Positions 1 through 64,000 of a stretch of 64,000 bases of DNA are shown piece by piece. Numbering within the stretch: position 1 is the first letter of the stretch; each line of letters opens with the position of its first letter. A model generated the notes under the pieces. That model searched no databases, was not told the origin of the DNA, and saw only the letters and a list, made by a program, of their open reading frames with translations. Position numbers and translations under genes: made by a program. The DNA is taken from IMG/VR virus record IMGVR_UViG_3300026430_000265, positions 2,771 to 66,770 of that record. The stretch is one strand, 5' to 3'. The DNA is from a virus.

Positions 1-5
1 ATGGT

Positions 6-1454
6 GTGCCTGCTGACTGGGTACTCGTTCGTGGTTATGACGAATGCCCACGTTGGGCGCCACCCAAGTCGTCTGGTGGGATCAATAGCACGCTGTACCG
101 TGCGCCTTCCAAGCTGGTAATGAGCACTATCAACTACACAGGCGATGGTACCGAGGCACGCTATGCCCTTGGCGATCTGGAAATCGAGAACGTCAACTAC
201 CTGCAGCCAGCGCTTGGTGGTGTAACCCAGCACCGTGATGCGTTTGATATGAGCGGCAACGAGATTGAGTTTGTGGAGGCAATTGCCGCCCAGATTCCAA
301 TTGACCTGCGCCTGTTCACACGTATCCCGTCGAACGGCAGCCGCATGTTGATCAAGGTTGACCATGTGGTGGGTGATGGCAGCACGCAGAACTTCAAGAT
401 CAGCCAGCCCGTGCAAGACGCCAACTACATCAAGGCGTACATTCGCGGTATCCGGCAGATGCTCACCACGTTCACCTACGATGCCACAACGCAGGAGGTC
501 AAGTTTGTAGCACCGATCCCTGCTGGCGTTGACGTGGAGTTGCGTAGCTTCCGTATCGAAGACTTCGAGGGTTACAGCACCACCATCTCGACCATCGCCA
601 CGATCACCAGTGACGACACGTACTTCCTCGAACTGCCGTTCACTCCGCAGTCGGTTGAGTACATCGAGGTATCCCAGTCTGGTGCGCACATCCATGGCAA
701 CCAGTACACTCTGGTAGACAACAAGGTGATCTTCACTGGGCCGATTCGCAAAGGCCTGGGTGTCGAGATTACCCTGTACGACAACGCGCCAGCACAAGGC
801 AGTAGCAATACCAACCTTGCTGGTGTGGTCATTGATGCAGTGCTTACTGGTCGTACCTTGAAGCTCCTGCGTCATGGTGCCAAGCCGATTGTCCTGCCTG
901 TGCCTGGCGTATCGCTGATCGCTGGCTCGGGTATCCGTATCAGTGGTTCGCACCCTGTGTACCGGATCGAATCGACCATCAGTGAGCAACTGACTGATGC
1001 CGAGGCCAACTTCAAGTTCACGGATACTCGGAACCAGAAGGACGCCCAAGAGATTCTGTTCACGCACCGTGTCAATCTCTCCAGTGACGTGATGGTGACT
1101 GTCCACGCTGACTTCCAAGCAGCACTCGGCCCTGGCTTCGTCACGGAAGAAGGCTTGGAGATCATGGAGTACGTGGTTGGCTTCCGTTCGTCCAAGAGTC
1201 AGGAGCCTGATTACGGTCGCCAGATTGCAGGTACTGGTACTGCTGGCTTCTCGTCCCTTGGTGGCGACAAGAACGAACGTGCCTACTCCAACGCCTCGCT
1301 CACTCAGGTCTACGATATTGTGACCAAGAACCACCCAGCGGGCTACATCGACGTTGTGGTGAAGATGCGGGTGAAGAACGCGAACGTGAGCCAGTACGGT
1401 TCGTTCCTGAACGTCAACGTCAACATCATCGGTACGCCGAAGATTGCCAAATAG
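6..1454 (+). CDS. Virion structural protein (baseplate/fibre-associated); probably 5'-truncated by the window edge
   Basis: 482-aa ORF from GTG at base 6 with no room for an RBS; repeated GDG-T-x-F/Y beta-rich modules typical of phage baseplate/fibre proteins; first gene of the structural block. Confidence 0.6.
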   Translation: MPADWVLVRGYDECPRWAPPKSSGGINSTLYRAPSKLVMSTINYTGDGTEARYALGDLEIENVNYLQPALGGVTQHRDAFDMSGNEIEFVEAIAAQIPIDLRLFTRIPSNGSRMLIKVDHVVGDGSTQNFKISQPVQDANYIKAYIRGIRQMLTTFTYDATTQEVKFVAPIPAGVDVELRSFRIEDFEGYSTTISTIATITSDDTYFLELPFTPQSVEYIEVSQSGAHIHGNQYTLVDNKVIFTGPIRKGLGVEITLYDNAPAQGSSNTNLAGVVIDAVLTGRTLKLLRHGAKPIVLPVPGVSLIAGSGIRISGSHPVYRIESTISEQLTDAEANFKFTDTRNQKDAQEILFTHRVNLSSDVMVTVHADFQAALGPGFVTEEGLEIMEYVVGFRSSKSQEPDYGRQIAGTGTAGFSSLGGDKNERAYSNASLTQVYDIVTKNHPAGYIDVVVKMRVKNANVSQYGSFLNVNVNIIGTPKIAK

Positions 1455-1461
1455 GTGAGCC

Positions 1462-1923
1462 ATGATCTGCTACGTCATGCCCGATGGGAGTTATGGACGC
1501 AGCACACAGCCGCCACACGACGCCATTCCCATTGGTGACGACATATACAGGATGCTGGAGGACAACCCTGGCATGCTGGACATTGAAGTCACCGGTGTGA
1601 ATGTTCGGATCAGCCCATCGCTTATTTCCTACAAGGCAAAGGCGCTGGAGATTATCCGTACCGAAGTGGGCAAGCTGCTGCCGTCTGAGCAGCATCTGAA
1701 CCAACTGCACCGCAGCGTTGCTTGCGAGCAGTCCTGTTTCGATGAGGTCCTTGGCTGGTTAACGGTTGAGGACACGCGCAAGACGTTTGCGCAGCTTAAC
1801 GAACGGCACAACAAGCTGCGATTCATTCAACACGACAGCACCTCCATGGTGGGGCAAGCAACAGCCTGTGAACAGGTTGATACCATACTGGAGGCATTGT
1901 CGCATACACTAGGTGCACTATGA
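1462..1923 (+). CDS. Hypothetical protein, possible tail-fibre assembly chaperone
   Basis: 153 aa; AGGTGAG RBS; short beta N-terminus then helical C-terminus as in fibre-assembly chaperones; ATGA overlap with the next gene. Confidence 0.5.
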   Translation: MICYVMPDGSYGRSTQPPHDAIPIGDDIYRMLEDNPGMLDIEVTGVNVRISPSLISYKAKALEIIRTEVGKLLPSEQHLNQLHRSVACEQSCFDEVLGWLTVEDTRKTFAQLNERHNKLRFIQHDSTSMVGQATACEQVDTILEALSHTLGAL

Positions 1924-3329
1924 GTGTGAAAGGTGTTTCCGACTCTCCACTCCTTGGGAAGTCTATCCTAGGAGACCAATCCCGGGTGCCCATCGGTGCG
2001 CCTGTGATTACAAACCTCAGGGTGAAGAACTCGAAAGAGATTCAGGCCCTGATGACTGGCCAGACATTGACTGAGCCACAACTCAACCAGTTCGAGACGT
2101 TTGGGCAGGATGGCAGGGAAGCCTTCCGCAAAGAGTCCAACAGCATCGACTACCGTGATCGCACGCTGGAGAACGGGCGCCTTATCGAGGAGTGGAGCTA
2201 CGACCCACAAACGGGTTCGCTTGTCCTCGTGCGGAAGAACCAAGAAGAGTACCGCATCTTCAACTTCCTGCGCCAAGACGCGATGGGTCATGGTGCTACA
2301 GGTCCTCGTGGCGATCCGGGTAAAGATGGGAAGAACGGACGTCTCGGTCGTGATGGTGCTCAAGGTGCTACCGGTTGCGAAGGTGAGAAGGGTGATCCGG
2401 GTGAGACTGGTAACCCAGGCGTCGAAGGTAATCCCGGCATCATGGGCTTGCAAGGTCCAGACGGTTGTGAGGGTGCATCGGGCGATCGTGGTGTCGTGGG
2501 TCCACAGGGACGTAACGGGTTTGAAGGCGCTCGTGGCCTCACTGGACCAAGTTGCGATGAAGAGAACACTGGCGCTCAAGGTGCACAAGGTGCCAAGTTC
2601 GGTAAGGGTGTTGCCTTTGGCCTAGCCGCTGCCTCTGATCCAGAAGTCGCAATCATGGGCTTGGACGATGACGGTGTTGATGCAGTTGCGCCAACGTGTG
2701 GCTGGACTGGTAAGCTGTGCGGTGCAACTACTGCGCCAGCAACGCCTGCTCCTGATACATCAGCGCCAGCTAACCCATCGCCTCCACCTACTGCATCTGC
2801 GCGCATCAGCCTGTGTACGAGCTTTGGTAACCAGAGTCCGAAGAGTTCGTGTGGTGGTACCTCGACTGCGTGGTATGTTGCATGGGCCAACTTCGATGCA
2901 GGTGGCGGTGTACTGGGTCTCTCGGGACTTCCACTCGCACGGCAAAACACTGCATGGTGGCCAAACAGTGTCGTCATGTGTGGTACTCTGGCCGCTGGTG
3001 CAGCGTACACCTTCGAGTTGATTACTCCACCGGGCGTTGCCTCCACCTTGTTCCTGAACTGTGCGATCATCAGCCAGACGGACTACCCAGGTGGTACCAC
3101 GCGAGTCACGAAGACACTGGACAAACCCACTGAGGTTCGCCTGCGCTTCCTCAACAACGCAGCGCGCATCCCAACGTGGTGTGCCCTGAAAATCTACAAC
3201 GCCTCCACAGGCGAACTGCTGTACTTCACGGGTAAGAATGCCAAGAACGCCGGCCTCAAAGGTGAGTTTGCCTCATCCAAGACTGACGACAACTGGGCAG
3301 GCAACAGCTCCGTGCAGCAGTACCTATAA
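1920..3329 (+). CDS. Collagen-like fibre protein A with Cys-rich C-terminal beta domain
   Basis: 29 uninterrupted G-X-Y triplets (GATGPRGDP...GLTGPS), Pro/Ala linker, beta-rich C-terminal domain. Confidence 0.8.
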   Translation: MSVKGVSDSPLLGKSILGDQSRVPIGAPVITNLRVKNSKEIQALMTGQTLTEPQLNQFETFGQDGREAFRKESNSIDYRDRTLENGRLIEEWSYDPQTGSLVLVRKNQEEYRIFNFLRQDAMGHGATGPRGDPGKDGKNGRLGRDGAQGATGCEGEKGDPGETGNPGVEGNPGIMGLQGPDGCEGASGDRGVVGPQGRNGFEGARGLTGPSCDEENTGAQGAQGAKFGKGVAFGLAAASDPEVAIMGLDDDGVDAVAPTCGWTGKLCGATTAPATPAPDTSAPANPSPPPTASARISLCTSFGNQSPKSSCGGTSTAWYVAWANFDAGGGVLGLSGLPLARQNTAWWPNSVVMCGTLAAGAAYTFELITPPGVASTLFLNCAIISQTDYPGGTTRVTKTLDKPTEVRLRFLNNAARIPTWCALKIYNASTGELLYFTGKNAKNAGLKGEFASSKTDDNWAGNSSVQQYL

Positions 3330-3338
3330 GGATTCAAC

Positions 3339-4034
3339 ATGACAGGCTTGACTCGAATCCACAGTTCGTTGATCTATGCCCCGGGTGAATCAGACCAGAC
3401 CGAAGTAGTGGTCAGGGACGAACACCTTGAGGCCAGTGCGCCGCTTGAGTCGGATATCAGTGAAGTCTCCAGCGGCTACTACGATGCCCAGCTGGGTATC
3501 CTGACGCTCACCATGAGCAACGGTGATACCGTTCGTATCAATGGCTTTGCCACAGCGGGTAACATCCCTGCTGGTCCCACAGGCCCTCAGGGTTTGCCGG
3601 GTAAAGATGGCCAAGACGGCCGTGATGGTAAGGACGGTGAGAAAGGCGAAGAGGGTTGCCAAGGTCCAGCGGGGCCACAAGGCGCCACTGGTGCTACCGG
3701 CCCTGATGGTCGCGATGGCATGATGGGTCAGCAAGGCGTTCGTGGTTGCCCAGGTCCCAAGGGTGCACCGGGTGAACGCGGACCCACTGGCCCGCAAGGT
3801 CCAATCGGCCCCACTGGTCCAAGAGGTGAGCAAGGTCCTACGGGTAAGCCGGGTGCTCCTGGCCCTGCAGGTACCGTGAATATCATCGTCTCCACTACTG
3901 ACCCTGGTAACGTGGGTGCTGGCTGGCTCTGGGTTAACCCAAGCGCCACTGAAACTCCTGCATCGGGTGGCGGCGGTGGCGGCACTGTAACGCCTCCTGC
4001 GACTGACCCACCCATCGGCACTCCATGGCCATAA
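3339..4034 (+). CDS. Collagen-like fibre protein B
   Basis: About 34 G-X-Y triplets; shared YD-x3-G-x-L-x-L..I-x-GF pre-collagen motif; C-terminal IIVSTTDP...WLWVNP motif. Confidence 0.85.
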
Positions 4035-4046
4035 CAAGGTGACCTT

Positions 4047-4562
4047 ATGCTGACTCGCGTTCCACTCAAATTGCTCGATGCCAAAGGTCGCTCTGGTAGT
4101 GACGTGCGCTTCGATGGTAACAACGTCGTGGTGGAAGAGGATAGCCTCAACCAGAACGACTACGGCATCACGGCTGGTAACTACGACGCCACCTCTGGTA
4201 CCCTGACGCTCGTCCTGCGCAATGGTGAAAGCCTCCAGCTCTCTGGGTTCACCACTGTCAGCGACATGGGCGTTGGCCAAGCAGGCCCCACTGGCCCAGC
4301 AGGTCAAGATGGCCGTGATGGTCTCAATGGTACTGACGGTGAGAAGGGTGCCACTGGTTGCCAAGGCCCAGCTGGCCCTCCCGGTCGTCAAGGCCCTCGC
4401 GGCGAACAAGGCAACCCAGGGGCTACAGGCCCTAACGGTGCAACTGGACCCACTGGCCCTGATGGCAAGGATGGCGTCGTTCAAATCTGGATTCAGACCG
4501 CTGACCCAGTGCTGGATGCTGCCGTCCACGTTGTCCCTGGGGCACTGTGGGTCAAGCCATAA
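4047..4562 (+). CDS. Collagen-like fibre protein C
   Basis: About 23 G-X-Y triplets; same pre-collagen motif; ends IWIQTADP...ALWVKP. Confidence 0.85.
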
Positions 4563-4577
4563 GTTGGAGTTCTACCA

Positions 4578-7500
4578 ATGAGTAGACTAAGAATCAGGAA
4601 TGCGGCCAACACCAAGTGGTTGGATATCTGCCAGAGTGAATGGCGGGTGCGCAATCCAAGCAACACAGGCTGGACACGCATCACTCCTGCGCAGGGCATG
4701 AAGGTTCGCCATGGTGCTGAGACCTATTGGCTGGACATTGATTGCAAGGCGGAAGGCCTAGCCAGTTGTGACACTGAGGATGAGTACGGCGGCACACCGG
4801 ACGGTAAGGGTAGCAATGGTTCAGGTGGTGGTAACGGCTCCGGCGGTGGAACAGGTGGCAACGGAGGCAACGGAGGGGCGGGCGGTAACGGCACGGACCC
4901 TGGGTCTGGGTCGGGCGGAATAGGAGGCGGTTTGAACGGTCCTGGCAGCCCTTGGTACAATAATGGGGATAAAGGATCCGGCCAAGGCGGCTCTGGATGG
5001 CAGGAAGGAGCACCATATCCAGGTGGCTATGATCTGCCAGATAGCGATGGGGATGGAGCGGGCGACAAGGGCTCGTGTATCTACCGTCCCGGACTGGGTG
5101 TCTGTGAGGAGAAGGGTGTCCTCATTATCCGTCCGGACATGGACTGCGGTACGAAGATCGCCGGTGGGTTTGATTGCCCATTCGAGTGCCCAAGTGCTAT
5201 CAATGGTAGCGGTAAGGGTATCTGGGAGTTCTACCTGAACATGGGCAAGGAAGGCGGTGCGGTGCGTATGCCATGGATGGCGAACGCTGGTGCTGTTAGT
5301 GTCGATGTGTACTACCGCGGCAAGGTCATTGCGAGCACTGGTGGGCAGCGTACTGGCAAAGGCGTATTGCAGTTCGTGTTCACGCCGGTGAATAACGACC
5401 CACTGGTGTTTGTCCGGGTTAGGGCTACTAAGGCCAGCAAGTGGACGCTCCAGATGAAGTGCGTGGGTGACGACGATACGGACGGTGAAATCACTGATCC
5501 ACGTCCATGCCACGGTACGTTCGAGGTGAAGAAAGAAGGCGGGTTGGGAACGTTTGAGTTCTATCACGCCATGGGTGATAAGGCTGGCTTGGTAGACATA
5601 CACTACCAGATGTGGAACCAGCCGGATAAGCTCGAAGTATTCCAAGACGGACGGTTGCTCAAGTCTACTGGCGGATACGTGGCAGGCGAAGGCCATGTGA
5701 AGTTTGACTATTCGCCTACCGAGTCGCAGCTTGTCATGGTGCGCATCACTGCACGGGACCCTGGGACCTCGTGGATTTACCTGATCACCTGTCCGGGCGA
5801 GAAGGGTAGTGAAGATGATCCACGGCCGTGTTCGGATCAGAGCGCCGTGACGTCTGGTGGTGCTGGTGTTACTGACACCTATGTCGATATGGGTCCGAAT
5901 GCTGGTAAGGTGGGTGTGCGTTACCAGATGTACAACATCCCCGATAAGCTGGACGTCTATCAAGGCGGTACGTTGGTTGCGACGACTGGTGGGCCTGTTA
6001 CTGGCGATCACTGGCTGTACTTCAACTACAACCCCGCTGGTGGTCAGAAGATCCAGATTCGGGTAACTGGCAGCGGTAAGACCTCGTGGTCGTTCCTGCA
6101 TACGTGCCCGGGTGATGAGGATCCAAACATCAGCATCGACGATCCGATTGTCAAGGAAGGCAAGGAGGGTGAGACTGCCCAACTCTGCTGGACCGTGACT
6201 ATGGATAAGCCGCAGTCCATGCCTGTGACTGTCGATTACCAATCTGGTGGCGGTACTGCTAAGCCCTTCATCTGCCAAGGCCGGATTTTGGCGAACGACG
6301 AGTTCAACAACCCCTTTATCGCAGTCGCGGACTGTGGCGTTGGTCGTGCAGCATTCGATGGCGGGTTCCCCAAGTTCTACAACAATGCCTACAGGGCGCC
6401 GCAGGATGCACCTACTGGTCAGGCCGTATTCGACTCGTGGTGGCGGACGGCAGGCGACGAGTATTACTCGGACCCTACCACAATCCCTGCTGCATCGCAA
6501 GCTACTGCATGGCGGTTGTCGAGCGGGAACATCCAGTCGACCACGAACAGTTCCAAGATGATTTCGTTCTGTTCGCCGCTGTCGTACATGAGCTACACGT
6601 TTGAGGCCACGCTGTCGTCTGGCGAGGCGGATGACGATATGATCGGCTTGGTAGCTGCGTTCGCCCGTGTTGGTGCTGACAACTACCATCTGGTTGCATC
6701 GCGTGTACCCGGTGGCATGGGAGGTTATGGTAGTGGTAACTTCAATCTGACGCTGCTTGTCAACGGTGTACCTACTAAGGTGCTCGCGACGAAGACTTCT
6801 GGCGGCAACGGGAACTGGAATGGTCGTGGGCAGACCCGTGTGCGGGTTGAGCGTGACTGCAACATCATCACGATCTACTGCTCACCCTTTGGTTCGGTTG
6901 CACTGGACTCTGGCACCAAGATCGAAGTGGACCTGAGTGCAGATGCTGACCTGAGCGCATTCACAGGCCAGACCAGCTGGGGCTTCTGTGCCCAGTCGCA
7001 AGCAAACGCCACGTTCAGCTCCGTGTTCGTGTCCGGCATTGGTCTGCCACCTGCATTCACCTACCTGAAGAACTTGATCCAGTGGACTGCGCGCACCAAC
7101 AATCGCACAGGCAAGGTGTTGATTACCTGCGACAACGCGACTGGTGGGAACTACACGCTCGACAGTCAGCCCAACGGGTTCGGTATCAGCTTGCCGGGTA
7201 CTGTCACGGCTGCTGGCTTCACGCCTGTGATGAAAGACGTGTACGCGTGGAACTCTGTGGGTGCTATCCCACTGGCTGAGCTCCTGACGTATGACACCAT
7301 CATCTTCATGGGTTCGCGGGTGACGGCAACTGGTGTAGCGGCTGAAGGTATCCTGAAGGAGGGTTCGGTAGCCAACTTCGCCGAGTACGCTAAGCGCGGT
7401 GGTGGCCTTGTTGTCATCACTGACCACTACGTCTTCGAGTCTGGTGCCAACCAGTTGGCTAACCTGTTCGGGATGGAGTTCTACGGCTCAGTGGATCGTA

Positions 7501-8228
7501 GTGCTATCAGCGTAGCTGCCATGATTACTGCGTGGGGCGATCACCAAGCGTGGGATGGTCTGCACTGCGAGAAGATTCCTGCAGGCGGTAGTGAAGGTGC
7601 ACTGCGCATCAAGGTTGAGGAGCGTGACTATCAGCCAACATCGGGTACCGTGACGTTCGCACCGGGTGAGACTTCCAAGCAGGTCTGTGTCCCAGTCTTC
7701 GGTAACGACGTGCAGCAACCTGATCGCACCGTGGGCATGACCATCGGCAATGCGTCGAAGGGTAACATCACCAAGTCTGGTGGCTTCGGCACGATCATGG
7801 ATGACGACAGCGCGATCTGCAACCAGAACCCAAGCGAGCAAGTGTTCGAGCGCGCTGGTGGTCCTGATGGCTGCAATCTCCTGCACGTGCAGCCAAACTT
7901 CGATTGCGCTGCTGGCAACGTCATGTACCTGATGCAAGCCTTCATCCCGTTCACGTACAGCGGCTCGCACGTTATCACCGTTATCTCGGACGATGACTAT
8001 GAGTTGTACATTGACTGTAAGAAGGTGGGCTCTGGTCCAATTGGCGTGGCAACACTCACTGTGGATGTACGCGCGGGGACTCGCAACGTGATCCTGCGAT
8101 ACAAGAACATCCCGAACTGTACGCCTGGCTATGCTGGATTCAGCGTGCGCTACAACAACCAAGTCCAGTACCTGACCAAAGCAGCAGATTGGAAAGGTCA
8201 AGCCAACAGCATTGGGGAGATCGGATAA
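4578..8228 (+). CDS. Large multi-domain virion adhesin/fibre: triple W-repeat N-terminus, Gly-rich linker, three tandem beta-sandwich repeats, split Calx-beta with nested inserts, PA14-like C-terminal domain
   Basis: 1216 aa; three ~100-aa repeats (PDKL-x-V-Y/F-Q-x-G...STGG); Calx-beta halves ISIDDPIVKEG..VTVDYQSGGGTA and DYQPTSGTVTFAPGETSKQV..GTIMDDD; C-terminal SDDDYELYIDC. Confidence 0.75.
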   Translation: MSRLRIRNAANTKWLDICQSEWRVRNPSNTGWTRITPAQGMKVRHGAETYWLDIDCKAEGLASCDTEDEYGGTPDGKGSNGSGGGNGSGGGTGGNGGNGGAGGNGTDPGSGSGGIGGGLNGPGSPWYNNGDKGSGQGGSGWQEGAPYPGGYDLPDSDGDGAGDKGSCIYRPGLGVCEEKGVLIIRPDMDCGTKIAGGFDCPFECPSAINGSGKGIWEFYLNMGKEGGAVRMPWMANAGAVSVDVYYRGKVIASTGGQRTGKGVLQFVFTPVNNDPLVFVRVRATKASKWTLQMKCVGDDDTDGEITDPRPCHGTFEVKKEGGLGTFEFYHAMGDKAGLVDIHYQMWNQPDKLEVFQDGRLLKSTGGYVAGEGHVKFDYSPTESQLVMVRITARDPGTSWIYLITCPGEKGSEDDPRPCSDQSAVTSGGAGVTDTYVDMGPNAGKVGVRYQMYNIPDKLDVYQGGTLVATTGGPVTGDHWLYFNYNPAGGQKIQIRVTGSGKTSWSFLHTCPGDEDPNISIDDPIVKEGKEGETAQLCWTVTMDKPQSMPVTVDYQSGGGTAKPFICQGRILANDEFNNPFIAVADCGVGRAAFDGGFPKFYNNAYRAPQDAPTGQAVFDSWWRTAGDEYYSDPTTIPAASQATAWRLSSGNIQSTTNSSKMISFCSPLSYMSYTFEATLSSGEADDDMIGLVAAFARVGADNYHLVASRVPGGMGGYGSGNFNLTLLVNGVPTKVLATKTSGGNGNWNGRGQTRVRVERDCNIITIYCSPFGSVALDSGTKIEVDLSADADLSAFTGQTSWGFCAQSQANATFSSVFVSGIGLPPAFTYLKNLIQWTARTNNRTGKVLITCDNATGGNYTLDSQPNGFGISLPGTVTAAGFTPVMKDVYAWNSVGAIPLAELLTYDTIIFMGSRVTATGVAAEGILKEGSVANFAEYAKRGGGLVVITDHYVFESGANQLANLFGMEFYGSVDRSAISVAAMITAWGDHQAWDGLHCEKIPAGGSEGALRIKVEERDYQPTSGTVTFAPGETSKQVCVPVFGNDVQQPDRTVGMTIGNASKGNITKSGGFGTIMDDDSAICNQNPSEQVFERAGGPDGCNLLHVQPNFDCAAGNVMYLMQAFIPFTYSGSHVITVISDDDYELYIDCKKVGSGPIGVATLTVDVRAGTRNVILRYKNIPNCTPGYAGFSVRYNNQVQYLTKAADWKGQANSIGEIG

Positions 8229-8398
8229 TGGCAGTCAGACTCCGTGTTCGACAGTCCGTTAGCGACCCGTGGATTCAAAACTTTGACAAGCTGGGTTGGA
8301 AAGTCAGGGCGAGCGACAACAAGTCGTGGATTCAGATGAACCCGCTCAACACCAAGGTGCGCTCCTCGGACAACACCAAATGGCTCAACGTGAAGTGA
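8228..8398 (+). CDS. 56-aa protein homologous to the N-terminal module of the 1216-aa adhesin
   Basis: TAATG overlap with the upstream stop; three (L/W/T)(R/K)VR-x5-6-W repeats matching those at 4578-4750. Confidence 0.75.
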   Translation: MAVRLRVRQSVSDPWIQNFDKLGWKVRASDNKSWIQMNPLNTKVRSSDNTKWLNVK

Positions 8399-8405
8399 GA
8401 AGACT

Positions 8406-9215
8406 ATGACTGGTAGACTGACCAGGGTGCCATTGCCGCTGCTCGATCCGGGCACGGGTGATACCAACGACATTGTGAAGTTCAACGGCAATGAGCTGGA
8501 GCTTCAGGATGACGAGAATCTGAACGGTGATACCACAATCGTCTCCGGTGATTATGACTCGGAGACGGGCTCACTCGTTCTCAACCGCGCGGATCGCAGT
8601 ACGCTGCTGATCCGTGGCTTCCTTACAACGCAGTCGGTGGGAGTGGGGCCTACGGGTCCCACTGGCCCTCAAGGCAAACCCGGCTCGAACGGTCGTAACG
8701 GTAAAGACGGCCGTGTCGGCGATCAGGGTTGCGTTGGCCCCAAAGGTGATCCGGGTCCTCAGGGTGCAACCGGTCCTGCAGGTTCGAGTGGTGGTCCCGG
8801 TGTTCAGGGCGCTACTGGCCCGACGGGTCCCACCGGTCCGACTGGCCCAGCAGGGCAAGATGGTAAGACGCCAACGTTCGGCGTGGGTGAAGTCGATGCC
8901 TACGAGCGATTCGACAACCTCAGCTTGAAGTGCTGGGGCCGCTTCACGTCGACCGAGGCTGCGCTTTTCCAGCGCGTGATCTTCCCAGAGTCGTTCATCA
9001 CCGACAAGCCTCGGACAATGCACATCCAGTTCATTAACCCGAAGAGCAACGTCAAGAACGCTGTGCGGATTGATCGGGTGAACAAGGGTAACGCAGAGCT
9101 TTCCGTGGACACCTCGCTGCTTGCACAAGAGAGCGATGGTGCTGGCGGGACTCAACCTGTGGCTGCCACCGGCTGGGACTTCTACTACTTCGTCATTGGC
9201 AGCGACGCTCCTTAA
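8406..9215 (+). CDS. Collagen-like fibre protein D with C-terminal globular tip domain
   Basis: About 25 G-X-Y triplets; N-terminus LTRVPLPLLD resembles gene 4047 ([10 protein letters not shown]); C-terminal CWGRF..IFPESF..FYYFVIG resembles fibre tip domains. Confidence 0.8.
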   Translation: MTGRLTRVPLPLLDPGTGDTNDIVKFNGNELELQDDENLNGDTTIVSGDYDSETGSLVLNRADRSTLLIRGFLTTQSVGVGPTGPTGPQGKPGSNGRNGKDGRVGDQGCVGPKGDPGPQGATGPAGSSGGPGVQGATGPTGPTGPTGPAGQDGKTPTFGVGEVDAYERFDNLSLKCWGRFTSTEAALFQRVIFPESFITDKPRTMHIQFINPKSNVKNAVRIDRVNKGNAELSVDTSLLAQESDGAGGTQPVAATGWDFYYFVIGSDAP

Positions 9216-9226
9216 GGAGGTGGTGT

Positions 9227-9673
9227 ATGGAAATGCCGTTTTACCTCGTGGAGTACGATCCCGTGTCTGGCGAGATTCTTGCCTTTCACAACCCTGTGAC
9301 GGGTAAGCCTGACACAGAGCATGTGATCGAACTGGACATTAGCACCAAGGAAGAAGTTGGCGCACGCCCACATCGCTATCGGATCATCGACGGGAAGCTC
9401 CATGAGACGTCCGTGCATGATGTGGAGCCCGTGCCTGTTCGCCCTGATGTGGCCTCGCAGATCGTTGCTGGCCTTGTCGTGAACGATGTGTGCTACTCGC
9501 TGGAGCCTAGTGCTCTGGCGGTACTCCAGCTTGACCTCGCCAGCAACGTCAAGCAAGTCCGTGCGATTGCCTACGTACCCGGCGGCTTCAAGCTCGTGGA
9601 ACTCTCCAAGGAGGATGCCAAGAAAGTGGCGACAGCGATCGGGGACCACCTCGTCTCTCTCCATTGTGGATAA
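9227..9673 (+). CDS. Putative fibre assembly chaperone
   Basis: 148 aa; AAGGAGG RBS; follows a fibre gene; YD-x2-SGEI N-terminus and helical C-terminus as in tail-fibre chaperones. Confidence 0.5.
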   Translation: MEMPFYLVEYDPVSGEILAFHNPVTGKPDTEHVIELDISTKEEVGARPHRYRIIDGKLHETSVHDVEPVPVRPDVASQIVAGLVVNDVCYSLEPSALAVLQLDLASNVKQVRAIAYVPGGFKLVELSKEDAKKVATAIGDHLVSLHCG

Positions 9674-9704
9674 TTTAGACGCAGTGTAAATCGAGGTGAA
9701 TCCC

Positions 9705-10532
9705 ATGGTCCTGCCGATTGCAAGACTCATTCAGGCAGCGCAAGTCCGAGGCCTGACTGACTCTAATCCCGTGCTGCTTACCACAGACGGGCCAAGCAAA
9801 ACCCGCATCAACATCATCGTGAGCAAGGTGGAGCCGATTGAAGTCGTGGCTCCACTGGACCTCATCTGGATCGACCCGAGTACGTCAACGGCACTGCGCC
9901 GTGTCAACCGCGGTGCGAGTGCAAACCACACGCATACGTGGACTGCGGCAACGGAGTCCAACTTCTGGAACGCGCAGATGTGGGACGAGCCTCGTCCTAG
10001 CGATCAGGACTTCCAAGAACTGAATCGCAACATCGGCAACACGCACGACTTGACGGCATTCGACCTGGGTGCATTCGATGCAACTGGCGGCCGCTTCACT
10101 GGGCCTGTGTACCCACGCACTCTTGGAACAAGCGAGGACTACGCGGCTGATGAAGCCGTGCCTCGTTCGTTCGTTGAGAAGCTGACGTCCGCTGCTCAGT
10201 CGCTCGCAGCATCCGTGTACCAACAGCTTACCAGTGTGCGCAACTCGGTGCGTGCCCTGGGTACCCGTACAACTACCGTTGAGAACAAGGTGAAAGCCCT
10301 TGAGCTTGGCGGCGGTGACGGTGTTCCAAAGTTTCTGCACACGCAGGAAGATGAGGACCTGGAGTGGCTGATCGCTCACGACCTAGGTACTGAGAACCTC
10401 ATCATCGCAGTCGCGTTGCCCAACGGGGATTACATGATTCCCGCTGAGCAAATCCCTCTGGACGGCAACAATGTCCGCATCACATTCGCCGCTCCACGCT
10501 CCGGCACTGCGGCGATCATTGGCATAAGGTAA
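9705..10532 (+). CDS. Virion structural protein with coiled coil and C-terminal W-x-I-x-H-x-L module
   Basis: GAGGT RBS 7 nt before ATG 9705 (alternative GTG 9696); GGRFTGPV fibre motif, heptad segment, terminal EWLIAHDLG..NNVRITFAAPRSGTA module. Confidence 0.65.
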   Translation: MVLPIARLIQAAQVRGLTDSNPVLLTTDGPSKTRINIIVSKVEPIEVVAPLDLIWIDPSTSTALRRVNRGASANHTHTWTAATESNFWNAQMWDEPRPSDQDFQELNRNIGNTHDLTAFDLGAFDATGGRFTGPVYPRTLGTSEDYAADEAVPRSFVEKLTSAAQSLAASVYQQLTSVRNSVRALGTRTTTVENKVKALELGGGDGVPKFLHTQEDEDLEWLIAHDLGTENLIIAVALPNGDYMIPAEQIPLDGNNVRITFAAPRSGTAAIIGIR

Positions 10533-10537
10533 ACACC

Positions 10538-11392
10538 ATGAAAGGGCTCTGGGCACTTGCCTCGCTAATTTACTGCCTAACGGTAGATGCCCAAAGCCTA
10601 CTGGTTGTGCAGTCCGCAACGGTTCACGATCTGTATGGTAACTCCATTGTAGCCCAACTCCTTGCAGTCGAGCGCGAGCCTCACATCTTCGTGTTCAACG
10701 CCCGTCGGTTTACCTACGACACTTCCGCGTACTCCAGGGAGAGTTTGAAGCGCGTACTGAAAGCCGCTGTCGAGCGCAGCAAGCCGAGTTTGATTCTCTA
10801 TCTCGGTGAACCTGAGTTCGATACTGGCTTCCCATCGAAGTACAGCTCGGTGCTTATCGGTGCAGACAGCTTCAACACGGTAGCCCTCAAGGCTGCCAGC
10901 AGTTACAACGAAAAGTGGGCAAAGACCTACATCGTCACGGACAGTTCAGCGCTCGCAACGCTACGCCTGATCGAGTTAAAAACTCGTCTGGAAGGACTGG
11001 ACGTGGAAATCCACACCGTAAACACCGTACTTGAATACCGCAAGTTGTTGCTCGATCTCCAGAAAGAAGCCGTCGGCACAATCGTGATGAACGTCTTCGG
11101 ACTGAAAGATGAATGGAACAATACGGTCGGATACGCCGAGCTAGAGAAGATCATGGTAGCTACGAACAGGCGCCACATTGACGTCGGCATCTGCCGTAGC
11201 GGGTTTAAGACTGCGCTGGCGGTTGGCCCAACTCCAAAAGAAGCGGCGTCACTCGCAATAGCGTCGTACAACAAACCACTAAACCTCCACATCAGCTCGT
11301 GTGCCAACCTGTCACGACTCAAGTCCAAGCCCAGCTGGCTTTCGTTGTACAGGAAGTCGATGGGGAAATTTGATATCGTGGAGGGAGGCTAA
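10538..11392 (+). CDS. Secreted periplasmic-binding-protein-like (ABC substrate-binding / sensor domain) protein
   Basis: N-terminal signal peptide MKGLWALASLIYCLTVDAQ; alpha/beta pattern LLVVQS..KPSLILYLG..YIVTDSS..TVNTVLEYRKLL..LKDEWN matching ABC_sub_bind-type domains, by eye. Confidence 0.5.
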   Translation: MKGLWALASLIYCLTVDAQSLLVVQSATVHDLYGNSIVAQLLAVEREPHIFVFNARRFTYDTSAYSRESLKRVLKAAVERSKPSLILYLGEPEFDTGFPSKYSSVLIGADSFNTVALKAASSYNEKWAKTYIVTDSSALATLRLIELKTRLEGLDVEIHTVNTVLEYRKLLLDLQKEAVGTIVMNVFGLKDEWNNTVGYAELEKIMVATNRRHIDVGICRSGFKTALAVGPTPKEAASLAIASYNKPLNLHISSCANLSRLKSKPSWLSLYRKSMGKFDIVEGG

Positions 11393-11673
11393 TGGTAATC
11401 AACCATTCACGGATTTCTAGAGTGCTGATACTCGTCCTGGTCGCGGTAATGCTTTACGTTCTCTGGACGTACGGCTATCGCAATCCAAGTCGAGAGTCTG
11501 TGGTCTATTCAACACTCGCCTGCGTGCGGTCAGTTTGCACCGAGAGCCCTACGACTGGAGACCTGTGCTCCATGACTGAGCCTCGTGTGTCAGAAATCCT
11601 GATTGAGTCCGATCCGGAGAGTCCTAACATCAAGGCAATCCGAGTGATACCGAGCGATGACAAATGCCAATGA
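11392..11673 (+). CDS. Small bitopic membrane protein with a 4-Cys extracytoplasmic domain
   Basis: 93 aa; TM segment VLILVLVAVMLYVLWTYG; four Cys downstream; TAATG overlap with the previous gene. Confidence 0.65.
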   Translation: MVINHSRISRVLILVLVAVMLYVLWTYGYRNPSRESVVYSTLACVRSVCTESPTTGDLCSMTEPRVSEILIESDPESPNIKAIRVIPSDDKCQ

Positions 11674-11682
11674 GGCTGCTCA

Positions 11683-12237
11683 ATGGACGCCATACAAACC
11701 ATTTTCAGTAGCCCTCTGCCGGTTGCGATTGCGGCAGTGATCGCCATTGCGTGCTTGCTGGGCTACTGGTTCTTCGTCATTCCTCAGCAAGAGGAAATGA
11801 AGCTGCTTCGTGCTGCAAACACGGAGCTTCAAAAGAGAATGGGTGATGAGTTTGACCTGCAAAAGGCGAACGTCCAGAAGTTCATGCAGGAGCTAACGAC
11901 TAGCCTGCAGAGCCAGCAGAACATCACCGAGTTAGTGAACGTGGTCGCGCAATTGCGTGCGGCCGTCGAGCAACAATCAACCCTGTTGAGCGGGAGCCTT
12001 GAAAAGGTCTTCCACGAGGTGCAGGACGCACTGCGCAAACTCGACTCGACACTTGACAATTCCTCTGAGGACATTGGTCGTAAGAATGATAACATCCAGC
12101 GAGAAGTCGAACGCCTCAGCCGCCTGCTTGAGTCTCTGGCTCGTCAGGTTGCTGAAATCAGCGACAAGCAATCGCAAGTCGCCGGCGTACTCACTGGCAT
12201 GTCCATAGCCAAGACCATGCAGAACAGAGGTTTGTAG
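11683..12237 (+). CDS. Membrane-anchored coiled-coil protein
   Basis: 184 aa; TM LPVAIAAVIAIACLLGYWFFVI followed by ~140 aa of heptad repeats; GAGG RBS. Confidence 0.7.
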   Translation: MDAIQTIFSSPLPVAIAAVIAIACLLGYWFFVIPQQEEMKLLRAANTELQKRMGDEFDLQKANVQKFMQELTTSLQSQQNITELVNVVAQLRAAVEQQSTLLSGSLEKVFHEVQDALRKLDSTLDNSSEDIGRKNDNIQREVERLSRLLESLARQVAEISDKQSQVAGVLTGMSIAKTMQNRGL

Positions 12238-12248
12238 GAATTGCACCC

Positions 12249-13040
12249 ATGGCCTACGTGCTTAACAACATACGCTTTCGTTCTGTGAGTTCTAAGGCTT
12301 TGGAGCGCTACTACAACTCCAAGTCATTCATCCTGACTGAGTTGATCGACGAACGGAAGCAGTTTAGCCAGGTCGCCCGCGAAATCCAGTTGCTGTTCTT
12401 CAACAGCTACTCTGACTGGGCTACCAAGGTGGAAAGCCTGCTGCTCAATCGCAACACCGTGGATGAATCGGACATCCAGATAATCTTCCAGCGTTTTGGT
12501 GAGATTATCAACTCGAACAAGCACATCTTCAAAATCCACAGCGACGTGTTCCTGCCTCAGTTCCTTGAGGTATGGGGCGCGGTGCATAAGCACATCCCGA
12601 ACAACTTCAAGCGTCGGGTCCGTGCTACTGTGGGTATGTCGCACCTTGAGGCCTATCCGAAGATCATCGAGGCCTTAGTAGGAGCATTGCAGTCGACCCT
12701 GTTTGAACTCTACGAGGTCGACTGCCTGCTTGGTTCCAACTTGGTGCCCAAGACGATCACGTCGAACCGAAGTCAGGTTGATAGCCTGATCACGTACATC
12801 GGCGTGGACGACCTTGAGTATTACAAGAAGACCAACATCTTCATCGTCAAGGAACGACTCACGCATTACCTCGACAAGGTCTTGCTACCTGATATCGTTG
12901 TCCCAGTGGTCATCAAAAACTACACGGATGACGATATTGCGTTGAAGAACGGAGTTGTCGTTGGCGATCAGCCTCTTGGGAGGTTGCTCACCGAGCTGCA
13001 ATCCAACCCTCGTATCCAAATCGTAGAGATCGCTTCCTGA
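12249..13040 (+). CDS. Hypothetical protein
   Basis: 263-aa helical ORF in operon context with an AGGA RBS. Confidence 0.7.
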   Translation: MAYVLNNIRFRSVSSKALERYYNSKSFILTELIDERKQFSQVAREIQLLFFNSYSDWATKVESLLLNRNTVDESDIQIIFQRFGEIINSNKHIFKIHSDVFLPQFLEVWGAVHKHIPNNFKRRVRATVGMSHLEAYPKIIEALVGALQSTLFELYEVDCLLGSNLVPKTITSNRSQVDSLITYIGVDDLEYYKKTNIFIVKERLTHYLDKVLLPDIVVPVVIKNYTDDDIALKNGVVVGDQPLGRLLTELQSNPRIQIVEIAS

Positions 13041-13055
13041 TCCTGGAGTATTTTC

Positions 13056-14750
13056 ATGCTGAAAAATGGTAACCTCACCCTGCTTGGTGAGATTCGTGGC
13101 CTCAAGCCGCAGCGTCTCACCAGTGATCCGGCAGCCGAAGACCTGAAGGTAGGTCTGGTTTGGGTCAACACCACCGACAAAGCTCTGCGCTGGTACGATG
13201 GTGAAGAGGTCCTGACCGTCGCCTCCGGTGGCAATCTCGACAACTACCTGTCGCTCGACGGCGGTACCCTGACCGGCCCTCTGATCCTGAGTGGCCCAGG
13301 CACCGAAGACCTGAACCCTGCCAGCTTCAAGCAACTGACCGATGGTCTGGGTGCCAAGCAGGATGAAATCACCGGTGCTGCTTCGACCGTTGCAACTCTG
13401 GACCTGGCTCCAAGCGTTGTTGTCGTGTCCGATGCTGACGGCAAGATCACTGGCAGCGCGACTGTCAACGTCGAAGAACTGGGCTACCTGGACGGCGTCA
13501 CTTCTGCCATTCAGGGCCAGATCGACGGCAAACAAGCTGAGTTGGGCTTTACTCCGCTGAACAAAGCTGGCGATGCCATCAACGGCAACCTGAACTTCGG
13601 CGGCACCAACACCGCGAAGAACCTGGCGGCTCCAGTTGATCCGACTGACCCTGTTCGTCTGATCGACATTGACAACCTGAAAGCTGACCTGGACTTCCAA
13701 GCGGACGTTCTGGCTACTCAGGTTGACGCCAGCACCATCCCTGACCTGAGCAACACTCTGCCTGACAACGCTGTTCGCTATATCATCACCGATGCAGACG
13801 CACTCGACTCGGGCTTCGGCACCATCGCCGGTCTGGAAGATGGTGACATTGTTCAGAAGGACGGCGCCAGCTTCAAAGTCGTGTACGACGTGAGCGAGCG
13901 TGGTCCTGGCGTTCTGGTCTGGGACCGCAACGCTGTCAAGTTCATGAAGTTCAACGGTACCAACTGGAGCGAGCATGGCGGCCTGAGCGGCGTCACTGTT
14001 TCGGCTGGCCTGTTGAAAGAAGGCAACACCATCAGCGTCAAGTTCGGTGCTGGTGTGACCAACCTGCCTGATGGCGAAGTCGGTATCGACGTTGGTACTA
14101 CTGGCGGTCTGGCTCTGGTTGATCCGACCTCTGGCGCTGCTTCGACCGAAGAAGACGCTGTGCTGGCACTGAAACTGAAAGCCTCCAGCGGCCTGGCCGT
14201 TTCGGCTGACGGTGTGTCCATCGCTGACGAAGGCGTGACTGCTCGTACCATCGCTGCCGCTGCACTGGGTAACGGTCTGCAAGGCGGTGCCGGTACTGCG
14301 CTGAGCGTCAAGCTCGACGGCGCTACCCTGTCGCTGGGTGCTGCTGGTCTGAAAGTTGGTGACCTGAGCGATACCTACCTGAGCCTTGCAGAAGGCGGCG
14401 CTGTTACTGGCGACGTCACTGTTCCTGCTCCGGCTGGCGACAACAGCATCGCGAACCGTAAGTCGGTGACCGATATCACTGGCCCTCTGGCTGACCGCAT
14501 CGACACGCTGGAAGCTGGCGCCGGTGCAAGTCAAGTAGTGTTCGACGGCACCACTGGTGCTGCACAGGACACCTACAGCATCAACCACGGTCTGAACTAC
14601 CGTTGGGCAACTGTCGCTGTATACGACGAAACCTTCACGCAGATTCTGCCTGACAACGTTACCCTGACTGACGCCAACAACCTGGTCGTCACTCTGGCCG
14701 TTGCTCAGAAGGTGTACATCGTTATCAACGGCAAGAAGGTAGCGGCATAA
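13056..14750 (+). CDS. Abundant virion structural/fibre protein
   Basis: 564 aa; strongly biased C-ending codons suggesting high expression; fibre motifs LSLDGGTLTG, FTPLNKAGD, NLAAPVDPTD; Gly/Ala-rich middle; terminal YSINHGL module. Confidence 0.75.
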   Translation: MLKNGNLTLLGEIRGLKPQRLTSDPAAEDLKVGLVWVNTTDKALRWYDGEEVLTVASGGNLDNYLSLDGGTLTGPLILSGPGTEDLNPASFKQLTDGLGAKQDEITGAASTVATLDLAPSVVVVSDADGKITGSATVNVEELGYLDGVTSAIQGQIDGKQAELGFTPLNKAGDAINGNLNFGGTNTAKNLAAPVDPTDPVRLIDIDNLKADLDFQADVLATQVDASTIPDLSNTLPDNAVRYIITDADALDSGFGTIAGLEDGDIVQKDGASFKVVYDVSERGPGVLVWDRNAVKFMKFNGTNWSEHGGLSGVTVSAGLLKEGNTISVKFGAGVTNLPDGEVGIDVGTTGGLALVDPTSGAASTEEDAVLALKLKASSGLAVSADGVSIADEGVTARTIAAAALGNGLQGGAGTALSVKLDGATLSLGAAGLKVGDLSDTYLSLAEGGAVTGDVTVPAPAGDNSIANRKSVTDITGPLADRIDTLEAGAGASQVVFDGTTGAAQDTYSINHGLNYRWATVAVYDETFTQILPDNVTLTDANNLVVTLAVAQKVYIVINGKKVAA

Positions 14751-14762
14751 TCAGGAGGCTTC

Positions 14763-15362
14763 ATGAAAATCAACGGCCACTTCGATCTTCAGGGCAACCT
14801 CCTGAAGAACGTAACGTTGGAACCCGTTGAATCTTGGCCGTCTGAACCGAAACCGGGCACGTTCATTTTCATGAACCGGCGGATTTTTATCTGCTTGGAG
14901 ATTGCGAATGGCGTGCCAGCTTGGCTGCCTATGAGTACCGAACTACAGACTCACGTCCATGACCAGTTTGTAGCTTCGGCCACTTGGGAAATCGACCACG
15001 CCCTGCAGACCGCAGGGTGTATCGTTCAGGTAGTCAGCGGTGACAACAAGGCGATTGAGTTCGACGAGGTTGACTTCAAATTCAACCACGCCACAATCAG
15101 CTTCGCTCAACCGCAAGCAGGTCGTGCCATCCTCATCATGGGTGCCACCGAAGGACTGCCGCGTGCGCAAGTCGCATACGAGCAGAACTTCCAGGATCAG
15201 CAAGTGTGGGTCATCAACCACCAGCTGGGCTATACGCCGATCATCCGCTGCTTCGTCGGGAACATGGAAATCCAACCAGTGACGCTTGTTCACTCGGAGG
15301 ATATGCTCTCTGCAACCGCAACTTTCAATAGCCCAGTCACGGGCAAGGCGCGGTGCATATGA
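14763..15362 (+). CDS. Virion structural protein with two W-x-I-x-H-x-L modules
   Basis: 199 aa; TWEIDHALQ..FAQPQAGRA and VWVINHQLG..FNSPVTGKA; GGAGG RBS. Confidence 0.7.
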   Translation: MKINGHFDLQGNLLKNVTLEPVESWPSEPKPGTFIFMNRRIFICLEIANGVPAWLPMSTELQTHVHDQFVASATWEIDHALQTAGCIVQVVSGDNKAIEFDEVDFKFNHATISFAQPQAGRAILIMGATEGLPRAQVAYEQNFQDQQVWVINHQLGYTPIIRCFVGNMEIQPVTLVHSEDMLSATATFNSPVTGKARCI

Positions 15363-15571
15363 GTGTCCGTTACGAGCACCAGCAACTAGAGCCGGCTTCC
15401 ACCTGGATTGTTCGGCATAATTTATTCACCAGAGCCCCAGTGGTGGATGCGTATGTGGAGATTGACGGCGTGGTTCAAAAGATCCTGCCGAAGGCTGTCA
15501 AGCCTGTATCTCTGACTGAGTGTCACATCGAGTGGTCAGTCCCGCGTGCGGGCCGAGCAGGAGTAGCCTAA
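15359..15571 (+). CDS. 70-aa stand-alone W-x-V-x-H-N-L module protein
   Basis: ATGA overlap with the previous gene; STWIVRHNLFTRAPVV..WSVPRAGRA. Confidence 0.75.
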   Translation: MSVRYEHQQLEPASTWIVRHNLFTRAPVVDAYVEIDGVVQKILPKAVKPVSLTECHIEWSVPRAGRAGVA

Positions 15572-16131
15572 TGATCGCTGACGGATTGCAACTTGTCGCC
15601 GGTTCGGGCCTCTCTATTCAGATGCTCGACGATGCGCGCCGAGGGCCTCAGTTCCCTTCGAGTCCTACAGACGGCTCGCTGTGGGAACTCACGGAAGTCT
15701 CGGGAAACTTCATCCCGGGAATCTACGAGTTCCATCAGGGTTGGAATCTTCGCAACCCTGCGCACAGCGCGTTGTCCTACGACTTGTCGGGTACTGTACT
15801 CGGTAAGCCTGACCCTTCTGCCAAAGTGCTGTATGTGGTCGCTTCCAGGACTTTCTATCTGCAAGGATCGCTGGCTGGTGCCATTGCGTATGCGCTGCAA
15901 GCCTCTGGTTCGCAGCAAGACTTTAGCGTCGGCATCACGCGCAAATCGGAGTTTATCCCCGTAGGCACTATCCGCTTTAAAGCCTTCGTGGAAGAAGCTG
16001 AGTTTGTTCCTGCTACGACCGACCCAATTCGGGTTGAGCGTGGCGACATCCTCATCATCACAGCTCCGGACCTCGTGGATTCCACGATTGCGGACATTTC
16101 GATCACCTTGTGTGGTTACCTATCAGTGTAA
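15571..16131 (+). CDS. Virion structural protein
   Basis: TAATG coupling at 15571 is preferred to the 15520 start; C-terminal GTIRF..RGDILIITAPD..DSTIADISITL resembles a phage structural domain. Confidence 0.65.
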   Translation: MIADGLQLVAGSGLSIQMLDDARRGPQFPSSPTDGSLWELTEVSGNFIPGIYEFHQGWNLRNPAHSALSYDLSGTVLGKPDPSAKVLYVVASRTFYLQGSLAGAIAYALQASGSQQDFSVGITRKSEFIPVGTIRFKAFVEEAEFVPATTDPIRVERGDILIITAPDLVDSTIADISITLCGYLSV

Positions 16132-16143
16132 CGGAGAAACAAC

Positions 16144-17139
16144 ATGGCTGGTAAGATTTACAAGAAGTCCAAACTGCAAGGTCTCGATCAGTTCGCGACC
16201 GCACTGTTCGCCGACCTGAAAAGCGCGGGTCTGACTCAGGTTCTGCCGGCTTCGGGCCAGAACTTCTCTGTCACCAGTGGTGCAGGCAAGTTCGTCTTCG
16301 ACTCTTCGGCGGGCGTCAACCCACTGAACGAAACCCAACCATGGCGTCTGCTGCTCGACCTGTCGGGCGCTACTGCTGGTGCGGGCAAGATCAAGATGGC
16401 AATTGCCAACCCACAGCAGATCACCACTGCGGGTGCCGTCACCTCGTTCCCAGGTTCGGGCGTAGATATCAATGGTACTCGTGTCATGGGTCAGCTGGGT
16501 ACTTCCTGGACCAAACCGCAGCCTGTGATCGGCGACACCTTCATCAACCGTGACGTGCAGAACAGCGGCTACGACCTGGGTACTACCCTGTCCTACCTGC
16601 TGGTAGCCACCCCACGCGGTATCACCCTGTTCGTCTGGGAAGATGCTTCCGACGCCAACCCGCGTTACAGCTTCTTCAACGTCCAAGTTCCTGTGAACAA
16701 GGACACCGGTGTCGCCCTGATCACCGACAACTCGCCGATCTTCGTGGTCTACGAGTGCGATACCTCGGGCCCGATGAAGTTCGTTGTCAACGAGAAGGAC
16801 GTCTTCCGTCCATCCATCAGCAAGCCGGCTGACGCCGACTCGGTGAACAGCGCGGCGATCCTGAACAGTCAGGATCAGGTTGCAATCGCCAAGGGTAACA
16901 AGTACCTGGTGACCTTCCCGAACCGTCTGAACACCGACCGTTACGCTTACACCGAGGAACTCGACCTGTTCGCGTACACCTCGGCTGACGTGATCGGCGA
17001 AGAATCGGAAATCCCGGTTCGCGTCTACGGTGAGACTTCGGATCGTATCTACCGCGCGATGAAGGCCAACAAGCCGAACAACGCCGGCATGCGTCTGCTG
17101 CTCCTCGTGTCGGGTGGCGGTGTACCTGAAGCCGTCTAA
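16144..17139 (+). CDS. Abundant virion structural protein
   Basis: 331 aa; GGAG RBS; strong high-expression codon bias; followed by a terminator. Confidence 0.7.
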   Translation: MAGKIYKKSKLQGLDQFATALFADLKSAGLTQVLPASGQNFSVTSGAGKFVFDSSAGVNPLNETQPWRLLLDLSGATAGAGKIKMAIANPQQITTAGAVTSFPGSGVDINGTRVMGQLGTSWTKPQPVIGDTFINRDVQNSGYDLGTTLSYLLVATPRGITLFVWEDASDANPRYSFFNVQVPVNKDTGVALITDNSPIFVVYECDTSGPMKFVVNEKDVFRPSISKPADADSVNSAAILNSQDQVAIAKGNKYLVTFPNRLNTDRYAYTEELDLFAYTSADVIGEESEIPVRVYGETSDRIYRAMKANKPNNAGMRLLLLVSGGGVPEAV

Positions 17140-17152
17140 TTCGGCATTCACT

Positions 17153-17184
17153 GGGGGCTAAAGACTATCTTTAGCTCCCTTTTT
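17153..17184 (+). terminator. Rho-independent terminator
   Basis: GGGGGCTAAAGA-CTA-TCTTTAGCTCCC-TTTTT: 12-bp stem with one G.U pair, then U5. Confidence 0.85.
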
Positions 17185-17203
17185 CGTTTCCACGGAGCCG
17201 CCC

Positions 17204-20158
17204 ATGTTTATTCCAGTTAGCTTGGCTTCTGGCTCAACCTACGTAGACGTAACCCTAGACGCCACTGGTGTTCTGAAAGCGGGTTGCGTGGTCACGTACA
17301 AGGGCCAAGACTACGCTGCGAATACGGACATTCAGGTTACGAAAGGTGACACGGCACGTCTCACGACTACCGTGACTGCATACGCCGAGATTAGCGTGGT
17401 TCTCGCCGGGAAGACTTACCTCTGGTTCGTTGACCTGCCAAAGACTCTGCGTTACGTCACTACCCAGGCGTACAAGGCGATCACCGGCTCTACCTATGGC
17501 AAGCTGTACAAGCCAGGGTCGAGCAAGCAACTGTCCTACGCAGCCACCGGAACCTTCACCGTTGCCGATGCAGTCGCATCCATCGACTACGCCAAGAAGG
17601 AAATCTGGTTCTTCAACACTGCCGACGAGGTGAAGAAACTCACCTTTGCGGAAACACCTGTCGCGATCACCTTTTCTCCTATCTGGAGCGAAGCTGACAA
17701 CGTTGCTGCCGTGCCTTGGGTGGTCACTGCTGGCAAGCTGTACAAACTCACCAACCTGTTCGCCGTTGACTCGTCCTACACGCTGACTGGTACGCCTCTG
17801 GCTGCCACTGGCGACATGGAAGGCAACATTGTCATCGGCTTCGCTGACCGTATCGAAGTCTGGAGCAACGCGGGCGCGCTGCTGTATACCCAGACTGGCA
17901 CGTTCACTGGATTGACCTCGATTGTGTGCGACAACTCTGGCCTGCTCTATCTGGGCATGGCTTCGGGTATCACCACAGTTGCGCGGGTTGCAGGTTCGTT
18001 CACCGTGACGCAGATTCTGGCTCGCCCAGGTTTGTACTTCGACATGGACCTGAACGATGTATACGTCTATGCGGTTGACGCAACGAACCGTTGTTTGCTG
18101 CTTATCAACCGCAACTCCAAGGCACTGGAGAAGACGGTCTACTACTCCAAGGTTCCTCTGGACGTAGTGGTCTACCGCAGTGAAATCTACGTGTCCTTCC
18201 TCGACACCACTGGCATCATCAAGTATGACCAAACACTTGGTAATGCGACCGACGTCGCTACCACTGTGCGGTCGGCTGGTGCTGCTTACATGGGCGAGGT
18301 TGTTGTCACCGACCTGTATTCGGATGCTGCGGACGTCACCTCTGCGGAAGCGAACGTCAGCCCTGTGCAGACCATCGTGGAGAACGTGCCGTACAACGCC
18401 GCGTATGAGTACACGTGGACAGTCAACTGGGTTCGCCCAGAGTTTGTCAAGCTTGGCACCACGAACGCGACGGTCACGGTCAACGGTCTTCCGTGGACTT
18501 CGGGTTACCTGAAGAAAGACGACGTGGTAAAGATCAGCGTACCGGCACGGGCGTCGTACTACGATGCGCAAGCGGTCACGTTCATGGGCCGTCGGGCAAC
18601 CACGTTCCAGTTGCGCACCGAGCCGAAGCTGTTCCCAACGTTGAGCACGCTTGACCAAGTGAACGATGCTCTGCCGCGCGTGCAATACGAGGACCTCTTC
18701 GCTGTCGAAGGTATGACTGACGGGTTCAGCGTGGACATTGACACCGATGAATCCATCATCGAGTTCAGCGTCAACGGGGGTGACTTCGGTAAGACAGGCA
18801 CGATCAAGAACGGTGACATTGTTGTGGTTCACGCCACTCCAGTAAGCCTCTTGGCGCAGCGTATTGCGTACACCATCAACACCGTGTACGACAAGCCTGT
18901 GGCGACGTGGACAATCCTGATGATGCAGCTTAACGGCGCATTGGTCTGGGAAGAGAACGTGGTCGATGTGCCTCGTGGTTTGACCGTTGTGTACGAGCCG
19001 CCAGAGCGTGTGAGTAATGAGCCGCTTGTCGGTGATTGGTACGATAGCAACTCGGTGCAGAGCTGGACTGCCGACGAGCCTGATGTAAGCACGCAACCTA
19101 CAGTGCTGAGCGCTGATGGGTACTCGCCAGTGTGCGACAAGACTCGCATCATCAAGCTCAACGCTGTGCCGTCACCGGTACTTACCAAGTCGCAATTTGC
19201 CAAGTCGCAACTCCAGACCGCGGATCGCCTACCTTCCCAGACAGTGCTTAAGGTGCAGGCAGAAGCCGAAGCCCAGCGCACGCATTGGGACAAGCTGATC
19301 CTGTTCAGTGCCTGGGACGCCAACCGCTCCTACCTCGGCAAGACGGTATACACACCGTCTGAGTTCAGCCGCGATGTGGCTACAGTCAAGCTGGTACAGA
19401 TCGACGTGAAGGACAACTTCAGGCTTAATCACCTGAACGCGCCGCAGTATTCACCATTGACGTACAAGCAGACTCCGCTGAGCACTCCACGGTATCGCCC
19501 GCTTGCGTACTATCGCTATGCCGCCAAGGCTCCGATGTACCGCGACATGGAGATCAAGCTGGATCACCTGAACGCTCCGATGTATCTGGATACTGTTTGG
19601 GAACAGCCTCAAGTGAGCCGTGCGTGGCAATTCACTATGGGTGTGGACAAGTTCTACCGCTACCCAGTGAGTTTTGTTGATGCGATCTACCAGCGTCATC
19701 ACACGCTTGGTCAGGCGTTCTCTCCGATGCCTTTCATCGAGGGTCTGCGTCCGAACAACAAGCGCATCGAGGTGTCGCTGAGCTTCGTTATGCGTCCGCC
19801 TCGTGTTGCCTATGGTGTAAACACTGCGTATGAGCGGCGTCAAGCGCTCACTCGTTCTGAGCAACCCATGGCTTACGTGCGCAACGTGTCTTCGATCAAG
19901 GAAGTGGCCAAAGCCGCACCGTCGTTCGAGACGCCGAAGCGTAATAGCTACACCATGGCCGACGAATCGCGCGGTGTGTTTGCAACACAAGCACAGGCTG
20001 AGGCTTACGTCGCCACGTTGGGACTTGAGCTGGAAGTGGAGTATCGTCAGATCGACGGCAAGTGGATTTTCGTCACCTTGCCAGTAGCTGTCGCCGCGTC
20101 GTGCCCTGTCACGCAGCCTGAGTTCAAGAAACGTTTCGGCTATGTGAGAGGTGGCTGA
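17204..20158 (+). CDS. Large virion/tail protein: propeller-like N-terminal half, Ig/cadherin-like repeats, Pro/Tyr-rich C-terminal third
   Basis: 984 aa; GGAG RBS; EFSVNGG..GTIKNGDIVVV Ig-like repeat; HLNAP-x-Y repeats. Confidence 0.65.
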   Translation: MFIPVSLASGSTYVDVTLDATGVLKAGCVVTYKGQDYAANTDIQVTKGDTARLTTTVTAYAEISVVLAGKTYLWFVDLPKTLRYVTTQAYKAITGSTYGKLYKPGSSKQLSYAATGTFTVADAVASIDYAKKEIWFFNTADEVKKLTFAETPVAITFSPIWSEADNVAAVPWVVTAGKLYKLTNLFAVDSSYTLTGTPLAATGDMEGNIVIGFADRIEVWSNAGALLYTQTGTFTGLTSIVCDNSGLLYLGMASGITTVARVAGSFTVTQILARPGLYFDMDLNDVYVYAVDATNRCLLLINRNSKALEKTVYYSKVPLDVVVYRSEIYVSFLDTTGIIKYDQTLGNATDVATTVRSAGAAYMGEVVVTDLYSDAADVTSAEANVSPVQTIVENVPYNAAYEYTWTVNWVRPEFVKLGTTNATVTVNGLPWTSGYLKKDDVVKISVPARASYYDAQAVTFMGRRATTFQLRTEPKLFPTLSTLDQVNDALPRVQYEDLFAVEGMTDGFSVDIDTDESIIEFSVNGGDFGKTGTIKNGDIVVVHATPVSLLAQRIAYTINTVYDKPVATWTILMMQLNGALVWEENVVDVPRGLTVVYEPPERVSNEPLVGDWYDSNSVQSWTADEPDVSTQPTVLSADGYSPVCDKTRIIKLNAVPSPVLTKSQFAKSQLQTADRLPSQTVLKVQAEAEAQRTHWDKLILFSAWDANRSYLGKTVYTPSEFSRDVATVKLVQIDVKDNFRLNHLNAPQYSPLTYKQTPLSTPRYRPLAYYRYAAKAPMYRDMEIKLDHLNAPMYLDTVWEQPQVSRAWQFTMGVDKFYRYPVSFVDAIYQRHHTLGQAFSPMPFIEGLRPNNKRIEVSLSFVMRPPRVAYGVNTAYERRQALTRSEQPMAYVRNVSSIKEVAKAAPSFETPKRNSYTMADESRGVFATQAQAEAYVATLGLELEVEYRQIDGKWIFVTLPVAVAASCPVTQPEFKKRFGYVRGG

Positions 20159-20688
20159 TGATTACTCAAAGTCAATTCCGCTACGCCAAACCCATCACGG
20201 CAAATCTGCGCGGGCTTGTAAAGGCGCGCAGTGTCAGCTATCAGGACACGTCGTTCACCGACTATCTGGTCATGGTACCGATCAACCGCAATATGTTCGA
20301 CGTGTTCACGCTTGACGGGATCACGCTCAACCGCGAAGAGGGATTCTTCCCTGAGTATTACTTCGAGGATGGGAAGCTGGTTGTACGGGAACCTGGGGAC
20401 TACATTGTGCGCGTCTACTCGGAAATCCTTCCGTTTGAAGACACCACGATCAACGTCACCAGCAACATGGTACAGGCAGAAGGTAACTCGTTCGTCACGT
20501 CCATACCGTTCTGGCCTCAGATTTTGGGGCAACCACAGAATGGTGTAGCGCGTGTGAGCAACGATGGTCGGCGTATGTCGTATGTCAGTAATGGCTTCAC
20601 GGGCAATGACTCGTTCAGCTACCGAATGGTCAATGCTTATGGACAAGTAAGTGAGCCAGCCTGCTGCTACGTCACAGCCGCAGCGTAA
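20158..20688 (+). CDS. Ig-like (Big_9/cadherin-like) domain virion protein
   Basis: TGATG overlap; C-terminal PQNGVARVSNDGRRMSYVSNGFTGNDSFSYRM matches the Big_9 consensus. Confidence 0.65.
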   Translation: MITQSQFRYAKPITANLRGLVKARSVSYQDTSFTDYLVMVPINRNMFDVFTLDGITLNREEGFFPEYYFEDGKLVVREPGDYIVRVYSEILPFEDTTINVTSNMVQAEGNSFVTSIPFWPQILGQPQNGVARVSNDGRRMSYVSNGFTGNDSFSYRMVNAYGQVSEPACCYVTAAA

Positions 20689-20693
20689 TACCA

Positions 20694-20726
20694 GGGTTGG
20701 TAGTCTCACGGCTGCCGACCCTTTTT
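20694..20726 (+). terminator. Rho-independent terminator
   Basis: GGGTTGGTAGTC-TCAC-GGCTGCCGACCC-TTTTT: 12-bp stem with three G.U pairs, then U5. Confidence 0.8.
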
Positions 20727-20743
20727 CATTTAGGGACAAAAAC

Positions 20744-22198
20744 ATGCTTAGCCTAGTACCTCGCTTTGCTCTCTGGCCCAAAGATCGACTTGGGCAAGAC
20801 GTATCACTTCTCGGCACGTACACAAAGGCTAGGATCAGCGATCTTGGTATGAACTATCAGCTTCACCACGATCCCAATGTGTTCTATACGCCTAACCAAC
20901 CAGTGGAGCGAATTGACCCGAACTTCCAATTTGAATCCACAAACTTCAACACTGGTGTTCCCTATCCGTCACTCTACGCTGTCGGGGACAAGTTGGTATC
21001 GAGCCGATCCGTTGCGAGTATCTCCCAGCTAGCCACAGACGGTAAGACCTTCACTACCAAGATGGCAGGTAGTACGTACGGACACGGCTCACTAACCGCC
21101 TTCAAAAATGAGTTGGTCTACCAGATCATCCGATCTAGCCAGAACGCTTATGAGGCACGGCCGAACTCCAAAGATATGTCAGGCACGGCGACGGTCAAGT
21201 CTACCGCTTCACCGCCCGCAGTCGACCCGTACTACTGGGGTAAGAGCAAGAATGCCTTAGTCGGCTCCACATCCTGGTCAGCATCTGGCAGCAACGTGTT
21301 CGTCTGCTGGAACTTCCCAACGTTTATTCAGTACGGTGGGCTGGGTCCAAGTATGGGTGTGACCTCAAATGCCCGTTACGTGTATTTCGGGTATAACGTG
21401 TTCTATGGGTTCCAGAGCACAAACCAGCAGATGCTGCTGTATGTAGGCCCCACTCAGGGTCAGACTGCAGGCCTGTTGGACATGCGACCATATGGAGTCC
21501 AATCCATCGCCCACGTTGACAAGTATCTGTTCCTCGTGAAAAACAACACCCTGATGATCGCCTCACTCGCGCCGCAACCTGACGATCCTAACGCGACACA
21601 AGCGCAGGTAACAGCCTATGTAGCCAAAATCAAGGCGCTACTTGATGACCTCTCGGTAAAGAACTGGAAGACCATCGACAAGCTCTCTGGTATTTTCCAA
21701 GCGGGTTACCGCTGGGGATCGCAGCACTTTGTCACGCATAGCCTGTTTACTGCCAACTCAACTACCAAGACCAACATCTGGAAGGTTGAGGAGAAAATCG
21801 CAAAAGCCTTCACCATTACTGCAGGCAGGCAAGTCGGCAGTGACGCTAACTTGGGCTCAACTGGTTATGTGGACAACACAAACGGCAGTTATGGGCTTGC
21901 AGGTAACGCGGGTACGATTCAAAACACGACAGGTGAAGGTGTTCGGATTTGCTGTGATTGGATACAGGCCTCAGGTAACAACGGGTATAACGGATTCTCC
22001 ATAGAAATCACAGGAGCGCACGCGGATATTCGTGCTAAGTACAAAGGGATCAAGGCAAATGGTAAATGGTTCTATTTCGACCTTAATTCAACAATTACTG
22101 CGCAGGTCGGTCTAGGTAATACCATATACAGTTGGTGGAACACACTCGCTGACTTCGTTGACGGTGAGACCTACACCATAGAATTAATCCAAGCATAG
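20744..22198 (+). CDS. Putative fibre/receptor-binding protein, MLSL-tag family member 1
   Basis: True start is ATG 20744 after the terminator (MLSLVPRFALWP); beta-rich 484 aa; C-terminal Gly/Tyr tip domain (STGYVDNTNGSYG). Confidence 0.65.
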   Translation: MLSLVPRFALWPKDRLGQDVSLLGTYTKARISDLGMNYQLHHDPNVFYTPNQPVERIDPNFQFESTNFNTGVPYPSLYAVGDKLVSSRSVASISQLATDGKTFTTKMAGSTYGHGSLTAFKNELVYQIIRSSQNAYEARPNSKDMSGTATVKSTASPPAVDPYYWGKSKNALVGSTSWSASGSNVFVCWNFPTFIQYGGLGPSMGVTSNARYVYFGYNVFYGFQSTNQQMLLYVGPTQGQTAGLLDMRPYGVQSIAHVDKYLFLVKNNTLMIASLAPQPDDPNATQAQVTAYVAKIKALLDDLSVKNWKTIDKLSGIFQAGYRWGSQHFVTHSLFTANSTTKTNIWKVEEKIAKAFTITAGRQVGSDANLGSTGYVDNTNGSYGLAGNAGTIQNTTGEGVRICCDWIQASGNNGYNGFSIEITGAHADIRAKYKGIKANGKWFYFDLNSTITAQVGLGNTIYSWWNTLADFVDGETYTIELIQA

Positions 22199-22210
22199 TA
22201 GGTAATCACA

Positions 22211-22270
22211 CTGCCGATATTTGTACCACGCTTCGCGCCCTGTCTTGTAACTAGACCGGAGAACGTTTGA
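22211..22270 (+). pseudogene. Decayed 5' end of an MLSL-tag family gene
   Basis: TAGGT RBS, then CTG CCG ATA TTT GTA CCA CGC TTC GCG CCC TGT (L/M-P-I-F-V-P-R-F-A-P-C), colinear with M-L-S-L-V-P-R-F-A-L-W of gene 20744; stop after 19 codons; lies in a 234-bp gap. Confidence 0.5.
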
Positions 22271-22432
22271 ACTGCGGATTTGGAGTCTGCACTACTTGAA
22301 GATCACATTCTTGGTTGTGTGCGGTGCCGTATTACCACATGGGTCTTTCCCTAAGTTCAAGCAGGTGGTGTAATTTCAACACTGCGTAATGGTCAATCCC
22401 AACAACGCACCAATCCATGCAAGTAGGTGCTT

Positions 22433-25400
22433 ATGCTCTCACTCATCCCTAAGTTTTCACTCTGGCCAATCGCCAGACCTTTGAAGACCCAGAAAGGATT
22501 CACTACAATCGCAGTCGGTGCTAATGGCCTGATCGCTCGTACTACCGACGGCGTTACATGGACGGAACCCGCGTCTGGTGTCACTACTGAACTGCACATG
22601 GCAGCATATGGTGGTGGCGTCTGGATGATTGTCGGCGCAAGTTCCACGATCCTGAAGTCTACTGACGACGGCGTGACGTGGACTAAGCTCACGGTCTCTA
22701 CGGATATCATAACTAACGTGCCAATGGCACAAGCGTCGATTGTATATGACGCTGGTCGTTTTCTAGTCATCACCAATAACCGTATGTGTATCTACACTAC
22801 GGACAACGGCGCTACGTGGACGCGCATCAACGCTTCCTCTATGCACACCAACTACTTCAAGCGGCGTGCGCGTCGCTGGGATGCTGACGGCAAGATTTAC
22901 CAGAACGGTGGCGCATCGGGTGCGGGTTACACCGTGTTCAACTGGAACGGTACGGGCTACGTGGCTGTCAACGAGAACGCTGTCTCGGGTTCGACCTACA
23001 TTGTCCAGTCGGCCATCGCAGGCAGTGCAACTACCCTAGCTTCGCTGCAACAAGGTGCGTCGATCAACCGCAAGAAAGACGGCGTCTGGACGAAGACACG
23101 TAACGGCGGCAGCAACGAAGACATGGTTGATGGCGGTATGAGCTACAACGCCAACAGCAATGCGTTCTATGCTGTAGGTAATACCGGCAGCGGCCCAACG
23201 ATCTTCTTCGGTGTCGATGGTGACAACTGGCAAACGCTGCCGAACACGACCACCATGTTTGGCGGTGCTGGGCAAAAGCTCTCGGACATTAGCTCCTACG
23301 ACAAGAACTCGTTCATCGTTGGCGGTACCAAAATCTTCACCTCGACGGACTGGACCACGTGGGGTCTTGCGTACACGGCAGGATCAGCGTTCAACACCGT
23401 GAGTACCCGCGAGCGCGTTATCAACACCATCGGCGATGCGTACCGCTGGCGTCTTGTGTCGTTCAAGGACAATGAGCACATCGACGACGTGACCGAGAAA
23501 TTCATGACGTCGTGGAACACAATGCCTACGCTTGCCAATCAGCGTATGCGTACAACGTCCGACGGCCAAGGTCTGTACGAAGACGACATGGTGTTGTTCG
23601 ATGGCACCGAAGACTTCACTGTGGGTATCACGCTCACGCCTGCGACCCAGCTTGCGGCAAACGTGGGTAAAGACCTGCACATCTTCTCGGGTGATGCGCA
23701 AGGTGGACGTGGTACTTGGTACTGCAACTGGGCTACCAATTTCCAGAACTTCCTGTTCCGGTTCTATAAGGCAGACGGGACCCAAGTTGCAGTGATCCCA
23801 TCAGGCGTTCTGACACTGGCTGCCAACGTGGACTTCCACATTGAGTTGGGTCGCAAGAACGGTGTTCTGTACATCTTCTACAACGGTGTCAAGCAGACCA
23901 TCAACGCGATTGACACTGGTGCAAGTCAGGCGCAGCAGGCAGCAGTCAAAGGCTTGAGCCTGGGTATGACTGGCTCCAGCAACGGCTTCAACGGCTGGCG
24001 TCGCAACTTCTACATCGACCGCGGCATCTGCCGACACACCGAGAGCTTCACGCCTGATTTGGCACCTATGGAGCACGTTCGCACTGTCTACTCGGATGAA
24101 GATGCGGCTGCTATCCGCTGCCAGTTCGATATGCGTCGAGACTCCAATCACAACGTTGCATCTGGACGTGCGCTGACCTTCTTGGGTTACGCCAACTGCT
24201 ACGTGCGCCGTGGTCGTATCTACTTCGGTGGCACACAGTCGGCGACTGCTAACTGCTATCAGATGCAGATTGACCCATGGGGTGCTGGAGACTTCACGCT
24301 AGAAGCGTCGCTGCTCGTTACGGCAACAAATGCAAACGGAGGCATCCTGATTGCTGAGTGGTACTACGGTACAGCAACGGACGAACGTAACCGTTGGGCA
24401 TTCAGCATCGGTAATGACCGCAAGGTATACTTTGGCATCGCGCAGAACGCGGCTGGCTCCAGCGCAACCTACGTTATCTCGAAGCTGGCGCTAACCAATG
24501 GTCTGTCTTACAAGATCATCGTTGAGCGTGTTAGTGGTGTCATTACGATCTACCTGCTGGATGCGTACACAGGCGTGCTGCTAGACTCCACGTCTGCCAA
24601 TATCCCGTACCCGATTCGCGGTAGTATGCCTCGTACAATCTCCAACTCGTCGGCCGCAGGTAACTTCTGGGCTGGTACCGGACAGATGTGGGACATTCGC
24701 ATTGCTGACAAGGCAATGTACAACGGGAAGCCTGTGCTGCTCAACGGCTTCCCAGCGTTCCCAGATCGTCGCTACTCCGAGAGCGATCAGGCAAACGTCG
24801 TTGCGCAGTTCAACGGCAGCAACCCGATCGAGCAAATCTCCTCGGCGTATGTTGCTGTCTCGGGAAGTGCAGTGATAATCAACAACCAGTTGCAGATTCC
24901 AAACGGCGGTGGATTCCAGTTCTCGAAGACTACGCCGCCATTCATGGCAGCCGACTTCACGATTGAATGCCGCATGTTGTTCAACACCATTGCAGCCAAT
25001 CCATGCTCCGTCATCGGTCAGTTCCTGAACTCGCGCAGTGACAACTCGTGGCACTTCCGCATCATGAACGGTCACATTGGCGCTGTGTTGTCGAAGACTG
25101 GTGCTGCGCTGACTGATCTGGTCGTGCTGGAGTCAACGATCACGGCTGTCGCTGGTGTGGAATACTACGTGGTTGTTGAACGCGTCGGGTCTACCATCAC
25201 GCTGTATGTCGATGGTGTGCCGAGTGCTACTGCAACCTACGCTGGCAACTTTGGACAATCGCCTATAGCAATTCAGCGCGGTGACATTAGCTCCTACGCT
25301 GGAGTCTTGCGTGATCTGCGTTGCTCTAAGGTGTCGCAGTACAAAGGCAACGTGCCTAAGTTCCCGCAGTATCCACGAGTGCGTAAGCCCAAGCCTCACA

Positions 25401-25807
25401 TCACTCTCGGGTTCCATCAAGGTGGTGTCGGTACGCTCTACGGTTACATGGAGAACAGCGACTACACGTCTCAAGTCGGCTGGATTTCGTTGGGCAGTTG
25501 CTCGCAGAAGCTCTGGCAGGTTGGCGGAGTCGTGCGCCGCATCAAAGGCCTGTTCATTGACCGCAATAACTACATGATTATTGGCTGGGAGGTGACGAAC
25601 ATCACACCAACTCCGGATATCCCTCTGTGGACGGAGACGCTGGAGATAAACGGTACGCGGTTCGGTAACCTAAGTGGTCAGCCATACAGCGGTTTCACAA
25701 CCCCGCTGGCTTCAATGGGTACAGGCACGTCCGTGTACTGGAGCGGAGCTGCTTCGTTCTGGGGTACGCTGCAAGAAGGGCGCATGGTGTCCTTCGACTT
25801 CGTGTAA
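22433..25807 (+). CDS. Putative receptor-binding protein: BNR/YCF48-like beta-propeller, three LamG/ConA-like domains and a tip domain; MLSL-tag family member 2
   Basis: Starts MLSLIPKFSLWP; Asp-box motifs S-T-D-D-G-x-T-W; three DFT-x-E..W..L..V-E-R..LY-x-D-G LamG-type repeats; 1124 aa. Confidence 0.75.
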   Translation: MLSLIPKFSLWPIARPLKTQKGFTTIAVGANGLIARTTDGVTWTEPASGVTTELHMAAYGGGVWMIVGASSTILKSTDDGVTWTKLTVSTDIITNVPMAQASIVYDAGRFLVITNNRMCIYTTDNGATWTRINASSMHTNYFKRRARRWDADGKIYQNGGASGAGYTVFNWNGTGYVAVNENAVSGSTYIVQSAIAGSATTLASLQQGASINRKKDGVWTKTRNGGSNEDMVDGGMSYNANSNAFYAVGNTGSGPTIFFGVDGDNWQTLPNTTTMFGGAGQKLSDISSYDKNSFIVGGTKIFTSTDWTTWGLAYTAGSAFNTVSTRERVINTIGDAYRWRLVSFKDNEHIDDVTEKFMTSWNTMPTLANQRMRTTSDGQGLYEDDMVLFDGTEDFTVGITLTPATQLAANVGKDLHIFSGDAQGGRGTWYCNWATNFQNFLFRFYKADGTQVAVIPSGVLTLAANVDFHIELGRKNGVLYIFYNGVKQTINAIDTGASQAQQAAVKGLSLGMTGSSNGFNGWRRNFYIDRGICRHTESFTPDLAPMEHVRTVYSDEDAAAIRCQFDMRRDSNHNVASGRALTFLGYANCYVRRGRIYFGGTQSATANCYQMQIDPWGAGDFTLEASLLVTATNANGGILIAEWYYGTATDERNRWAFSIGNDRKVYFGIAQNAAGSSATYVISKLALTNGLSYKIIVERVSGVITIYLLDAYTGVLLDSTSANIPYPIRGSMPRTISNSSAAGNFWAGTGQMWDIRIADKAMYNGKPVLLNGFPAFPDRRYSESDQANVVAQFNGSNPIEQISSAYVAVSGSAVIINNQLQIPNGGGFQFSKTTPPFMAADFTIECRMLFNTIAANPCSVIGQFLNSRSDNSWHFRIMNGHIGAVLSKTGAALTDLVVLESTITAVAGVEYYVVVERVGSTITLYVDGVPSATATYAGNFGQSPIAIQRGDISSYAGVLRDLRCSKVSQYKGNVPKFPQYPRVRKPKPHITLGFHQGGVGTLYGYMENSDYTSQVGWISLGSCSQKLWQVGGVVRRIKGLFIDRNNYMIIGWEVTNITPTPDIPLWTETLEINGTRFGNLSGQPYSGFTTPLASMGTGTSVYWSGAASFWGTLQEGRMVSFDFV

Positions 25808-25883
25808 GGACAATCCACGGCTCAAGGACGAGCCCCACGTCATCTGACCGGATACCATTATTCGACTCTAAGAGAACCCACCT

Positions 25884-28481
25884 ATGCTGTCTCTCATACC
25901 TCGCTACTCTCTTTGGCCGATCGAAAGGAACACGGGTGGGCCACCTCCGAACAATCAGTACGTCTGGTCACAACTTACGTTCAAGGAAGGATTGCCTCTG
26001 GATGAAGGTAGTGAGACGCTGCTAACCCTGGGCAGTGGTGCGTCGATTGATACCAGCGACAGCACCTTGTTGATGACCAACACCACAGATGCTGCCCTCA
26101 ACGGTATGCCTCCACCGTACATCAAGGCGAACGAAGATTTCAGCATCGAAAGCTGGGTAGCGTTCACCTCGGTCAGCCAGTATGGTGGTACCATCTTGTC
26201 TTTGGACATGCTCGGTGCTGGCGGTGAAGGCAATATCTCCATGTACTTCGCGGTTCTGCCTGCACAAGCCATCAACTTCCTGCTGACGTCCACAGGTAAT
26301 CGTGGTGGTGCAGGTGACGCTACCATCACCAACATTCCAGAGCTACTGCAACCCAAGGCGCACATTGCTGCATGCCGTGTCAACGGTGTGCTGACTATCT
26401 ACGTCAACGGTCAGATCAAGTATCAAGGTCCGCACAGTACCGCAGGCTTCTTGTCGACCGAAATGATGAGCATTCGCCGCGGGGCCATCGGTAAGCGCTG
26501 GAACATCCGTATGATGCGTGGCAAGTCCGCGTACAACGGACCATTCACTCCACCTACAGAACTGCCTGCTCTGGTGTATGAGACTTACACTGAGGAAGAG
26601 CAGCGCGGCATTGTTTTTCAGGCCAGCTTCCGTCGTAACGAGTTTATCAACGAAATCACCCGCGAGCCTTTCACGCTCTCCGGTACCGCTGCGATGCAGT
26701 GGAATCGCATCATCACGCAGCAGCCTTCGTCGTCTCGCTTCGAGGCCCCATTGGCGTACTTTGGTGCAGGTGATTTTACCATTGAGTGCAAGTTCCGCAT
26801 CACTCAAGCTATGGGTAACGGGCAGTGTGGCGTTATCACACAGTGGGCGTACGGTGGGCAAGCCGGTAACTCGTGGTGCTTGTTCTTCACTGGTGCGTTG
26901 CAGCTCCAGTTTGCCTATGTTTACTCTGGCACTTCGACGTATGCGTTCAACGCAAACAGGCTTCTTCCGAAGTACGGTGCGGACGTCCATGTCGTAGTAG
27001 AGAAGGTCGGTAACATCGTCTCCATGTACTTCGACGGTGACCTTGTTGGGCAGATGAACGCTCCTCTGCCCATAATCAACAACTCGACAGTTCGGGGCCT
27101 GCGCGACAACTGGGACAGCTTTCCGGCAAACTCGGACGCCCTGCACGTCACCAACATTCGCATCGCAGCGAAAGCGCTTTACAACGGTAACATCGGGCGT
27201 CCGCGTGTAGCACTGCCGCGCGTGCGCACGCCATACAACGGCCCAGGTCCACAGAAGCCAATCGCCGGTAACTTCAACCAGGGTTACTTTGGTGAAGTGC
27301 CAATGAGTGAGGTCATGCAAGGTGTTGATCTTGCGACGTATCTCGGACTCACCGAAGGTACGCCCGTCAATGCTGACACTACATGGTTGAAGTTTGCTCT
27401 CGACGGAAAGATCCTGTTTATTCCGAAGAAGCCATTGCGCACCGGTATCTCGTGGCAGGCGCTCTACCAAGCAGGTGCTGTCTATGGTCTGGAGACGGGT
27501 ACTGGCGTACAGCCGCTGCCTTCATCCAGCCCTGTGCAGCAGACTACTCGCATCACGACTGCTGGTGGGCACTTCCGCGTTCGCCTCCCCACAGGTGCAA
27601 GTCAGAACCCTTACACTGGCAACGGTGCTGCGGGTGCGTCTGTATCTGAGTGGACGTTGCTGATGAATCGCGTGAGTGTGAGCGCCTCAGCAGCTACTCG
27701 TTGGGCTGCCTTCACCAATGAAGAGCTGGGTTTGGATGTGCCTGGGTCATGGTGCCAAGAGTACCTGTCAACAACAACCACATCGCGTGTATGTCGTGGT
27801 ACCAACAACGCTATCGCTGGTATCTCGTCGAACACTGGCGCTGTAGCCAGCCAACTTTGGCGTCCTGTCTTGGAGTTCATCACTCCTGACGTGATTCCTC
27901 TGGTAACAAATGGTAAGTTGGAGACCTTCGTGTCGGCGTACGGCTCTCCTGTCTACAACGACGGCTTCGTCCGCTTACCTGCAGGTTCGTATTTGTCAAT
28001 TCAACCGTCAAGTTCTATGGTGTTCGGCACCACAGATTTCACGGTTGATATTGAATTCAACTGCGCTACGGCTGCGTCTCAAGCGGGCACGTCCATGATT
28101 ACCTTGGTATATTGGGGTACTTGGGCTGCTCCTGGCAAGTTGGTAAACTGGGAAGTGCAGTACAACACCACGAACGGTTACTTCTATTTGTCAACCGACC
28201 ACGGAGGCAACGCGACTTTCTATCGCCTGTACGACTTCCCAGTGCAGATGAACAAGTGGTACAAAATGCAGATTACCCGTGACAACGGTATGATGCAATG
28301 CTGGGTTGACGGTGTGATGATCGGCGAGTTCGCGTTCCCGATCGACATTCAGCTGGACACCCCTTCTGTCATGTACTTCAACCGTCGTCTTGGTGGGAGT
28401 AGTGGTCAGGTCGTGTGGAGTAGCGACATTTCACTCCGCAATTTCCGCATTGCCCAAAAGGGTCGGTCCAAACTAGGCTGA
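25884..28481 (+). CDS. Putative receptor-binding protein: LamG-LamG-[phiKZ virion-paralog-like domain]-LamG; MLSL-tag family member 3
   Basis: Starts MLSLIPRYSLWP; three LamG-like repeats; internal GYFGEV..WLKF..DGKILFIPKKP..ISW..LYQAGAVYG..RVRLPTG..SEW..WCQE..WRPVLE domain. Confidence 0.75.
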   Translation: MLSLIPRYSLWPIERNTGGPPPNNQYVWSQLTFKEGLPLDEGSETLLTLGSGASIDTSDSTLLMTNTTDAALNGMPPPYIKANEDFSIESWVAFTSVSQYGGTILSLDMLGAGGEGNISMYFAVLPAQAINFLLTSTGNRGGAGDATITNIPELLQPKAHIAACRVNGVLTIYVNGQIKYQGPHSTAGFLSTEMMSIRRGAIGKRWNIRMMRGKSAYNGPFTPPTELPALVYETYTEEEQRGIVFQASFRRNEFINEITREPFTLSGTAAMQWNRIITQQPSSSRFEAPLAYFGAGDFTIECKFRITQAMGNGQCGVITQWAYGGQAGNSWCLFFTGALQLQFAYVYSGTSTYAFNANRLLPKYGADVHVVVEKVGNIVSMYFDGDLVGQMNAPLPIINNSTVRGLRDNWDSFPANSDALHVTNIRIAAKALYNGNIGRPRVALPRVRTPYNGPGPQKPIAGNFNQGYFGEVPMSEVMQGVDLATYLGLTEGTPVNADTTWLKFALDGKILFIPKKPLRTGISWQALYQAGAVYGLETGTGVQPLPSSSPVQQTTRITTAGGHFRVRLPTGASQNPYTGNGAAGASVSEWTLLMNRVSVSASAATRWAAFTNEELGLDVPGSWCQEYLSTTTTSRVCRGTNNAIAGISSNTGAVASQLWRPVLEFITPDVIPLVTNGKLETFVSAYGSPVYNDGFVRLPAGSYLSIQPSSSMVFGTTDFTVDIEFNCATAASQAGTSMITLVYWGTWAAPGKLVNWEVQYNTTNGYFYLSTDHGGNATFYRLYDFPVQMNKWYKMQITRDNGMMQCWVDGVMIGEFAFPIDIQLDTPSVMYFNRRLGGSSGQVVWSSDISLRNFRIAQKGRSKLG

Positions 28482-28487
28482 ATAATT

Positions 28488-28526
28488 TAGTCCATAGTCA
28501 GATGCTTGGCTATGGACTATCCTTTC
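28488..28526 (+). terminator. Probable rho-independent terminator
   Basis: TAGTCCATAG / CTATGGACTA perfect 10-bp stem, extendable inward, followed by TCCTTTC; sequesters ATG 28502. Confidence 0.6.
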
Positions 28527-28537
28527 GGACGTATGCC

Positions 28538-28735
28538 ATGAACGTGAGTTTCGATATTCTACCACCAGTAAAAGCCCGGCTCCAGAAGCAACTGCCCAAG
28601 GGTAAGCGCAAGAAGGAAGCTGATCGTGAACCTGAGTTTGAAGATCAATCTCGGGCAATCCAAGGTGATCTGGCTCGCCGGCTCCATCGGGTGCTCAAGC
28701 GTGCGTCTCACCAGCACTATCGAGAAGGTGAATAG
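28538..28735 (+). CDS. Small basic hypothetical protein
   Basis: 65 aa from ATG 28538; the upstream ATG 28502 lies in the hairpin loop. Confidence 0.55.
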   Translation: MNVSFDILPPVKARLQKQLPKGKRKKEADREPEFEDQSRAIQGDLARRLHRVLKRASHQHYREGE

Positions 28736-28737
28736 CT

Positions 28738-29040
28738 ATGGACGTTAAAGGTGCGTTGACTTCTTCCGTGAAGTGGCTCAAGTGGTTGGGAGCTTTGCTG
28801 CTCGGGGTGGCAGTAGCGGTTGTTGTGCGCGCCTTTCCCAAGGGTGGTAGTAGCTCAACTGTGACTGCTCCACCTCCACCAGATATGACCAAGGCGGATG
28901 AAAACGTCAAAGACCTGGAGCAACAGCAGGTCGTGATAAAGGACCAACACACGCAGATCGAACAGACCCTGGCTCCAAAGCCCGTCACTCCCGACAAGAG
29001 TTTGGACGATGCTGTGCGCAACTGGAACGAGGATAAGTAG
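28738..29040 (+). CDS. Bitopic membrane protein, i-spanin-like
   Basis: TM WLGALLLGVAVAVVVRA, Pro linker, short coiled coil; heads the lysis-like cluster. Confidence 0.45.
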   Translation: MDVKGALTSSVKWLKWLGALLLGVAVAVVVRAFPKGGSSSTVTAPPPPDMTKADENVKDLEQQQVVIKDQHTQIEQTLAPKPVTPDKSLDDAVRNWNEDK

Positions 29041-29051
29041 GAGCGTACAAC

Positions 29052-29450
29052 ATGATAACCGAGGCAGTCAAAGGGCTACTTGGTGTCGAACCCGCCGTGG
29101 CACTGACGTACTTCCTGTGCGTTGTCATTGGCGTTCTCATTAACTGGGCAAAGCGCTGTCGTGAACTCGATATCGGGCTGCTGGCTTACTGGACCACAAA
29201 CCCAGTGCGCTCGCAGACTGCCATCATCGGTACGATTGCAGCGTTTGCGTTCACCATCATCACAGACCCTGAGTCGTCCAAGCTGACGTACATGGCCATT
29301 GGCTTTGCGTGCGACAACTTGCTCAACAAGGTACCTGTGACCGGTGCTGCCGCTGACGTGATCGCTCGCCAAGAGGCTGCGATCCAAGTGCAAGAGGCGA
29401 AGATGCAGGAAATCGTCCAGCAACTACCCGACGCGCCCAAAAGCGCATAA
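29052..29450 (+). CDS. Putative holin-like membrane protein
   Basis: 132 aa with 2-3 hydrophobic helices and a charged coiled-coil tail; AGGAG RBS. Confidence 0.45.
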   Translation: MITEAVKGLLGVEPAVALTYFLCVVIGVLINWAKRCRELDIGLLAYWTTNPVRSQTAIIGTIAAFAFTIITDPESSKLTYMAIGFACDNLLNKVPVTGAAADVIARQEAAIQVQEAKMQEIVQQLPDAPKSA

Positions 29451-29455
29451 CCAGG

Positions 29456-29485
29456 ACCCGCAGTGCTGACCGTGCTGCGGGTTTT
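29456..29485 (+). terminator. Weak terminator/attenuator hairpin
   Basis: ACCCGCAG / CTGCGGGT 8-bp stem plus 3 inner pairs, followed by a short U run. Confidence 0.5.
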
Positions 29486-29501
29486 CGCACAGGTAACGAA
29501 C

Positions 29502-29969
29502 ATGAAAATGGTATTGGCAGTGCTCGCCTTGAGCGTACTCACTGGGTGCAGCATGACCCAAGTGCAGCCAGACAAGAGTGATCGCTACAGCGCGTTGGCT
29601 CCAGTGGACAGTCTCAACGCCAAAGCTGTCGATCTACCTGCGGTGCCCCAGATCAAGATTCAGACGATTGGCGAGGAGCGCTTCGCCACTCTGGACACTG
29701 CTGGGATGAACCAACTGAATGCCTATCGGCAAGCAGCCAAGCAGAACACCGAAGCGTTGCAGTTACTGCTCACAGCGCACAACGGCTTGGTGACCCAGCG
29801 CAACCTGATGCTGGAGAATCTCAAGCTGGAAGAGGAACGTGGTAACTACTACGCAGAGCGCTACGCTGACACCGAGAACCAGCGACGCCAGCAGTACCGC
29901 GAACTCACAACCGAGCTGCTGATCCACAAGGCAGTCATCATATTCATGGGCATTTTCCTGGTGATGTAA
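29502..29969 (+). CDS. Lipoprotein with C-terminal TM helix (unimolecular-spanin-like topology)
   Basis: Start 29502 after AGGT; lipobox LTG-C16; helical coiled coil; hydrophobic C-terminus AVIIFMGIFLVM. Confidence 0.6.
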   Translation: MKMVLAVLALSVLTGCSMTQVQPDKSDRYSALAPVDSLNAKAVDLPAVPQIKIQTIGEERFATLDTAGMNQLNAYRQAAKQNTEALQLLLTAHNGLVTQRNLMLENLKLEEERGNYYAERYADTENQRRQQYRELTTELLIHKAVIIFMGIFLVM

Positions 29970-30430
29970 TGGACAACCGTATTCAGATCAGCAAGAGCTT
30001 CACCATGTACGACGTCCAGTTCGACGAAACGGCATTCCGCCTTGGCATCGACAACATCGTACCCAATCAGGACTACGCAGACAACGCGGCCTTGCTTGCC
30101 GAGAAAGTGCTTGAGCCTTTGTGGGCTGAGCTTGGGCCGCAGTACATCACGTCGTGGTATCGCTGCGAGAACCTGGAGCGCGAGTACAGCCGCAAAGCGT
30201 TCGCCATGTGGTGTATCGAGAACAAGAAGCCCATCCGCGAACAGCAGTGGCAAGAGTATCTGGCGATGAAGCAGCACTACACCGCGCAAGCTGTATGCCT
30301 GCGTGGTGATAACGACGCCATCTTCGCGTTCATCAAATCGCTCAAGGACTTCGACGTCCTGCAGCACAAGGAACATTGGATCAGCGTTTCCTGCACGCTC
30401 TCCAACCGTAAACGTGTAATCGAAAAGTGA
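29969..30430 (+). CDS. Peptidase M15A (Peptidase_M15_3)-like protein with altered Zn ligands
   Basis: ISKSFTM..LGIDN..LAEKVLEPL..ITSWYRC..QH..AV-C..FD..W-I-S-VS aligns to the M15_3 consensus (SGYR..SQH..GEAAD..WVHVS). Confidence 0.65.
   Translation: MDNRIQISKSFTMYDVQFDETAFRLGIDNIVPNQDYADNAALLAEKVLEPLWAELGPQYITSWYRCENLEREYSRKAFAMWCIENKKPIREQQWQEYLAMKQHYTAQAVCLRGDNDAIFAFIKSLKDFDVLQHKEHWISVSCTLSNRKRVIEK
30410..30430 (+). repeat. 21-bp direct repeat, copy 1 (copy 2 at 31240-31260)
   Basis: AAACGTGTAATCGAAAAGTGA, the 3' end of the M15-like gene. Confidence 0.9.
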
Positions 30431-30437
30431 GGAACGG

Positions 30438-31235
30438 ATGCTCACGCTAATCCCAGTCAAGTCAAGCATGCCATCGACGGTTGTTGGACAGCAGACGCTG
30501 ACCTCTTCGCAAACCTTCACTGTTCCAGACGGAGCTGAGAATCTTTGCGTCGTAGCGGTGGGATCAGGTGGTACTCGTGGTGCCAACTATGTCTTTGGTT
30601 TTCCCAGCGTAACCTACTTCGCAGGTGCTGGTGGAGGCGGTGCACTATGTTGGGCAAACTCCTTACCTGTTAACCCTGGTGATACCATCGAAGTAAAGAT
30701 TGGTACCCTTGGAAGTCAGACAGATACGACCATCGCAGTCAACGGCACCGTCATACTGCGCGCTGGTGCAGGTAAGAATGGCGGCAATGGGAACTCAGCC
30801 AATGGCGGCACTCCCCAGCGAACGGGTGGTGCTGGCGGTACGTTCACATCTACTTTGCCTGCAGGTACGTGGGGTGGTGGTAAGGGTGCCGCGGGCTCTA
30901 ACGGTATGACGTCAGGTAGCGCTCCACCCTCAGCTGGTGGCGCTGGTGGATATGCGGGTGACGGTGGCTTTGCTAATGGCTCGGTCGGCGGTGGTGTCGG
31001 TGCAGGTGGAGGCGGCGGCTCCAACAAGGGTAGTGCCAGCGGAGGCGTAGGTTTGCAAGGCCAAGGAACAAACGGTCAAGGCAGCTTCACCGGATACTCT
31101 GCGCAAGCTAACGGTTCCCCACCGGGTCCATTCTTTGGAGGTGCGGAAGCTCAAGGTGGCGCTGTGCGATTCATCTGGGGTAAAGGTCGCGCCTTCCCTA
31201 AAACCAGAACAGCGGACATTACAGAAGCTGCCTAG
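30438..31235 (+). CDS. Glycine-rich domain virion protein, MLSL-tag family member 4
   Basis: Starts MLTLIP; TFTVPDG..VAVGSGG..GGGGGALCWAN..VNPG..GAVRFIWGKGRAFP Gly-rich domain. Confidence 0.75.
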   Translation: MLTLIPVKSSMPSTVVGQQTLTSSQTFTVPDGAENLCVVAVGSGGTRGANYVFGFPSVTYFAGAGGGGALCWANSLPVNPGDTIEVKIGTLGSQTDTTIAVNGTVILRAGAGKNGGNGNSANGGTPQRTGGAGGTFTSTLPAGTWGGGKGAAGSNGMTSGSAPPSAGGAGGYAGDGGFANGSVGGGVGAGGGGGSNKGSASGGVGLQGQGTNGQGSFTGYSAQANGSPPGPFFGGAEAQGGAVRFIWGKGRAFPKTRTADITEAA

Positions 31236-31239
31236 TACC

Positions 31240-31260
31240 AAACGTGTAATCGAAAACTGA
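31240..31260 (+). repeat. 21-bp direct repeat, copy 2
   Basis: AAACGTGTAATCGAAAACTGA; 20/21 identical to 30410-30430; intergenic. Confidence 0.9.
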
Positions 31261-31358
31261 CGCAACATGATCTAAAGCTGTCTGGAACGGTGCCTTCCTT
31301 ACGGCGATCACCTCGCAGATGCGACGCACGGGTGTTAAAGGCACCCACAGGAAGTACA

Positions 31359-32246
31359 ATGCTGACTCTAATTCCTAGACAATCCCCCAGCTTGGTCCCA
31401 AGACAACCAATTGGCCAGATCACGATTCTCGAATCTCGACAGTTCGTTGTACCCGACGGGGTCACTATGCTTAGTGCCGTGTGCGTAGGCCCTGGCGGTA
31501 GAGCAGGCAGCGGAGAAAATGGTCGCCGCATGGGTGGTGGCGGTGGCGGTGGTGCCTTATGCTGGGCCAACGAAATTCCAGTAACACCCGGCGAAGTTCT
31601 TGATATCGTGGTCGGTCAAGCCTCGCAAGTTACGGCCATATACAATGCTGTTAGCACCGTGGTGACTAGCGTATCCCGCAAAGGTGTCGTGCTTATGGCT
31701 GCAACATCTGGTCGCCATGGACGCGCAGGGTCGTTTTCAAATGGCAGTGGGCCTGGAGGCCTTGGAGGTACTTACACCCATCATGTGTCGTTGACAAACA
31801 AAGGTGGTGGCAACGGTGGTAATGGTGGATTTGGTGGTTCTTGGTCTGGTCCGAATGATGCGTCAAGTGGCGGAGGCGGCGGAGCAGCAGGCTACACAGG
31901 TAACGGCGGTAAAGGAGGTAACGGCGGTTCCGGTACTTCTGGTTATTACTCATGGAATATAGGTGGTGCTCCAGACGTCGATAGCGGTGGCGGTACTGGT
32001 GTGTCAATGCCAGGGTCCGGAGGTAGTAGTTACATAGGTGGCGGTGTTGGATTGCAAGGTAAGGCTGAAAATGGAGTACCGCTTAATAGGTCTGATCACG
32101 GTGTCCCAGGTTCGTCCCCAGGCCCTTACTATGGCGCCGGCTCCTCTGGGCCTGGAACTGCTGCACAAAATGGCGCTTGCCGCTTGATTTGGGGTACTGG
32201 TCGAGCGTTCCCGAATACAAAGACAGCAGACATTCAAGCTGCATAA
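31359..32246 (+). CDS. Glycine-rich domain virion protein, MLSL-tag family member 5; paralog of 30438
   Basis: AGGA RBS before ATG 31359 (MLTLIPRQS); GGGGGGALCWAN..VTPG..GACRLIWGTGRAFPNTKTADI. Confidence 0.75.
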   Translation: MLTLIPRQSPSLVPRQPIGQITILESRQFVVPDGVTMLSAVCVGPGGRAGSGENGRRMGGGGGGGALCWANEIPVTPGEVLDIVVGQASQVTAIYNAVSTVVTSVSRKGVVLMAATSGRHGRAGSFSNGSGPGGLGGTYTHHVSLTNKGGGNGGNGGFGGSWSGPNDASSGGGGGAAGYTGNGGKGGNGGSGTSGYYSWNIGGAPDVDSGGGTGVSMPGSGGSSYIGGGVGLQGKAENGVPLNRSDHGVPGSSPGPYYGAGSSGPGTAAQNGACRLIWGTGRAFPNTKTADIQAA

Positions 32247-32265
32247 CTTCAATCAAGGAATTACC

Positions 32266-32718
32266 ATGACTCAGCAAAAACGCGATGTGTTTCACGTAAC
32301 AGTCGAAGGTAACGAAGACTGGCAACCAACCATCGAAGACATGCAGCAGGTCCGCGACCTGTTCATGGACGCTGCACTCGCTCCAAGTGGTGAGAGCGTG
32401 ATCGTTACCCGCCAAGGTATCGAAGTACACCTCGATGTGGAATCTGTTCAAGAAGGCGAGCAGGTTGACCTGATCAGCGTCACTGTTTCCAACGCCTACC
32501 TCGACCAGACCGAGGCAGCCGAGCCTCACGAGGACGAGATTCTGGAAATCTTCCCAGTAGGCAAGATCGAAGGTCATCGCATCTTCTGCGCCTACGACGA
32601 AGAAATCTTCGTTGACGTGGATGCCGAGTATATCTCCAAGCATCCGCTGAATCGCAAAGGCTTCTACGTGACTTACGGCGACGGCCGTGAAGACTTCCTG
32701 GTACCTGCTCAAGGGTGA
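32266..32718 (+). CDS. Acidic hypothetical protein
   Basis: 150 aa; AAGGA RBS; FHVTVEG..DWQPT..LF..A..VTR N-terminal part and GFYVTYGDG C-terminal part. Confidence 0.7.
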   Translation: MTQQKRDVFHVTVEGNEDWQPTIEDMQQVRDLFMDAALAPSGESVIVTRQGIEVHLDVESVQEGEQVDLISVTVSNAYLDQTEAAEPHEDEILEIFPVGKIEGHRIFCAYDEEIFVDVDAEYISKHPLNRKGFYVTYGDGREDFLVPAQG

Positions 32719-32722
32719 TCCC

Positions 32723-33361
32723 ATGATTATCTCCATTGCTTCGGCACTGCCGAGCCGTTACGCGATTGGCACCATCGTCTACTTCTATCCCGATATGTGG
32801 AACCTGCGTCCTGAAGTAGCAGACGCAATGGCGCTCAAGGGTCGCATCGACAAGGTGCAGTTCAGCGGCTCCAAGGTCACCTACGATCTAGCCTTGCAGT
32901 GCGCCGAGTCGGACACCGACGGGAACATCACTGGCAAATACTTCTACGACGCCATCACCGTCAAGGACATTGACAGCACTTTCGTCAGTACCTACGAGGA
33001 TATCGTCGCTGAGTGGGAACGCACCCTGCGTATCTGCCGCAACAAGGCGCTCGACCAGATTCGCGTTGCCAATCGCCGACTGGAAGACCTCGATCGTGGC
33101 ATCGTGATTCCAGACAACTGGATTCTCGATCCTGAAGGTGTCTGGCACGACCCGAAAGAACAACTGTGCCCAGTCGAAGCGCCTGTCGCTGAGCCTAATG
33201 CAGGAGCGCCAGAGCCACTGACTGCCGAAGCCAGTGACAATGACCCGTTCGCTGCTGTGCGCCGCATGTTCGAGGATCTGTTCACCAAGTTGCGAGAGCG
33301 CCGCGAGTCGCGTGAAGCTCCGCGAGTAGCCTGGAAGGAGCCTGAAAATGGCTGTGCGTAA
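32723..33361 (+). CDS. Hypothetical protein
   Basis: ATG 32723 preferred; SH3-like N-terminus (YAIGTIVYF..GRIDKVQF..VTYD) plus helical tail. Confidence 0.65.
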   Translation: MIISIASALPSRYAIGTIVYFYPDMWNLRPEVADAMALKGRIDKVQFSGSKVTYDLALQCAESDTDGNITGKYFYDAITVKDIDSTFVSTYEDIVAEWERTLRICRNKALDQIRVANRRLEDLDRGIVIPDNWILDPEGVWHDPKEQLCPVEAPVAEPNAGAPEPLTAEASDNDPFAAVRRMFEDLFTKLRERRESREAPRVAWKEPENGCA

Positions 33362-34085
33362 ACAGAGTGGTTGCGTCGTCTTCCGCTACAACCGCAAGTT
33401 CGACTACGAAATCTTGCTGGTCAAGTCGAGCGACGGTAAGAACTGGGTATTCCCCAAGGGTGGCGTAGAGCCTGACTTGACGCCACAGCAATCGGCGCTC
33501 AAGGAGACCTACGAAGAGGCGGGTGTTACAGGTCGCATCCTGAGCACGCTTGGCAAGTACGAGTACAAGAAGCAGGGCAAGGACCAGAAGGTCACGATGT
33601 ACGGTATGCTGTACACTCGCGATACAGAAGACTGGCCTGAGAAGCATCTGCGCAAGCGCAAGTGGTTCTCGTACAAAGATGCCATGAAGACCGTACCGAA
33701 GTTGATTCGTCCAATGCTGAAAGCTCTCAAGGAAGAGCGTATGCTCGGCCTTGCAGCCAACAGCAACATGGACAACATCGCCCAGTTCGTGCGTGCGCTG
33801 CCCGTGATCGTGGACAACGCTGGTGAAGTGGACGTCGCAGACGACAACACCGTCAACGTGATCGTCAAGCAGGGTGATGACCGCACCTTGCGTCTGCGCA
33901 TCGAGGACTGGGGCCAACACCCTACTGCCGAGAAAGTGACTGTCCATTGGGACTACATGCACGGCAATCACGAAGCGCAGCACTTCAAACACACCACACT
34001 GGATAACGTCGTCGGTGTAGTGAGTCGGGTCATCGGCCGCTTCATCAGCAACACACTCGCCGAGGGACAACCGATCAAGGAGTGA
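33348..34085 (+). CDS. Nudix hydrolase with extra C-terminal domain
   Basis: Nudix box W-x-F-P-K-GG-x-E-x7-KE-x-x-EE-x-G (FPKGGVEPDLTPQQSALKETYEEAG); SGCVVF..ILLV..RKRKWF as in diadenosine/inositol polyphosphate hydrolases. Confidence 0.85.
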   Translation: MAVRKQSGCVVFRYNRKFDYEILLVKSSDGKNWVFPKGGVEPDLTPQQSALKETYEEAGVTGRILSTLGKYEYKKQGKDQKVTMYGMLYTRDTEDWPEKHLRKRKWFSYKDAMKTVPKLIRPMLKALKEERMLGLAANSNMDNIAQFVRALPVIVDNAGEVDVADDNTVNVIVKQGDDRTLRLRIEDWGQHPTAEKVTVHWDYMHGNHEAQHFKHTTLDNVVGVVSRVIGRFISNTLAEGQPIKE

Positions 34086-34088
34086 CGC

Positions 34089-34487
34089 ATGAAGATCAAC
34101 GGCAAGGTGATCGTACCTACGAACAAGGAGATTCTACCTGGTATCTCCGTGTACACGAAGGACGGTGCATTGAAATCAGGCTCGCTGCGAGTCTGGATGG
34201 GCGAGGCGGTGACAGATACCAACGGCAACTTCACCGTTGACTGGTCTGCTGCCAAGTTTGCGTCTGCACCGATGCACGTCAGCGTGACCGCAGTTGCTGC
34301 GGCACAAGCAAACGTCTACGACAGGATATGGGCGACCATGAACTCCAGTTTCAATATGAACAGTGGCTCAGGGTATGCGCTGCGAGGCGCTACTGGTACC
34401 ATTGCGCTCGGAGGTTCGTGGACGTCCATTCGCCTTGCTGCTTCGATCAGAGTCCTGATCATGGCATGGGGAATCGTTGCAACATGA
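34089..34487 (+). CDS. Hypothetical protein, fibre-tip/H-type-lectin-like
   Basis: 132 aa; GNFTVDWS..FASAP..VSVT..VLIMAWG pattern. Confidence 0.55.
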   Translation: MKINGKVIVPTNKEILPGISVYTKDGALKSGSLRVWMGEAVTDTNGNFTVDWSAAKFASAPMHVSVTAVAAAQANVYDRIWATMNSSFNMNSGSGYALRGATGTIALGGSWTSIRLAASIRVLIMAWGIVAT

Positions 34488-34684
34488 GCATCATGGGAAA
34501 TCGTGATACACCCACAGGAAGTCCGTGCGTTGGCCGTTGCAGCCATTGTGTGAGTGACGAGGATTGCAGAGGGTGTGGCCGAACTCTCGCGGAAGTGCGC
34601 GACTGGAATGGCTACAGCGACGAAGAAAAGATCAGGGTGAAACAACTACTCCCTGAGAGGTTAGCGAAGATCAAGCGAGGTTAA
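34484..34684 (+). CDS. DUF1289-family small Cys-rich (putative Fe-S) protein
   Basis: SPCVGRC..C..CRGCGRT-x2-E-x3-W-x3-S-x-EEK matches DUF1289; ATGA overlap. Confidence 0.8.
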   Translation: MSIMGNRDTPTGSPCVGRCSHCVSDEDCRGCGRTLAEVRDWNGYSDEEKIRVKQLLPERLAKIKRG

Positions 34685-34685
34685 C

Positions 34686-35096
34686 ATGGCTGCCACGATG
34701 CGCCGCTCCAAGACTCGTCCAAAGAGACGGGCCCGTAATCGCGCTGAGGCGCTCAACATTGGCAACTGGTTTGCGAAGCTCACCAAGAGCAAGCAGGACA
34801 AGTACGTCAAGGACCATCCAAACTCCATCTACGCCAAACAGAAGCGCAAAGCTACTGACAAGAAGACCCGAGACAAGGCTGCGGATGATCGTATCCACAA
34901 GCTAGAGTCGATGGTTGCGCAGCTGGAGAAGAAGATCGCGCACAACAAGAAGATCATTGCTGACCAGACTGGCGAGAAGGGTAAGGCCCGTGCGTCGAAA
35001 GCTGGCGAGAAACATGCGTGGGAATATGCCCGCGAGAACATGGAACTTCGGCACAAGATCAAGGTCTACCAAGACCGCATCCAACGTCTGCGCTAA
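34686..35096 (+). CDS. Highly basic protein, possibly nucleic-acid-binding or an internal virion protein
   Basis: 136 aa, K/R-rich; WF-x2-L-x4-Q-x2-Y-x3-HPNS-x-YA motif plus coiled coil. Confidence 0.65.
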   Translation: MAATMRRSKTRPKRRARNRAEALNIGNWFAKLTKSKQDKYVKDHPNSIYAKQKRKATDKKTRDKAADDRIHKLESMVAQLEKKIAHNKKIIADQTGEKGKARASKAGEKHAWEYARENMELRHKIKVYQDRIQRLR

Positions 35097-35109
35097 TCCG
35101 TAGACCTGA

Positions 35110-35133
35110 AAAAGGGAGCCTAGGCTCCCTTTT
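35110..35133. terminator. Bidirectional rho-independent terminator between the convergent blocks
   Basis: Perfect 24-bp palindrome AAAAGGGAGCCT|AGGCTCCCTTTT. Confidence 0.9.
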
Positions 35134-35136
35134 CCT

Positions 35137-35487
35137 TTAGTTGCTGAAAATCCGCAGATACGTGTGGTATCCCATTTCCTTGCAACCCTTTGTCTCTTTG
35201 AAATCAGCCCACACCGTACCAGTGGTAAACTTCTGTACGAAGCCCACTCGCGCCTCCCAGTTGTTCTTCGACCCTTGATACTGGCGAAAGCCCAGGTTGT
35301 TCGCAATGCGCAGCCCGTAGTTGAAGTCCGACTCCCCACCCGACCACGTGTCCCCGCCACCCTCTGCAAACAGCTTGCCGTCATCACCACGCCAGAGCTT
35401 AGTGCAGCCAAACAGTTCGACCATCTGGGCTTCCAGGATGTTCAGGTCATCCTTAGTGATCGACGTGTAGGTCGTCTTCTCCATCAT
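35137..35487 (-). CDS. Hypothetical protein
   Basis: 116 aa; overlaps the stop of the upstream gene. Confidence 0.7.
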   Translation of the reverse strand: MMEKTTYTSITKDDLNILEAQMVELFGCTKLWRGDDGKLFAEGGGDTWSGGESDFNYGLRIANNLGFRQYQGSKNNWEARVGFVQKFTTGTVWADFKETKGCKEMGYHTYLRIFSN

Positions 35488-35744
35488 GCCACCTTTGATT
35501 TGTTCATCTGGTTATATTGGTCACGGCGCTTTTCGTATGCCCGATACTGGAGCTGCGCACCCAGCAGCATGTCGGTGAAACGATCCGCGTAGCTACTGGC
35601 ACCACGACGCTGTGCTACCTTGATGGCTGTCTTCAGGAATGCGAAATACTTCCCTGGCTCCTTGACCACGCTGATGGCTTTAATGTCTTCCAGCATCTTG
35701 CTCAGAATGTTGCGGTCTTCTTGTGTCAGCGCTTCTGCGATCAT
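35484..35744 (-). CDS. Hypothetical protein
   Basis: 86 aa; GGAG upstream. Confidence 0.65.
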   Translation of the reverse strand: MIAEALTQEDRNILSKMLEDIKAISVVKEPGKYFAFLKTAIKVAQRRGASSYADRFTDMLLGAQLQYRAYEKRRDQYNQMNKSKVA

Positions 35745-35794
35745 TACCCAAAGCTCCGGTTGATGGAATTATGGGTATAAATTAGTGCCAAACG

Positions 35795-35831
35795 AAAAAG
35801 GGCGCGGAAGCCGAAGCCTCACACGCCCTTT
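35795..35831 (-). terminator. Rho-independent terminator with a C(UUCG)G tetraloop
   Basis: Minus strand AAGGGCGTGTGAGGC-TTCG-GCTTCCGCGCCC-TTTTT. Confidence 0.85.
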
Positions 35832-35833
35832 GG

Positions 35834-36568
35834 TCATTCACGTCGCAGGAGTCGATCCAGCGGCGTATCTTCGTCACGGTTCTTCCACTCCTCAGCACGG
35901 ACAGCAAACTCCGTGATCAAGGTCTTGTAGCTCAAGCGCTGCACACCCTCTGGTAGCTCCATGTCAGCGCCCGCAGCCAGCACATAACCACCGCCGATGT
36001 ACCCGATCGCTAGCAGGATGTACTCAGTCTGCACCCACATGGTTCGCGTCTTGCCGTGAATGGTGACGCGAGCGGCTGGGTCGATTGCCTCGATGGCTCT
36101 GCGCAGATCACCATACAGGTCACCTTTGTGCAGGTAGTGGTGATTGCCAAACTCGGCCAGACGTTCTGCGATCAACTCGCTGCTGTCTAGGTTGCGCTGC
36201 GTGTGCAGGAAGCCATGCACGTCATCTACGCGCGGCATCTTCACACCACAAACCCGCGCCAACAGTTCTTTGTGACGTTCGAGCATCGTCCAGAGTTCAA
36301 GGTACAGATCACGTCGAGTGGGAACGCCGTTGATTTCATTTCCACCACGCCACTGCTTGCTGATGTACTCCTGAGACTGCTTGATGGTGAACAGCGCATC
36401 CTGCAAGCCTTTGGGAGGAAGCGGCGGCAGCGGGTGATACGTGTCGGCAGGCGTCTCGCGCAGGTTACCCTCGTAGGAGAGCAGCGCTGCTTGGTACGCA
36501 AGGAACTCAACTTGGCGAACGTCACGGGCGTGCTGTTCAAACTCGGTATCGCCAGCAATCTTATCCAT
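35834..36568 (-). CDS. Hypothetical protein
   Basis: ORF; ATG 36568 (MDKIAG) preferred, overlapping the upstream stop. Confidence 0.7.
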   Translation of the reverse strand: MDKIAGDTEFEQHARDVRQVEFLAYQAALLSYEGNLRETPADTYHPLPPLPPKGLQDALFTIKQSQEYISKQWRGGNEINGVPTRRDLYLELWTMLERHKELLARVCGVKMPRVDDVHGFLHTQRNLDSSELIAERLAEFGNHHYLHKGDLYGDLRRAIEAIDPAARVTIHGKTRTMWVQTEYILLAIGYIGGGYVLAAGADMELPEGVQRLSYKTLITEFAVRAEEWKNRDEDTPLDRLLRRE

Positions 36569-37079
36569 GTCGGCGCGCCCCTGTTTGTTCGTCAATGTCC
36601 TCGACCACCTTAAACGCCAGCTTCAAGTTGGCATGATGAATAAACACCGCAGCCACCTCCAGTGCGTTCAGTGGGCTGATCGTCTCCATAGCGTTGACCT
36701 GCTGGAGCGCACGCTGTACACGCGCCGTACTTTCTTCCAGCGAGTTGCCCAGCTCCTGATTGAAAGGAGACTTGAGCGCCTTCAGGATAACCAGCTTCTG
36801 CGCGCTGATCGCCACGTCACGTTGGTGCAGTTGCGTGAACTGCTGATCTTGTGGCCACGGCATTGTGCGGTACACGCCGAGTAGCATCTGCACACGACGG
36901 CTGCCGTTGAGGTACGTGACGACAACAGGACCACGCGAACGACGCTGATTCAGGTTGGGTTCCAGCAAGCCACTGAACCCAGGCAGGCTCGCGATACGCT
37001 GGAGCTCTACCACTTGATGATCGCTCAGGTTGAGTACGTCATTGTCGATCCACGTGTTGGCGCTTAATTGAATTTCCAT
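36561..37079 (-). CDS. Hypothetical protein
   Basis: 172-aa ORF in operon packing. Confidence 0.7.
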   Translation of the reverse strand: MEIQLSANTWIDNDVLNLSDHQVVELQRIASLPGFSGLLEPNLNQRRSRGPVVVTYLNGSRRVQMLLGVYRTMPWPQDQQFTQLHQRDVAISAQKLVILKALKSPFNQELGNSLEESTARVQRALQQVNAMETISPLNALEVAAVFIHHANLKLAFKVVEDIDEQTGARRHG

Positions 37080-37366
37080 TTCCGTTCACCCATATTCGGC
37101 AGGTCAAGTTCAACCGCGATGCGGTCCATGTTGTCGCGTACCCAGTCAGGATTCAGTGCACCCCAGTCGGTCACGCTGTAACGGTACGTCGCGCGCAGCT
37201 TGGTACCGGAATCTTTTTCGAAGGTAATGCCAAACTTCTTCGCATGGTCTCGAATGGACCTGTCGATTGCTACAAGCTCCAGCCCGGAGTGATCTGCAAT
37301 TTGCTGCGGCGTATCCAAGCCGTAGTGCATCGCTCCGAGAATGTAGACGGTTCGCTTAAAATTCAT
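37064..37366 (-). CDS. Winged helix-turn-helix protein (HTH_43-like)
   Basis: TPQQIADHSG..FGI-x-F..Y-S-V-T-DWG-A-L-N-x2-WV-x2-N-x3-I-x3-L matches the HTH_43 C-terminal Y-x-I-x-DWG-x-I..W signature. Confidence 0.65.
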   Translation of the reverse strand: MNFKRTVYILGAMHYGLDTPQQIADHSGLELVAIDRSIRDHAKKFGITFEKDSGTKLRATYRYSVTDWGALNPDWVRDNMDRIAVELDLPNMGERKWKFN

Positions 37367-37369
37367 GCC

Positions 37370-37780
37370 TCAAATCCTTTCGACGTGACCGTTCTTCCAA
37401 CCGTTGATGTAATCTAGGAAGCATCCGGTCGCACGTTTGTATTGCAACACACCGCGCGAATCGCCAACGACTTGGTAGTTATCCAAGCCTTCGTCGGTCG
37501 ACTCTAGCTCAATGCCGTGGTCAACGTAGCGATACATTGCGCGGTAGAAGTCTTTCGACAGCAGATTGGCAAAGCGCACGCACTGAACGTCACGGCGCTC
37601 CTCAGCATCCAACCATTGGTTGTACAGGCATAGCAAAATCTTCCCCGAGTTGCCTGCATTGTCCGTCATACGTCGGGCAATCTTTCGTGGGACGTTGCGC
37701 AGAATGTACACCCGCTTGAACGTGTGGCTCACAGCAAACAGGACTATTCGGTCTTTGAACCGTGAGTTGGCTTTGCTCAT
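37370..37780 (-). CDS. Hypothetical protein
   Basis: 136 aa; ATGA-type overlap. Confidence 0.7.
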   Translation of the reverse strand: MSKANSRFKDRIVLFAVSHTFKRVYILRNVPRKIARRMTDNAGNSGKILLCLYNQWLDAEERRDVQCVRFANLLSKDFYRAMYRYVDHGIELESTDEGLDNYQVVGDSRGVLQYKRATGCFLDYINGWKNGHVERI

Positions 37781-38424
37781 TTGTAGGCTTTCCGTACCCG
37801 CTCTACCGCGTCAGCCGAAGCGATCTTCGGGTTCTTGTTGTTGAGACGCTTGAGGTGATTCTCGACCCACGTGAGCTTCTGCAGGTCTTCTTCGATCACC
37901 AGCGACATGGCGATAACATTGTCCTGCTTGAACTTGGTAGTCAGCGGATCAACTTCCAACCCGTAGGTGTTCATCAGCTCTTCCCGCGCACTGTGATAGC
38001 GCTTGCGGATGTTGCCGATAAACTTCATCAGGTTGGTTACGGTCATCGGCAGACGCTCGACGCCGAAGTTGTACAGCTGGACAACCACTGTGTCATAGTC
38101 GGCACTGAACTCCGGCGCCTTGATGACGCGATTGCTGTCCGTGTCGAGCACGATCCAGCTCAAGTCAACCAACTCAGGCACTTCAACCGTCGCAGCGAAC
38201 GCGAGAATGTCTGCTGGTACTTCACCGTAGCGGGCATCCAGCGGGTGCGGGATTTGGCGACGCTGAATCTCAGGCAGGTCGAACGGCAGATTGCGCAGCT
38301 CCACCAGCTTGTTGCGCGTAGAGTTGCTACCGTCCAGCACGTACACATAGCGCAATTCGGCTGGGTGGAAGTCTTGCAGGTCTCGGGAAGTCAGTGCGAC
38401 GCCCGTGTTGTTGTTGATAAGCAT
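37777..38424 (-). CDS. Hypothetical protein
   Basis: 215 aa; GGAGG RBS; TAATG coupling. Confidence 0.7.
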   Translation of the reverse strand: MLINNNTGVALTSRDLQDFHPAELRYVYVLDGSNSTRNKLVELRNLPFDLPEIQRRQIPHPLDARYGEVPADILAFAATVEVPELVDLSWIVLDTDSNRVIKAPEFSADYDTVVVQLYNFGVERLPMTVTNLMKFIGNIRKRYHSAREELMNTYGLEVDPLTTKFKQDNVIAMSLVIEEDLQKLTWVENHLKRLNNKNPKIASADAVERVRKAYK

Positions 38425-38720
38425 TATGCCTCCAGTGGGGCCATTTTGACTTGGACACCATTGCGAAGATCGGCAGGCGGTGACGGCTCTGGGTACTCAA
38501 CCTTTTGCTTGTCGTCACGCCACTCGCCGCCAGCAAGGATAACAGAGTGCGGCTTCTTGTATTCTGTTTTACACTTCGGACACGGCCCATCGAGTTCTGC
38601 GCAGCCGTGATCGTACTCGTCCTCAAGTCGGTTGACTGACCAGAGCAAGCCGCCACACTTGCACTGGATGCCGTTGCTGATAACGCACGGATACTTCACT
38701 TCCGTCACTTTACCCCTCAT
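38424..38720 (-). CDS. Putative zinc-finger protein
   Basis: AAGGAG RBS before ATG 38720; C-x-C-GG..C-x5-C-P-K-C. Confidence 0.6.
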   Translation of the reverse strand: MRGKVTEVKYPCVISNGIQCKCGGLLWSVNRLEDEYDHGCAELDGPCPKCKTEYKKPHSVILAGGEWRDDKQKVEYPEPSPPADLRNGVQVKMAPLEA

Positions 38721-39444
38721 AGCCCAACTCCCTTGGATGTAGTGGCAAGCCATTCTCTTGCTGTGTGCTCGAACGATACGGCTGCGCGAATGGATCGTTG
38801 CGCCACGGACTGAACGGGTTGGTGAGCACGTGCCAGTAGAATTCGCTCAAGTGCTGACACACCTCACGGAGCTTCGCCTCGAACCCGCTGAGCTCCATGC
38901 CCTTCGTGCGTGCGAGCAGTGCGTCCACGCGGTCCTGCATATCTTGGCTGACGTTAATCATCAGCGACAGCAGACCCATCTGGCGATCAAACGCGGGCGA
39001 GCAATCCAAGAGCGGGAACGTCCAAGTGGTTTCGCAACCGTAACCATCAAGCGAGTGATGGTTGAAGTTGATGGTGTTTGGCCACCAGCCACGGAACGGC
39101 CACTGGTCCATCGCACGCATCGCACCTTCAAAGAAGCCGCGTATGTCGAGAGCCAGTTGCTCCGAGTACCCACTATCCATTGCAATGTCTAGATCGCGTT
39201 TTGGTGGCGGAATGTACTGCTTACCGTTGCCGAAGTACAGGGTGTCGTTTTGTTTAACGACGTCCGTGATCCCGAGTCGACCCTGCCAACCTGCACGCAC
39301 GTTGAGAATGAAGAAGTCGAGGTGGGTGAGAATTTCACCCTCCAGCTTCGGATCGTTCGACGCTTCCTGCAGCTCCTTGATCAGGTCAGCAAGAGGCTTG
39401 GCACGCTCGGCTACGGCAGATCGAACTGCGGGAAGGTTACTCAT
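38710..39444 (-). CDS. Hypothetical protein
   Basis: 244 aa; GGAGGG RBS. Confidence 0.7.
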   Translation of the reverse strand: MSNLPAVRSAVAERAKPLADLIKELQEASNDPKLEGEILTHLDFFILNVRAGWQGRLGITDVVKQNDTLYFGNGKQYIPPPKRDLDIAMDSGYSEQLALDIRGFFEGAMRAMDQWPFRGWWPNTINFNHHSLDGYGCETTWTFPLLDCSPAFDRQMGLLSLMINVSQDMQDRVDALLARTKGMELSGFEAKLREVCQHLSEFYWHVLTNPFSPWRNDPFAQPYRSSTQQENGLPLHPRELGYEG

Positions 39445-39860
39445 TCACCCTCCCGTGCGTGAATCGCATCCAGGTCGTTGAGCATGTTCGTGGAGAAGTT
39501 CTTCACGAAGTCCTCATACTCCGACTTGTGGTAGGTGTAGTGCAGTTGCGCGTGCTGCCCATTGCGCCACGTGATAAGCACGTCGATTGCCAGCCGATTC
39601 TCTTCCACCTTGTCAGGCGTGTTGTTGCGTTCGTCGCAGATGACCTCTACGGACTTCCAGAGCTCCGCAGCCTTGTTGGTCATGTACGCATCGAAGCGCA
39701 TCTTCATCGCCACGCGAATGTCTACGGTGTTGACGAAGTTGTAGGCGGCATACGTCTGGAACACGTCGTTGTCCGCGTGGTTGAACACCGCCACCAGATC
39801 GGTAGACTCGCGCTTGTTGAGCCCAGTGAGTTGCAGGCTTGCCAATGAGATACGGGTCAT
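39441..39860 (-). CDS. Hypothetical protein
   Basis: 139 aa; directly follows the ATP-grasp gene. Confidence 0.7.
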   Translation of the reverse strand: MTRISLASLQLTGLNKRESTDLVAVFNHADNDVFQTYAAYNFVNTVDIRVAMKMRFDAYMTNKAAELWKSVEVICDERNNTPDKVEENRLAIDVLITWRNGQHAQLHYTYHKSEYEDFVKNFSTNMLNDLDAIHAREGE

Positions 39861-39863
39861 CGC

Positions 39864-41156
39864 TTACTCCAGATAGTGGGGAATCCAGCGTTCGTTGTGC
39901 CAGCCAACCACCTTGCCGTTGAACTCGCGTATGCACAGCGTTGCTGCGGTGCAAGTGGCGCCGCCTTCGTCAGGCACGACAAACATACCGATGATGAAGT
40001 CGTTGCGTCCATTGAGTTGATGCGCTGGGCAGAACTCTTGGTAGACACGGGTAGTGCCGTCGTACGGACCTTCCGACGTGTACGCTTCACCGGTTTGCGT
40101 GTGGATCGTGACGTTAGCCGACATGCGACCCATATTGGGCTTCGAGACATACGGCGCGTTCGTGTTGATGAACGGCGACGGCTCCATGTAGGTCTTGAGC
40201 AGTGGCAGGTCTGCGTACTGCGACAGGCCGCCAAACTTCATGACCTCGGTGATGTACGCCCAGATGCCTTTGTTCGATGCGAACCAGCGCCATGCAGGCT
40301 CGAAGAAGGTGACGTTCTGGCACCACTTGCCCCAATTGGAGAATACGCTCGGCGCAGCTTCGACCATTTCTTCCCACGGGTGCAGGATGAATACAGCGTC
40401 CAGGCGATAGTCGCCGAAGACGAATGGCTTGGACGGTTCCGAGTGATCGAAGTCCAGCTCGTTAATGTCCACGAAGAACACGTTCGGGTTGATCTGGCTC
40501 ATGATCTGCGCGATGGTTTCGCACGTCGCCATGTCCTCGAACGAGTCTTGATGGAAGACGACTGCGGAGTGCCCTGGGATTTGCCCAAGATGCCCGAACA
40601 GTTCGTCCATCAGCGGCCACAGGCTGTTGAGCTGGCATTCTTCGTCGCCGGTCACTTGCTTACACAGCAGCGTCTGGAGGTTCACCGACTCAAACAGCAT
40701 GGTCGGAGTGTCGCCGTTGAATTCGTAGATGCCAGTGACTTCGTTGGTCGCAGGATCGAATGCCGCGTCGAAGCGCCCGTAGATTGGTTGCTTGTGCGAA
40801 CTGCGCGACGTATAGGTCCAGCGCGCATAGTCCAGGAACTCAGGATGCTTGGCCAGAAGTTCGCTGCCCATGTAGCGCTCGATCACCGCACGGTTCTCTT
40901 TGAACAGCATACCCACTGCATCGTGGAGACAGGCGTAGGTGCGCTCGAAGATGGTTTCGATTTTGGCGCAGGCCGACTGCTGGAGGACGTAGAACGGCAT
41001 GTTGTGCGCGTGCTCCGTGGCGTACTGGAAGTATTCGCGCACGTCCTGTTTGAGTTCGTTGCTGTTTGCCTCGCGATAGAACGCCTGGGTCCACGGCAGC
41101 TCCTCGTCCATCAAGGTGTCGAGGTTCAGATTGATTGGGTGATTCTGAATACGCAT
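39864..41156 (-). CDS. Glutathionylspermidine synthase-like ATP-grasp protein (GSP_synth; YgiC/YjfC-like)
   Basis: YGRFD..IYEFNGDTPT.L.ES; EDMAT; LHPWEEM; EPAW..SNKG; YVSKP..GR..NV; YQEF..IIG motifs in family order. Confidence 0.9.
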   Translation of the reverse strand: MRIQNHPINLNLDTLMDEELPWTQAFYREANSNELKQDVREYFQYATEHAHNMPFYVLQQSACAKIETIFERTYACLHDAVGMLFKENRAVIERYMGSELLAKHPEFLDYARWTYTSRSSHKQPIYGRFDAAFDPATNEVTGIYEFNGDTPTMLFESVNLQTLLCKQVTGDEECQLNSLWPLMDELFGHLGQIPGHSAVVFHQDSFEDMATCETIAQIMSQINPNVFFVDINELDFDHSEPSKPFVFGDYRLDAVFILHPWEEMVEAAPSVFSNWGKWCQNVTFFEPAWRWFASNKGIWAYITEVMKFGGLSQYADLPLLKTYMEPSPFINTNAPYVSKPNMGRMSANVTIHTQTGEAYTSEGPYDGTTRVYQEFCPAHQLNGRNDFIIGMFVVPDEGGATCTAATLCIREFNGKVVGWHNERWIPHYLE

Positions 41157-41159
41157 TGC

Positions 41160-41771
41160 TTAGCTCCCAGAAGATACTGCGTGCGCGCCGCCACGAGCGC
41201 CAGTCGAACCTGCGAAAACTCCCGAAGTGCGGGAGGAGATAACTGCCTTTGTAGCCGAGCTGCGGAAGCTTGGCGACGACCGGATCGCAGAACGATTGTT
41301 GTTCATCATGGTGGACGTGTACGCTGCGGTACCTGCGTTTGTACGACGGCGACGATCATCCTCGTCCGCATACGACTGGTAGGAGCGTGGAGGATTCGAT
41401 GCCGCATACCCGCTGTAGCCACCACGATTGTTCATCATCGACGCGACTGCGTAGCCAGTAGCTGCACCAGCGAGCAGTGGCCATACGGAACTGGAACTCG
41501 ACCCGTTGGCTTCTTCGCGCACGATGTTGAGTTCCTTCTCACCCTTTTCGTTGTAGGTGAAGTAGGCATCTTTGACAGACGGGTCCTTCTTGCGCAGTTC
41601 GGCAACGGTCTGTTTCAGGTCTTCCTGATCGGCAGCCATCTGCTGTCGAGTTGCGGATGCAGCCTGATCTTCAAGGTACTTCGCCTCTTCCTCAGGCGTA
41701 GGCGGCTCGTCCTGTTGCTCACACCCGACCAGTACCAGTGCTGCGGCTGCTGCCACAAATACTTCTTTCAT
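41160..41771 (-). CDS. DUF1190/YgiB-like lipoprotein
   Basis: Lipobox LVG-C17; WPLLAG..GY helix; Ser/Arg/Gly-rich tail ending SGVFAGSTGARGG..SSGS; directly upstream of the GSP_synth gene as in ygiB-ygiC. Confidence 0.7.
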   Translation of the reverse strand: MKEVFVAAAAALVLVGCEQQDEPPTPEEEAKYLEDQAASATRQQMAADQEDLKQTVAELRKKDPSVKDAYFTYNEKGEKELNIVREEANGSSSSSVWPLLAGAATGYAVASMMNNRGGYSGYAASNPPRSYQSYADEDDRRRRTNAGTAAYTSTMMNNNRSAIRSSPSFRSSATKAVISSRTSGVFAGSTGARGGAHAVSSGS

Positions 41772-42082
41772 CGCTTACTCCTGTTCTTCAATATGAGGCG
41801 AACTTGTTTGAGGACGCTATCACCGTGACAGCGTTTGGGTTTGCAGTAACACTCAAGCACCACATCATAACCAGTTTCGACTAGATCGGCGATGCGATTA
41901 AGTTCAGCCATGATGCGGCGATTGTTCTTGGCAACACGCTTCTCCAGCCAGCGATCATAGCGGTCGCATACTTCGCTGCGTGTGCCGTAATACGGAGTAG
42001 GCCAGCGGTTCTGCAACACACTGGGCCTACCGATGTAGATGGTGACTGTCTTCCTAGTGCTTGGTGGACGGTCCACCTTCAT
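41768..42082 (-). CDS. DUF4326 domain protein
   Basis: YIGRPS-x2-QN-x-W..GTR..C..Y..WL..LECYCKP-x2-CHGD; start uncertain (42082 or 42115). Confidence 0.8.
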   Translation of the reverse strand: MKVDRPPSTRKTVTIYIGRPSVLQNRWPTPYYGTRSEVCDRYDRWLEKRVAKNNRRIMAELNRIADLVETGYDVVLECYCKPKRCHGDSVLKQVRLILKNRSKR

Positions 42083-42524
42083 GTTGACTAGGGATAGTCT
42101 CCCCAGTTTGTTCATTGAATCGAACAATCCGGGACCTATCATACTGGAACGCTCCTATCGAATGCTTTGGTCCCATGCTGAGAATATTGCGCACAGTGTC
42201 CTTGTCAATCAAGTCCACATCGACACGAGGCTTCTCACCTTCTCGCTGGCTGTTGGTAATCAACAACGTCTTGCCAGATGCGAGCAGTGCATCCAAGATG
42301 CGCGTGGAGAATGACTTCAATGACTTCTTTGCACCCTCGCGAAGGCGGGTATGGTTGTCAAACATTTCGGCCACCTCAGGACTCACGTTGAACGAGTCCT
42401 TGAGGAAGTCTTCCGATATGTCAAGCGCAACCATCGTCATGGTCAAACGGATATTCTCGTCCGTCACTGCGATGTTGTTGCGTTGGAGCATTGCCTCAGC
42501 TTCTTCCTGCGTGATCTTTGCCAT
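42054..42524 (-). CDS. Hypothetical protein
   Basis: 156 aa; AGGAG RBS. Confidence 0.7.
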   Translation of the reverse strand: MAKITQEEAEAMLQRNNIAVTDENIRLTMTMVALDISEDFLKDSFNVSPEVAEMFDNHTRLREGAKKSLKSFSTRILDALLASGKTLLITNSQREGEKPRVDVDLIDKDTVRNILSMGPKHSIGAFQYDRSRIVRFNEQTGETIPSQHEGGPSTKH

Positions 42525-42532
42525 GTAGACTC

Positions 42533-42871
42533 CTAGTAGTCAATGTCACCCAAGCGCACGCTAGAGAACTTCGGATAGTACGTGCTCCAGCTACCGCCTT
42601 TGAATTCCGGCTTGTTCACCATGTCAGTGTACATGCGCTGCTTTGGAAGGCGTGGTGGGTTGTAGTTCAGCGCGTTGAAGTTGGCCTGCACAGCAAGGCA
42701 CGCTTCGGTAATCGACGCACCTTCGGCACTTGCCACGTTTACTAAGTCAGGGAAGGTGGCGATGTACACTTGGCGCTCTGCATCGTAGCGCGTCCAGATG
42801 TAGTAGCGTGGGCCATCTGGGATCGACGCCATGCCTTTGCTCACGCGCCCTTTGTAGTAGCGCCTAGGCAT
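42533..42871 (-). CDS. HicB-like antitoxin-fold protein
   Basis: GAGGAG RBS before ATG 42871; Y-I-A-T-FPDL..AEG-x-S-x2-EA..F..L..PP..V..PE..GG-x-W matches HicB-like domains. Confidence 0.6.
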   Translation of the reverse strand: MPRRYYKGRVSKGMASIPDGPRYYIWTRYDAERQVYIATFPDLVNVASAEGASITEACLAVQANFNALNYNPPRLPKQRMYTDMVNKPEFKGGSWSTYYPKFSSVRLGDIDY

Positions 42872-43064
42872 CTGGTGTCTCCTCAAGCGCCTTGTTGATC
42901 GCGTCACGCATTTCGACCAGCGATGCACGTGGCATGACGGTGTCGGCATACTGACCATCAAGGCAGACGTAGAAGCGGAAGCCGCCGTCGAGCTGGCCGA
43001 CAGTGCCGTGACTGCCACGCCCGCCATTGACGCACTCCATGGAAAACTCGTGGGACTTAGCCAT
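42864..43064 (-). CDS. 66-aa protein homologous to the N-terminal module of gene 43057-43650
   Basis: GGAG RBS; SHG..Y-x2-L-x-G..D-x2-MPR-x-SLV-x2-RDAIN-x2-L shared with the neighbour. Confidence 0.75.
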   Translation of the reverse strand: MAKSHEFSMECVNGGRGSHGTVGQLDGGFRFYVCLDGQYADTVMPRASLVEMRDAINKALEETPDA

Positions 43065-43650
43065 TGTCGGTCTCCTTGCGGTCTGGGTACACGCCCGGCA
43101 GCGCACTCATGCTCGGCTTGAGTTTCTGCTTCTCGCGAATGCGTACCAAGACTTCTGGCAGGTTGATGCGCGCCAGTTCAGTCATCATGGCAGCTTGCAG
43201 GTCAACGTCGATTGCGTAGCACAGCGCGGCGAGAGTGACCATGGTGCCGCCGACTTCCTGCGAGACTTCACCCACGTCGCGACCGAACACATAGTCAACG
43301 AGATTGCTGGCTTCCTGTTTGGTGCAACCTGTGGCCTGTACAAGCTCCAAAGCCTCTTCGAGGAAGCGATGGTTACGCTCTTGCCCATCGAAGGCGATCT
43401 TCTTGCCGAAGCAACGAAGTAGCCAGTCACCAACTTCGGCCTGAAACGAGTTTTCACCCAGCTCAGCGTTGATGGCATCGCGCAGCGCCACGAGGCTTTC
43501 ACGTGGCATGGTTTCGTCAGACTGGCGACCGCACAGGCTCAGGTACAGATTGTAACCGTTCACGTCTTCCTGAAAGCTGATGTGCCCGTGCGACTTGACG
43601 TGCTCAGGCTGGTCTGGATGGTACGAACTATCCAGCGTAAACTTGTTCAT
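43057..43650 (-). CDS. MazG-like NTP pyrophosphohydrolase-domain protein with an N-terminal accessory module
   Basis: FQAEVGDW..CFG..ERNHRFLEEALELVQA..VFGR-x2-GE..QEVGG..TLAALC, the EE-x2-E..E-x-G pattern of all-alpha NTP-PPases. Confidence 0.6.
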   Translation of the reverse strand: MNKFTLDSSYHPDQPEHVKSHGHISFQEDVNGYNLYLSLCGRQSDETMPRESLVALRDAINAELGENSFQAEVGDWLLRCFGKKIAFDGQERNHRFLEEALELVQATGCTKQEASNLVDYVFGRDVGEVSQEVGGTMVTLAALCYAIDVDLQAAMMTELARINLPEVLVRIREKQKLKPSMSALPGVYPDRKETDNG

Positions 43651-45176
43651 TAGCGGTTCCTTTTGCGGCTTGCTTTCTGCTGTTTACGCTTTTCTTTGGC
43701 GCCGGGCTTGGATGGACGCGACTTTGGATTGGCAGCTGCCGCCTTCGCTTCGACACGTTGCTGGTGCTGCCACGCAAGCCCTTGCAGCTTGTCTTTGGTG
43801 CTCGGGTCTTCACCTGCAGGAGGTGGTAGCGCTCCAGTATCAATGTTCCAGATACCGGGACCAGCAGGACCTGGCTCACCGGCCCAGCTACGCACACCAC
43901 GAGTCACCGTGCCTGTCTTACCCAACCCTGCAGGGTACGAGTCCAGGAAGAACTTCGGCGGGTTGTTGCTGAATGAATCGAACAGCGCCTCGAACAGCGA
44001 CTCACCACTTTGTGGTTCAGCGTCTTTTGGCGGTGACATACCCTCTGCAAGGATGGCAAGGCGAGCCAGTGTCAAGCGCAGCGCTATGTTGGACTTGCCG
44101 CCCATTGCATTGCGCATGAACGTTTCGGCAATGCTCGGGCGTGGCGAGTGCGGCGTGGAGAAGCTGTAGAACATCCCAGGCTTGATGCCACCAGAGAGCA
44201 TTTCGGTCGCGCTAATCAGATGATCTGGAAGGTTCAGCTTCCCGAGACGCATTTCGTCAACTGGACACTCCGTCACAATGACAGTACGGCTAAACGGGTT
44301 CATGCCAATATCGCTGTCGCCGAACATGGCGCGAATACGCTCACCTTCTGCGATCTGATGCGGGTGTGGCTTAGGCCAAGTAGCAACCGGCGTGGTCCTG
44401 AACTCGAAGCCTTTGTTATTCGGAGGTGTTGGATTCGACGCACGCTCAATCCGCACGTTCTGACCCATCAGCGCTTCTGGCATGACGTTGAGCAAGTCGA
44501 GGAGCGGCGTTGGGCGTCTGACCTCGCGCTCCTGCTTTTTCTGCTTCAACTGCGAGGCGTAGTAATGTGCGATACCCAGTAGCCACGTATCCTGCAGGTA
44601 CGTTTCGTCCATGGCCAGCGCACTCTCGCCGGTCCAACCTTCGTAGTTGACGCACGACTTCTTCAGGCGTACCTCAGCGATTTCTTCAATCTCGCGCTCG
44701 GCTTCCTTGAGCACGTACTGGACGTCGATGGCTGGAGCGCCCTTGCCTTCTTCGTGACTGTTCCAGCGCGTCATGTAGCGCTCTGGTTGATCACGGTCTG
44801 GAATGAAGTAGCTGGCGTCGCTCCAGTCCTGTTCAGCCCACCAGTCAGTAGCCAGATGCGGAAGCAGCGCAACGAACGCTTCCTGCGTATTGTCGTAGTT
44901 CTTGAAGCACATGCCGAAGACCAGCTTGTTACCCTCAAGGTGCGTCTTGATCGGCTCGTCCCAGCTTGGTGCCTGTTTGTTGCCGTTGCTGAATGCCCCA
45001 GGAACGAAGCGATGGCGGTCGGCGAGGCACAGCAGATGGAAAGCGTGCAGGCGTTTGAAGTGCTCAGGTACAGGCAGCATGTGCCAGTAGTCTTCGCGCT
45101 CGACGATCTGCTTAACCACGTCTACAAGTTCGGGCTTGATGGTTGCTTCGCCACGCAGGTAGTTGTAAGTTCCCAC
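43650..45176 (-). CDS. Hypothetical protein with low-complexity basic C-terminus
   Basis: 508 aa; AAGGAG RBS; ends KRKQQKASRKRNR. Confidence 0.75.
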   Translation of the reverse strand: MGTYNYLRGEATIKPELVDVVKQIVEREDYWHMLPVPEHFKRLHAFHLLCLADRHRFVPGAFSNGNKQAPSWDEPIKTHLEGNKLVFGMCFKNYDNTQEAFVALLPHLATDWWAEQDWSDASYFIPDRDQPERYMTRWNSHEEGKGAPAIDVQYVLKEAEREIEEIAEVRLKKSCVNYEGWTGESALAMDETYLQDTWLLGIAHYYASQLKQKKQEREVRRPTPLLDLLNVMPEALMGQNVRIERASNPTPPNNKGFEFRTTPVATWPKPHPHQIAEGERIRAMFGDSDIGMNPFSRTVIVTECPVDEMRLGKLNLPDHLISATEMLSGGIKPGMFYSFSTPHSPRPSIAETFMRNAMGGKSNIALRLTLARLAILAEGMSPPKDAEPQSGESLFEALFDSFSNNPPKFFLDSYPAGLGKTGTVTRGVRSWAGEPGPAGPGIWNIDTGALPPPAGEDPSTKDKLQGLAWQHQQRVEAKAAAANPKSRPSKPGAKEKRKQQKASRKRNR

Positions 45177-45186
45177 TTGTCTCTCC

Positions 45187-46056
45187 TTATTTGAAGCTGT
45201 AGTCCCATTGAAGTGACGGTTCCACTACCGCCGACACGTATGCAAGGGTTTGTTCTTGGGTGAAGATTTCAGCCAGTGCACCGTTGATGCCAGTGACGTT
45301 CGCACCCTCGTAAGGGCTCTCGGTTTCCGCAGTTACTGTCACCTTGGCTTGCTCGACAGCGAATGCGTTGGCTTGCATCACCAGCAGGTACGGTGCGTAC
45401 AGGGTGAGTTCCTTGTACGGTACCAGGGCAATCGTACCAAGACCGTGTGCGCGCAGTTGCACCTTGTGAGTTTCAACGCGACGGTCCGTGCGACGGAAGA
45501 CTTCCCAGCCGCCGAAGAAGTCGAGCACCTTGGGCACGCTGTCAAACTCAAACACCTCGTCACCGAACAGCACTTCGATTTCACCGTTCAGGTCAGCAGG
45601 CGAGTAGCGCAGGAAACGAATCGACGCGATCACTGTCTCCACGCCGATGAAGCGCACGTCCACGCGCGGGATGTTGCTGGCATGGTCACCGAAGCCGTCG
45701 ATGGTCATTTCGACTTCTGCAGGCTCGAAGACGTCCGACTCCCGTAGGTTCTCGACGAACTGGTTGATTTCCTGACGCTGGTGCGATTGCGTCTTGCGGA
45801 CCGCAGCGTTGGCTTGCACCATGCGCTCAAACCAGGAGTCGAAGTTCTGGCGCGATGCCAGTTTGCTTTGCGCACCTACACCTACCACCAGCACTGGAGT
45901 GCCAGTCTTCTGTTTGAAGGTCTTGCCGAGCAGCACCTCAAAGCGGATGTACGAGCCCTTCTTGTACGCGACTTGCTTGTCGCCGAACACGCCTTCCTCA
46001 AACTCTATGTCGGGAAAGCGCTCTTGCAAGTAGGCTAGCTGTTCTTCAAAAGTCAT
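45187..46056 (-). CDS. Hypothetical protein
   Basis: 289 aa; AAGGA RBS. Confidence 0.75.
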   Translation of the reverse strand: MTFEEQLAYLQERFPDIEFEEGVFGDKQVAYKKGSYIRFEVLLGKTFKQKTGTPVLVVGVGAQSKLASRQNFDSWFERMVQANAAVRKTQSHQRQEINQFVENLRESDVFEPAEVEMTIDGFGDHASNIPRVDVRFIGVETVIASIRFLRYSPADLNGEIEVLFGDEVFEFDSVPKVLDFFGGWEVFRRTDRRVETHKVQLRAHGLGTIALVPYKELTLYAPYLLVMQANAFAVEQAKVTVTAETESPYEGANVTGINGALAEIFTQEQTLAYVSAVVEPSLQWDYSFK

Positions 46057-46840
46057 TGGTTCCTTCTCCTACGTACACGGTATGTTCAGTGTCGCTGTTC
46101 AGGAACTTGGCGATCACCGTTTCTTTGCTGTCCACTCGTCCAGCGACAACGACCTTGTGGGCCTTGAAGTTGCGGTACCCTCGGGCCGTCAGGTAGATGA
46201 ACGAGCTGGCGAAGTGCGAGTCTGCAAGGAAGCACACGCGGTTGCCATCGTACTGTGCATCCACTTCACGTGGTGCTGGACGCGATTCGTCCGTGAGCAG
46301 CTTGAGCAGCTCCTCCAGCGTGTGAAACTCAGTGCCGAAGTTGTTGCAGAAGAACGTGGCGCACTCAGCACCTTGACCGCACGTGCGACCCAGATCGGAC
46401 GAAAACAGGCCAACGTCGACACGGAACAGCGCACGCCCATCGAAGGTGAAGTCCAGCACAATGTCGTTGCCTGGATTGCGCTTGTGGTCGATCTTGGCTT
46501 TCACCTTTTCGTACCCTGGGATTGCGCGAACAGCTTCCAGATAGGTACGCAGCATGCCCTCACGTCGAGTGCCTGGGTTGTGATCCGACGGGATACGGAG
46601 CTGTGCTTCGATGATACGCATTGCAGTGAGCGACGCCAGGATGTACGTCGGGATGCGGTGATGCCGCACCATGTTGCCCAGTTGCAACGTCACACCACCA
46701 CGGCCGTGCGCATTCGCCTTGATCGTCACGTTGGAGTCGTTGAAGTAGATGAAGTCCTCGTCAACGCCCAGCTGGACAGAATTCGTGTAGTGCTTGCGCA
46801 GCATTACTAACAACGAGGTGAGTGGGTTTTTCTTGGCCAT
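46046..46840 (-). CDS. Hypothetical protein
   Basis: 264 aa; AAGGA RBS. Confidence 0.75.
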   Translation of the reverse strand: MAKKNPLTSLLVMLRKHYTNSVQLGVDEDFIYFNDSNVTIKANAHGRGGVTLQLGNMVRHHRIPTYILASLTAMRIIEAQLRIPSDHNPGTRREGMLRTYLEAVRAIPGYEKVKAKIDHKRNPGNDIVLDFTFDGRALFRVDVGLFSSDLGRTCGQGAECATFFCNNFGTEFHTLEELLKLLTDESRPAPREVDAQYDGNRVCFLADSHFASSFIYLTARGYRNFKAHKVVVAGRVDSKETVIAKFLNSDTEHTVYVGEGTNDF

Positions 46841-46845
46841 GGTGC

Positions 46846-47271
46846 TTATCCTTCTACCTTGAAGCCGTCTTCGATCATGCGGAGCTTCGCGCCCGGCATC
46901 TTTTGCAATTCTGGGTACCCGACGTGTAGCACTGTCTCTCGGAACGGGATTGCCATCGGGTCACCTTTGATGTGGCGGAGTTTCATAAACTTGTACATGC
47001 CCCAGCGACCGTGCGCCACCAAGCGACCATCACCGACACGTACTGGGCTGAATGCAGCGAGTGGCAGGAAGAAGTGCCGTAAAACCTCTTTGCCATAATC
47101 GAGGTACGACAGGCTCAGATAGCGAGCGTTCGCCTGCGTGATACCCATACGGTGCAGGCTCAGTTCACCAGCAGTCGAGCACACCAGCATCCATGTTGTG
47201 GCGAGCATGTACGCGCGGCAGAACAGAAAGGCCACGATACACCAAATAATCTCAGCTGAGGAAACGTTCAT
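46846..47271 (-). CDS. Hypothetical membrane protein
   Basis: 141 aa; hydrophobic N-terminus IIWCIVAFLFC. Confidence 0.65.
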   Translation of the reverse strand: MNVSSAEIIWCIVAFLFCRAYMLATTWMLVCSTAGELSLHRMGITQANARYLSLSYLDYGKEVLRHFFLPLAAFSPVRVGDGRLVAHGRWGMYKFMKLRHIKGDPMAIPFRETVLHVGYPELQKMPGAKLRMIEDGFKVEG

Positions 47272-47581
47272 GGTATTTCACCTGCGATGACTGGGCGTAT
47301 TCGCTTTGGTTCTGGAGAATGGCAGTATCAATCGGTCGCGATTTCTTGTTGAGTGATTCGCTCTCGCCGTAGCACTCAAGCCCTGCCGAGCCGAAGCGCA
47401 CGAATCCAGCACTGACAACATCTTCCACGTCGATGCGCATACCGTGGCGTTGGCGACCCATACGGTAGACGGTCTCGAAGAAGTTCTTGTGGGTAATGAC
47501 GCACGGGAACAACAGGATCAGTTCGTAATCCTGTTCAAGGTCCCGATTGGTAGCGCTCACCACGATGTACTTCATCTGCAT
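47252..47581 (-). CDS. Hypothetical protein
   Basis: AAGGA RBS before ATG 47581; KYIV..LFP..H..SAGF..CYGES.SL..SR..D resembles a small phage protein family. Confidence 0.7.
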   Translation of the reverse strand: MQMKYIVVSATNRDLEQDYELILLFPCVITHKNFFETVYRMGRQRHGMRIDVEDVVSAGFVRFGSAGLECYGESESLNKKSRPIDTAILQNQSEYAQSSQVKYHERFLS

Positions 47582-47600
47582 GTTCGAGTTCCTTAAGAGG

Positions 47601-47632
47601 AAAGGCCCAATGACAACCGTCACTGAGCCTTT
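47601..47632 (-). terminator. 14-bp hairpin, probable terminator downstream of amrZ
   Basis: Minus strand AAAGGCTCAGTGAC-GGTT-GTCATTGGGCCTTT with two G.U pairs, so it folds only on the minus strand; weak U tract. Confidence 0.55.
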
Positions 47633-47730
47633 TTGTTTGCACGTTTGGCGCGCCGACGCTGTTTACGCTGGCGTCGTTCCTCTAGCCGTATACGCATGTA
47701 CACGGCCAGCATATTGATGCGGTCAATCAC
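47620..47730 (-). CDS. 36-aa arginine-rich peptide (absent from the ORF track)
   Basis: GTG 47730 overlaps the amrZ stop; [36 protein letters not shown]; fills the gap between amrZ and the hairpin exactly. Confidence 0.5.
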
Positions 47731-48034
47731 GCTCGACTGCACCCTCAGGTGCGATCAGTGCCACGAGCGCGCTCTGCTTGCGTGGGTCCAGAGCACGGAA
47801 GGACTTGAGCAGTTCGCGCTCATGCAGGCTCAGCTCTGGGCTATCCATGCGCAGTTGCGGCTCGTCGCCCAGTGCACCTTCCTGAACGAGACTTTGCTCC
47901 AGGCGTGCGATGATTTCGCTGTTCATGCTGCGGTGATGATTGCGTGCCACTTCGGCGATACGCTCACGCATACCATCAGGAAGGCGAACGACGAATTTGT
48001 CAGCGGTGCGAGACGAATAGACGGAACGGTTCAA
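47723..48034 (-). CDS. amrZ: AmrZ (AlgZ) homolog, Arc-family ribbon-helix-helix transcription regulator
   Basis: TTG start after a GGGGAG RBS; [75 protein letters not shown] closely matches Pseudomonas AmrZ as recalled. Confidence 0.93.
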
Positions 48035-48038
48035 GGTG

Positions 48039-48719
48039 TTACTCCCCAGTGGTATTGCGGCTACGTTTGATGGATGCGTCAATCTCGGACGCGAAAGACA
48101 AAGCGGTTGCAGTGACCTGTTCAAGGCTCTGCGGCATTTCGTACAGTCTATCGCTTGGCGTGCTGATAAACAACCCCAGCGCCGTGTCGTAGACCTTTGG
48201 TGGTATCACGGCAGTGCGCTCACCTCGAATCACTGAGGACCCCATGCCTCGCCAGATTTCAAAGTGGGACAGCACGAAGTCACTGAACTCGACAGGCGAG
48301 GCCTCAGCGTCTTGCAGTGTCTTCAATGCCTTAAACAACTTGGCACCAGCCTTCGCAGGCTTGTTGGGTTTGCACGCGATACGGGTGACACCCTCGTACT
48401 CGACTTCCTGATACGACTCGACGTTCAACAGGCCGTGGCACACGTCGATTGGCGAATCGTAGATCAGGCCTTCGCAGATCAGACCAGACAGTGGATGCCA
48501 CGCGCTCCAGACGTCGTAGGCCTTGTACTGCTTGGCAAACTCTTTCAGCGTGACCGTCAGCGTCTCTTTGCGCTGTACGACGGCCTCACGGAACTGCTTC
48601 GAGAGCTTAGGCCAGTCTCGACCGCGGTACAGCCAGTAGTGGGTGGGTTGCGTTTGGTCTACGGGTAACGTTGCGATAATGTCTTCCAGCAACGCCAAGT
48701 AGGACGGTGGTACTTTCAT
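48039..48719 (-). CDS. Hypothetical protein
   Basis: 226 aa; GGAG RBS. Confidence 0.7.
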
Positions 48720-48756
48720 GTTCGAGCTCCAGAACTTCCTGTCTATCTACTTCACA

Positions 48757-49149
48757 CTATTCCATTTCTTCGTCGCTACCACGACGTTTCTTGGCTTCGT
48801 CTGTGTTGGGCAGGGTAAACTTGCGCTCACCCTTTTCGCGTCGGCGATATGCTTCGCTGTACACTTGTGGCGAGTACGCGCCCGGTGTGACGTGCTCCAG
48901 CATCACCTCGATAGCTTGCGCACCGTCTAAACCTTGCTCCATCTGACTGAGGTTGAACGACATGGTGCGGATTTCATCCTCGTCCACGTAGTTGTCCAAC
49001 CCTTCGAACCGTTCCTTCACGCGCGTTTCCAGCGATTGTTCAGTCAAGCTCTCCAACGCTTGGCGTGCGAGACTAAGCCCGTACGTGTCAGCGTTGCGGA
49101 GAGCCTTCTTGATAATCGCCATCTGTGCGTCAGACAAGATGACGGCCAT
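48757..49149 (-). CDS. Hypothetical protein
   Basis: 130 aa; GAGGAG RBS. Confidence 0.7.
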   Translation of the reverse strand: MAVILSDAQMAIIKKALRNADTYGLSLARQALESLTEQSLETRVKERFEGLDNYVDEDEIRTMSFNLSQMEQGLDGAQAIEVMLEHVTPGAYSPQVYSEAYRRREKGERKFTLPNTDEAKKRRGSDEEME

Positions 49150-49152
49150 GGG

Positions 49153-49704
49153 TTACTCCTCGTCTTTGACGTGCGGCATGCCAGCCATCTGCATATCGTT
49201 GCAGGCTGGGCAGTGATACATACCGATAGGTTCGCCGCCGAGGAACTCAGGGTGCTCGGTGCAGTCGAAGTCGGCGTTGTTGTACAGGCGAATCCAGAGC
49301 ACGCGCAGCACACCGCCTTCAACATACTCCTCGCCACCTTTCTTGTACTTCGGGTTGTCCGAGTACAGGTAGCGCTGTGCCAGATGCACGTTTGCAGCTT
49401 CGAGCGTTGGCACCCAGGCCTTTGCCCAGTCACCGATGGCTTTCTTGCTGGCTTCGACGTTCTCAGGCGTGCCGAACAACTGGAAGACCATGTCGAACAC
49501 AGGCTTCTCGGCAACGTCGCCCTGCAGCTCCTGAATCACAATGTCGCCAGTCTTGTAACGCAGTGGCTGGATGGCGTTCTTGGAGTTCACCAAGTCAACG
49601 CTCATGTGCTCGGTCTGCGGGAACACCGGAATGTCCAGCTCGCCAAACTTCGCTTCGGTGTACTTGCCTGCGAACACTGCCAGTTTGTCTACTTGCTCAG
49701 TCAT
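49153..49704 (-). CDS. Hypothetical protein with C-terminal Cys/His (Zn-finger-like) motif
   Basis: AGGAG RBS before ATG 49704; DFDCTEHPE..G..YHCPACNDMQMAGMPH. Confidence 0.75.
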   Translation of the reverse strand: MTEQVDKLAVFAGKYTEAKFGELDIPVFPQTEHMSVDLVNSKNAIQPLRYKTGDIVIQELQGDVAEKPVFDMVFQLFGTPENVEASKKAIGDWAKAWVPTLEAANVHLAQRYLYSDNPKYKKGGEEYVEGGVLRVLWIRLYNNADFDCTEHPEFLGGEPIGMYHCPACNDMQMAGMPHVKDEE

Positions 49705-50203
49705 GGTTATCTCCTGCGATATGTGGAACGCCACTGATTTGCATTGCACCGCACACTGGGCACAGGTACGGTCTGGTTTCTTCACCGAGTCGCATTTCGG
49801 GATGCTCGGTACAATCGAAGTCGATGTTGAAGTAGAAGCGGACGATGTAGAACACCGTGGTGGTATATCGGCTGTGCACCTCACGAACGCACAGGTGCTT
49901 GTCGCTGTCGTGCAGGCTTTCGCCCACCGACTTCACGAACGAGCCGATTGCTTCACGCGCTTCCTTGACGTGTGCAGCATCACCCTCGATGCGAAACACA
50001 ATGTCGGTGATCGGGCTAGTCTTGGTCTGCGCGAAGATGCCCAGATGCAGGACGTCGTCCTCGTCAATGCGAATTGGCACCATGTTGCTTTTACCGACAG
50101 ACAGCGCAACGGCAATCTGTGGCAGTGCCGGGAGCATCGCACCCGCGAACAACCCTTCGGGGTGGAGCTGGTCGTTGAACGGGTATACTTTATCTTGGCT
50201 CAT
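49697..50203 (-). CDS. Paralog of 49153-49704 with the same Cys/His motif
   Basis: DFDCTEHPE..YLCPVCGAMQISGVPH. Confidence 0.75.
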   Translation of the reverse strand: MSQDKVYPFNDQLHPEGLFAGAMLPALPQIAVALSVGKSNMVPIRIDEDDVLHLGIFAQTKTSPITDIVFRIEGDAAHVKEAREAIGSFVKSVGESLHDSDKHLCVREVHSRYTTTVFYIVRFYFNIDFDCTEHPEMRLGEETRPYLCPVCGAMQISGVPHIAGDNHD

Positions 50204-50496
50204 TTTAGCCTCACAGGCCTCACCATGACAATGGCGTAGGCATACTGATCGTCGAAGTGGCGATGGATTTCAGTGTCGAATCCCTTCACGGAGTTGGAGA
50301 AGTCGATTGCGGATGCAACGGCCAACTCTTCGTCATCCTTGGAGCGGAAGACAATCATGTAGGTGTTTTCGCTTTCCTCGCGGGCTGCAACTCGCACGCC
50401 AGCAGGGACTACACCCAAGCTCACTTCGCGATCAAACATCAGTACGGCGTCTGGAGCAATCGCGCTGAAACCCAGGGTAGATGCGTTCTGGTTCAT
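50200..50496 (-). CDS. Hypothetical protein
   Basis: GAGGT RBS before ATG 50496; 98 aa. Confidence 0.65.
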   Translation of the reverse strand: MNQNASTLGFSAIAPDAVLMFDREVSLGVVPAGVRVAAREESENTYMIVFRSKDDEELAVASAIDFSNSVKGFDTEIHRHFDDQYAYAIVMVRPVRLK

Positions 50497-50497
50497 G

Positions 50498-50722
50498 TTA
50501 TACCTCAGTAAGTAGAATGTCTGGAAAGTCCATTTCGGTTTTGTACACCTCACCGTTGACCCGAAACACAACGGTGGTCAACTGGGCGTGCAGTTCTTGG
50601 TTGAGGTCGACCAGTATCAGTTGATCCCCTTTCTGCACAACCAGCATCTTGTTATCAGCCAGCGAGTGCAGTACAACGGGGCCATCGGTTAACTCAACAA
50701 CGCGATCAATCAGGTGACGCAT
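50498..50722 (-). CDS. Hypothetical protein
   Basis: 74 aa; GGAGGGG RBS. Confidence 0.7.
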   Translation of the reverse strand: MRHLIDRVVELTDGPVVLHSLADNKMLVVQKGDQLILVDLNQELHAQLTTVVFRVNGEVYKTEMDFPDILLTEV

Positions 50723-50756
50723 TTGCTAACCCCTCCGTGTTCTGCCCGTCACTGGG

Positions 50757-51272
50757 CTATTGGTCTCCGAGAATCTCTTTTGGATGATCGAAGCGTATGG
50801 TGTACGCCTGTTCGTTGGACCACAGTACAGCTTCAAACTCAGGCTTACTACCTCTGGGCAGTCGCGTGATATTGCGGATGGTGAATTCGTCCAGCGCATG
50901 GAGCGAGCAGCGTTGTTTGCTGTGCTCATGCGTGACTTGGGTCACGGTGATACCGTGCATTACCGTCTTGCTTAGCATTCGTTGCATCAGTAGCAACCAC
51001 GGTACCAAGCGATGATGCTGGGCTACATACGTCTGGCGTCCATGCTCTGGACGGAAGATGTATTGATGTATCTCAGGCATATCGGCATAGTCGATAGACC
51101 CGAGCACGTGGTTGGCAACACGACCGAAGAAGGTTGCGTCTTCAGGCCACTGACGAACTTTAGCGATACCATCGTTCACGGATTTGACGGCAAAGACGGT
51201 GCCTGCCTTGAACGTGACTTCGTTGCCGCTGTCTGGCCAAGGTGTGCAGTCTTTCAAGCAAAGAATGAACAT
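50757..51272 (-). CDS. Hypothetical protein
   Basis: 171 aa; AGGAG RBS. Confidence 0.7.
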   Translation of the reverse strand: MFILCLKDCTPWPDSGNEVTFKAGTVFAVKSVNDGIAKVRQWPEDATFFGRVANHVLGSIDYADMPEIHQYIFRPEHGRQTYVAQHHRLVPWLLLMQRMLSKTVMHGITVTQVTHEHSKQRCSLHALDEFTIRNITRLPRGSKPEFEAVLWSNEQAYTIRFDHPKEILGDQ

Positions 51273-51281
51273 GGTTTCTCC

Positions 51282-51554
51282 TTACAATCCGCCTACGGAC
51301 TTGGGCACGTCGATGCGTGCTTCACCGCTGAACCCGTTGGCGATCAGCGACACGTGGTAGCAGTTGCGACCCGGAACGAAGCGGATGCTCGGCCGACCCG
51401 GCAGGCGATACTTACGCAGCGCTGCACGGATAGTCTTCTCCGCTTCTTCGGTACCGCAGTTAAGCAGGACGTCCTTCGACGCTGCCAGTACATCGTTGAG
51501 TTGCGAGCGCGTTGGGATGGGCTTCCGAAATGCCCGAAGCAAGGTACGCACCAT
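51282..51554 (-). CDS. Hypothetical protein
   Basis: 90 aa; AAGGA RBS. Confidence 0.65.
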   Translation of the reverse strand: MVRTLLRAFRKPIPTRSQLNDVLAASKDVLLNCGTEEAEKTIRAALRKYRLPGRPSIRFVPGRNCYHVSLIANGFSGEARIDVPKSVGGL

Positions 51555-51555
51555 T

Positions 51556-52110
51556 TCAGGTTTTCCTTAGTGTCTTGAGTTCAACCACTTCCGTTCTGAA
51601 CTCGCCAATGATCCCGTCCCAGTAGAGACGTTCGACTTGTTTGTGGTAGTAATAGCCGTACAGGTCACCAACGACAGCGCGTGCAAACAGCTTGTACACG
51701 CACAGGTCGAATGACTTGGCGGCAATGTTCAGGTGCTTTGTGGACGTGACGTAACGTTGCTTAACCACTTTCCCGCCTTCGAAGACAGGAACAGCGACAC
51801 GACACGCAGCACCAAAACGAAAGCCAACGACGCGGTAAGTGCCAGTGCCAACAGAATACATGATACCGAAAGTATCAGCATGTGCTCGCAGCGCCGATAG
51901 GATGGAGTCGTAATGCGGAACGTCATAACAGTGCTCAACGAATTGGGAAGTGGTGAGCGTCTCCTTCACCTGCTTCCCTGTGTCTTTGTTTTTCTTCCAG
52001 ATCAGGGCGTGCTTTGCGTCACGCTCACACCGAACTAGCTCGCCAGGTGTGAAATCCCCGATGGCTTTCCGAATGACGACGACTCGGTTGTGGAAGTCAG
52101 GTTGGCGCAT
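51556..52110 (-). CDS. Hypothetical protein
   Basis: 184 aa; GAGGT RBS. Confidence 0.7.
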   Translation of the reverse strand: MRQPDFHNRVVVIRKAIGDFTPGELVRCERDAKHALIWKKNKDTGKQVKETLTTSQFVEHCYDVPHYDSILSALRAHADTFGIMYSVGTGTYRVVGFRFGAACRVAVPVFEGGKVVKQRYVTSTKHLNIAAKSFDLCVYKLFARAVVGDLYGYYYHKQVERLYWDGIIGEFRTEVVELKTLRKT

Positions 52111-52601
52111 ACATCTACCTCATTGAGTTGCTCGCACAAGGCATCCAGCTCAATCTCAAGGTGAGCAATGTCTGGATCGGCCCGTCGCGGGTTCTCCGCC
52201 AGCCTGTAGTAGGCGAAGTCGATTTCGTGTAGGTCAAACCGTTGGCGCGTATACTCCAGCTCGCTGACCTCCGAATTGTGCTTGTGCTCAGCGACAATCA
52301 CCACAACGTTCTTCGCGGTCATCAAGGCGTCATGCAGCAACGCCTGATCGAAGTGGCTGTGGACAATGATCGCAGTCTCCATAGCGCCGACCGTTTCCAG
52401 ACTGGCTACGTTGAGCGCACCTCCCTCCATTGGCCGCAGCTTCTTCACGAGGGCGATATACGTCTCGCGCATGTGGGCGTCGGTGATAAGCAGGGTTGCA
52501 TTGTTGTCCAGCAGGTGGTCAGCCACAAACTGCACGGCAGCATCTGCGAAGGACGGTTCAGGTTCAGCGAGCAGCGATTTAATACGCGCCAACAGGTTCA
52601 T
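52035..52601 (-). CDS. Hypothetical protein
   Basis: AAGGAG RBS before ATG 52601; 3' end overlaps the next gene by 76 nt. Confidence 0.6.
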   Translation of the reverse strand: MNLLARIKSLLAEPEPSFADAAVQFVADHLLDNNATLLITDAHMRETYIALVKKLRPMEGGALNVASLETVGAMETAIIVHSHFDQALLHDALMTAKNVVVIVAEHKHNSEVSELEYTRQRFDLHEIDFAYYRLAENPRRADPDIAHLEIELDALCEQLNEVDVCANLTSTTESSSFGKPSGISHLAS

Positions 52602-53176
52602 ACAGTCTCCTTGATTCGTACCTTGTGCCCATCTGGCGCCCATACTTCTTGAGCGTCCATATAGACCTTGATTTCTTCAAAGGTAAACAGCTTATGCTGT
52701 GGGTGGTTGTCGATGCCAACGTCGAGTCGCTTCCCGCGTTGAGGCATTGATCCATGACAGTGGCCGTGCAGATGCCACGAGCCGTAATGGCTATTGCGCC
52801 AGACTTCCCACGGGTAGTGGCACATGGCAATGTCTTTGCCGTGCACCTTGATCCACTTACTGTCGGTGATGCTGCGCACGCGACTCAGGTTGCGCTTGCG
52901 TAGCTCACTCCACAGTTCGATGTGGTCGTGGTTACCCAGAATGAAAATCTTGTTGCCGTTAAGCGCTTCAACCAGATGCTCAAGGCGATCAACTTCACGC
53001 GCTTTGAGGAACGAGAAGTCACCGCCGTGGTAGACGGTATCGCCCGGGCGAACTTGCGAGTTCCAAATGTCGATCAAGCGCTCGGTGTTTTCAGCATTCG
53101 TCCATGGGCGTGGGTTGTAGGTGCAGATGTGCTCATGGTAGAAGTGCAGGTCCGAGGTGAACAGGGTCTCGCTCAT
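52598..53176 (-). CDS. Calcineurin-like metallophosphoesterase
   Basis: FTSDLHF-x-H, YHGGDF, ILGNHD, CHYP, HLHGHCHG motifs; AAGGA RBS. Confidence 0.9.
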   Translation of the reverse strand: MSETLFTSDLHFYHEHICTYNPRPWTNAENTERLIDIWNSQVRPGDTVYHGGDFSFLKAREVDRLEHLVEALNGNKIFILGNHDHIELWSELRKRNLSRVRSITDSKWIKVHGKDIAMCHYPWEVWRNSHYGSWHLHGHCHGSMPQRGKRLDVGIDNHPQHKLFTFEEIKVYMDAQEVWAPDGHKVRIKETV

Positions 53177-53190
53177 GTTCGTAGTCCTTT

Positions 53191-53589
53191 CTATCGAGGC
53201 CCGTAGTCGTAAACTTTCAGGCACCCGTGTTTATCGTAACCGACTTGCATACAGTCCACACTGTCTGTCCACTTGGGTAGCACTTCGGGTCTCGGTACGT
53301 CAGCGTAGATGCGCTGCAACCGTTCCTGCATAACGCAGATGAACCCGTCTACTACCAAGCGTTTCCCACGCGCTTTCGTTGGACCCTGACAGCTACCCTC
53401 CCAGCAGTTGTCAGTTTCACCAGCGAGGTTGCGCGGGAACTTGAAGACGATGCGGTCATTGGCAAACACAAGGCGATTGCGACCGAAGTCAAACGGTTGG
53501 CCGTACTTGGCAATCAAGCGTTCAATCACCTTGTCGGCCTTTGCGCGTGCTTCCGGTGCATCGAGGAATGTGTCGAGTTCGGTAATCAT
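53191..53589 (-). CDS. Hypothetical protein, minimal protein-kinase-like fold
   Basis: G-R-N-R-x-V-F..V-x-K-x-P..G..N..E N-lobe-like pattern and a C-terminal QVGY..G..YDYG. Confidence 0.4.
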   Translation of the reverse strand: MITELDTFLDAPEARAKADKVIERLIAKYGQPFDFGRNRLVFANDRIVFKFPRNLAGETDNCWEGSCQGPTKARGKRLVVDGFICVMQERLQRIYADVPRPEVLPKWTDSVDCMQVGYDKHGCLKVYDYGPR

Positions 53590-53603
53590 GCTCTCACCTT
53601 GCG

Positions 53604-53632
53604 TTTACACTTTAACTGCAATCAGTAGTCAA
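53604..53632 (-). promoter_or_regulatory. Conserved 17-bp element (copy B, 53613-53629) inside a sigma70-like promoter frame
   Basis: Plus strand TAACTGCAATCAGTAGT, 16/17 identical to 60651-60667; minus strand TTGACT-N17-TGTAAA. Confidence 0.6.
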
Positions 53633-53853
53633 GCCGGGCGATACGGCTTCGGCATTTCAGCCCAGGCGATTGGATTAACGCGAACAATGCGTCCGTCGTG
53701 TTGCTGGAAGAAGCCTTCTTTTTGAGTTCCGATAGCGTTCGCCCAGACAGCGCTGGTACATTCCTCGCTGTCTTCGTCCATGGTAACGATGTACGGTCCG
53801 GACTCGGTGGGTTTGTGCTTGCGTGTGCGCTTCCATTTGACTTTGGTAGTCAT
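53629..53853 (-). CDS. Small hypothetical protein (DUF551-like)
   Basis: 74 aa; W..KP-x-ESG-x-Y-I-V..W..F..PIAWAEMPKP pattern. Confidence 0.6.
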   Translation of the reverse strand: MTTKVKWKRTRKHKPTESGPYIVTMDEDSEECTSAVWANAIGTQKEGFFQQHDGRIVRVNPIAWAEMPKPYRPA

Positions 53854-54368
53854 CAGATCAGTTCCGGAATCAAGTGACGGGGAACGTGTTTGTACAGGTC
53901 TTGCAGCGGCACCTCAACCGTCATCGACGGCGAGTAGTTCTTGGCGCCTTCAAAGTACGGGACGCATACGGCAGTGGGTTCGCGTGTCGGGTCCTCTTTT
54001 ACTTCGTCTGCAAGGCAGATCACGTACACGGTGCTCATGGCAGGCAGCCAGTTGGCTTCACCCTGCGTACCGTACTGCACTTGCTTGGCAAGATACGCGA
54101 AGCTGCCTTCACCAACGCCGGCAAGGATCAGCTTGCGCAACTTCGGGTGACGGCGACGTGACATTGCAGCGCGCAGAATCGCAGCCTTGGCACGGTACTC
54201 TTTCGCTGCGATACCCAGTGCCGTAAACAGCACGGTGAAGAACAGGAACTGCCAGATCAAGTTCGGACTGTTCAACAACGTCCACAGGTCGACGATGCGT
54301 GGGTGCTCTCCGCTAGCGCATACGATGGCATAGGCAAGTGCGGCGGACAGGAGAGTAATGAGCATCAT
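53853..54368 (-). CDS. Hypothetical membrane protein
   Basis: 171 aa; two hydrophobic N-terminal helices. Confidence 0.7.
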   Translation of the reverse strand: MMLITLLSAALAYAIVCASGEHPRIVDLWTLLNSPNLIWQFLFFTVLFTALGIAAKEYRAKAAILRAAMSRRRHPKLRKLILAGVGEGSFAYLAKQVQYGTQGEANWLPAMSTVYVICLADEVKEDPTREPTAVCVPYFEGAKNYSPSMTVEVPLQDLYKHVPRHLIPELI

Positions 54369-54967
54369 GCTTGGGTTCCTTGTGCTAACGATTTAATGAA
54401 TTGCGCGAGGTACGTTGGGTAGCTGTCGCGCCAGCATAGGTCTTGTACGTCTGGAATTCGAGGAGGTCCGAAGTCACAGTGTCCGACAGTACCTACACTC
54501 GGCCAAGGTGAGGCGTGAACCAGCACAGAAGACTCCGTACTTTTACCACCTACGTAGTTGAGCTCCATGTGCCCACCGTAACCGCAATAACCGCGCGCAT
54601 CGTGGATAGGGTAGCTCGTATGCTTCCCGTCACCGACGTAGAACAGGATGCGCTCTGGGTTATCGCCCATGTAGCTGCTGTCGTGCACCACACATGGAAG
54701 CCCAAAGACACGGCGCGCTTGCTTCTTGGACTCGATACGCTTAGCCCGATTCTGAGGCCCGTACGGCAGTTCAAAGACAACAGGCATGCCAGCAATACGC
54801 GGCGCACTCTTGTCGATTGCTACCACGCGGCCTGCTTCGATACGTTCGCCAGCGGCAGCCAGAAAGAACTGCCTGGCATTGTTTGCGTGCCGCTCATAGT
54901 TTTGCAGGATCGCTATGGCTTCCTGATCAATCGGATTATCCAGCATTTCGCCAATGCTTTTACCCAT
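54365..54967 (-). CDS. Hypothetical protein
   Basis: 200 aa; GGAG RBS. Confidence 0.7.
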   Translation of the reverse strand: MGKSIGEMLDNPIDQEAIAILQNYERHANNARQFFLAAAGERIEAGRVVAIDKSAPRIAGMPVVFELPYGPQNRAKRIESKKQARRVFGLPCVVHDSSYMGDNPERILFYVGDGKHTSYPIHDARGYCGYGGHMELNYVGGKSTESSVLVHASPWPSVGTVGHCDFGPPRIPDVQDLCWRDSYPTYLAQFIKSLAQGTQA

Positions 54968-54968
54968 G

Positions 54969-55538
54969 TTAGTTCTCCATTCGGGAGTAACGATCTTCGA
55001 CGACAGGCACCATGCTGTTCAAGATGCCGTCGAGTGTGGTTGCAGTCGGGCGCAACGTGTGTCCGTTCTGGCGGAACGTGCGTGCGCTCACTGGCAGCGT
55101 TTCTTCCAGTAGCTGTCTGCCTTGCGTCGCTGTCCAGATGAACGCCTCTTCGCCTTTGTCGATGCAAAACAACATCGCTTTGGGTGCAGCAGGGCTCACT
55201 GGTACGCGCAGCTTAGGCGGCTGCTCACTCCATCGCTCCAACATATCCAGCAGTTGGCTTTCCTGTTCTTCACGAATCAGGTAGTGGATGGTGACTCGCT
55301 TGTTCTTCTGTTCCTCGGTCGCATTGCGTAGGAGCTCCCCAGTCCGCAGCGTGATGCTACCAAAGGTCTTGCAAGCCCGATCGTTGATGAAGCGCAGTAG
55401 CGCGTCGGGTATCGCCCCGTCACTAAACTCCGGCAGGCCAGTGTGCGATATGTGTAGGACGCGCAGCAGGGACTTCAACTTACCTTCCTGTTTCCAGGTG
55501 GTCTTCGATGGGACAGTTGCATGTTGGATTAGTTTCAT
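54969..55538 (-). CDS. Hypothetical protein
   Basis: GGAG RBS before ATG 55538; 189 aa. Confidence 0.7.
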   Translation of the reverse strand: MKLIQHATVPSKTTWKQEGKLKSLLRVLHISHTGLPEFSDGAIPDALLRFINDRACKTFGSITLRTGELLRNATEEQKNKRVTIHYLIREEQESQLLDMLERWSEQPPKLRVPVSPAAPKAMLFCIDKGEEAFIWTATQGRQLLEETLPVSARTFRQNGHTLRPTATTLDGILNSMVPVVEDRYSRMEN

Positions 55539-55559
55539 GTTCGATACTCCAGTGTTGGC

Positions 55560-55575
55560 ACTCAATAAATTGAGT
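55560..55575. promoter_or_regulatory. AT-rich 16-bp palindrome in an intergenic gap
   Basis: ACTCAAT-AA-ATTGAGT with perfect 7-bp arms. Confidence 0.4.
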
Positions 55576-56132
55576 TATGCCAGAACACCCGTCCACGGCA
55601 CAGTTGCCTTCTCCGTGAGACTTTTGAGCGTTGCACCTTCCTGGCGCAGCTTGTCGATCTGGTCGCTGGACAGTTTGGGAATCGTCACTTCTTCCGGCAA
55701 CGGCAGCCCGGCCATTTCACAGCGATCTTTCAGCGCCAGCAAGTACGCTGTGTGGTAGCCGTGCTTGAGGATGCTGTGGGCCTTCTGCTTGCGCTTCGAT
55801 TTACCTGTCTCGTCGGTGTAGTTGAGCACACCCATGACGTCGGCGTAGAAGCGGTCGCCCTTGTAGCCGATTGCGACAAACACGCCAGTGTCTGCCTTGC
55901 TGTTACCGTGGCGCTTACGCGGGCGACGCACACCATAGTCGCTGCTGGTAATGCCAAACTCACGTTCACGCGAGTTACGCCAGGTCTTCGCCTTCTTGAG
56001 TGCGGCCTCTCGGTCATCACCCATCGGGAACCACTGGTTGATTGTCTGTGGCGAGTAGAAACGAACTTGGAATCCGCCACTAGCGCCTTGCTTCACTTCG
56101 GTGATGCGACGCATTTCACTGTTGGTGTTCAT
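55575..56132 (-). CDS. AP2-like DNA-binding domain protein
   Basis: Two AP2-type units: GFQVRF..WF..AL-x2-A-x2-WR and N-x3-TGV..Y..KRKQKAHSI-x-KHG..A..LA..R; GGAGG RBS. Confidence 0.55.
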   Translation of the reverse strand: MNTNSEMRRITEVKQGASGGFQVRFYSPQTINQWFPMGDDREAALKKAKTWRNSREREFGITSSDYGVRRPRKRHGNSKADTGVFVAIGYKGDRFYADVMGVLNYTDETGKSKRKQKAHSILKHGYHTAYLLALKDRCEMAGLPLPEEVTIPKLSSDQIDKLRQEGATLKSLTEKATVPWTGVLA

Positions 56133-56147
56133 ACTTCCTCCGCGTCC

Positions 56148-56993
56148 TCAAGAGGACGGTTGTTGCCGCAGGCCGATCGCATAACCCATCGGTCCGGTGT
56201 ACGCTGGTAGATGGTCGATGAAAGTGTTGAAGAACAGGCGCATCTTGCGATCATCCTCGGGATGCGGAATCACTGTGCGCACTTGCCCATCTTCGAGCTT
56301 ATACGCTGCGATCAAGCCCTTGCGCCAGTCAGGATGCAGCATCAGGTCTTTTGGACCCGCGATTTCCATCGGGTACGGCAAGTCGACCGTCAGGAGCTTG
56401 TACAGCACACCGTCGAAGCCCAGAATGTTGACGCACTCGACAAACGCTTCGAGGTGTGCTTCACGCCTGAAGTCGCACAGGCGCTGAGACAGATCAGTGC
56501 GGTGCGGATACATCAGGACGTGCTTGAGCTTTGCAACTTTCGTAGGATCAAACTTGACTGGCGGGTCGGCGTCTACGATTTCCTTCACCACCTCAGGAAA
56601 CGATTCAGGCGTGAGCCCGAGCGGACCCTGATACACGCGCATCGAATCGGTGATCGCCAGAATGTGCAACTGCAGGTTCTTGTGGTGCTGCTCCATGATC
56701 GTTTTGGTAATCATGCAGTAGCCAGCGAGCGTGTCGAGTTCGATGATGCCCACAGCAAGTTGCCGCCAACGCTCAGGCAGCATCGGTGCCAGCAGGTTGT
56801 TGTGCGGTGTGTCGAGGCGCTTGCGCTCAACCACCACGACTTGCAACTCAACACCTTCGAAGCGGATTTCGTACACGCACTCTTTGAATGCCGCCAAGTG
56901 TTCGTCTTGGTGCATCGACTTCAGGAGCGCAGCCAGATCGTACTCGCGCTTGAAGATCAGTGCGTACTTGGCCTTTACTTGGTTAGCTTTCAT
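56148..56993 (-). CDS. Hypothetical protein built from two tandem ~140-aa repeats
   Basis: GGAGG RBS and ATGA overlap at 56993; HL-x-AF-x-ECV..F-x-GV..WR..Y-x-GP-x-G occurs twice. Confidence 0.75.
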   Translation of the reverse strand: MKANQVKAKYALIFKREYDLAALLKSMHQDEHLAAFKECVYEIRFEGVELQVVVVERKRLDTPHNNLLAPMLPERWRQLAVGIIELDTLAGYCMITKTIMEQHHKNLQLHILAITDSMRVYQGPLGLTPESFPEVVKEIVDADPPVKFDPTKVAKLKHVLMYPHRTDLSQRLCDFRREAHLEAFVECVNILGFDGVLYKLLTVDLPYPMEIAGPKDLMLHPDWRKGLIAAYKLEDGQVRTVIPHPEDDRKMRLFFNTFIDHLPAYTGPMGYAIGLRQQPSS

Positions 56994-57340
56994 TTGGTCA
57001 ACCTCCACTTGGTCTCGACAGTGACTTTGGACTGAACGAGGTCGAGCACTTCACCCACTGGCTTGTGATGGCTCAGGTCCAGTGTGTCGAAGCTGTGCGG
57101 CGTGCGACTGCCATCGCCGTGCACCGTGAATGCCAGCGACGATGAAGTAACCAGACCGAGTGACAACGGCAGATGCGATTCGCTCACGCCGATAGCCACA
57201 AACTTCTTCACCCGATCACCGTCTTGGTACTCAATGTCCACGAGGTCTTCTTGAATCAGGGAAATTTCTGCAATGCGCTTGCACTGCTTAGCCAGATGCC
57301 GAGCGAGAACTTCACGGCTTTGGAACATCAGGATCAGCAT
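56990..57340 (-). CDS. Hypothetical protein
   Basis: 116-aa ORF in operon packing. Confidence 0.7.
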   Translation of the reverse strand: MLILMFQSREVLARHLAKQCKRIAEISLIQEDLVDIEYQDGDRVKKFVAIGVSESHLPLSLGLVTSSSLAFTVHGDGSRTPHSFDTLDLSHHKPVGEVLDLVQSKVTVETKWRLTK

Positions 57341-57343
57341 AGG

Positions 57344-58195
57344 TTACTTCCAGTCGAGGTGCGATTCAGTGTAGTTGAGGACGACGTGCTTGGTGATCGC
57401 GCTGTACGCTCGCTGGCACAGGTGCATATCACGATTGCGCTCACCCGGCAGCGGGAACTCTTTCTGCCTGCGCGTCAGGAAGTCGAGGAAGTCACGCATG
57501 ATTGCCGTGTGGTGGTGCACTTCCACATCGTTGTAATCCATGACCTCTGGCCACATGCGCTTGTACCCAGCAGCCAAGTCGAGGTCGATCAGGCCTTGGT
57601 AATCGCGCACCTTGTAGCTCTTGTCCTGCATCACCGCTTCGCACAACATGGTGAAGCGCAGGGCCAACATCAGCGCACGCTTGGTCGGCGGGTTGTCACG
57701 CACTTCTGGGTCACGCGAACTGCGCTCTGGCCACAGATTGTTGAACGCCATTTCAGCGTAGCGTCGTGCCATCAGCGAACGGTTCTGGTACGCTTCGACC
57801 ATAGGGTAGACGCAACTGTGCATCATTTCCGATTGCGCCATGACGCCCGGGCTGTACACCATGTCGTAGAACACGGGATCGCTACGGGTCAGCAACTGGA
57901 GAGCCTTGCGCAGTTCAAACGACTGTAGGTCAATGCTCACTGGCACGTCATCGCCAGCAGTACCAAGGATGCGGATTGTTTGCGTGCTGCGCAGCGTGTC
58001 TGTGGATTCTTCCACATTGCGTGCCCACGGCAGTTTGACGTGGATGCACTTCAGGTCAATGTCAGAATCTTCGGTGCTCGAACCCCAGCTACGGCTGCCG
58101 GCGTCCGCGACGTGGATAAACACTATGCCATGCTCTTTGGCAATCTGCGCCAGATGGATTTTGACGACTTCACGGTACTGCATGGCTTTACTCAT
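57344..58195 (-). CDS. Pol-beta-superfamily nucleotidyltransferase (RlaP/YcgL-like)
   Basis: AGSRSWG-x-ST-x-DSD-x-D-x-K-x-I-H-V, D-x3-FELRKAL-x-LL-x2-S-x-P motifs. Confidence 0.85.
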   Translation of the reverse strand: MSKAMQYREVVKIHLAQIAKEHGIVFIHVADAGSRSWGSSTEDSDIDLKCIHVKLPWARNVEESTDTLRSTQTIRILGTAGDDVPVSIDLQSFELRKALQLLTRSDPVFYDMVYSPGVMAQSEMMHSCVYPMVEAYQNRSLMARRYAEMAFNNLWPERSSRDPEVRDNPPTKRALMLALRFTMLCEAVMQDKSYKVRDYQGLIDLDLAAGYKRMWPEVMDYNDVEVHHHTAIMRDFLDFLTRRQKEFPLPGERNRDMHLCQRAYSAITKHVVLNYTESHLDWK

Positions 58196-59475
58196 TCGGC
58201 TTCTTCCTTCTTGCAAGTGATACCTTTGCCTTCAAGGTATTCGGTAATTGCGGCTGTGCGGCAGGTGCGCGTGATCGCTTGAATCTTGCGCGTTTTCTGC
58301 CCTTGCGGATCAGGCTCTGTGGCGAGTTGATCTATCGCAGGTCGCACTTCTTCCAACCAACGCGCTTCCAACAACTCGACCAGCTCAGCTACGTTGATCT
58401 GGTGACCTTGCTTGGCGACACCGTACCACGAGTCGAACAGTTCACACTCGTTGGCTTCAAGTTGCGCACGGATGTTCGACGCTAGGCGTTCAAACTTCTC
58501 ACGGCCGTACTCGTCCACGTTCTGGTAGGTGTTGCGCACCAGGTCGATGAAGAACAACATGGCATTGTGGCGCCATTGCTGCGACGGCTCTTCCATGTAG
58601 GATTCGAGGGCCTTGGGCATCACGACGCTAAAGCAGCCGATGCTTGCCAGTTCGCTCTGCTCTTTGTGATCCCAGAACATGCGTCCGATACCATCGAGGC
58701 TTTCACGGTGCATGTCCATCACCTGCATCAGTTCGGCGATGCTGGTTTCAATACTATCGAAGTGACCACGAACACCTTCGATAACGCGACGACGTGCTGC
58801 CGACTCGATGCTATGTAGGCCCTTGTGGCGCATCAGACGAGCGACACGACCACGCACCTCTGTCTCGATCCAGTCGTCCAGATCGTCTGGGCTCATATCA
58901 ATGCCGTTGGCGCTGATCGTCACCTTGATGTTGCGCACGTCATACCCAGGCGCTTTGGTCAGGGCGAGGATGCGCTCACGCGGCGACAGTGCAATGAGTC
59001 GCGCCGTCGGGCTGGTGTGGTGATTCTTGTGGAAGTCGTAGCTGTGCGCTTCCGGCTCCACTTTTGCGATGTTCTCGGCAATGGCGTACACACGCATGGT
59101 GTTGGGCGAGCACGGTATGCCGACGTACTTCACGCCTTCGAGTTCAAACGACTCTGGCCAGTCTACATCTTCACCCGCCTGCATACCGAGTACAAGGTTG
59201 CCGACACTGTCGGTACCCATGGTGTACGTTCCCTTTGGGAGGCCGCCTTTGAGGGCTCGACGTTCTGCCTTGCGCTCACTTGGCATCGAGGGCAGATCAC
59301 GCATCCGCACGTAGATGCGCGTGGTGTCGTTCGCATCTTCGGCCAGCGCTTTGAACTTACCATCACCGTGGCTAACAACGTCAGGCCACGCAGTCATCGC
59401 GTTGGTGAGAATCAGGTTGCCCTCTGGCGTGAAGCCTTCGAGCGTGATGCCTTTCGGGAGGCTAGTCTTGTCCAT
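58192..59475 (-). CDS. Hypothetical protein with a duplicated N-terminal module
   Basis: AAGGAG RBS before ATG 59475; 427 aa; LPKG..GNL-x-L..WP..G-x-K..T-x-R-x-Y occurs twice. Confidence 0.75.
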   Translation of the reverse strand: MDKTSLPKGITLEGFTPEGNLILTNAMTAWPDVVSHGDGKFKALAEDANDTTRIYVRMRDLPSMPSERKAERRALKGGLPKGTYTMGTDSVGNLVLGMQAGEDVDWPESFELEGVKYVGIPCSPNTMRVYAIAENIAKVEPEAHSYDFHKNHHTSPTARLIALSPRERILALTKAPGYDVRNIKVTISANGIDMSPDDLDDWIETEVRGRVARLMRHKGLHSIESAARRRVIEGVRGHFDSIETSIAELMQVMDMHRESLDGIGRMFWDHKEQSELASIGCFSVVMPKALESYMEEPSQQWRHNAMLFFIDLVRNTYQNVDEYGREKFERLASNIRAQLEANECELFDSWYGVAKQGHQINVAELVELLEARWLEEVRPAIDQLATEPDPQGQKTRKIQAITRTCRTAAITEYLEGKGITCKKEEAE

Positions 59476-59541
59476 GTGTTGCTCCTTGAGTGAGTCCAGC
59501 TCAACTGTGCGCTCCGCAGAACGCACAGGCAAACTTATCTC

Positions 59542-60042
59542 TTACTCGACGGTGTTGTTCTTGACGCCACCGAATTCATCATCGGGATTGAAGTCGACCA
59601 TCTTGATGGTGTTCTTCAGGTACACGGCTTCGCTTGGGTCGTTCGCCGAGTAGGTGTCGATAATCTCCTCGAGGTGCGCTCGCGTCTTCGACTGAAACTG
59701 AAAGGTGCACGCGCCCGTGCGGCCAATGTCACCGACGTACTTGAAGGTGCACGCACGACGCTTGCGAATGATGCGCAGCAACTCTTCGGGCAATGCCTTG
59801 GGCGCGTCGGTCAGAATGTCGAGCTCCAGACGATACGCAGGCGGCATGTAGAACAGCTCCAGATTCTGGTCCATGGTGCGTTCGAGTTTGCGCAGCGTGG
59901 CGAAGCTCGGGTACCACTCGCCGTTCTCGTACTTGCTGCCAGTCTCGTGGCTAATGCCGATCTTGGCTGCAAACTCTGCACGGTTCAGGCCAGACTTGGC
60001 GCGCTGTTCGGCGTAGAAGATGTGGAATGCAATGCGGCTCAT
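59542..60042 (-). CDS. XRE/Cro-C1-type HTH transcriptional regulator
   Basis: RAKSGLNRAEFAAKIGISHETGSKYENGEWYPSFATLRKL is a canonical HTH_3; ATGA overlap at 60042. Confidence 0.85.
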   Translation of the reverse strand: MSRIAFHIFYAEQRAKSGLNRAEFAAKIGISHETGSKYENGEWYPSFATLRKLERTMDQNLELFYMPPAYRLELDILTDAPKALPEELLRIIRKRRACTFKYVGDIGRTGACTFQFQSKTRAHLEEIIDTYSANDPSEAVYLKNTIKMVDFNPDDEFGGVKNNTVE

Positions 60043-60578
60043 GGCAGAACCTCCCATGCGATTGGTGCAAAGTTTGCGGACCGCATGAATGTCACGATCC
60101 CATTGTTGAGGGCGACGTTGTACATTTCGCCTTGAGTCGTCTTGGTGCGTGCGCAGTATGCAGCCAGCAGCATCGCCAGCTCATTCACCACAAACACTTC
60201 GGCGCCCGTCTCCCGAGTAACGATCACCTCGACGTCCTCGACAGGCACTGTGACCACGTCGGCACCTGAGATAAACACACGCTCGACCATGGCCTTGGCG
60301 ACCACAGTGAGTTGCGTCTTCTTCACTGCCTTGAGTGGACGAACACCGTGCTTCTGCTCCAGCACCTTGAGGAAGTGCAGGGCACGGTTGAGAATGCCGT
60401 AGGCGCCAACTACTCGCAAGCCAGACTCGGCGCGACTCAGGCGAACACCGTCGAAGCCAATCATGCGACCGACGTCAGCAGACGACAAGCCGAATAGTTT
60501 GCGTTTGGCTTTCACCTTGAGGCCTTGATTCGCTGCCTCGGTGACGTGCTTTGGTGCGCCGCGTAGTTTTGTTGTCAT
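60039..60578 (-). CDS. XRE-like HTH protein
   Basis: KAKRKLFGLSSADVGRMIG..RLSRAESG HTH pattern. Confidence 0.65.
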   Translation of the reverse strand: MTTKLRGAPKHVTEAANQGLKVKAKRKLFGLSSADVGRMIGFDGVRLSRAESGLRVVGAYGILNRALHFLKVLEQKHGVRPLKAVKKTQLTVVAKAMVERVFISGADVVTVPVEDVEVIVTRETGAEVFVVNELAMLLAAYCARTKTTQGEMYNVALNNGIVTFMRSANFAPIAWEVLP

Positions 60579-60641
60579 GTTCGTTTACCTTAACTAAGTC
60601 CATAACCAATGAAGTGCGAGCATAGTATGCTTCACTCGACC

Positions 60642-60671
60642 ATTATAGCATAACTGAAATCAGTAGTACAA
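60642..60671 (-). promoter_or_regulatory. Sigma70-type promoter (extended -10) with conserved 17-bp element copy A (60651-60667)
   Basis: Minus strand TTGTAC/TGTACT-N17/18-TATAAT with TG-n-TATAAT; the palindrome ACTGA-AA-TCAGT lies in the spacer. Confidence 0.8.
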
Positions 60672-60695
60672 GGACTTAGTGGTGAAGATTATAGG

Positions 60696-61079
60696 TTAGG
60701 TAGTCGCGTTGGTTAGCGTGACCACGTCGCTGCCCTTAGCCGCAGAGTACAGCAGACCCAGCACGGCGTTGAGCTCCATCAGATCAACCATCGGGTCGTC
60801 AATCTCACCGACGCGAATGTTGACGTAGGCCGGGTGCCGTTTGGCGTGCACCAGCGTGTGAATGTTGCCCATCTTGTGTCCGATCATACCCAGCAGCTTC
60901 TGGGACTCAGCGCTAATGTTGACGATGATCTGGAGGAACTGCCAGCGTTCCAGCTTAATGACTTCACCAGCATATGGCTGGATGAAGGTGTTGTTCAGCA
61001 CAGACTCCCAACGGCTCGGGTTGCTCAGGCTATGCGTCGCTACAACCTCTTGGTTATGTTGTGCAGTGAATCGCAGCAT
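60696..61079 (-). CDS. Hypothetical protein
   Basis: AAAGGAG RBS before ATG 61079; 127 aa. Confidence 0.7.
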   Translation of the reverse strand: MLRFTAQHNQEVVATHSLSNPSRWESVLNNTFIQPYAGEVIKLERWQFLQIIVNISAESQKLLGMIGHKMGNIHTLVHAKRHPAYVNIRVGEIDDPMVDLMELNAVLGLLYSAAKGSDVVTLTNATT

Positions 61080-61089
61080 GACTGCTCCT

Positions 61090-61106
61090 TTACTGAAATC
61101 AGTAGT
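61090..61106 (-). promoter_or_regulatory. Conserved 17-bp element copy C abutting the RBS
   Basis: Plus strand TTACTGAAATCAGTAGT, 16/17 identical to copy A; TACTGA-AA-TCAGTA perfect 6-bp arms. Confidence 0.7.
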
Positions 61107-61119
61107 GCATAAACAGGCC

Positions 61120-61157
61120 AAATAAAAGGCAGCTATCCCATTGGGCGTCACTGCCTT
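61120..61157 (-). terminator. Rho-independent terminator
   Basis: Minus strand AAGGCAG..CCC-AAT-GGG..CTGCCTT followed by TTATTT. Confidence 0.65.
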
Positions 61158-61161
61158 GCGT

Positions 61162-61344
61162 TTAGTTCAGGCCAGCCGCTTTACGAACTGACCCCAGACC
61201 TGCGGTGTACATCAACGGCCACAGGTCATTCTTTACCTTGTTTCTCATTGCTAAGGTAACATGCTCGGTCGACACCCCGTTTGATTCGGCTGCGAGCCGT
61301 GTCATTACGTCGACCTGATTGTTCGAGGCGTTCTTGTTCGTCAT
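61162..61344 (-). CDS. 60-aa hypothetical protein overlapping the 3' end of 61226-61744
   Basis: Strong GGAG RBS before ATG 61344; ends just before the terminator. Confidence 0.6.
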   Translation of the reverse strand: MTNKNASNNQVDVMTRLAAESNGVSTEHVTLAMRNKVKNDLWPLMYTAGLGSVRKAAGLN

Positions 61345-61744
61345 GGTATTCTCCGAGTTTGACCATCTGGTTTTCAGCAGCACTCAGGTCGATCTTCTCG
61401 ATGGCGTCGAGGATCACCCGAATGTGATTGTCGAACTGGTCTTTCTTTTCGTGGCCATTGCTCAAGTTGGCAATGTGCTTGACGCTCATGACCACGTCTG
61501 CCAGCAGTCGGGCTGCACTGCACAGCGCGCCGCTCGTGGCTCGTTGCACGTTGTTGACCAGACGGCCTTGCGTGCGCAGTTCGTTCATGGACGCTTGAAG
61601 TTCGTCGCTCTTTTCAACCATGAACTTCTGGAAGGCTTCCTGATCTTTGCGGAGCTTCTGAGCCCGGTTGTGTGAGAACCAGATTATGAGCAGCGTCCAC
61701 AAACAGAACAGGCCGGTGAGAATTATTGCGTGTCTTGGTTCCAT
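61226..61744 (-). CDS. Membrane-anchored coiled-coil protein
   Basis: 172 aa; TM IILTGLFCLWTLLIIWF followed by heptads. Confidence 0.7.
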   Translation of the reverse strand: MEPRHAIILTGLFCLWTLLIIWFSHNRAQKLRKDQEAFQKFMVEKSDELQASMNELRTQGRLVNNVQRATSGALCSAARLLADVVMSVKHIANLSNGHEKKDQFDNHIRVILDAIEKIDLSAAENQMVKLGEYHDEQERLEQSGRRNDTARSRIKRGVDRACYLSNEKQGKE

Positions 61745-62130
61745 GGGTGATTCACCATAAGCGGCAGTCGCTTTACCATTACAGGTGCAACTTCGTCGTC
61801 ATATCGCACATACCCAGATCGCTCCAGGAATGCAAGCAAGTGCTCGTTGTGCACCTGATCGACTCGCACCACACCATAGTTGAGCCGTACAGCTTCGGCT
61901 TCGATTGCTAGGAGGAAGGCTTTGAAGTGGCCCTTCCGTTGTTGATCGACGTCGGTGTACACGCGTTGAATCTGGACAGCCGACACTCGTTGCTGCGTCT
62001 CTCTGTCGTAGTGCAGCACGCCGACATTCAACATGAAGTTGACGTGGTTGATGCTATCCTCCATCGGGCGCCGGAACATCGACAGCCGATGGAGGTGCAT
62101 GAGAGAGACCAGATCACTGGTCAGTTCCAT
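61723..62130 (-). CDS. GNAT-family N-acetyltransferase-like protein
   Basis: IQRVYTD-x-DQQRKGHF-x-AFL..AV..V-x-N-x2-L-x2-FLER-x-GY matches GNAT motifs A and B. Confidence 0.7.
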   Translation of the reverse strand: MELTSDLVSLMHLHRLSMFRRPMEDSINHVNFMLNVGVLHYDRETQQRVSAVQIQRVYTDVDQQRKGHFKAFLLAIEAEAVRLNYGVVRVDQVHNEHLLAFLERSGYVRYDDEVAPVMVKRLPLMVNHPWNQDTQ

Positions 62131-62131
62131 G

Positions 62132-62548
62132 TCAGGCCACTTCGTACACAGTGACCTGCTTGGAGTTCTTGCCTTTCTTCACAACACCGACGTCGCCTTC
62201 GGTCGCCTTGCTGAACATCGAGGCGTACTTGGTGCGCGATTGCTTGTCGATGGTTTCTTCCGGATCAAACTCGCCGACCAGTTGAGTGAAGGTGAACTCA
62301 CCGCAGCCCGCGTAGTTTTCTTGCGCGTAGGTCACCAGACGATTGACCACCTGCTGGTGCTCGTTCGGCTCAGGGATTTCGTCGCCTGCCTTGGCAGCTT
62401 TGGCCTTGGCAGCAGGTTTACGATCACCCAGCAGGAATTCGCTGAAACGCTCTTGCAGCAGTTGGTTCAGCGGTACGTTGAGTTCTACAGCTTCCTTCGT
62501 GGCTTTTGCGACGGCTTCATCGCTGGCAACCAGGACAAGGATAGGCAT
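62132..62548 (-). CDS. Hypothetical protein, RHH-like N-terminus and DUF1413-like C-terminus
   Basis: 138 aa; GEFTF-x2-L..R..YA-x2-F..K..YE pattern; AAGGA RBS. Confidence 0.5.
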   Translation of the reverse strand: MPILVLVASDEAVAKATKEAVELNVPLNQLLQERFSEFLLGDRKPAAKAKAAKAGDEIPEPNEHQQVVNRLVTYAQENYAGCGEFTFTQLVGEFDPEETIDKQSRTKYASMFSKATEGDVGVVKKGKNSKQVTVYEVA

Positions 62549-62559
62549 GATGGTATTCC

Positions 62560-62712
62560 TTACAGGGAGTTGAACATGGACATAAGTCGGTCGACTTCGT
62601 TTACTGGAGTCGAGAGCTTCTGTGGTTGCTGCACTGGCACAGGAGCTTTCACTTGTGCCTTTACAGTTGCTGCGGTATTAGCGGAAATCTTCTTCGTCGG
62701 TATCGTCGTCAT
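62560..62712 (-). CDS. Candidate 50-aa ORF overlapping the acidic tail of 62678-63715
   Basis: MTTIPTKKISANTAATVKAQVKAPVPVQQPQKLSTPVNEVDRLMSMFNSL fills an otherwise empty 130-bp gap; its stop TAA is fused to the next RBS (TAAGGA). Confidence 0.45.
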   Translation of the reverse strand: MTTIPTKKISANTAATVKAQVKAPVPVQQPQKLSTPVNEVDRLMSMFNSL

Positions 62713-63715
62713 CGTCGTCGTCGTCTTGCGCTGCTTTGGCTTTCTTGCCGCTTTGTGCTACCTTGGGTTTCTTTGGCAGGTAGTCGTTCAGTTCTTTGAG
62801 CGGATCGAACGCCGGAATCTTCTGGAGCTCACGCAGCGACGTGATCACGGTGAGTTCGCGACCAGCGACAGCAAACGTCAGGGTTACCAGATCGCCATAC
62901 TTGTCTGCCTGCACGTCGGTGAGCTTGATGTTTTCTTCTTCATCGTGGTCAAGCGTCAACCAGTCCTTGAAGGCTTGCTCAATGCCCTTCGGAATATTGA
63001 GGACACTGTCTTCCTCTTCTTCGGCATCGCTCAAGAAGTCTAGGAACTCGTCGTCATTCAGACCCATCGGAGTCAGATCGGACGTGAACGCCTCGAAGAA
63101 CGCCGCGTTGTTGATGCACACCAGACGGTCCATGCCCAGGACTACAGGCACGCGAACCATCTTGCCAGCGCAAACGCCGATCAGACCGAACTGCGAATGG
63201 TCTGTTGGAGCGGCGTCCTTGGTAAGTGCTTCTTGCTGGGCGCGTAGTGCTGCGGCAACTTCAAGTGCTTTGACGTGGGCTTCTGCCTTATCCAGTACGT
63301 CTCGCAAGAAACGGCTGGACGAATCAAACACGTCCGGTGTAGGATTCTTCACGCCGTGAAGGCGGTCAATGTCGTTTTTCTCACTGACGATCTTGCGCGT
63401 GAACCACGAGTTGCGTCGTAGGAACCGCTGAATTTGAGTGGGGCTCAGCGGCGTCACGTTATGCGAATGGATGGTCTTTTCCGGGATCGCAAACTCGTAG
63501 TAGTAATCACCCAGCTGGAAGGTACCAGTCCAGCGATACGCGAACGGCAGGATATGCTGCTTGACTGCGCAGCCCGCCTCACGGCGCTTGCGGATGTGAA
63601 TCTCCAGCTCGTGCTTCTCGAAGATTGCCTTCAACTGGTGTATGACAAACTCGCTGTCCAACTCACGACCCCACAGTTGGGAGCGCATGCCTTGTACTTC
63701 TTGCGCCTTGCTCAT
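62678..63715 (-). CDS. Hypothetical protein with acidic C-terminal tail
   Basis: 345 aa; AAGGAGGG RBS; ends in a poly-Asp tract. Confidence 0.75.
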   Translation of the reverse strand: MSKAQEVQGMRSQLWGRELDSEFVIHQLKAIFEKHELEIHIRKRREAGCAVKQHILPFAYRWTGTFQLGDYYYEFAIPEKTIHSHNVTPLSPTQIQRFLRRNSWFTRKIVSEKNDIDRLHGVKNPTPDVFDSSSRFLRDVLDKAEAHVKALEVAAALRAQQEALTKDAAPTDHSQFGLIGVCAGKMVRVPVVLGMDRLVCINNAAFFEAFTSDLTPMGLNDDEFLDFLSDAEEEEDSVLNIPKGIEQAFKDWLTLDHDEEENIKLTDVQADKYGDLVTLTFAVAGRELTVITSLRELQKIPAFDPLKELNDYLPKKPKVAQSGKKAKAAQDDDDDDDDTDEEDFR

Positions 63716-64000
63716 TCTGCACCCTCCTTGATTACCATGTGGAAGCTGTCGAGTGTGGCCGTCAGCATTTGCAGCATGTACACGCCGTTCAGCGGATCGA
63801 CCACGTCCATTTCACAGACGCGCAGCTTGGCGCTTACTGCGTGATGTTCAAGGTCACGCTTGATTTCCAGCGGGTTGGTTGGACCTTCGTACTTCAGGCC
63901 AAACTCTTGCAGGAACGCGGCGTTGTCGCTGACTAGCAGCAGGTTGCGTACGGAGAACAGCGATACGTCAGTTTCGCCCATGCGCAGAATCTTGACGCTT
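63712..64000 (-). CDS. Hypothetical protein, 5'-truncated at the window edge
   Basis: The reading frame stays open from ATG 63981 to the window end. Confidence 0.6.
   Translation of the reverse strand, partial: SVKILRMGETDVSLFSVRNLLLVSDNAAFLQEFGLKYEGPTNPLEIKRDLEHHAVSAKLRVCEMDVVDPLNGVYMLQMLTATLDSFHMVIKEGAE

Follow-up and report, generated by a model that had tools for sequence, protein, structure and literature searches.

The analyzed stretch of viral DNA (64,000 nt, positions 2,771 to 66,770 of the IMG/VR record IMGVR_UViG_3300026430_000265; hereafter the window) carries a gene for a phage-encoded AmrZ homolog. Alignment with chromosomal AmrZ shows its product, P0001, to keep both the Arc-type RHH domain, with all published DNA contacts, and the two-helix C-terminal domain. 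The gene lies among phage genes and not at a chromosomal Pseudomonas locus, which makes it a mobile copy rather than the host gene. Its parts, in window coordinates, are as follows.

47723-48034, minus strand: the amrZ-like coding sequence, 103 codons plus a TGA stop, with a TTG start at 48034 (protein P0001)
48042-48047, minus strand: Shine-Dalgarno sequence GGGGAG, 7-nt spacer to the TTG, within the 3' end of the preceding gene
47864-48013, minus strand: Arc-type RHH domain of the coding sequence, from the PF03869 and 3QOQ matches
47744-47851, minus strand: AmrZ-type C-terminal domain, residues 62-97, from the alignment to host AmrZ; two predicted helices

The TTG start at 48034 is confirmed by a related phage contig (L166), which has an ATG at the homologous start codon with an identical GGGGAG ahead of it. 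Independent gene callers (on JGI and Logan contigs) again delivered a 103-aa amrZ-like product. A scan for sigma-70 promoters near the gene returned none that was convincing (1 found versus 4.6 expected).

An earlier note on this DNA, made from the letters only, had proposed a phage-borne, full-length AmrZ homolog with both domains, and the database comparisons bear this out. The Pfam Arc model (PF03869) matches residues 8-57 of P0001 with E=1.5e-26, the crystal construct of P. aeruginosa AmrZ (PDB 3QOQ) matches with E=2e-25 (48 of the 53 aligned residues identical), and a search among 5.8 billion proteins found 1402 relatives. Chromosomal Pseudomonas AmrZ proteins (104-109 aa) are 73-87% identical to P0001 at 92-100% query coverage (E ~1e-41 to 1e-43). 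Since the alignment to host AmrZ reaches through the C-terminal domain, the label "full-length" is correct, and the 13-residue C-terminal oligomerization stretch singled out in the note is indeed retained. The companion remark that the divergence lies in the C-terminal helix holds too. With AmrZ from 81 host genomes as the comparison set (80 species representatives plus the P. aeruginosa sequence), divergence is concentrated at residues 77-88 and in the tail (96-102); minor changes occur as well at residues 2-5, in the linker (59-63) and at I50V, which is the single difference between the RHH domain of P0001 and the consensus of the 81 hosts. The N-terminal arm, residues 1-16 of AmrZ, is diverged in P0001 and 2-5 residues shorter (MNRSV versus MRPLKQAI or MKQAI in hosts), and its Y-S-S-R-T-A-D stretch is identical to that of host AmrZ.

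Base recognition by AmrZ has been ascribed to K18, V20 and R22, with R14 required at algD, R28 and N43 assisting binding and H39-E51 linking two AmrZ dimers (Pryor et al. 2012, PMC3325190). All of these contacts are identical in P0001, where R9, K13, V15, R17, R23, H34, N38 and E46 correspond to AmrZ R14, K18, V20, R22, R28, H39, N43 and E51, respectively. By homology, we consider it rather probable that P0001 is a functional AmrZ ortholog which binds host AmrZ operators during infection and reprograms the host AmrZ regulon. In such a mechanism, P0001, as a dimer of dimers, would occupy these operators, whose GGC half-sites are joined by an A/T-rich linker, and a phage-controlled AmrZ-like state would be imposed on the host regulon in the course of infection. 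The note had proposed that the phage may in this way suppress defense or remodel surface receptors. The target regulon would comprise flagella (via fleQ), pili, exopolysaccharides and diguanylate cyclases and, where present, the type I-F cas genes, as for the ortholog in Pseudomonas phage PaBG.

Repression of type I-F CRISPR-Cas by phage AmrZ homologs, that of PaBG included, was mentioned in the earlier note, in agreement with the work of Borges et al. (bioRxiv 10.1101/673095). That study described AmrZ homologs on 14 Pseudomonas mobile elements and found that five of the six tested complemented delta-amrZ, that amrZ_PaBG, amrZ_phi3 and amrZ_JBD68 reduced Csy expression in P. aeruginosa, and that the PaBG homolog represses type I-F CRISPR-Cas. 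Because tested mobile copies complemented the mutant and the PaBG copy repressed Csy, mimicry of host AmrZ is the documented mode of action. The same work later appeared in Nat Microbiol (2020).

[quoted passage not shown] In this domain P0001 has K77, S78, P84, K86, S88, P96 and E97 where 80-81 of the 81 hosts have Q, R, H, Q, N, H and D. Six of the seven substitutions are common to P0005 (encoded on L166, an 85% identical relative) and four to P0006. On the other hand, L75, L76, F79, R80, L82, R85, Q87, A89, L90 and I94 are invariant across the phage and host sequences, the hydrophobic core positions of the domain (L75, L76, F79, L82, L90 and I94) being kept, and the acidic tail of P0001 differs from that of host AmrZ. 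Pfam has no model for the AmrZ C-terminal domain. AlphaFold2 predicts C-terminal helices at residues 70-80 and 84-94 (pLDDT ~83) within a monomer model whose mean pLDDT of 65 is too low for fold searches. With seven host-invariant or near-invariant positions changed, the activity of P0001 could differ from that of host AmrZ; the phage-specific surface substitutions probably retune oligomerization or partner contacts and do not abolish them.

As its RHH interface hardly differs from that of the host, P0001 could plausibly form mixed oligomers with host AmrZ. A predicted complex built from two C-terminal domains of the host and two of the phage lends them weak support: its ipSAE is 0.40 versus 0.02 for the best control, at a partner pLDDT of 62 and with at least 72% contact agreement between runs, on a scale whose mark 51 of 78 solved complexes attained, against 2 of 108 mismatches, and on which passes at or below 0.60 are more often wrong than right. 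We do not take this complex as evidence of binding. Such mixing forms part of the idea that P0001 is a dominant-negative or orthogonal AmrZ, which would form mixed dimers or tetramers, or compete for sites, without making the activator or repressor contacts of the host protein, and would thus disable the host regulator. The seven changed positions, six of them common to L166 with the hydrophobic core kept, would suit this idea, as would the almost identical RHH dimer interface and, weakly, the modeled mixed fold. We nevertheless regard it as quite unlikely, since the weak score of the mixed fold is also what would be expected for close homologs, and no sign of lost function is apparent in P0001. 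Moreover, the PaBG copy repressed Csy with an entirely different C-terminus and belongs to the tested set in which five of six complemented delta-amrZ.

The IMG/VR virus record to which the window belongs measures 137,684 bp and is ~52% complete (CheckV). P0001 recurs unchanged on 63 contigs, the longest of 266,016 bp, and with a single residue altered on another 64; phage genes border the gene on both sides on more than 100 independent contigs. Proteins of the window match tail sheath, fiber and virion PHROGs, and a virion protein of 564 aa shares 62% identity with its counterpart in Pseudomonas phage PaBG (Baikalvirus, 258 kb). These matches support the assignment of the window to a PaBG-like jumbo phage, ~265 kb in size and known from soil libraries. 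The amrZ-like gene has a conserved place in the small-gene block of such phages. Gene order around amrZ is collinear with PaBG, where P0001 corresponds to PaBG_00302 (annotated "alginate and motility regulator"), and the same order recurs in a 277.6-kb IMG/VR contig, L025. The flanking proteins are only 22-48% identical among the window phage, PaBG and L025, the RHH domain of P0001 is 79% identical to that of PaBG_00302, and P0001 as a whole is 67% identical to the L025 copy. A megablast search with 4 kb around the amrZ-like gene against 50,697 phage records found nothing. The flanking genes are these.

48039-48719, minus strand: preceding gene, 226 aa, homolog of PaBG_00304; its stop lies 4 nt before amrZ; 30% identity to the PaBG gene and 92% to that of L166
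47252-47581, minus strand: following gene, 109 aa as called, homolog of PaBG_00300; phrog_3988; 37% identity to PaBG; called as a gene on L164 and L166

The 226-aa gene has no Pfam or PHROG family match. A glutathionylspermidine-synthase-like gene (39864-41156, minus strand; phrog_6215, E=1e-97) is found in the same minus-strand block as amrZ, and its homologs occur within ~6 kb of an AmrZ-like gene in the jumbo-phage contigs L031, L036, L058 and L077.

Between the phage gene and host amrZ genes nucleotide identity is 70-75% overall. Over the RHH segment the best host match reaches 87%, with a third-position identity of 0.70 that compares with a host-to-host median of 0.68, and GC3 of the phage gene is 0.62 versus 0.66-0.75 in the neighboring phage genes. 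Recent capture from a host or gene conversion was considered as an origin and is ruled out by the overall identity, by third positions that are as diverged as between hosts, and by the phage-like GC3. In the comparison with L166, dN/dS is 0.13 for the whole gene, 0.11 for the RHH and 0.14 for the C-terminal domain (dS 0.76), similar to the 0.07-0.22 of the neighboring genes; the low values of both domains show that selection maintains each of them in the phage. By these measures the amrZ-like gene is old in the phage lineage and under purifying selection. The same data bear on whether it is a neutral passenger or an assembly artefact containing host DNA. Such mistakes do occur among viral records, as the AmrZ match in "phage Y12" comes from the P. 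aeruginosa chromosome, where phnCD neighbors amrZ, and about 20 IMG/VR "viral" records have host amrZ at their very edge. For the window copy, however, this explanation is very improbable given the phage genes on either side of it on the more than 100 independent contigs, its phage-like composition, the synteny with PaBG and the dN/dS of 0.13.

The phage DNA was also searched for operators of the amrZ1 type (GGC, a five-base A/T-rich linker of the form W4N, and GCC), the general AmrZ motif being degenerate. There is no enrichment in the window, where the one match (1.45 expected) is inside a structural gene. Three matches of this type were found in the 137-kb record, which is about half of the phage genome, and the two that were examined are both within coding sequence; one of the three is the exact amrZ1 core, GGCAAAACGCC, inside a 396-aa ORF. 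With no sign of intergenic amrZ1-type operators in the available phage DNA, the result fits host rather than phage targets, although with a degenerate motif and about half of the genome covered, phage targets may exist as well. The result bears on the proposal that P0001 is mainly a transcription regulator of the phage itself, as Arc and Mnt are in P22, timing early or middle genes with its likeness to host AmrZ merely inherited. An AmrZ-like RHH gene does occupy one syntenic position in three PaBG-like lineages whose neighboring proteins are so dissimilar, and Pseudomonas phages, jumbo and temperate alike, commonly carry RHH genes whose C-terminal domains are of several unrelated kinds, suggestive of a regulatory module in general use among phages; the departure of the phage C-terminal domain from the host-invariant sequence points the same way. 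Yet we hold this proposal to be unlikely. The RHH domain departs from the host consensus by a single residue even though its synonymous sites are scrambled, a constraint that phage-only operators would not require; amrZ1-type operators are not enriched in the available phage DNA and the examined matches fall in coding sequence; and the PaBG copy acts on host genes. Action on the host regulon remains our preferred reading of P0001.

Of a more tentative nature, and on balance doubtful, is a stepwise domestication at this one syntenic locus, leading from the near-host full-length copy of L025 through the re-engineered tetramerization surface of P0001 to the chimera with a foreign C-terminus in PaBG. 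The fixed substitutions would then make P0001 orthogonal to, or a poison for, host AmrZ tetramers. If this were true, the phage would control AmrZ operators independently of host AmrZ.

The earlier note had further argued for a non-aeruginosa host from residues in both domains. The signature itself is real: the residues are LPEGMREQ..RSHH and GALQDN in P. aeruginosa, and another RHH-side signature together with GALGDE in non-aeruginosa species, as in P0001. The host inference drawn from it is weak. PaBG, which infects PAO1 and was isolated on it, carries the same 17-residue RHH-side signature as P0001, so this part is no diagnosis of the present host, and the GALGDE part is not comparable with PaBG, whose C-terminus is unrelated. 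The phylogeny that the note had suggested (an AmrZ tree of 47 distinct sequences) places the phage copy within an unresolved polytomy of non-aeruginosa sequences. A better clue, still an indirect one, is provided by the samples: the window stretch is present in 20 runs labeled soil metagenome, 14 of them metatranscriptomic, and such a soil origin favors an environmental, non-aeruginosa Pseudomonas host. In three of these small soil RNA libraries (X7, X17 and X19; examined for window positions 44000-52000) the phage appears on contigs of 146-237 kb at high word depth and with no differences from the window, and carry-over of DNA into these libraries is possible. All 20 runs carry separate study codes. 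The soil RNA-library contigs suggest either that the samples form a single large related series in which the phage bloomed, or that the RNA libraries contain carried-over or contaminating DNA.

The spacer that follows amrZ on the same strand is conserved and predicted to be structured. It contains the following elements.

47582-47722, minus strand: conserved structured spacer, 141 nt; predicted RNA fold of -71.6 kcal/mol, z=-5.5
47682-47709, minus strand: 12-bp hairpin in the spacer; one U-A to A-U double change in L166
47602-47631, minus strand: 13-bp hairpin in the spacer, from the RNA fold
47620-47712, minus strand: uncalled Arg/Lys-rich micro-ORF, 30 codons from an ATG at 47712, stop at 47620

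The last 81 nt of the spacer are identical in L166, and its conservation is above that of coding DNA. The micro-ORF differs from its L166 counterpart by 9 synonymous and 5 non-synonymous changes, and it is absent from PaBG and L025.

To place P0001 among other phage AmrZ-like proteins, the C-termini of the best 80 IMG/VR loci, together with the window copy and L166, were clustered into the following groups.

Host-type C-terminus: 28 loci including the window copy and L166, 21 of them right at the end of records of 8.7-50 kb (most ~12-15 kb)
Short coiled-coil C-terminus: 20 loci, contigs of ~9-45 kb, most ~30 kb
Beta-rich C-terminus, group 1: 16 loci, mostly jumbo phages
Beta-rich C-terminus, group 2: 4 loci, jumbo phages of the Noxifer type
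Other C-termini: several small groups and singletons, PaBG being a singleton

The 21 record-edge loci with a host-type C-terminus are probably host flank, and genuine phage loci of this type are thus few among the best 80 IMG/VR loci, the window copy and L166, namely the P0001-P0006 lineage, L025, L026 and L028 and, more remotely, L041 and L056. Some apparent relatives were rejected. The sole near full-length, high-identity tblastn match among the 50,697 phage records (80%), in "Pseudomonas phage Y12" (L003, OQ572413.1, unverified), is P. aeruginosa chromosome. Positions 1720-5690 of that record, which is contaminated or chimeric, hold phosphonate ABC transporter genes (phnCD), a 108-aa host amrZ and a short-chain dehydrogenase at high GC. 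More distant phage matches that cover most of the length are those in MT837871 (54% over residues 7-90) and Edwardsiella phage GF-2 (46% over 12-87). Loci L004-L024, in which records of 8.7-50 kb end with a host-type amrZ, were likewise rejected as phage cargo and read as host flank. The sole one examined of these, L004, encodes a major capsid protein of the P2 family along with a Mob_Pre relaxase, and the set may represent small capsid-encoding satellites or integrative elements inserted beside amrZ in several Pseudomonas species. In many jumbo Pseudomonas phages, Noxifer included, a near-host AmrZ arm and RHH are fused to beta-rich C-terminal domains (L027, L029-L040, L042, L043, L045, L047 and L053-L055; mostly contigs of 240-283 kb). 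These beta-rich C-termini form two sequence groups, many of them ending in K-P-hydrophobic, and have no Pfam family; the C-terminus of PaBG is a third, singleton type.

Phage mimicry of AmrZ is already published, with the positional ortholog in PaBG tested, as a route into a regulatory weak point of the host through CRISPR-Cas repression and the switches of motility and biofilm formation. P0001 extends this route to an abundant soil jumbo phage and leaves the general picture unchanged, being unusual only in that it retains the assembly domain of the host protein in modified form. It amounts to a natural experiment in which the host sequence has been preserved in the DNA-binding domain and the oligomerization domain has changed where the whole genus stays fixed. 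A comparison of P0001 with the PaBG chimera could reveal which parts of AmrZ phages need, as well as the role of the invariant C-terminal surface of host AmrZ.

Among known systems, chromosomal AmrZ (AlgZ; PA3385, 3QOQ) is like P0001 in its N-terminal arm, Arc-type RHH and two-helix C-terminal domain, and P0001 is set apart from it by Q77K, R78S, H84P, Q86K, N88S, H96P and D97E, the shorter arm, the acidic tail and the location in a jumbo phage. The proteins amrZ_PaBG (PaBG_00302), amrZ_phi3 and amrZ_JBD68 are likewise phage-borne AmrZ homologs with conserved DNA contacts. In PaBG_00302 (138 aa), however, the C-terminal 80 residues are unrelated, whereas P0001 retains the host-type C-terminal domain, and the phi3/JBD68 type (~81-86 aa) has a short coiled-coil tail unlike that of P0001. 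Gp53 of P. aeruginosa phage PhiPA1019 is an early AmrZ-like RHH protein of 126 aa. It binds host promoters, those of fleQ, pslA and amrZ, represses ftsZ as well and remodels the physiology of the host, and it is reported to be functionally distinct from AmrZ (Commun Biol 2026, PMC13650114). By description, Gp53 and P0001 are both AmrZ-like RHH proteins of phages. Arc and Mnt of P22, which control phage immunity genes at phage operators, belong to the same RHH fold family, as reflected in the match of P0001 to the engineered pArc (PDB 1U9P, E=1.6e-6). Like AmrZ, Mnt tetramerizes via its C-terminal domain (Pryor 2012, PMC3325190). Whereas Arc and Mnt act on operators of the phage, P0001 is a near-copy of a global regulator of the host, and the available phage DNA showed no matching operators.

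Follow-up and report, generated by a model that had tools for sequence, protein, structure and literature searches.

A 17-bp element recurs three times in the window analyzed here, a stretch of 64,000 nucleotides that is part of a 137.7-kb contig (G000) of a PaBG-like jumbo phage. This raises the question of whether the element serves as an operator for a phage-encoded regulator and, if so, which protein might read it. The features of the window that bear on this question are compiled in Table 1.

Table 1. Elements, promoter cassette and genes of the window
Feature	Position	Strand	Remarks
Copy A, stand-alone element	53613..53629	-	In a 39-nt gap within an operon
AP2-like basic protein, 185 aa	55575..56132	-	Two AP2-like domains (three-stranded sheet and helix)
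HTH2, 171 aa	59542..60057	-	XRE-type HTH_3 protein (Pfam E 2.4e-8)
HTH1, 179 aa	60039..60578	-	Weak HTH_31 match (E 8.6e-4, below the family cut-off)
Class I promoter cassette B (predicted)	60579..60695	-	Aligned with the paralogous G000 cassettes at 28575 and 33510
Copy B, ACTACTGATTTCAGTTA on the minus strand	60651..60667	-	Spans about -32 to -16 of the class I cassette; followed by TGC-TATAAT
127-aa ORFan	60696..61079	-	Between copy C and cassette B
Copy C, stand-alone element	61090..61106	-	Abuts AAGGAG-N6-ATG of the 127-aa ORFan
Terminator-like hairpin AAGGCAGU...GCUGCCUU, then UUAUUU	61120..61157	-	Closes the upstream operon

A conserved intergenic element

The coordinates and letters of all three copies (53613-53629, 60651-60667 and 61090-61106, read on the plus strand) agree with the original prediction, and its claim that they are always intergenic and upstream of minus-strand genes holds for each of them. 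Read along the gene strand, the element is ACTACTGATTKCAGTWA. With up to three mismatches allowed, the window contains exactly three matches; shuffled sequences contain 0.10 on average, and none of 100 shuffles reached three. The wider scan proposed along with the prediction yielded three further copies in the contig (28575, 33510 and 46255, the last one inverted), and all six are intergenic. A PWM scan cleanly splits true sites (at least 23.4 bits) from background (at most 15 bits).

The element is conserved in the Pseudomonas phage PaBG and in three metagenomic lineages. Proteins of these four lineages, which include PaBG, G004-7 and G008, are only ~25-85% identical, and many of the early genes fall below 65% identity. 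PaBG has six high-scoring sites that match at 15-17 of 17 positions, and AC.ACTG....CAG is invariant across the lineages. In the complete relative G008 the site is an 18-bp near-perfect palindrome, ACKACTG-N4-CAGTMGT, whose arms are symmetric at 6/7 or 7/7 positions in the cassette sites. The G000 sites reach 4-6/7, with the right arm shortened to CAGYWA. The half-site centers of the full 18-bp site are 11 bp apart, and the two-fold symmetry with a center distance of ~10-11 bp that characterizes dyad operators is found in G008 and, in less complete form, in G000. The geometry of the G008 palindrome is typical of HTH-dimer operators, e.g., those of lambda and 434. Furthermore, copies elsewhere do not fall at random in coding regions: across four genomes that are 87-92% coding, the core AC[GT]ACTG....CAG occurs at no fewer than 28 distinct intergenic sites and at three coding ones.

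Promoter cassettes and stand-alone copies

Copy B is embedded in a conserved early-promoter module of ~130-170 bp that comprises an A-rich upstream block, TGnTATAAT and a conserved leader, and that also aligns with 15 further cassettes from PaBG and metagenomic relatives. In cassette B, an A-rich UP-like block (ACCTAACCTATAAT..CACCACTAAG) is followed by TTGT, the element and TGCTATAAT, with the hexamer at 60642-60647, which gives the frame TTGT-element-TGC-TATAAT. The leader contains the conserved block TGGTTATG..TTAGTTAAGGTAA and reaches the ATG at 60578. An extended -10 of the form TGnTAnAMT is found in all 18 non-redundant cassettes that carry the element (class I). Candidate -35 hexamers are TTGACT at 28575 of G000 (10/12) and TAGACT in the PaBG cassettes, and that of copy B (TTGTAC/TGTACT) lies below the promoter-scan threshold. 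The spacer measures 17 bp (TTGACT-17-TATACT) and the register of the element to the -10 is identical in all cassettes. In each class I cassette the element overlaps the core promoter at ~-32 to -16, which does not apply to the stand-alone copies. The invariant 5' AC of the element overlaps the -35 hexamer (TTG-ACT). The class I cassettes are predicted to be strong host sigma-70 early promoters. In the metatranscriptome runs, the phage is represented by long contigs that give no read ends.

Sigma-70 spacers are normally not conserved. Across the 18 non-redundant cassettes of class I, the information content per position is 1.56 bits in the element, 1.68 in TGnTATAAT and 0.63-0.68 in the flanking sequence. 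The UP block, the -10 and the leader of class I recur in class II cassettes, which lack the element. Their spacers are unrelated, with 3-8 of 17 positions identical in pairwise comparison; class I spacers average 14/17. Moreover, at one syntenic locus the element is present in G002 and absent in PaBG. Because sister cassettes without the element have unrelated spacers, it is a separable add-on to the promoter cassette.

Copy A reads TTG-element-AAG-TGTAAA, followed by the RBS AGGTGAG and an ATG at 53589, and shares 1 nt with the stop codon of the 74-aa gene upstream. The original prediction placed copies A and B in sigma-70 spacer frames of identical geometry. This applies to copy B with its TGnTATAAT but not to copy A, where the -10 of TTGACT-N17-TGTAAA is poor, lacking A-11 and T-7 as well as the extended -10 motif, and where the start would lie inside the RBS. 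At the syntenic position, upstream of a metallophosphatase homolog, PaBG (255139) and G008 (54415) have a full class I cassette. Hence, copy A looks like a reduced cassette of which only the element was retained.

Copy C follows ~13 nt after the terminator-like hairpin, and the RBS starts 1 nt past the element, in line with the earlier description of this copy. The hairpin (-18 kcal/mol, z -1.46 vs. shuffles, TTATTT tail) escaped a simple terminator scan because of its long loop. A -10 element is absent from copy C, with AGCAGT at that position. The downstream ORFan has no Pfam match and no homolog in PaBG (blastp, phmmer). The same layout of terminator, element and start codon is found in syntenic position at PaBG 5162 and G008 41506, with the B-type cassette a few hundred bp further downstream; the genes directly downstream of such sites are non-homologous between phages. 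The inverted copy at 46255 of G000 is conserved in PaBG, and the genes that follow it in the two phages are orthologous. In addition, elements cluster in a 1.4-kb non-coding region. Such clusters exist in every lineage, and the non-coding-region copy is inverted in G006. Stand-alone copies retain 15-17/17 positions of the element, whereas their flanks do not resemble the cassette. Among 11 copies that stand alone or lie in the non-coding region, TAnnnT is never found at the -10 spacing.

Candidate readers of the element and rival explanations

We favor the view, with a probability of roughly 0.55, that the element is a dispersed operator for a putative clade-conserved dimeric DNA-binding protein that most likely represses class I early promoters. 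A two-fold symmetric dimer would bind the 18-bp site, which fills the -35/-10 spacer of class I cassettes with its center near -23. The bound protein would exclude RNA polymerase from these promoters and, therefore, timed shut-off or feedback repression of a subset of early operons would be the most likely outcome. Class II cassettes would escape such control, and the stand-alone copies (A, C, 46255 in G000 and the 1.4-kb cluster) might act as auxiliary or roadblock operators or as control points for other targets. We infer repression rather than activation from promoter quality, because a near-consensus extended -10 should be active alone. The variable orientation of the copies fits a DNA-binding site and neither an RNA element nor a directional promoter. 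However, the arms of the G000 sites are only partly symmetric (4-6/7), part of the conservation could be due to promoter function, given the overlap of the 5' AC with the -35, and the constant register between element and -10 could reflect common descent of the cassettes. The phage operator regulon that was originally proposed is upheld as far as dispersal, intergenic location, placement in a strong promoter spacer, conservation and the palindrome of one lineage are concerned, but not with respect to its local XRE reader.

The two HTH genes were thought to lie directly downstream of copy A. They adjoin copy B instead, and HTH1 is the first gene of the operon that cassette B is predicted to drive. 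The element might be the operator of one of these proteins, which would form a local circuit for autoregulation or timing. HTH2 clearly belongs to HTH_3, both genes head the operon of cassette B and dyads in promoter spacers are typical of XRE/Cro-type repressors. Yet neither HTH1 nor HTH2 has a homolog in PaBG or G002 (blastp, phmmer), HTH_3 has no match in the complete PaBG genome and the phyletic range of the element far exceeds that of the HTH genes. As PaBG carries a near-unchanged element without a homolog of either protein, the XRE proteins are unlikely readers, and we regard a local circuit of this kind as very improbable.

Pfam searches among ~35 neighboring or conserved small proteins gave no clear regulator. 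The AP2-like protein is present in all four lineages with the element and absent from both lineages without it, a distribution that any clade-specific gene would match likewise. By synteny, its gene lies inside the operon that the B-type class I cassette is predicted to drive in G000, PaBG and G008. AP2-type proteins are transcription factors in plants and Apicomplexa, and AP2-type domains are accessory domains of homing endonucleases and integrases; to our knowledge, none is a phage early-gene repressor. As a binder of the element the AP2-like protein is only a speculative candidate. It is doubtful that it reads the element as a global early-promoter repressor that closes a negative feedback loop and also marks the origin-like non-coding region. 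A phage AmrZ was rejected as the reader. AmrZ is an Arc-family RHH protein whose sites need GGC (PMC3325190). The AmrZ motif has also been given as A/T-GCC-A/T (PMC3946381). Lys18, Val20 and Arg22 of AmrZ read GGC/GCC half-sites. The phage protein keeps the host strand DKFVVRLP, and the invariant positions of the element contain neither GGC nor GCC.

Alternatively, the element might be a positive promoter-specificity box for a phage activator, a sigma-appropriation factor (cf. T4 MotA/AsiA) or a phage sigma factor (PaBG gene 118), and define a temporal class in which class I promoters are dual early/middle. The element overlaps and follows the -35 in a fixed register to the -10, and the PaBG cassettes have a weaker -35, TAGACT. 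T4 origins carry MotA-dependent promoters, which the copies in the origin-like non-coding region recall. Moreover, these phages encode sigma-70-like factors (PMC7412058). Against such a box, stand-alone copies lack TAnnnT at any plausible spacing, the RBS of copy C follows the element too directly (1 nt), two conserved copies are inverted relative to their genes, the palindromic symmetry in G008 would be needless for a directional promoter element, and TGnTATAAT promoters need no activator. We therefore consider a positive box possible but rather unlikely. A MotA-box middle promoter of the T4 type, in which a box at about -30 always pairs with a sigma-70 -10 (TAnnnT) 11-13 bp downstream, was rejected, as this pairing is confined to the cassettes.

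It is also improbable that no trans-acting factor is involved and that the 17-mer was kept by descent, gene conversion or recombination of duplicated cassettes, a process that has been proposed for the PeSL elements of T4-type phages, with the stand-alone copies as decaying remnants. The cassettes are clearly paralogous and repeated, and copy A is located where PaBG and G008 have a full cassette. However, the supposed remnants are intact in surroundings that have diverged beyond recognition, the same stand-alone layouts and the non-coding-region clusters persist across lineages, and class II spacers drift freely without the element. An RNA hairpin, originally raised as a translational control and considered here for message stability as well, is hardly credible. 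The distance of copies A and C to start codons is 13-25 nt and the 17-mer alone can form a stem of 4-5 bp, but this stem has low stability (-4.1, -2.1, and -0.8 kcal/mol in the three lineage variants) and is indistinct in context (z +0.29, +0.38, and -0.46). Position 15 is T or C opposite the invariant A4 without compensation, no pair covaries, copies in cassettes come before the predicted start and after terminators, and one conserved copy is inverted.

Three further site types were rejected. MerR-type operators need a spacer of 19-20 bp, and the spacer here is 17 bp with the same register in all cassettes. The LexA SOS box needs CTG-N10-CAG; every copy has CTG-N4-CAG, though the TACTG/CAGTA half-sites resemble the E. 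coli box. For a sigma-54 promoter (GG-N10-GC; TGGCAC-N5-TTGCW), the TTGCAC-N6-TTGCA seen in some copies exceeds the required length by one base and has no GG, and the G000 cassettes read TTTCA, so that GC is absent.

Known systems and implications

The dispersed operator proposed here resembles the operators of lambdoid repressors and Cro (lambda OR/OL 17 bp; 434 and P22 14-18 bp), which are likewise two-fold sites of 17-18 bp with half-site centers about one helical turn apart and a variable central spacer, and lie in several copies per genome inside early sigma-70 promoter cores. In contrast to lambdoid phages, no cognate repressor gene, immunity region or sign of lysogeny was found, the sites are spread over more than 150 kb rather than arranged in tandem triplets, and many G000 copies have a truncated right arm. 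One short operator scattered over a large replicon, with some copies in promoters and others far away and many operons tied to one regulator, is also known from P1 C1 and the RK2 KorA/KorB regulons. However, P1 is a temperate phage and RK2 a plasmid, the regulators of both are known, and the P1 operators are asymmetric. At most, the non-coding-region cluster hints at a link of the element to replication or partition.

The cassettes resemble the PeSL (promoter-early stem-loop) cassettes of T4-type phages, which are repeated, highly similar early-promoter modules with stem-loops or terminators that are interspersed among small ORFan early genes and apparently shuffled between loci. The module described here exceeds PeSL in length, with its UP block, -10 and conserved leader of 70 nt. 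Moreover, only the spacer distinguishes its two classes, and the element of the spacer can also stand alone. The lambda Q-binding element (QBE), located between -35 and -10 of PR', is similarly a protein-binding DNA element within a promoter spacer, and a conserved initially transcribed region comes after it. However, it is unique per genome and works only with promoter-proximal paused polymerase, which leaves stand-alone and inverted copies unexplained.

On this subject, the PaBG genome paper (PMC7412058) mentions sigma-like factors and AlgZ and nothing more, and neither promoters nor regulatory circuits are known to have been described for PaBG-like jumbo phages before. Most likely, the control is of an ordinary kind that is new for these phages, and it stays ordinary unless the binding protein proves unusual. 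If the AP2-like protein were the reader, a bacteriophage would use a beta-sheet protein of the AP2/integrase-arm type as a global early repressor. The clade gains a transcription map consisting of a family of long, conserved sigma-70 early-promoter cassettes, which fall into two classes according to the presence or absence of the 18-bp operator-like site. Conserved stand-alone positions and a non-coding region that resembles an origin are marked by this site as well. Pairs of cassettes that match except in the spacer can serve as natural controls, and the cassettes supply strong, regulatable promoter parts for Pseudomonas. The analysis makes temporal control directly testable in a jumbo phage that relies on the RNA polymerase of its host.

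The repeated dyad and its symmetry

The 17- to 18-bp dyad is a real, conserved and regulatory feature of these phage genomes. The three 17-mers of the original prediction were confirmed in both coordinates and sequence; the two XRE-type HTH genes, HTH1 and HTH2, which it placed downstream of copy A, actually lie downstream of copy B, a slip in labelling. At three or fewer mismatches the window holds exactly three matches, and dinucleotide-preserving shuffles give a mean of 0.10, with 0 of 100 shuffles reaching three. On the gene strand the element reads ACTACTGATTKCAGTWA, and genes run on the minus strand throughout this part of the window. A simple promoter scan leaves copy B unflagged (TTGTAC scores 3/6) and a terminator scan overlooks the hairpin with a long loop that lies 5' of copy C.

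G000, the contig that holds the window, has an estimated completeness of 52%, and a virion protein of this phage shares 62% identity with its counterpart in PaBG, a 258-kb Pseudomonas phage (Baikalvirus, NC_022096). The end of G000 overlaps with a further contig of 114 kb, G002, in which the same type of genome continues (identity in the overlap 96-98%), and G008 is a complete genome of 277.6 kb. A megablast search of GenBank phages with the region gave no match, and relatives were located via protein and pattern searches; scanning IMG/VR with a 15-mer gave over 110 matches, mostly by chance, and longer degenerate patterns succeeded. G000 contains six copies of the element. In a PWM scan of G000, G002 and PaBG, true sites score at least 23.4 bits versus at most 15 bits for the best background. 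Across four genomes (87-92% coding), the core AC[GT]ACTG....CAG is found at no fewer than 28 distinct intergenic sites and at only three in coding sequence.

The cassette sites of G008 match on both strands and form 18-bp palindromes (ACKACTG-N4-CAGTMGT) with an arm symmetry of 6/7 or 7/7. Their half-sites are centred 11 bp apart, as is classical for dimeric helix-turn-helix repressors. The G000 sites have a shortened right arm, CAGYWA, symmetric at 4-6/7, and the first bases of the element, ACT, also serve as the 3' half of the -35 hexamer (TTG-ACT). The four bases at the centre are free to vary (ATTT, ATTG, ATTA, TTCG, ATGA and others), as expected where positions are not contacted.

In four soil metatranscriptome runs (X16, X18, X19, X20), window positions 53000-61800 lie within contigs of 19-83 kb at a word depth of about 480-1330, a contig form from which transcript starts, ends and strand are not readable. 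The stretch is present in 15 RNA-labelled and 5 DNA runs, each with a different study code. Phage contigs in soil 'metatranscriptome' runs could reflect either carryover of phage DNA into RNA libraries or a phage bloom in the samples.

Positions of the element copies, associated genes and conserved regions
Feature	Sequence	Position	Strand	Description
Window	G000	48403-112402	reverse	G000 is a 137,684-bp IMG/VR contig
Copy A	window	53613-53629	minus	in a 39-nt gap inside an operon; TTG before, AAG-TGTAAA and RBS after
Copy B	window	60651-60667	minus	TGC-TATAAT directly after
Copy C	window	61090-61106	minus	~13 nt past a terminator-like hairpin; abuts AAGGAG-N6-ATG
HTH1	window	60039-60578	minus	XRE-type HTH gene
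HTH2	window	59542-60057	minus	XRE-type HTH gene
AP2-like protein	window	55575-56132	minus	185 aa, basic, clade-restricted
Leader block	window	60579-60625	minus	WTGGTTAYG-N4-5-TAGnTnAGGTT
Edge inverted repeats	window	60668-60695 and 60590-60612		AACC/GGTT invariant
340-aa protein	G000	28669-29691		first gene past the class I cassette at 28575
HTH_3-like protein	G000	120005-120643		212 aa, of a 182-212 aa family, outside window
HTH_3-like protein	PaBG	187088-187636		182-212 aa family
Class II cassette	G002	9592 (about 9510-9660)	minus	
Class II cassettes	PaBG	98444, 102147, 108847	minus	
Class II cassette	G008	211887	plus	
Non-coding region	G002	29000-30440		between gp159 and gp160 homologues
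Non-coding region	PaBG	116152-117630		between gp159 and gp160 homologues
Non-coding region	G008	about 193.4-194.9 kb		between gp159 and gp160 homologues
Terminator examples	G000	19390-19463, 28460-28500, 76570-76620, 95200-95263		also in relatives

Promoter cassettes with and without the element

A module of about 130-170 bp is common to copy B and to positions 28575 and 33510 of G000. An upstream terminator is followed by an A-rich, UP-like block (ATACCT.AACTAnAA...AACCRTTA), then by TTG, the element and TGnTATAAT, a variable region of ~30 nt that forms a hairpin in most cases, and a conserved block immediately 5' of the first start codon. PaBG has three copies of the same module and the complete genome G008 has five; the module is also found in G002 and in a third lineage (G004-G007), where the element variant is ACGACTGTTCGCAGCTA. 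Scanning bacterial genomes for the cassette yielded just one 1.9-kb MAG contig and thus no host or prophage clue. Over 18 non-redundant cassettes, the information per position is 1.56 bits in the element, 1.68 in TGnTATAAT and 0.63-0.68 in the flanks. Spacer conservation equal to that of the -10 element would not be expected from promoter function alone.

Besides these class I cassettes, which carry the element in the -35/-10 spacer of early promoters, there are class II cassettes of the same architecture that lack it. Spacer identity averages 14/17 among class I cassettes (minimum 10) and is 3-8/17 among class II cassettes, whose spacers are unrelated to each other. By the synteny of the flanking genes, the class II cassette at PaBG 102147 stands at the locus that holds a class I cassette in G002 (14884), so the spacer has been exchanged within a promoter that is otherwise conserved. 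On these sequence comparisons, the element is best described as a regulatory add-on that is separable from the cassette and marks a subset of early promoters.

Class II cassettes have the UP-like block, TGnTATAMT and the leader in common with the copy B cassette, and their GC-rich spacers frequently terminate in CYGGTG. In PaBG they are the cassettes closest to the non-coding region. They may constitute a distinct, possibly earlier, temporal class.

The leader block is conserved in both classes and all lineages (25 leaders compared). It lies ~10-35 nt 5' of the first start codon behind a hairpin of variable sequence, and in several cassettes an additional AGTTTGCA(G/A)G box is found close to the start codon. 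The block might serve translation initiation or be an RNA-binding element; RNAalifold returned no consensus structure for the 25 cassette leaders. In all cassettes, the upstream TAACC(A/G)TTA and the leader TGGTTA(C/T)G are mutual inverted repeats that bracket the promoter ~95 bp apart, lengthening in the copy B cassette to a 9-bp repeat (ACTAAGTCC/GGACTTAGT). The intrinsic terminators of the phage have a common stereotyped tail, TTTTTCGTTTC(T/C)G, behind GC-rich hairpins with GNRA/UUCG-like loops, and in most lineages the tail is followed by GCGGTCT... running into the cassette. The N-terminal third of the 340-aa protein is low-complexity and rich in Lys/Ala/Pro/Thr, which recalls DNA binders of the histone H1/AlgP type; PaBG gp038 occupies the same position and has a similar tract.

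Stand-alone copies and a conserved non-coding region

The layout of copy C, with terminator, element and start codon a few hundred bp 5' of a class I cassette, is also syntenic at PaBG 5162 and G008 41506, and the genes immediately 3' of these three sites are not homologous. Copies C and B are separated by 439 bp; for the PaBG and G008 pairs the equivalent spacings are 707 and 797 bp, respectively. At the position of copy A, PaBG (255139) and G008 (54415) hold a complete class I cassette 5' of a metallophosphatase homologue. Copy A looks like the remnant of such a cassette, reduced to TTG and the element. In both G000 (46255) and PaBG (8636) an inverted copy is found 25-37 nt 5' of orthologous genes (576 and 538 aa).

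Furthermore, a non-coding region of ~1.4-1.5 kb holds two to five copies of the element in every lineage, along with other conserved blocks, e.g., CACGAAGTTACTTCG and AAGTCTGCTTCCTGA..TCAC...GTGAACAGGTCGCC, and local repeats. A search of Rfam with the non-coding regions gave no family. In PaBG the region adjoins the main switch of gene orientation and lies where a weak cumulative GC skew peaks, and is hence origin-like. It may be an origin or an ncRNA locus.

Readings of the element and candidate binding proteins

In its mode of action the element would resemble the dyad operators of lambdoid early promoters, and the operator idea of the original prediction is broadly right. Its alternative of an RNA hairpin controlling translation was rejected: the three lineage variants fold at only -4.1, -2.1 and -0.8 kcal/mol, z-scores in context are +0.29, +0.38 and -0.46, and a T/C change at position 15 opposite an invariant A is uncompensated. 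Moreover, cassette copies lie 5' of the predicted start and behind terminators, and conserved inverted copies exist. A MotA-like or phage-sigma promoter element, which would account for the fixed register within cassettes, is also unlikely: a -10-like TAnnnT follows 0 of 11 stand-alone or non-coding-region copies, the RBS at copy C begins one base past the element, and two conserved copies are inverted. LexA (CTG-N10-CAG), sigma-54 (GG-N10-GC) and MerR (19-20 bp spacer) sites all fail on spacing; spacing or consensus also spoke against IHF and FNR/Anr-like readings, with IHF and Anr judged by eye only.

If the element is an operator, a local XRE protein, as proposed originally, is probably not its reader, because the element is almost unchanged in PaBG, which has no homologue of HTH1 or HTH2. 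Searches by blastp and phmmer found no homologue of HTH1, HTH2 or the ORFan downstream of copy C in PaBG or G002, and Pfam HTH_3 matched nothing in the complete PaBG genome. In the PaBG paper, regulatory mentions are limited to sigma-like genes and AlgZ, and no description of promoters or operators was found in the literature on PaBG-like phages. The phage AmrZ has a recognition strand (DKFVVRLP) identical to that of the host protein, which recognizes GGC half-sites (PMC3325190) or a GCC-centred motif (PMC3946381). The invariant positions of the element contain neither, and AmrZ was rejected on this mismatch. Pfam searches of ~35 neighbouring or conserved small proteins revealed no clear regulator besides HTH1/HTH2 and a sub-threshold AP2 match. 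One conserved protein, of 182-212 aa, has a weak HTH_3-like match at its C-terminus and is an unlikely reader, since the putative recognition helix is not the same in G000 and PaBG. Its gene lies where divergent genes meet in the structural/late region, and the protein may be a late regulator.

The AP2 match (E 0.021) belongs to a protein conserved in this clade only (59-89% identity; mean column identity 75% over 16 homologues), and PF00847 is precomputed on two homologues. Its AlphaFold model (pLDDT 83) consists of two modules, in both of which a helix follows a three-stranded sheet. The first module matches mitoribosomal ApiAP2-type proteins of Toxoplasma (Z 6.2-7.4, with 57-63 residues aligned), and the model matches PfSIP2 tandem AP2 on two half-sites (Z 5.2) and the arm-binding domain of lambda integrase (Z 4.0), values (4.0-7.4) in the middling range of the tool's own scale. 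A Foldseek search of the PDB with the model gave no match at E <= 0.001, and the family profile found nothing significant among PDB sequences. In G000, PaBG (257246-257797) and G008, synteny places the gene within the operon of the B-type class I cassette; it is also present in G004, and both gene and element are missing from the more distant phages NCTB and Erwinia phage Y3. The AP2-like protein is a candidate binder but only a lead, as any clade-specific gene gives the same distribution.

Given the UP-like block and TGnTATAAT, host sigma-70 should drive strong transcription from class I cassettes independently of other factors. We infer that a protein binds, in which direction it acts and what the stand-alone sites do: at a symmetric site of 18 bp with its centre near -23, a dimeric protein would compete with RNA polymerase, and stand-alone sites might act as auxiliary operators (e.g., copy C relative to copy B), as roadblocks within operons or, in the origin-like region, as control points. 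Among known systems, PeSL cassettes of T4-type phages are similar to the repeated promoter modules, and P1 C1 operators and the KorA/KorB regulons of RK2 are likewise spread over a large replicon. The element would be a dispersed operator by which a single protein, conserved across the clade, down-regulates a particular subset of early operons; class II cassettes would escape such control.
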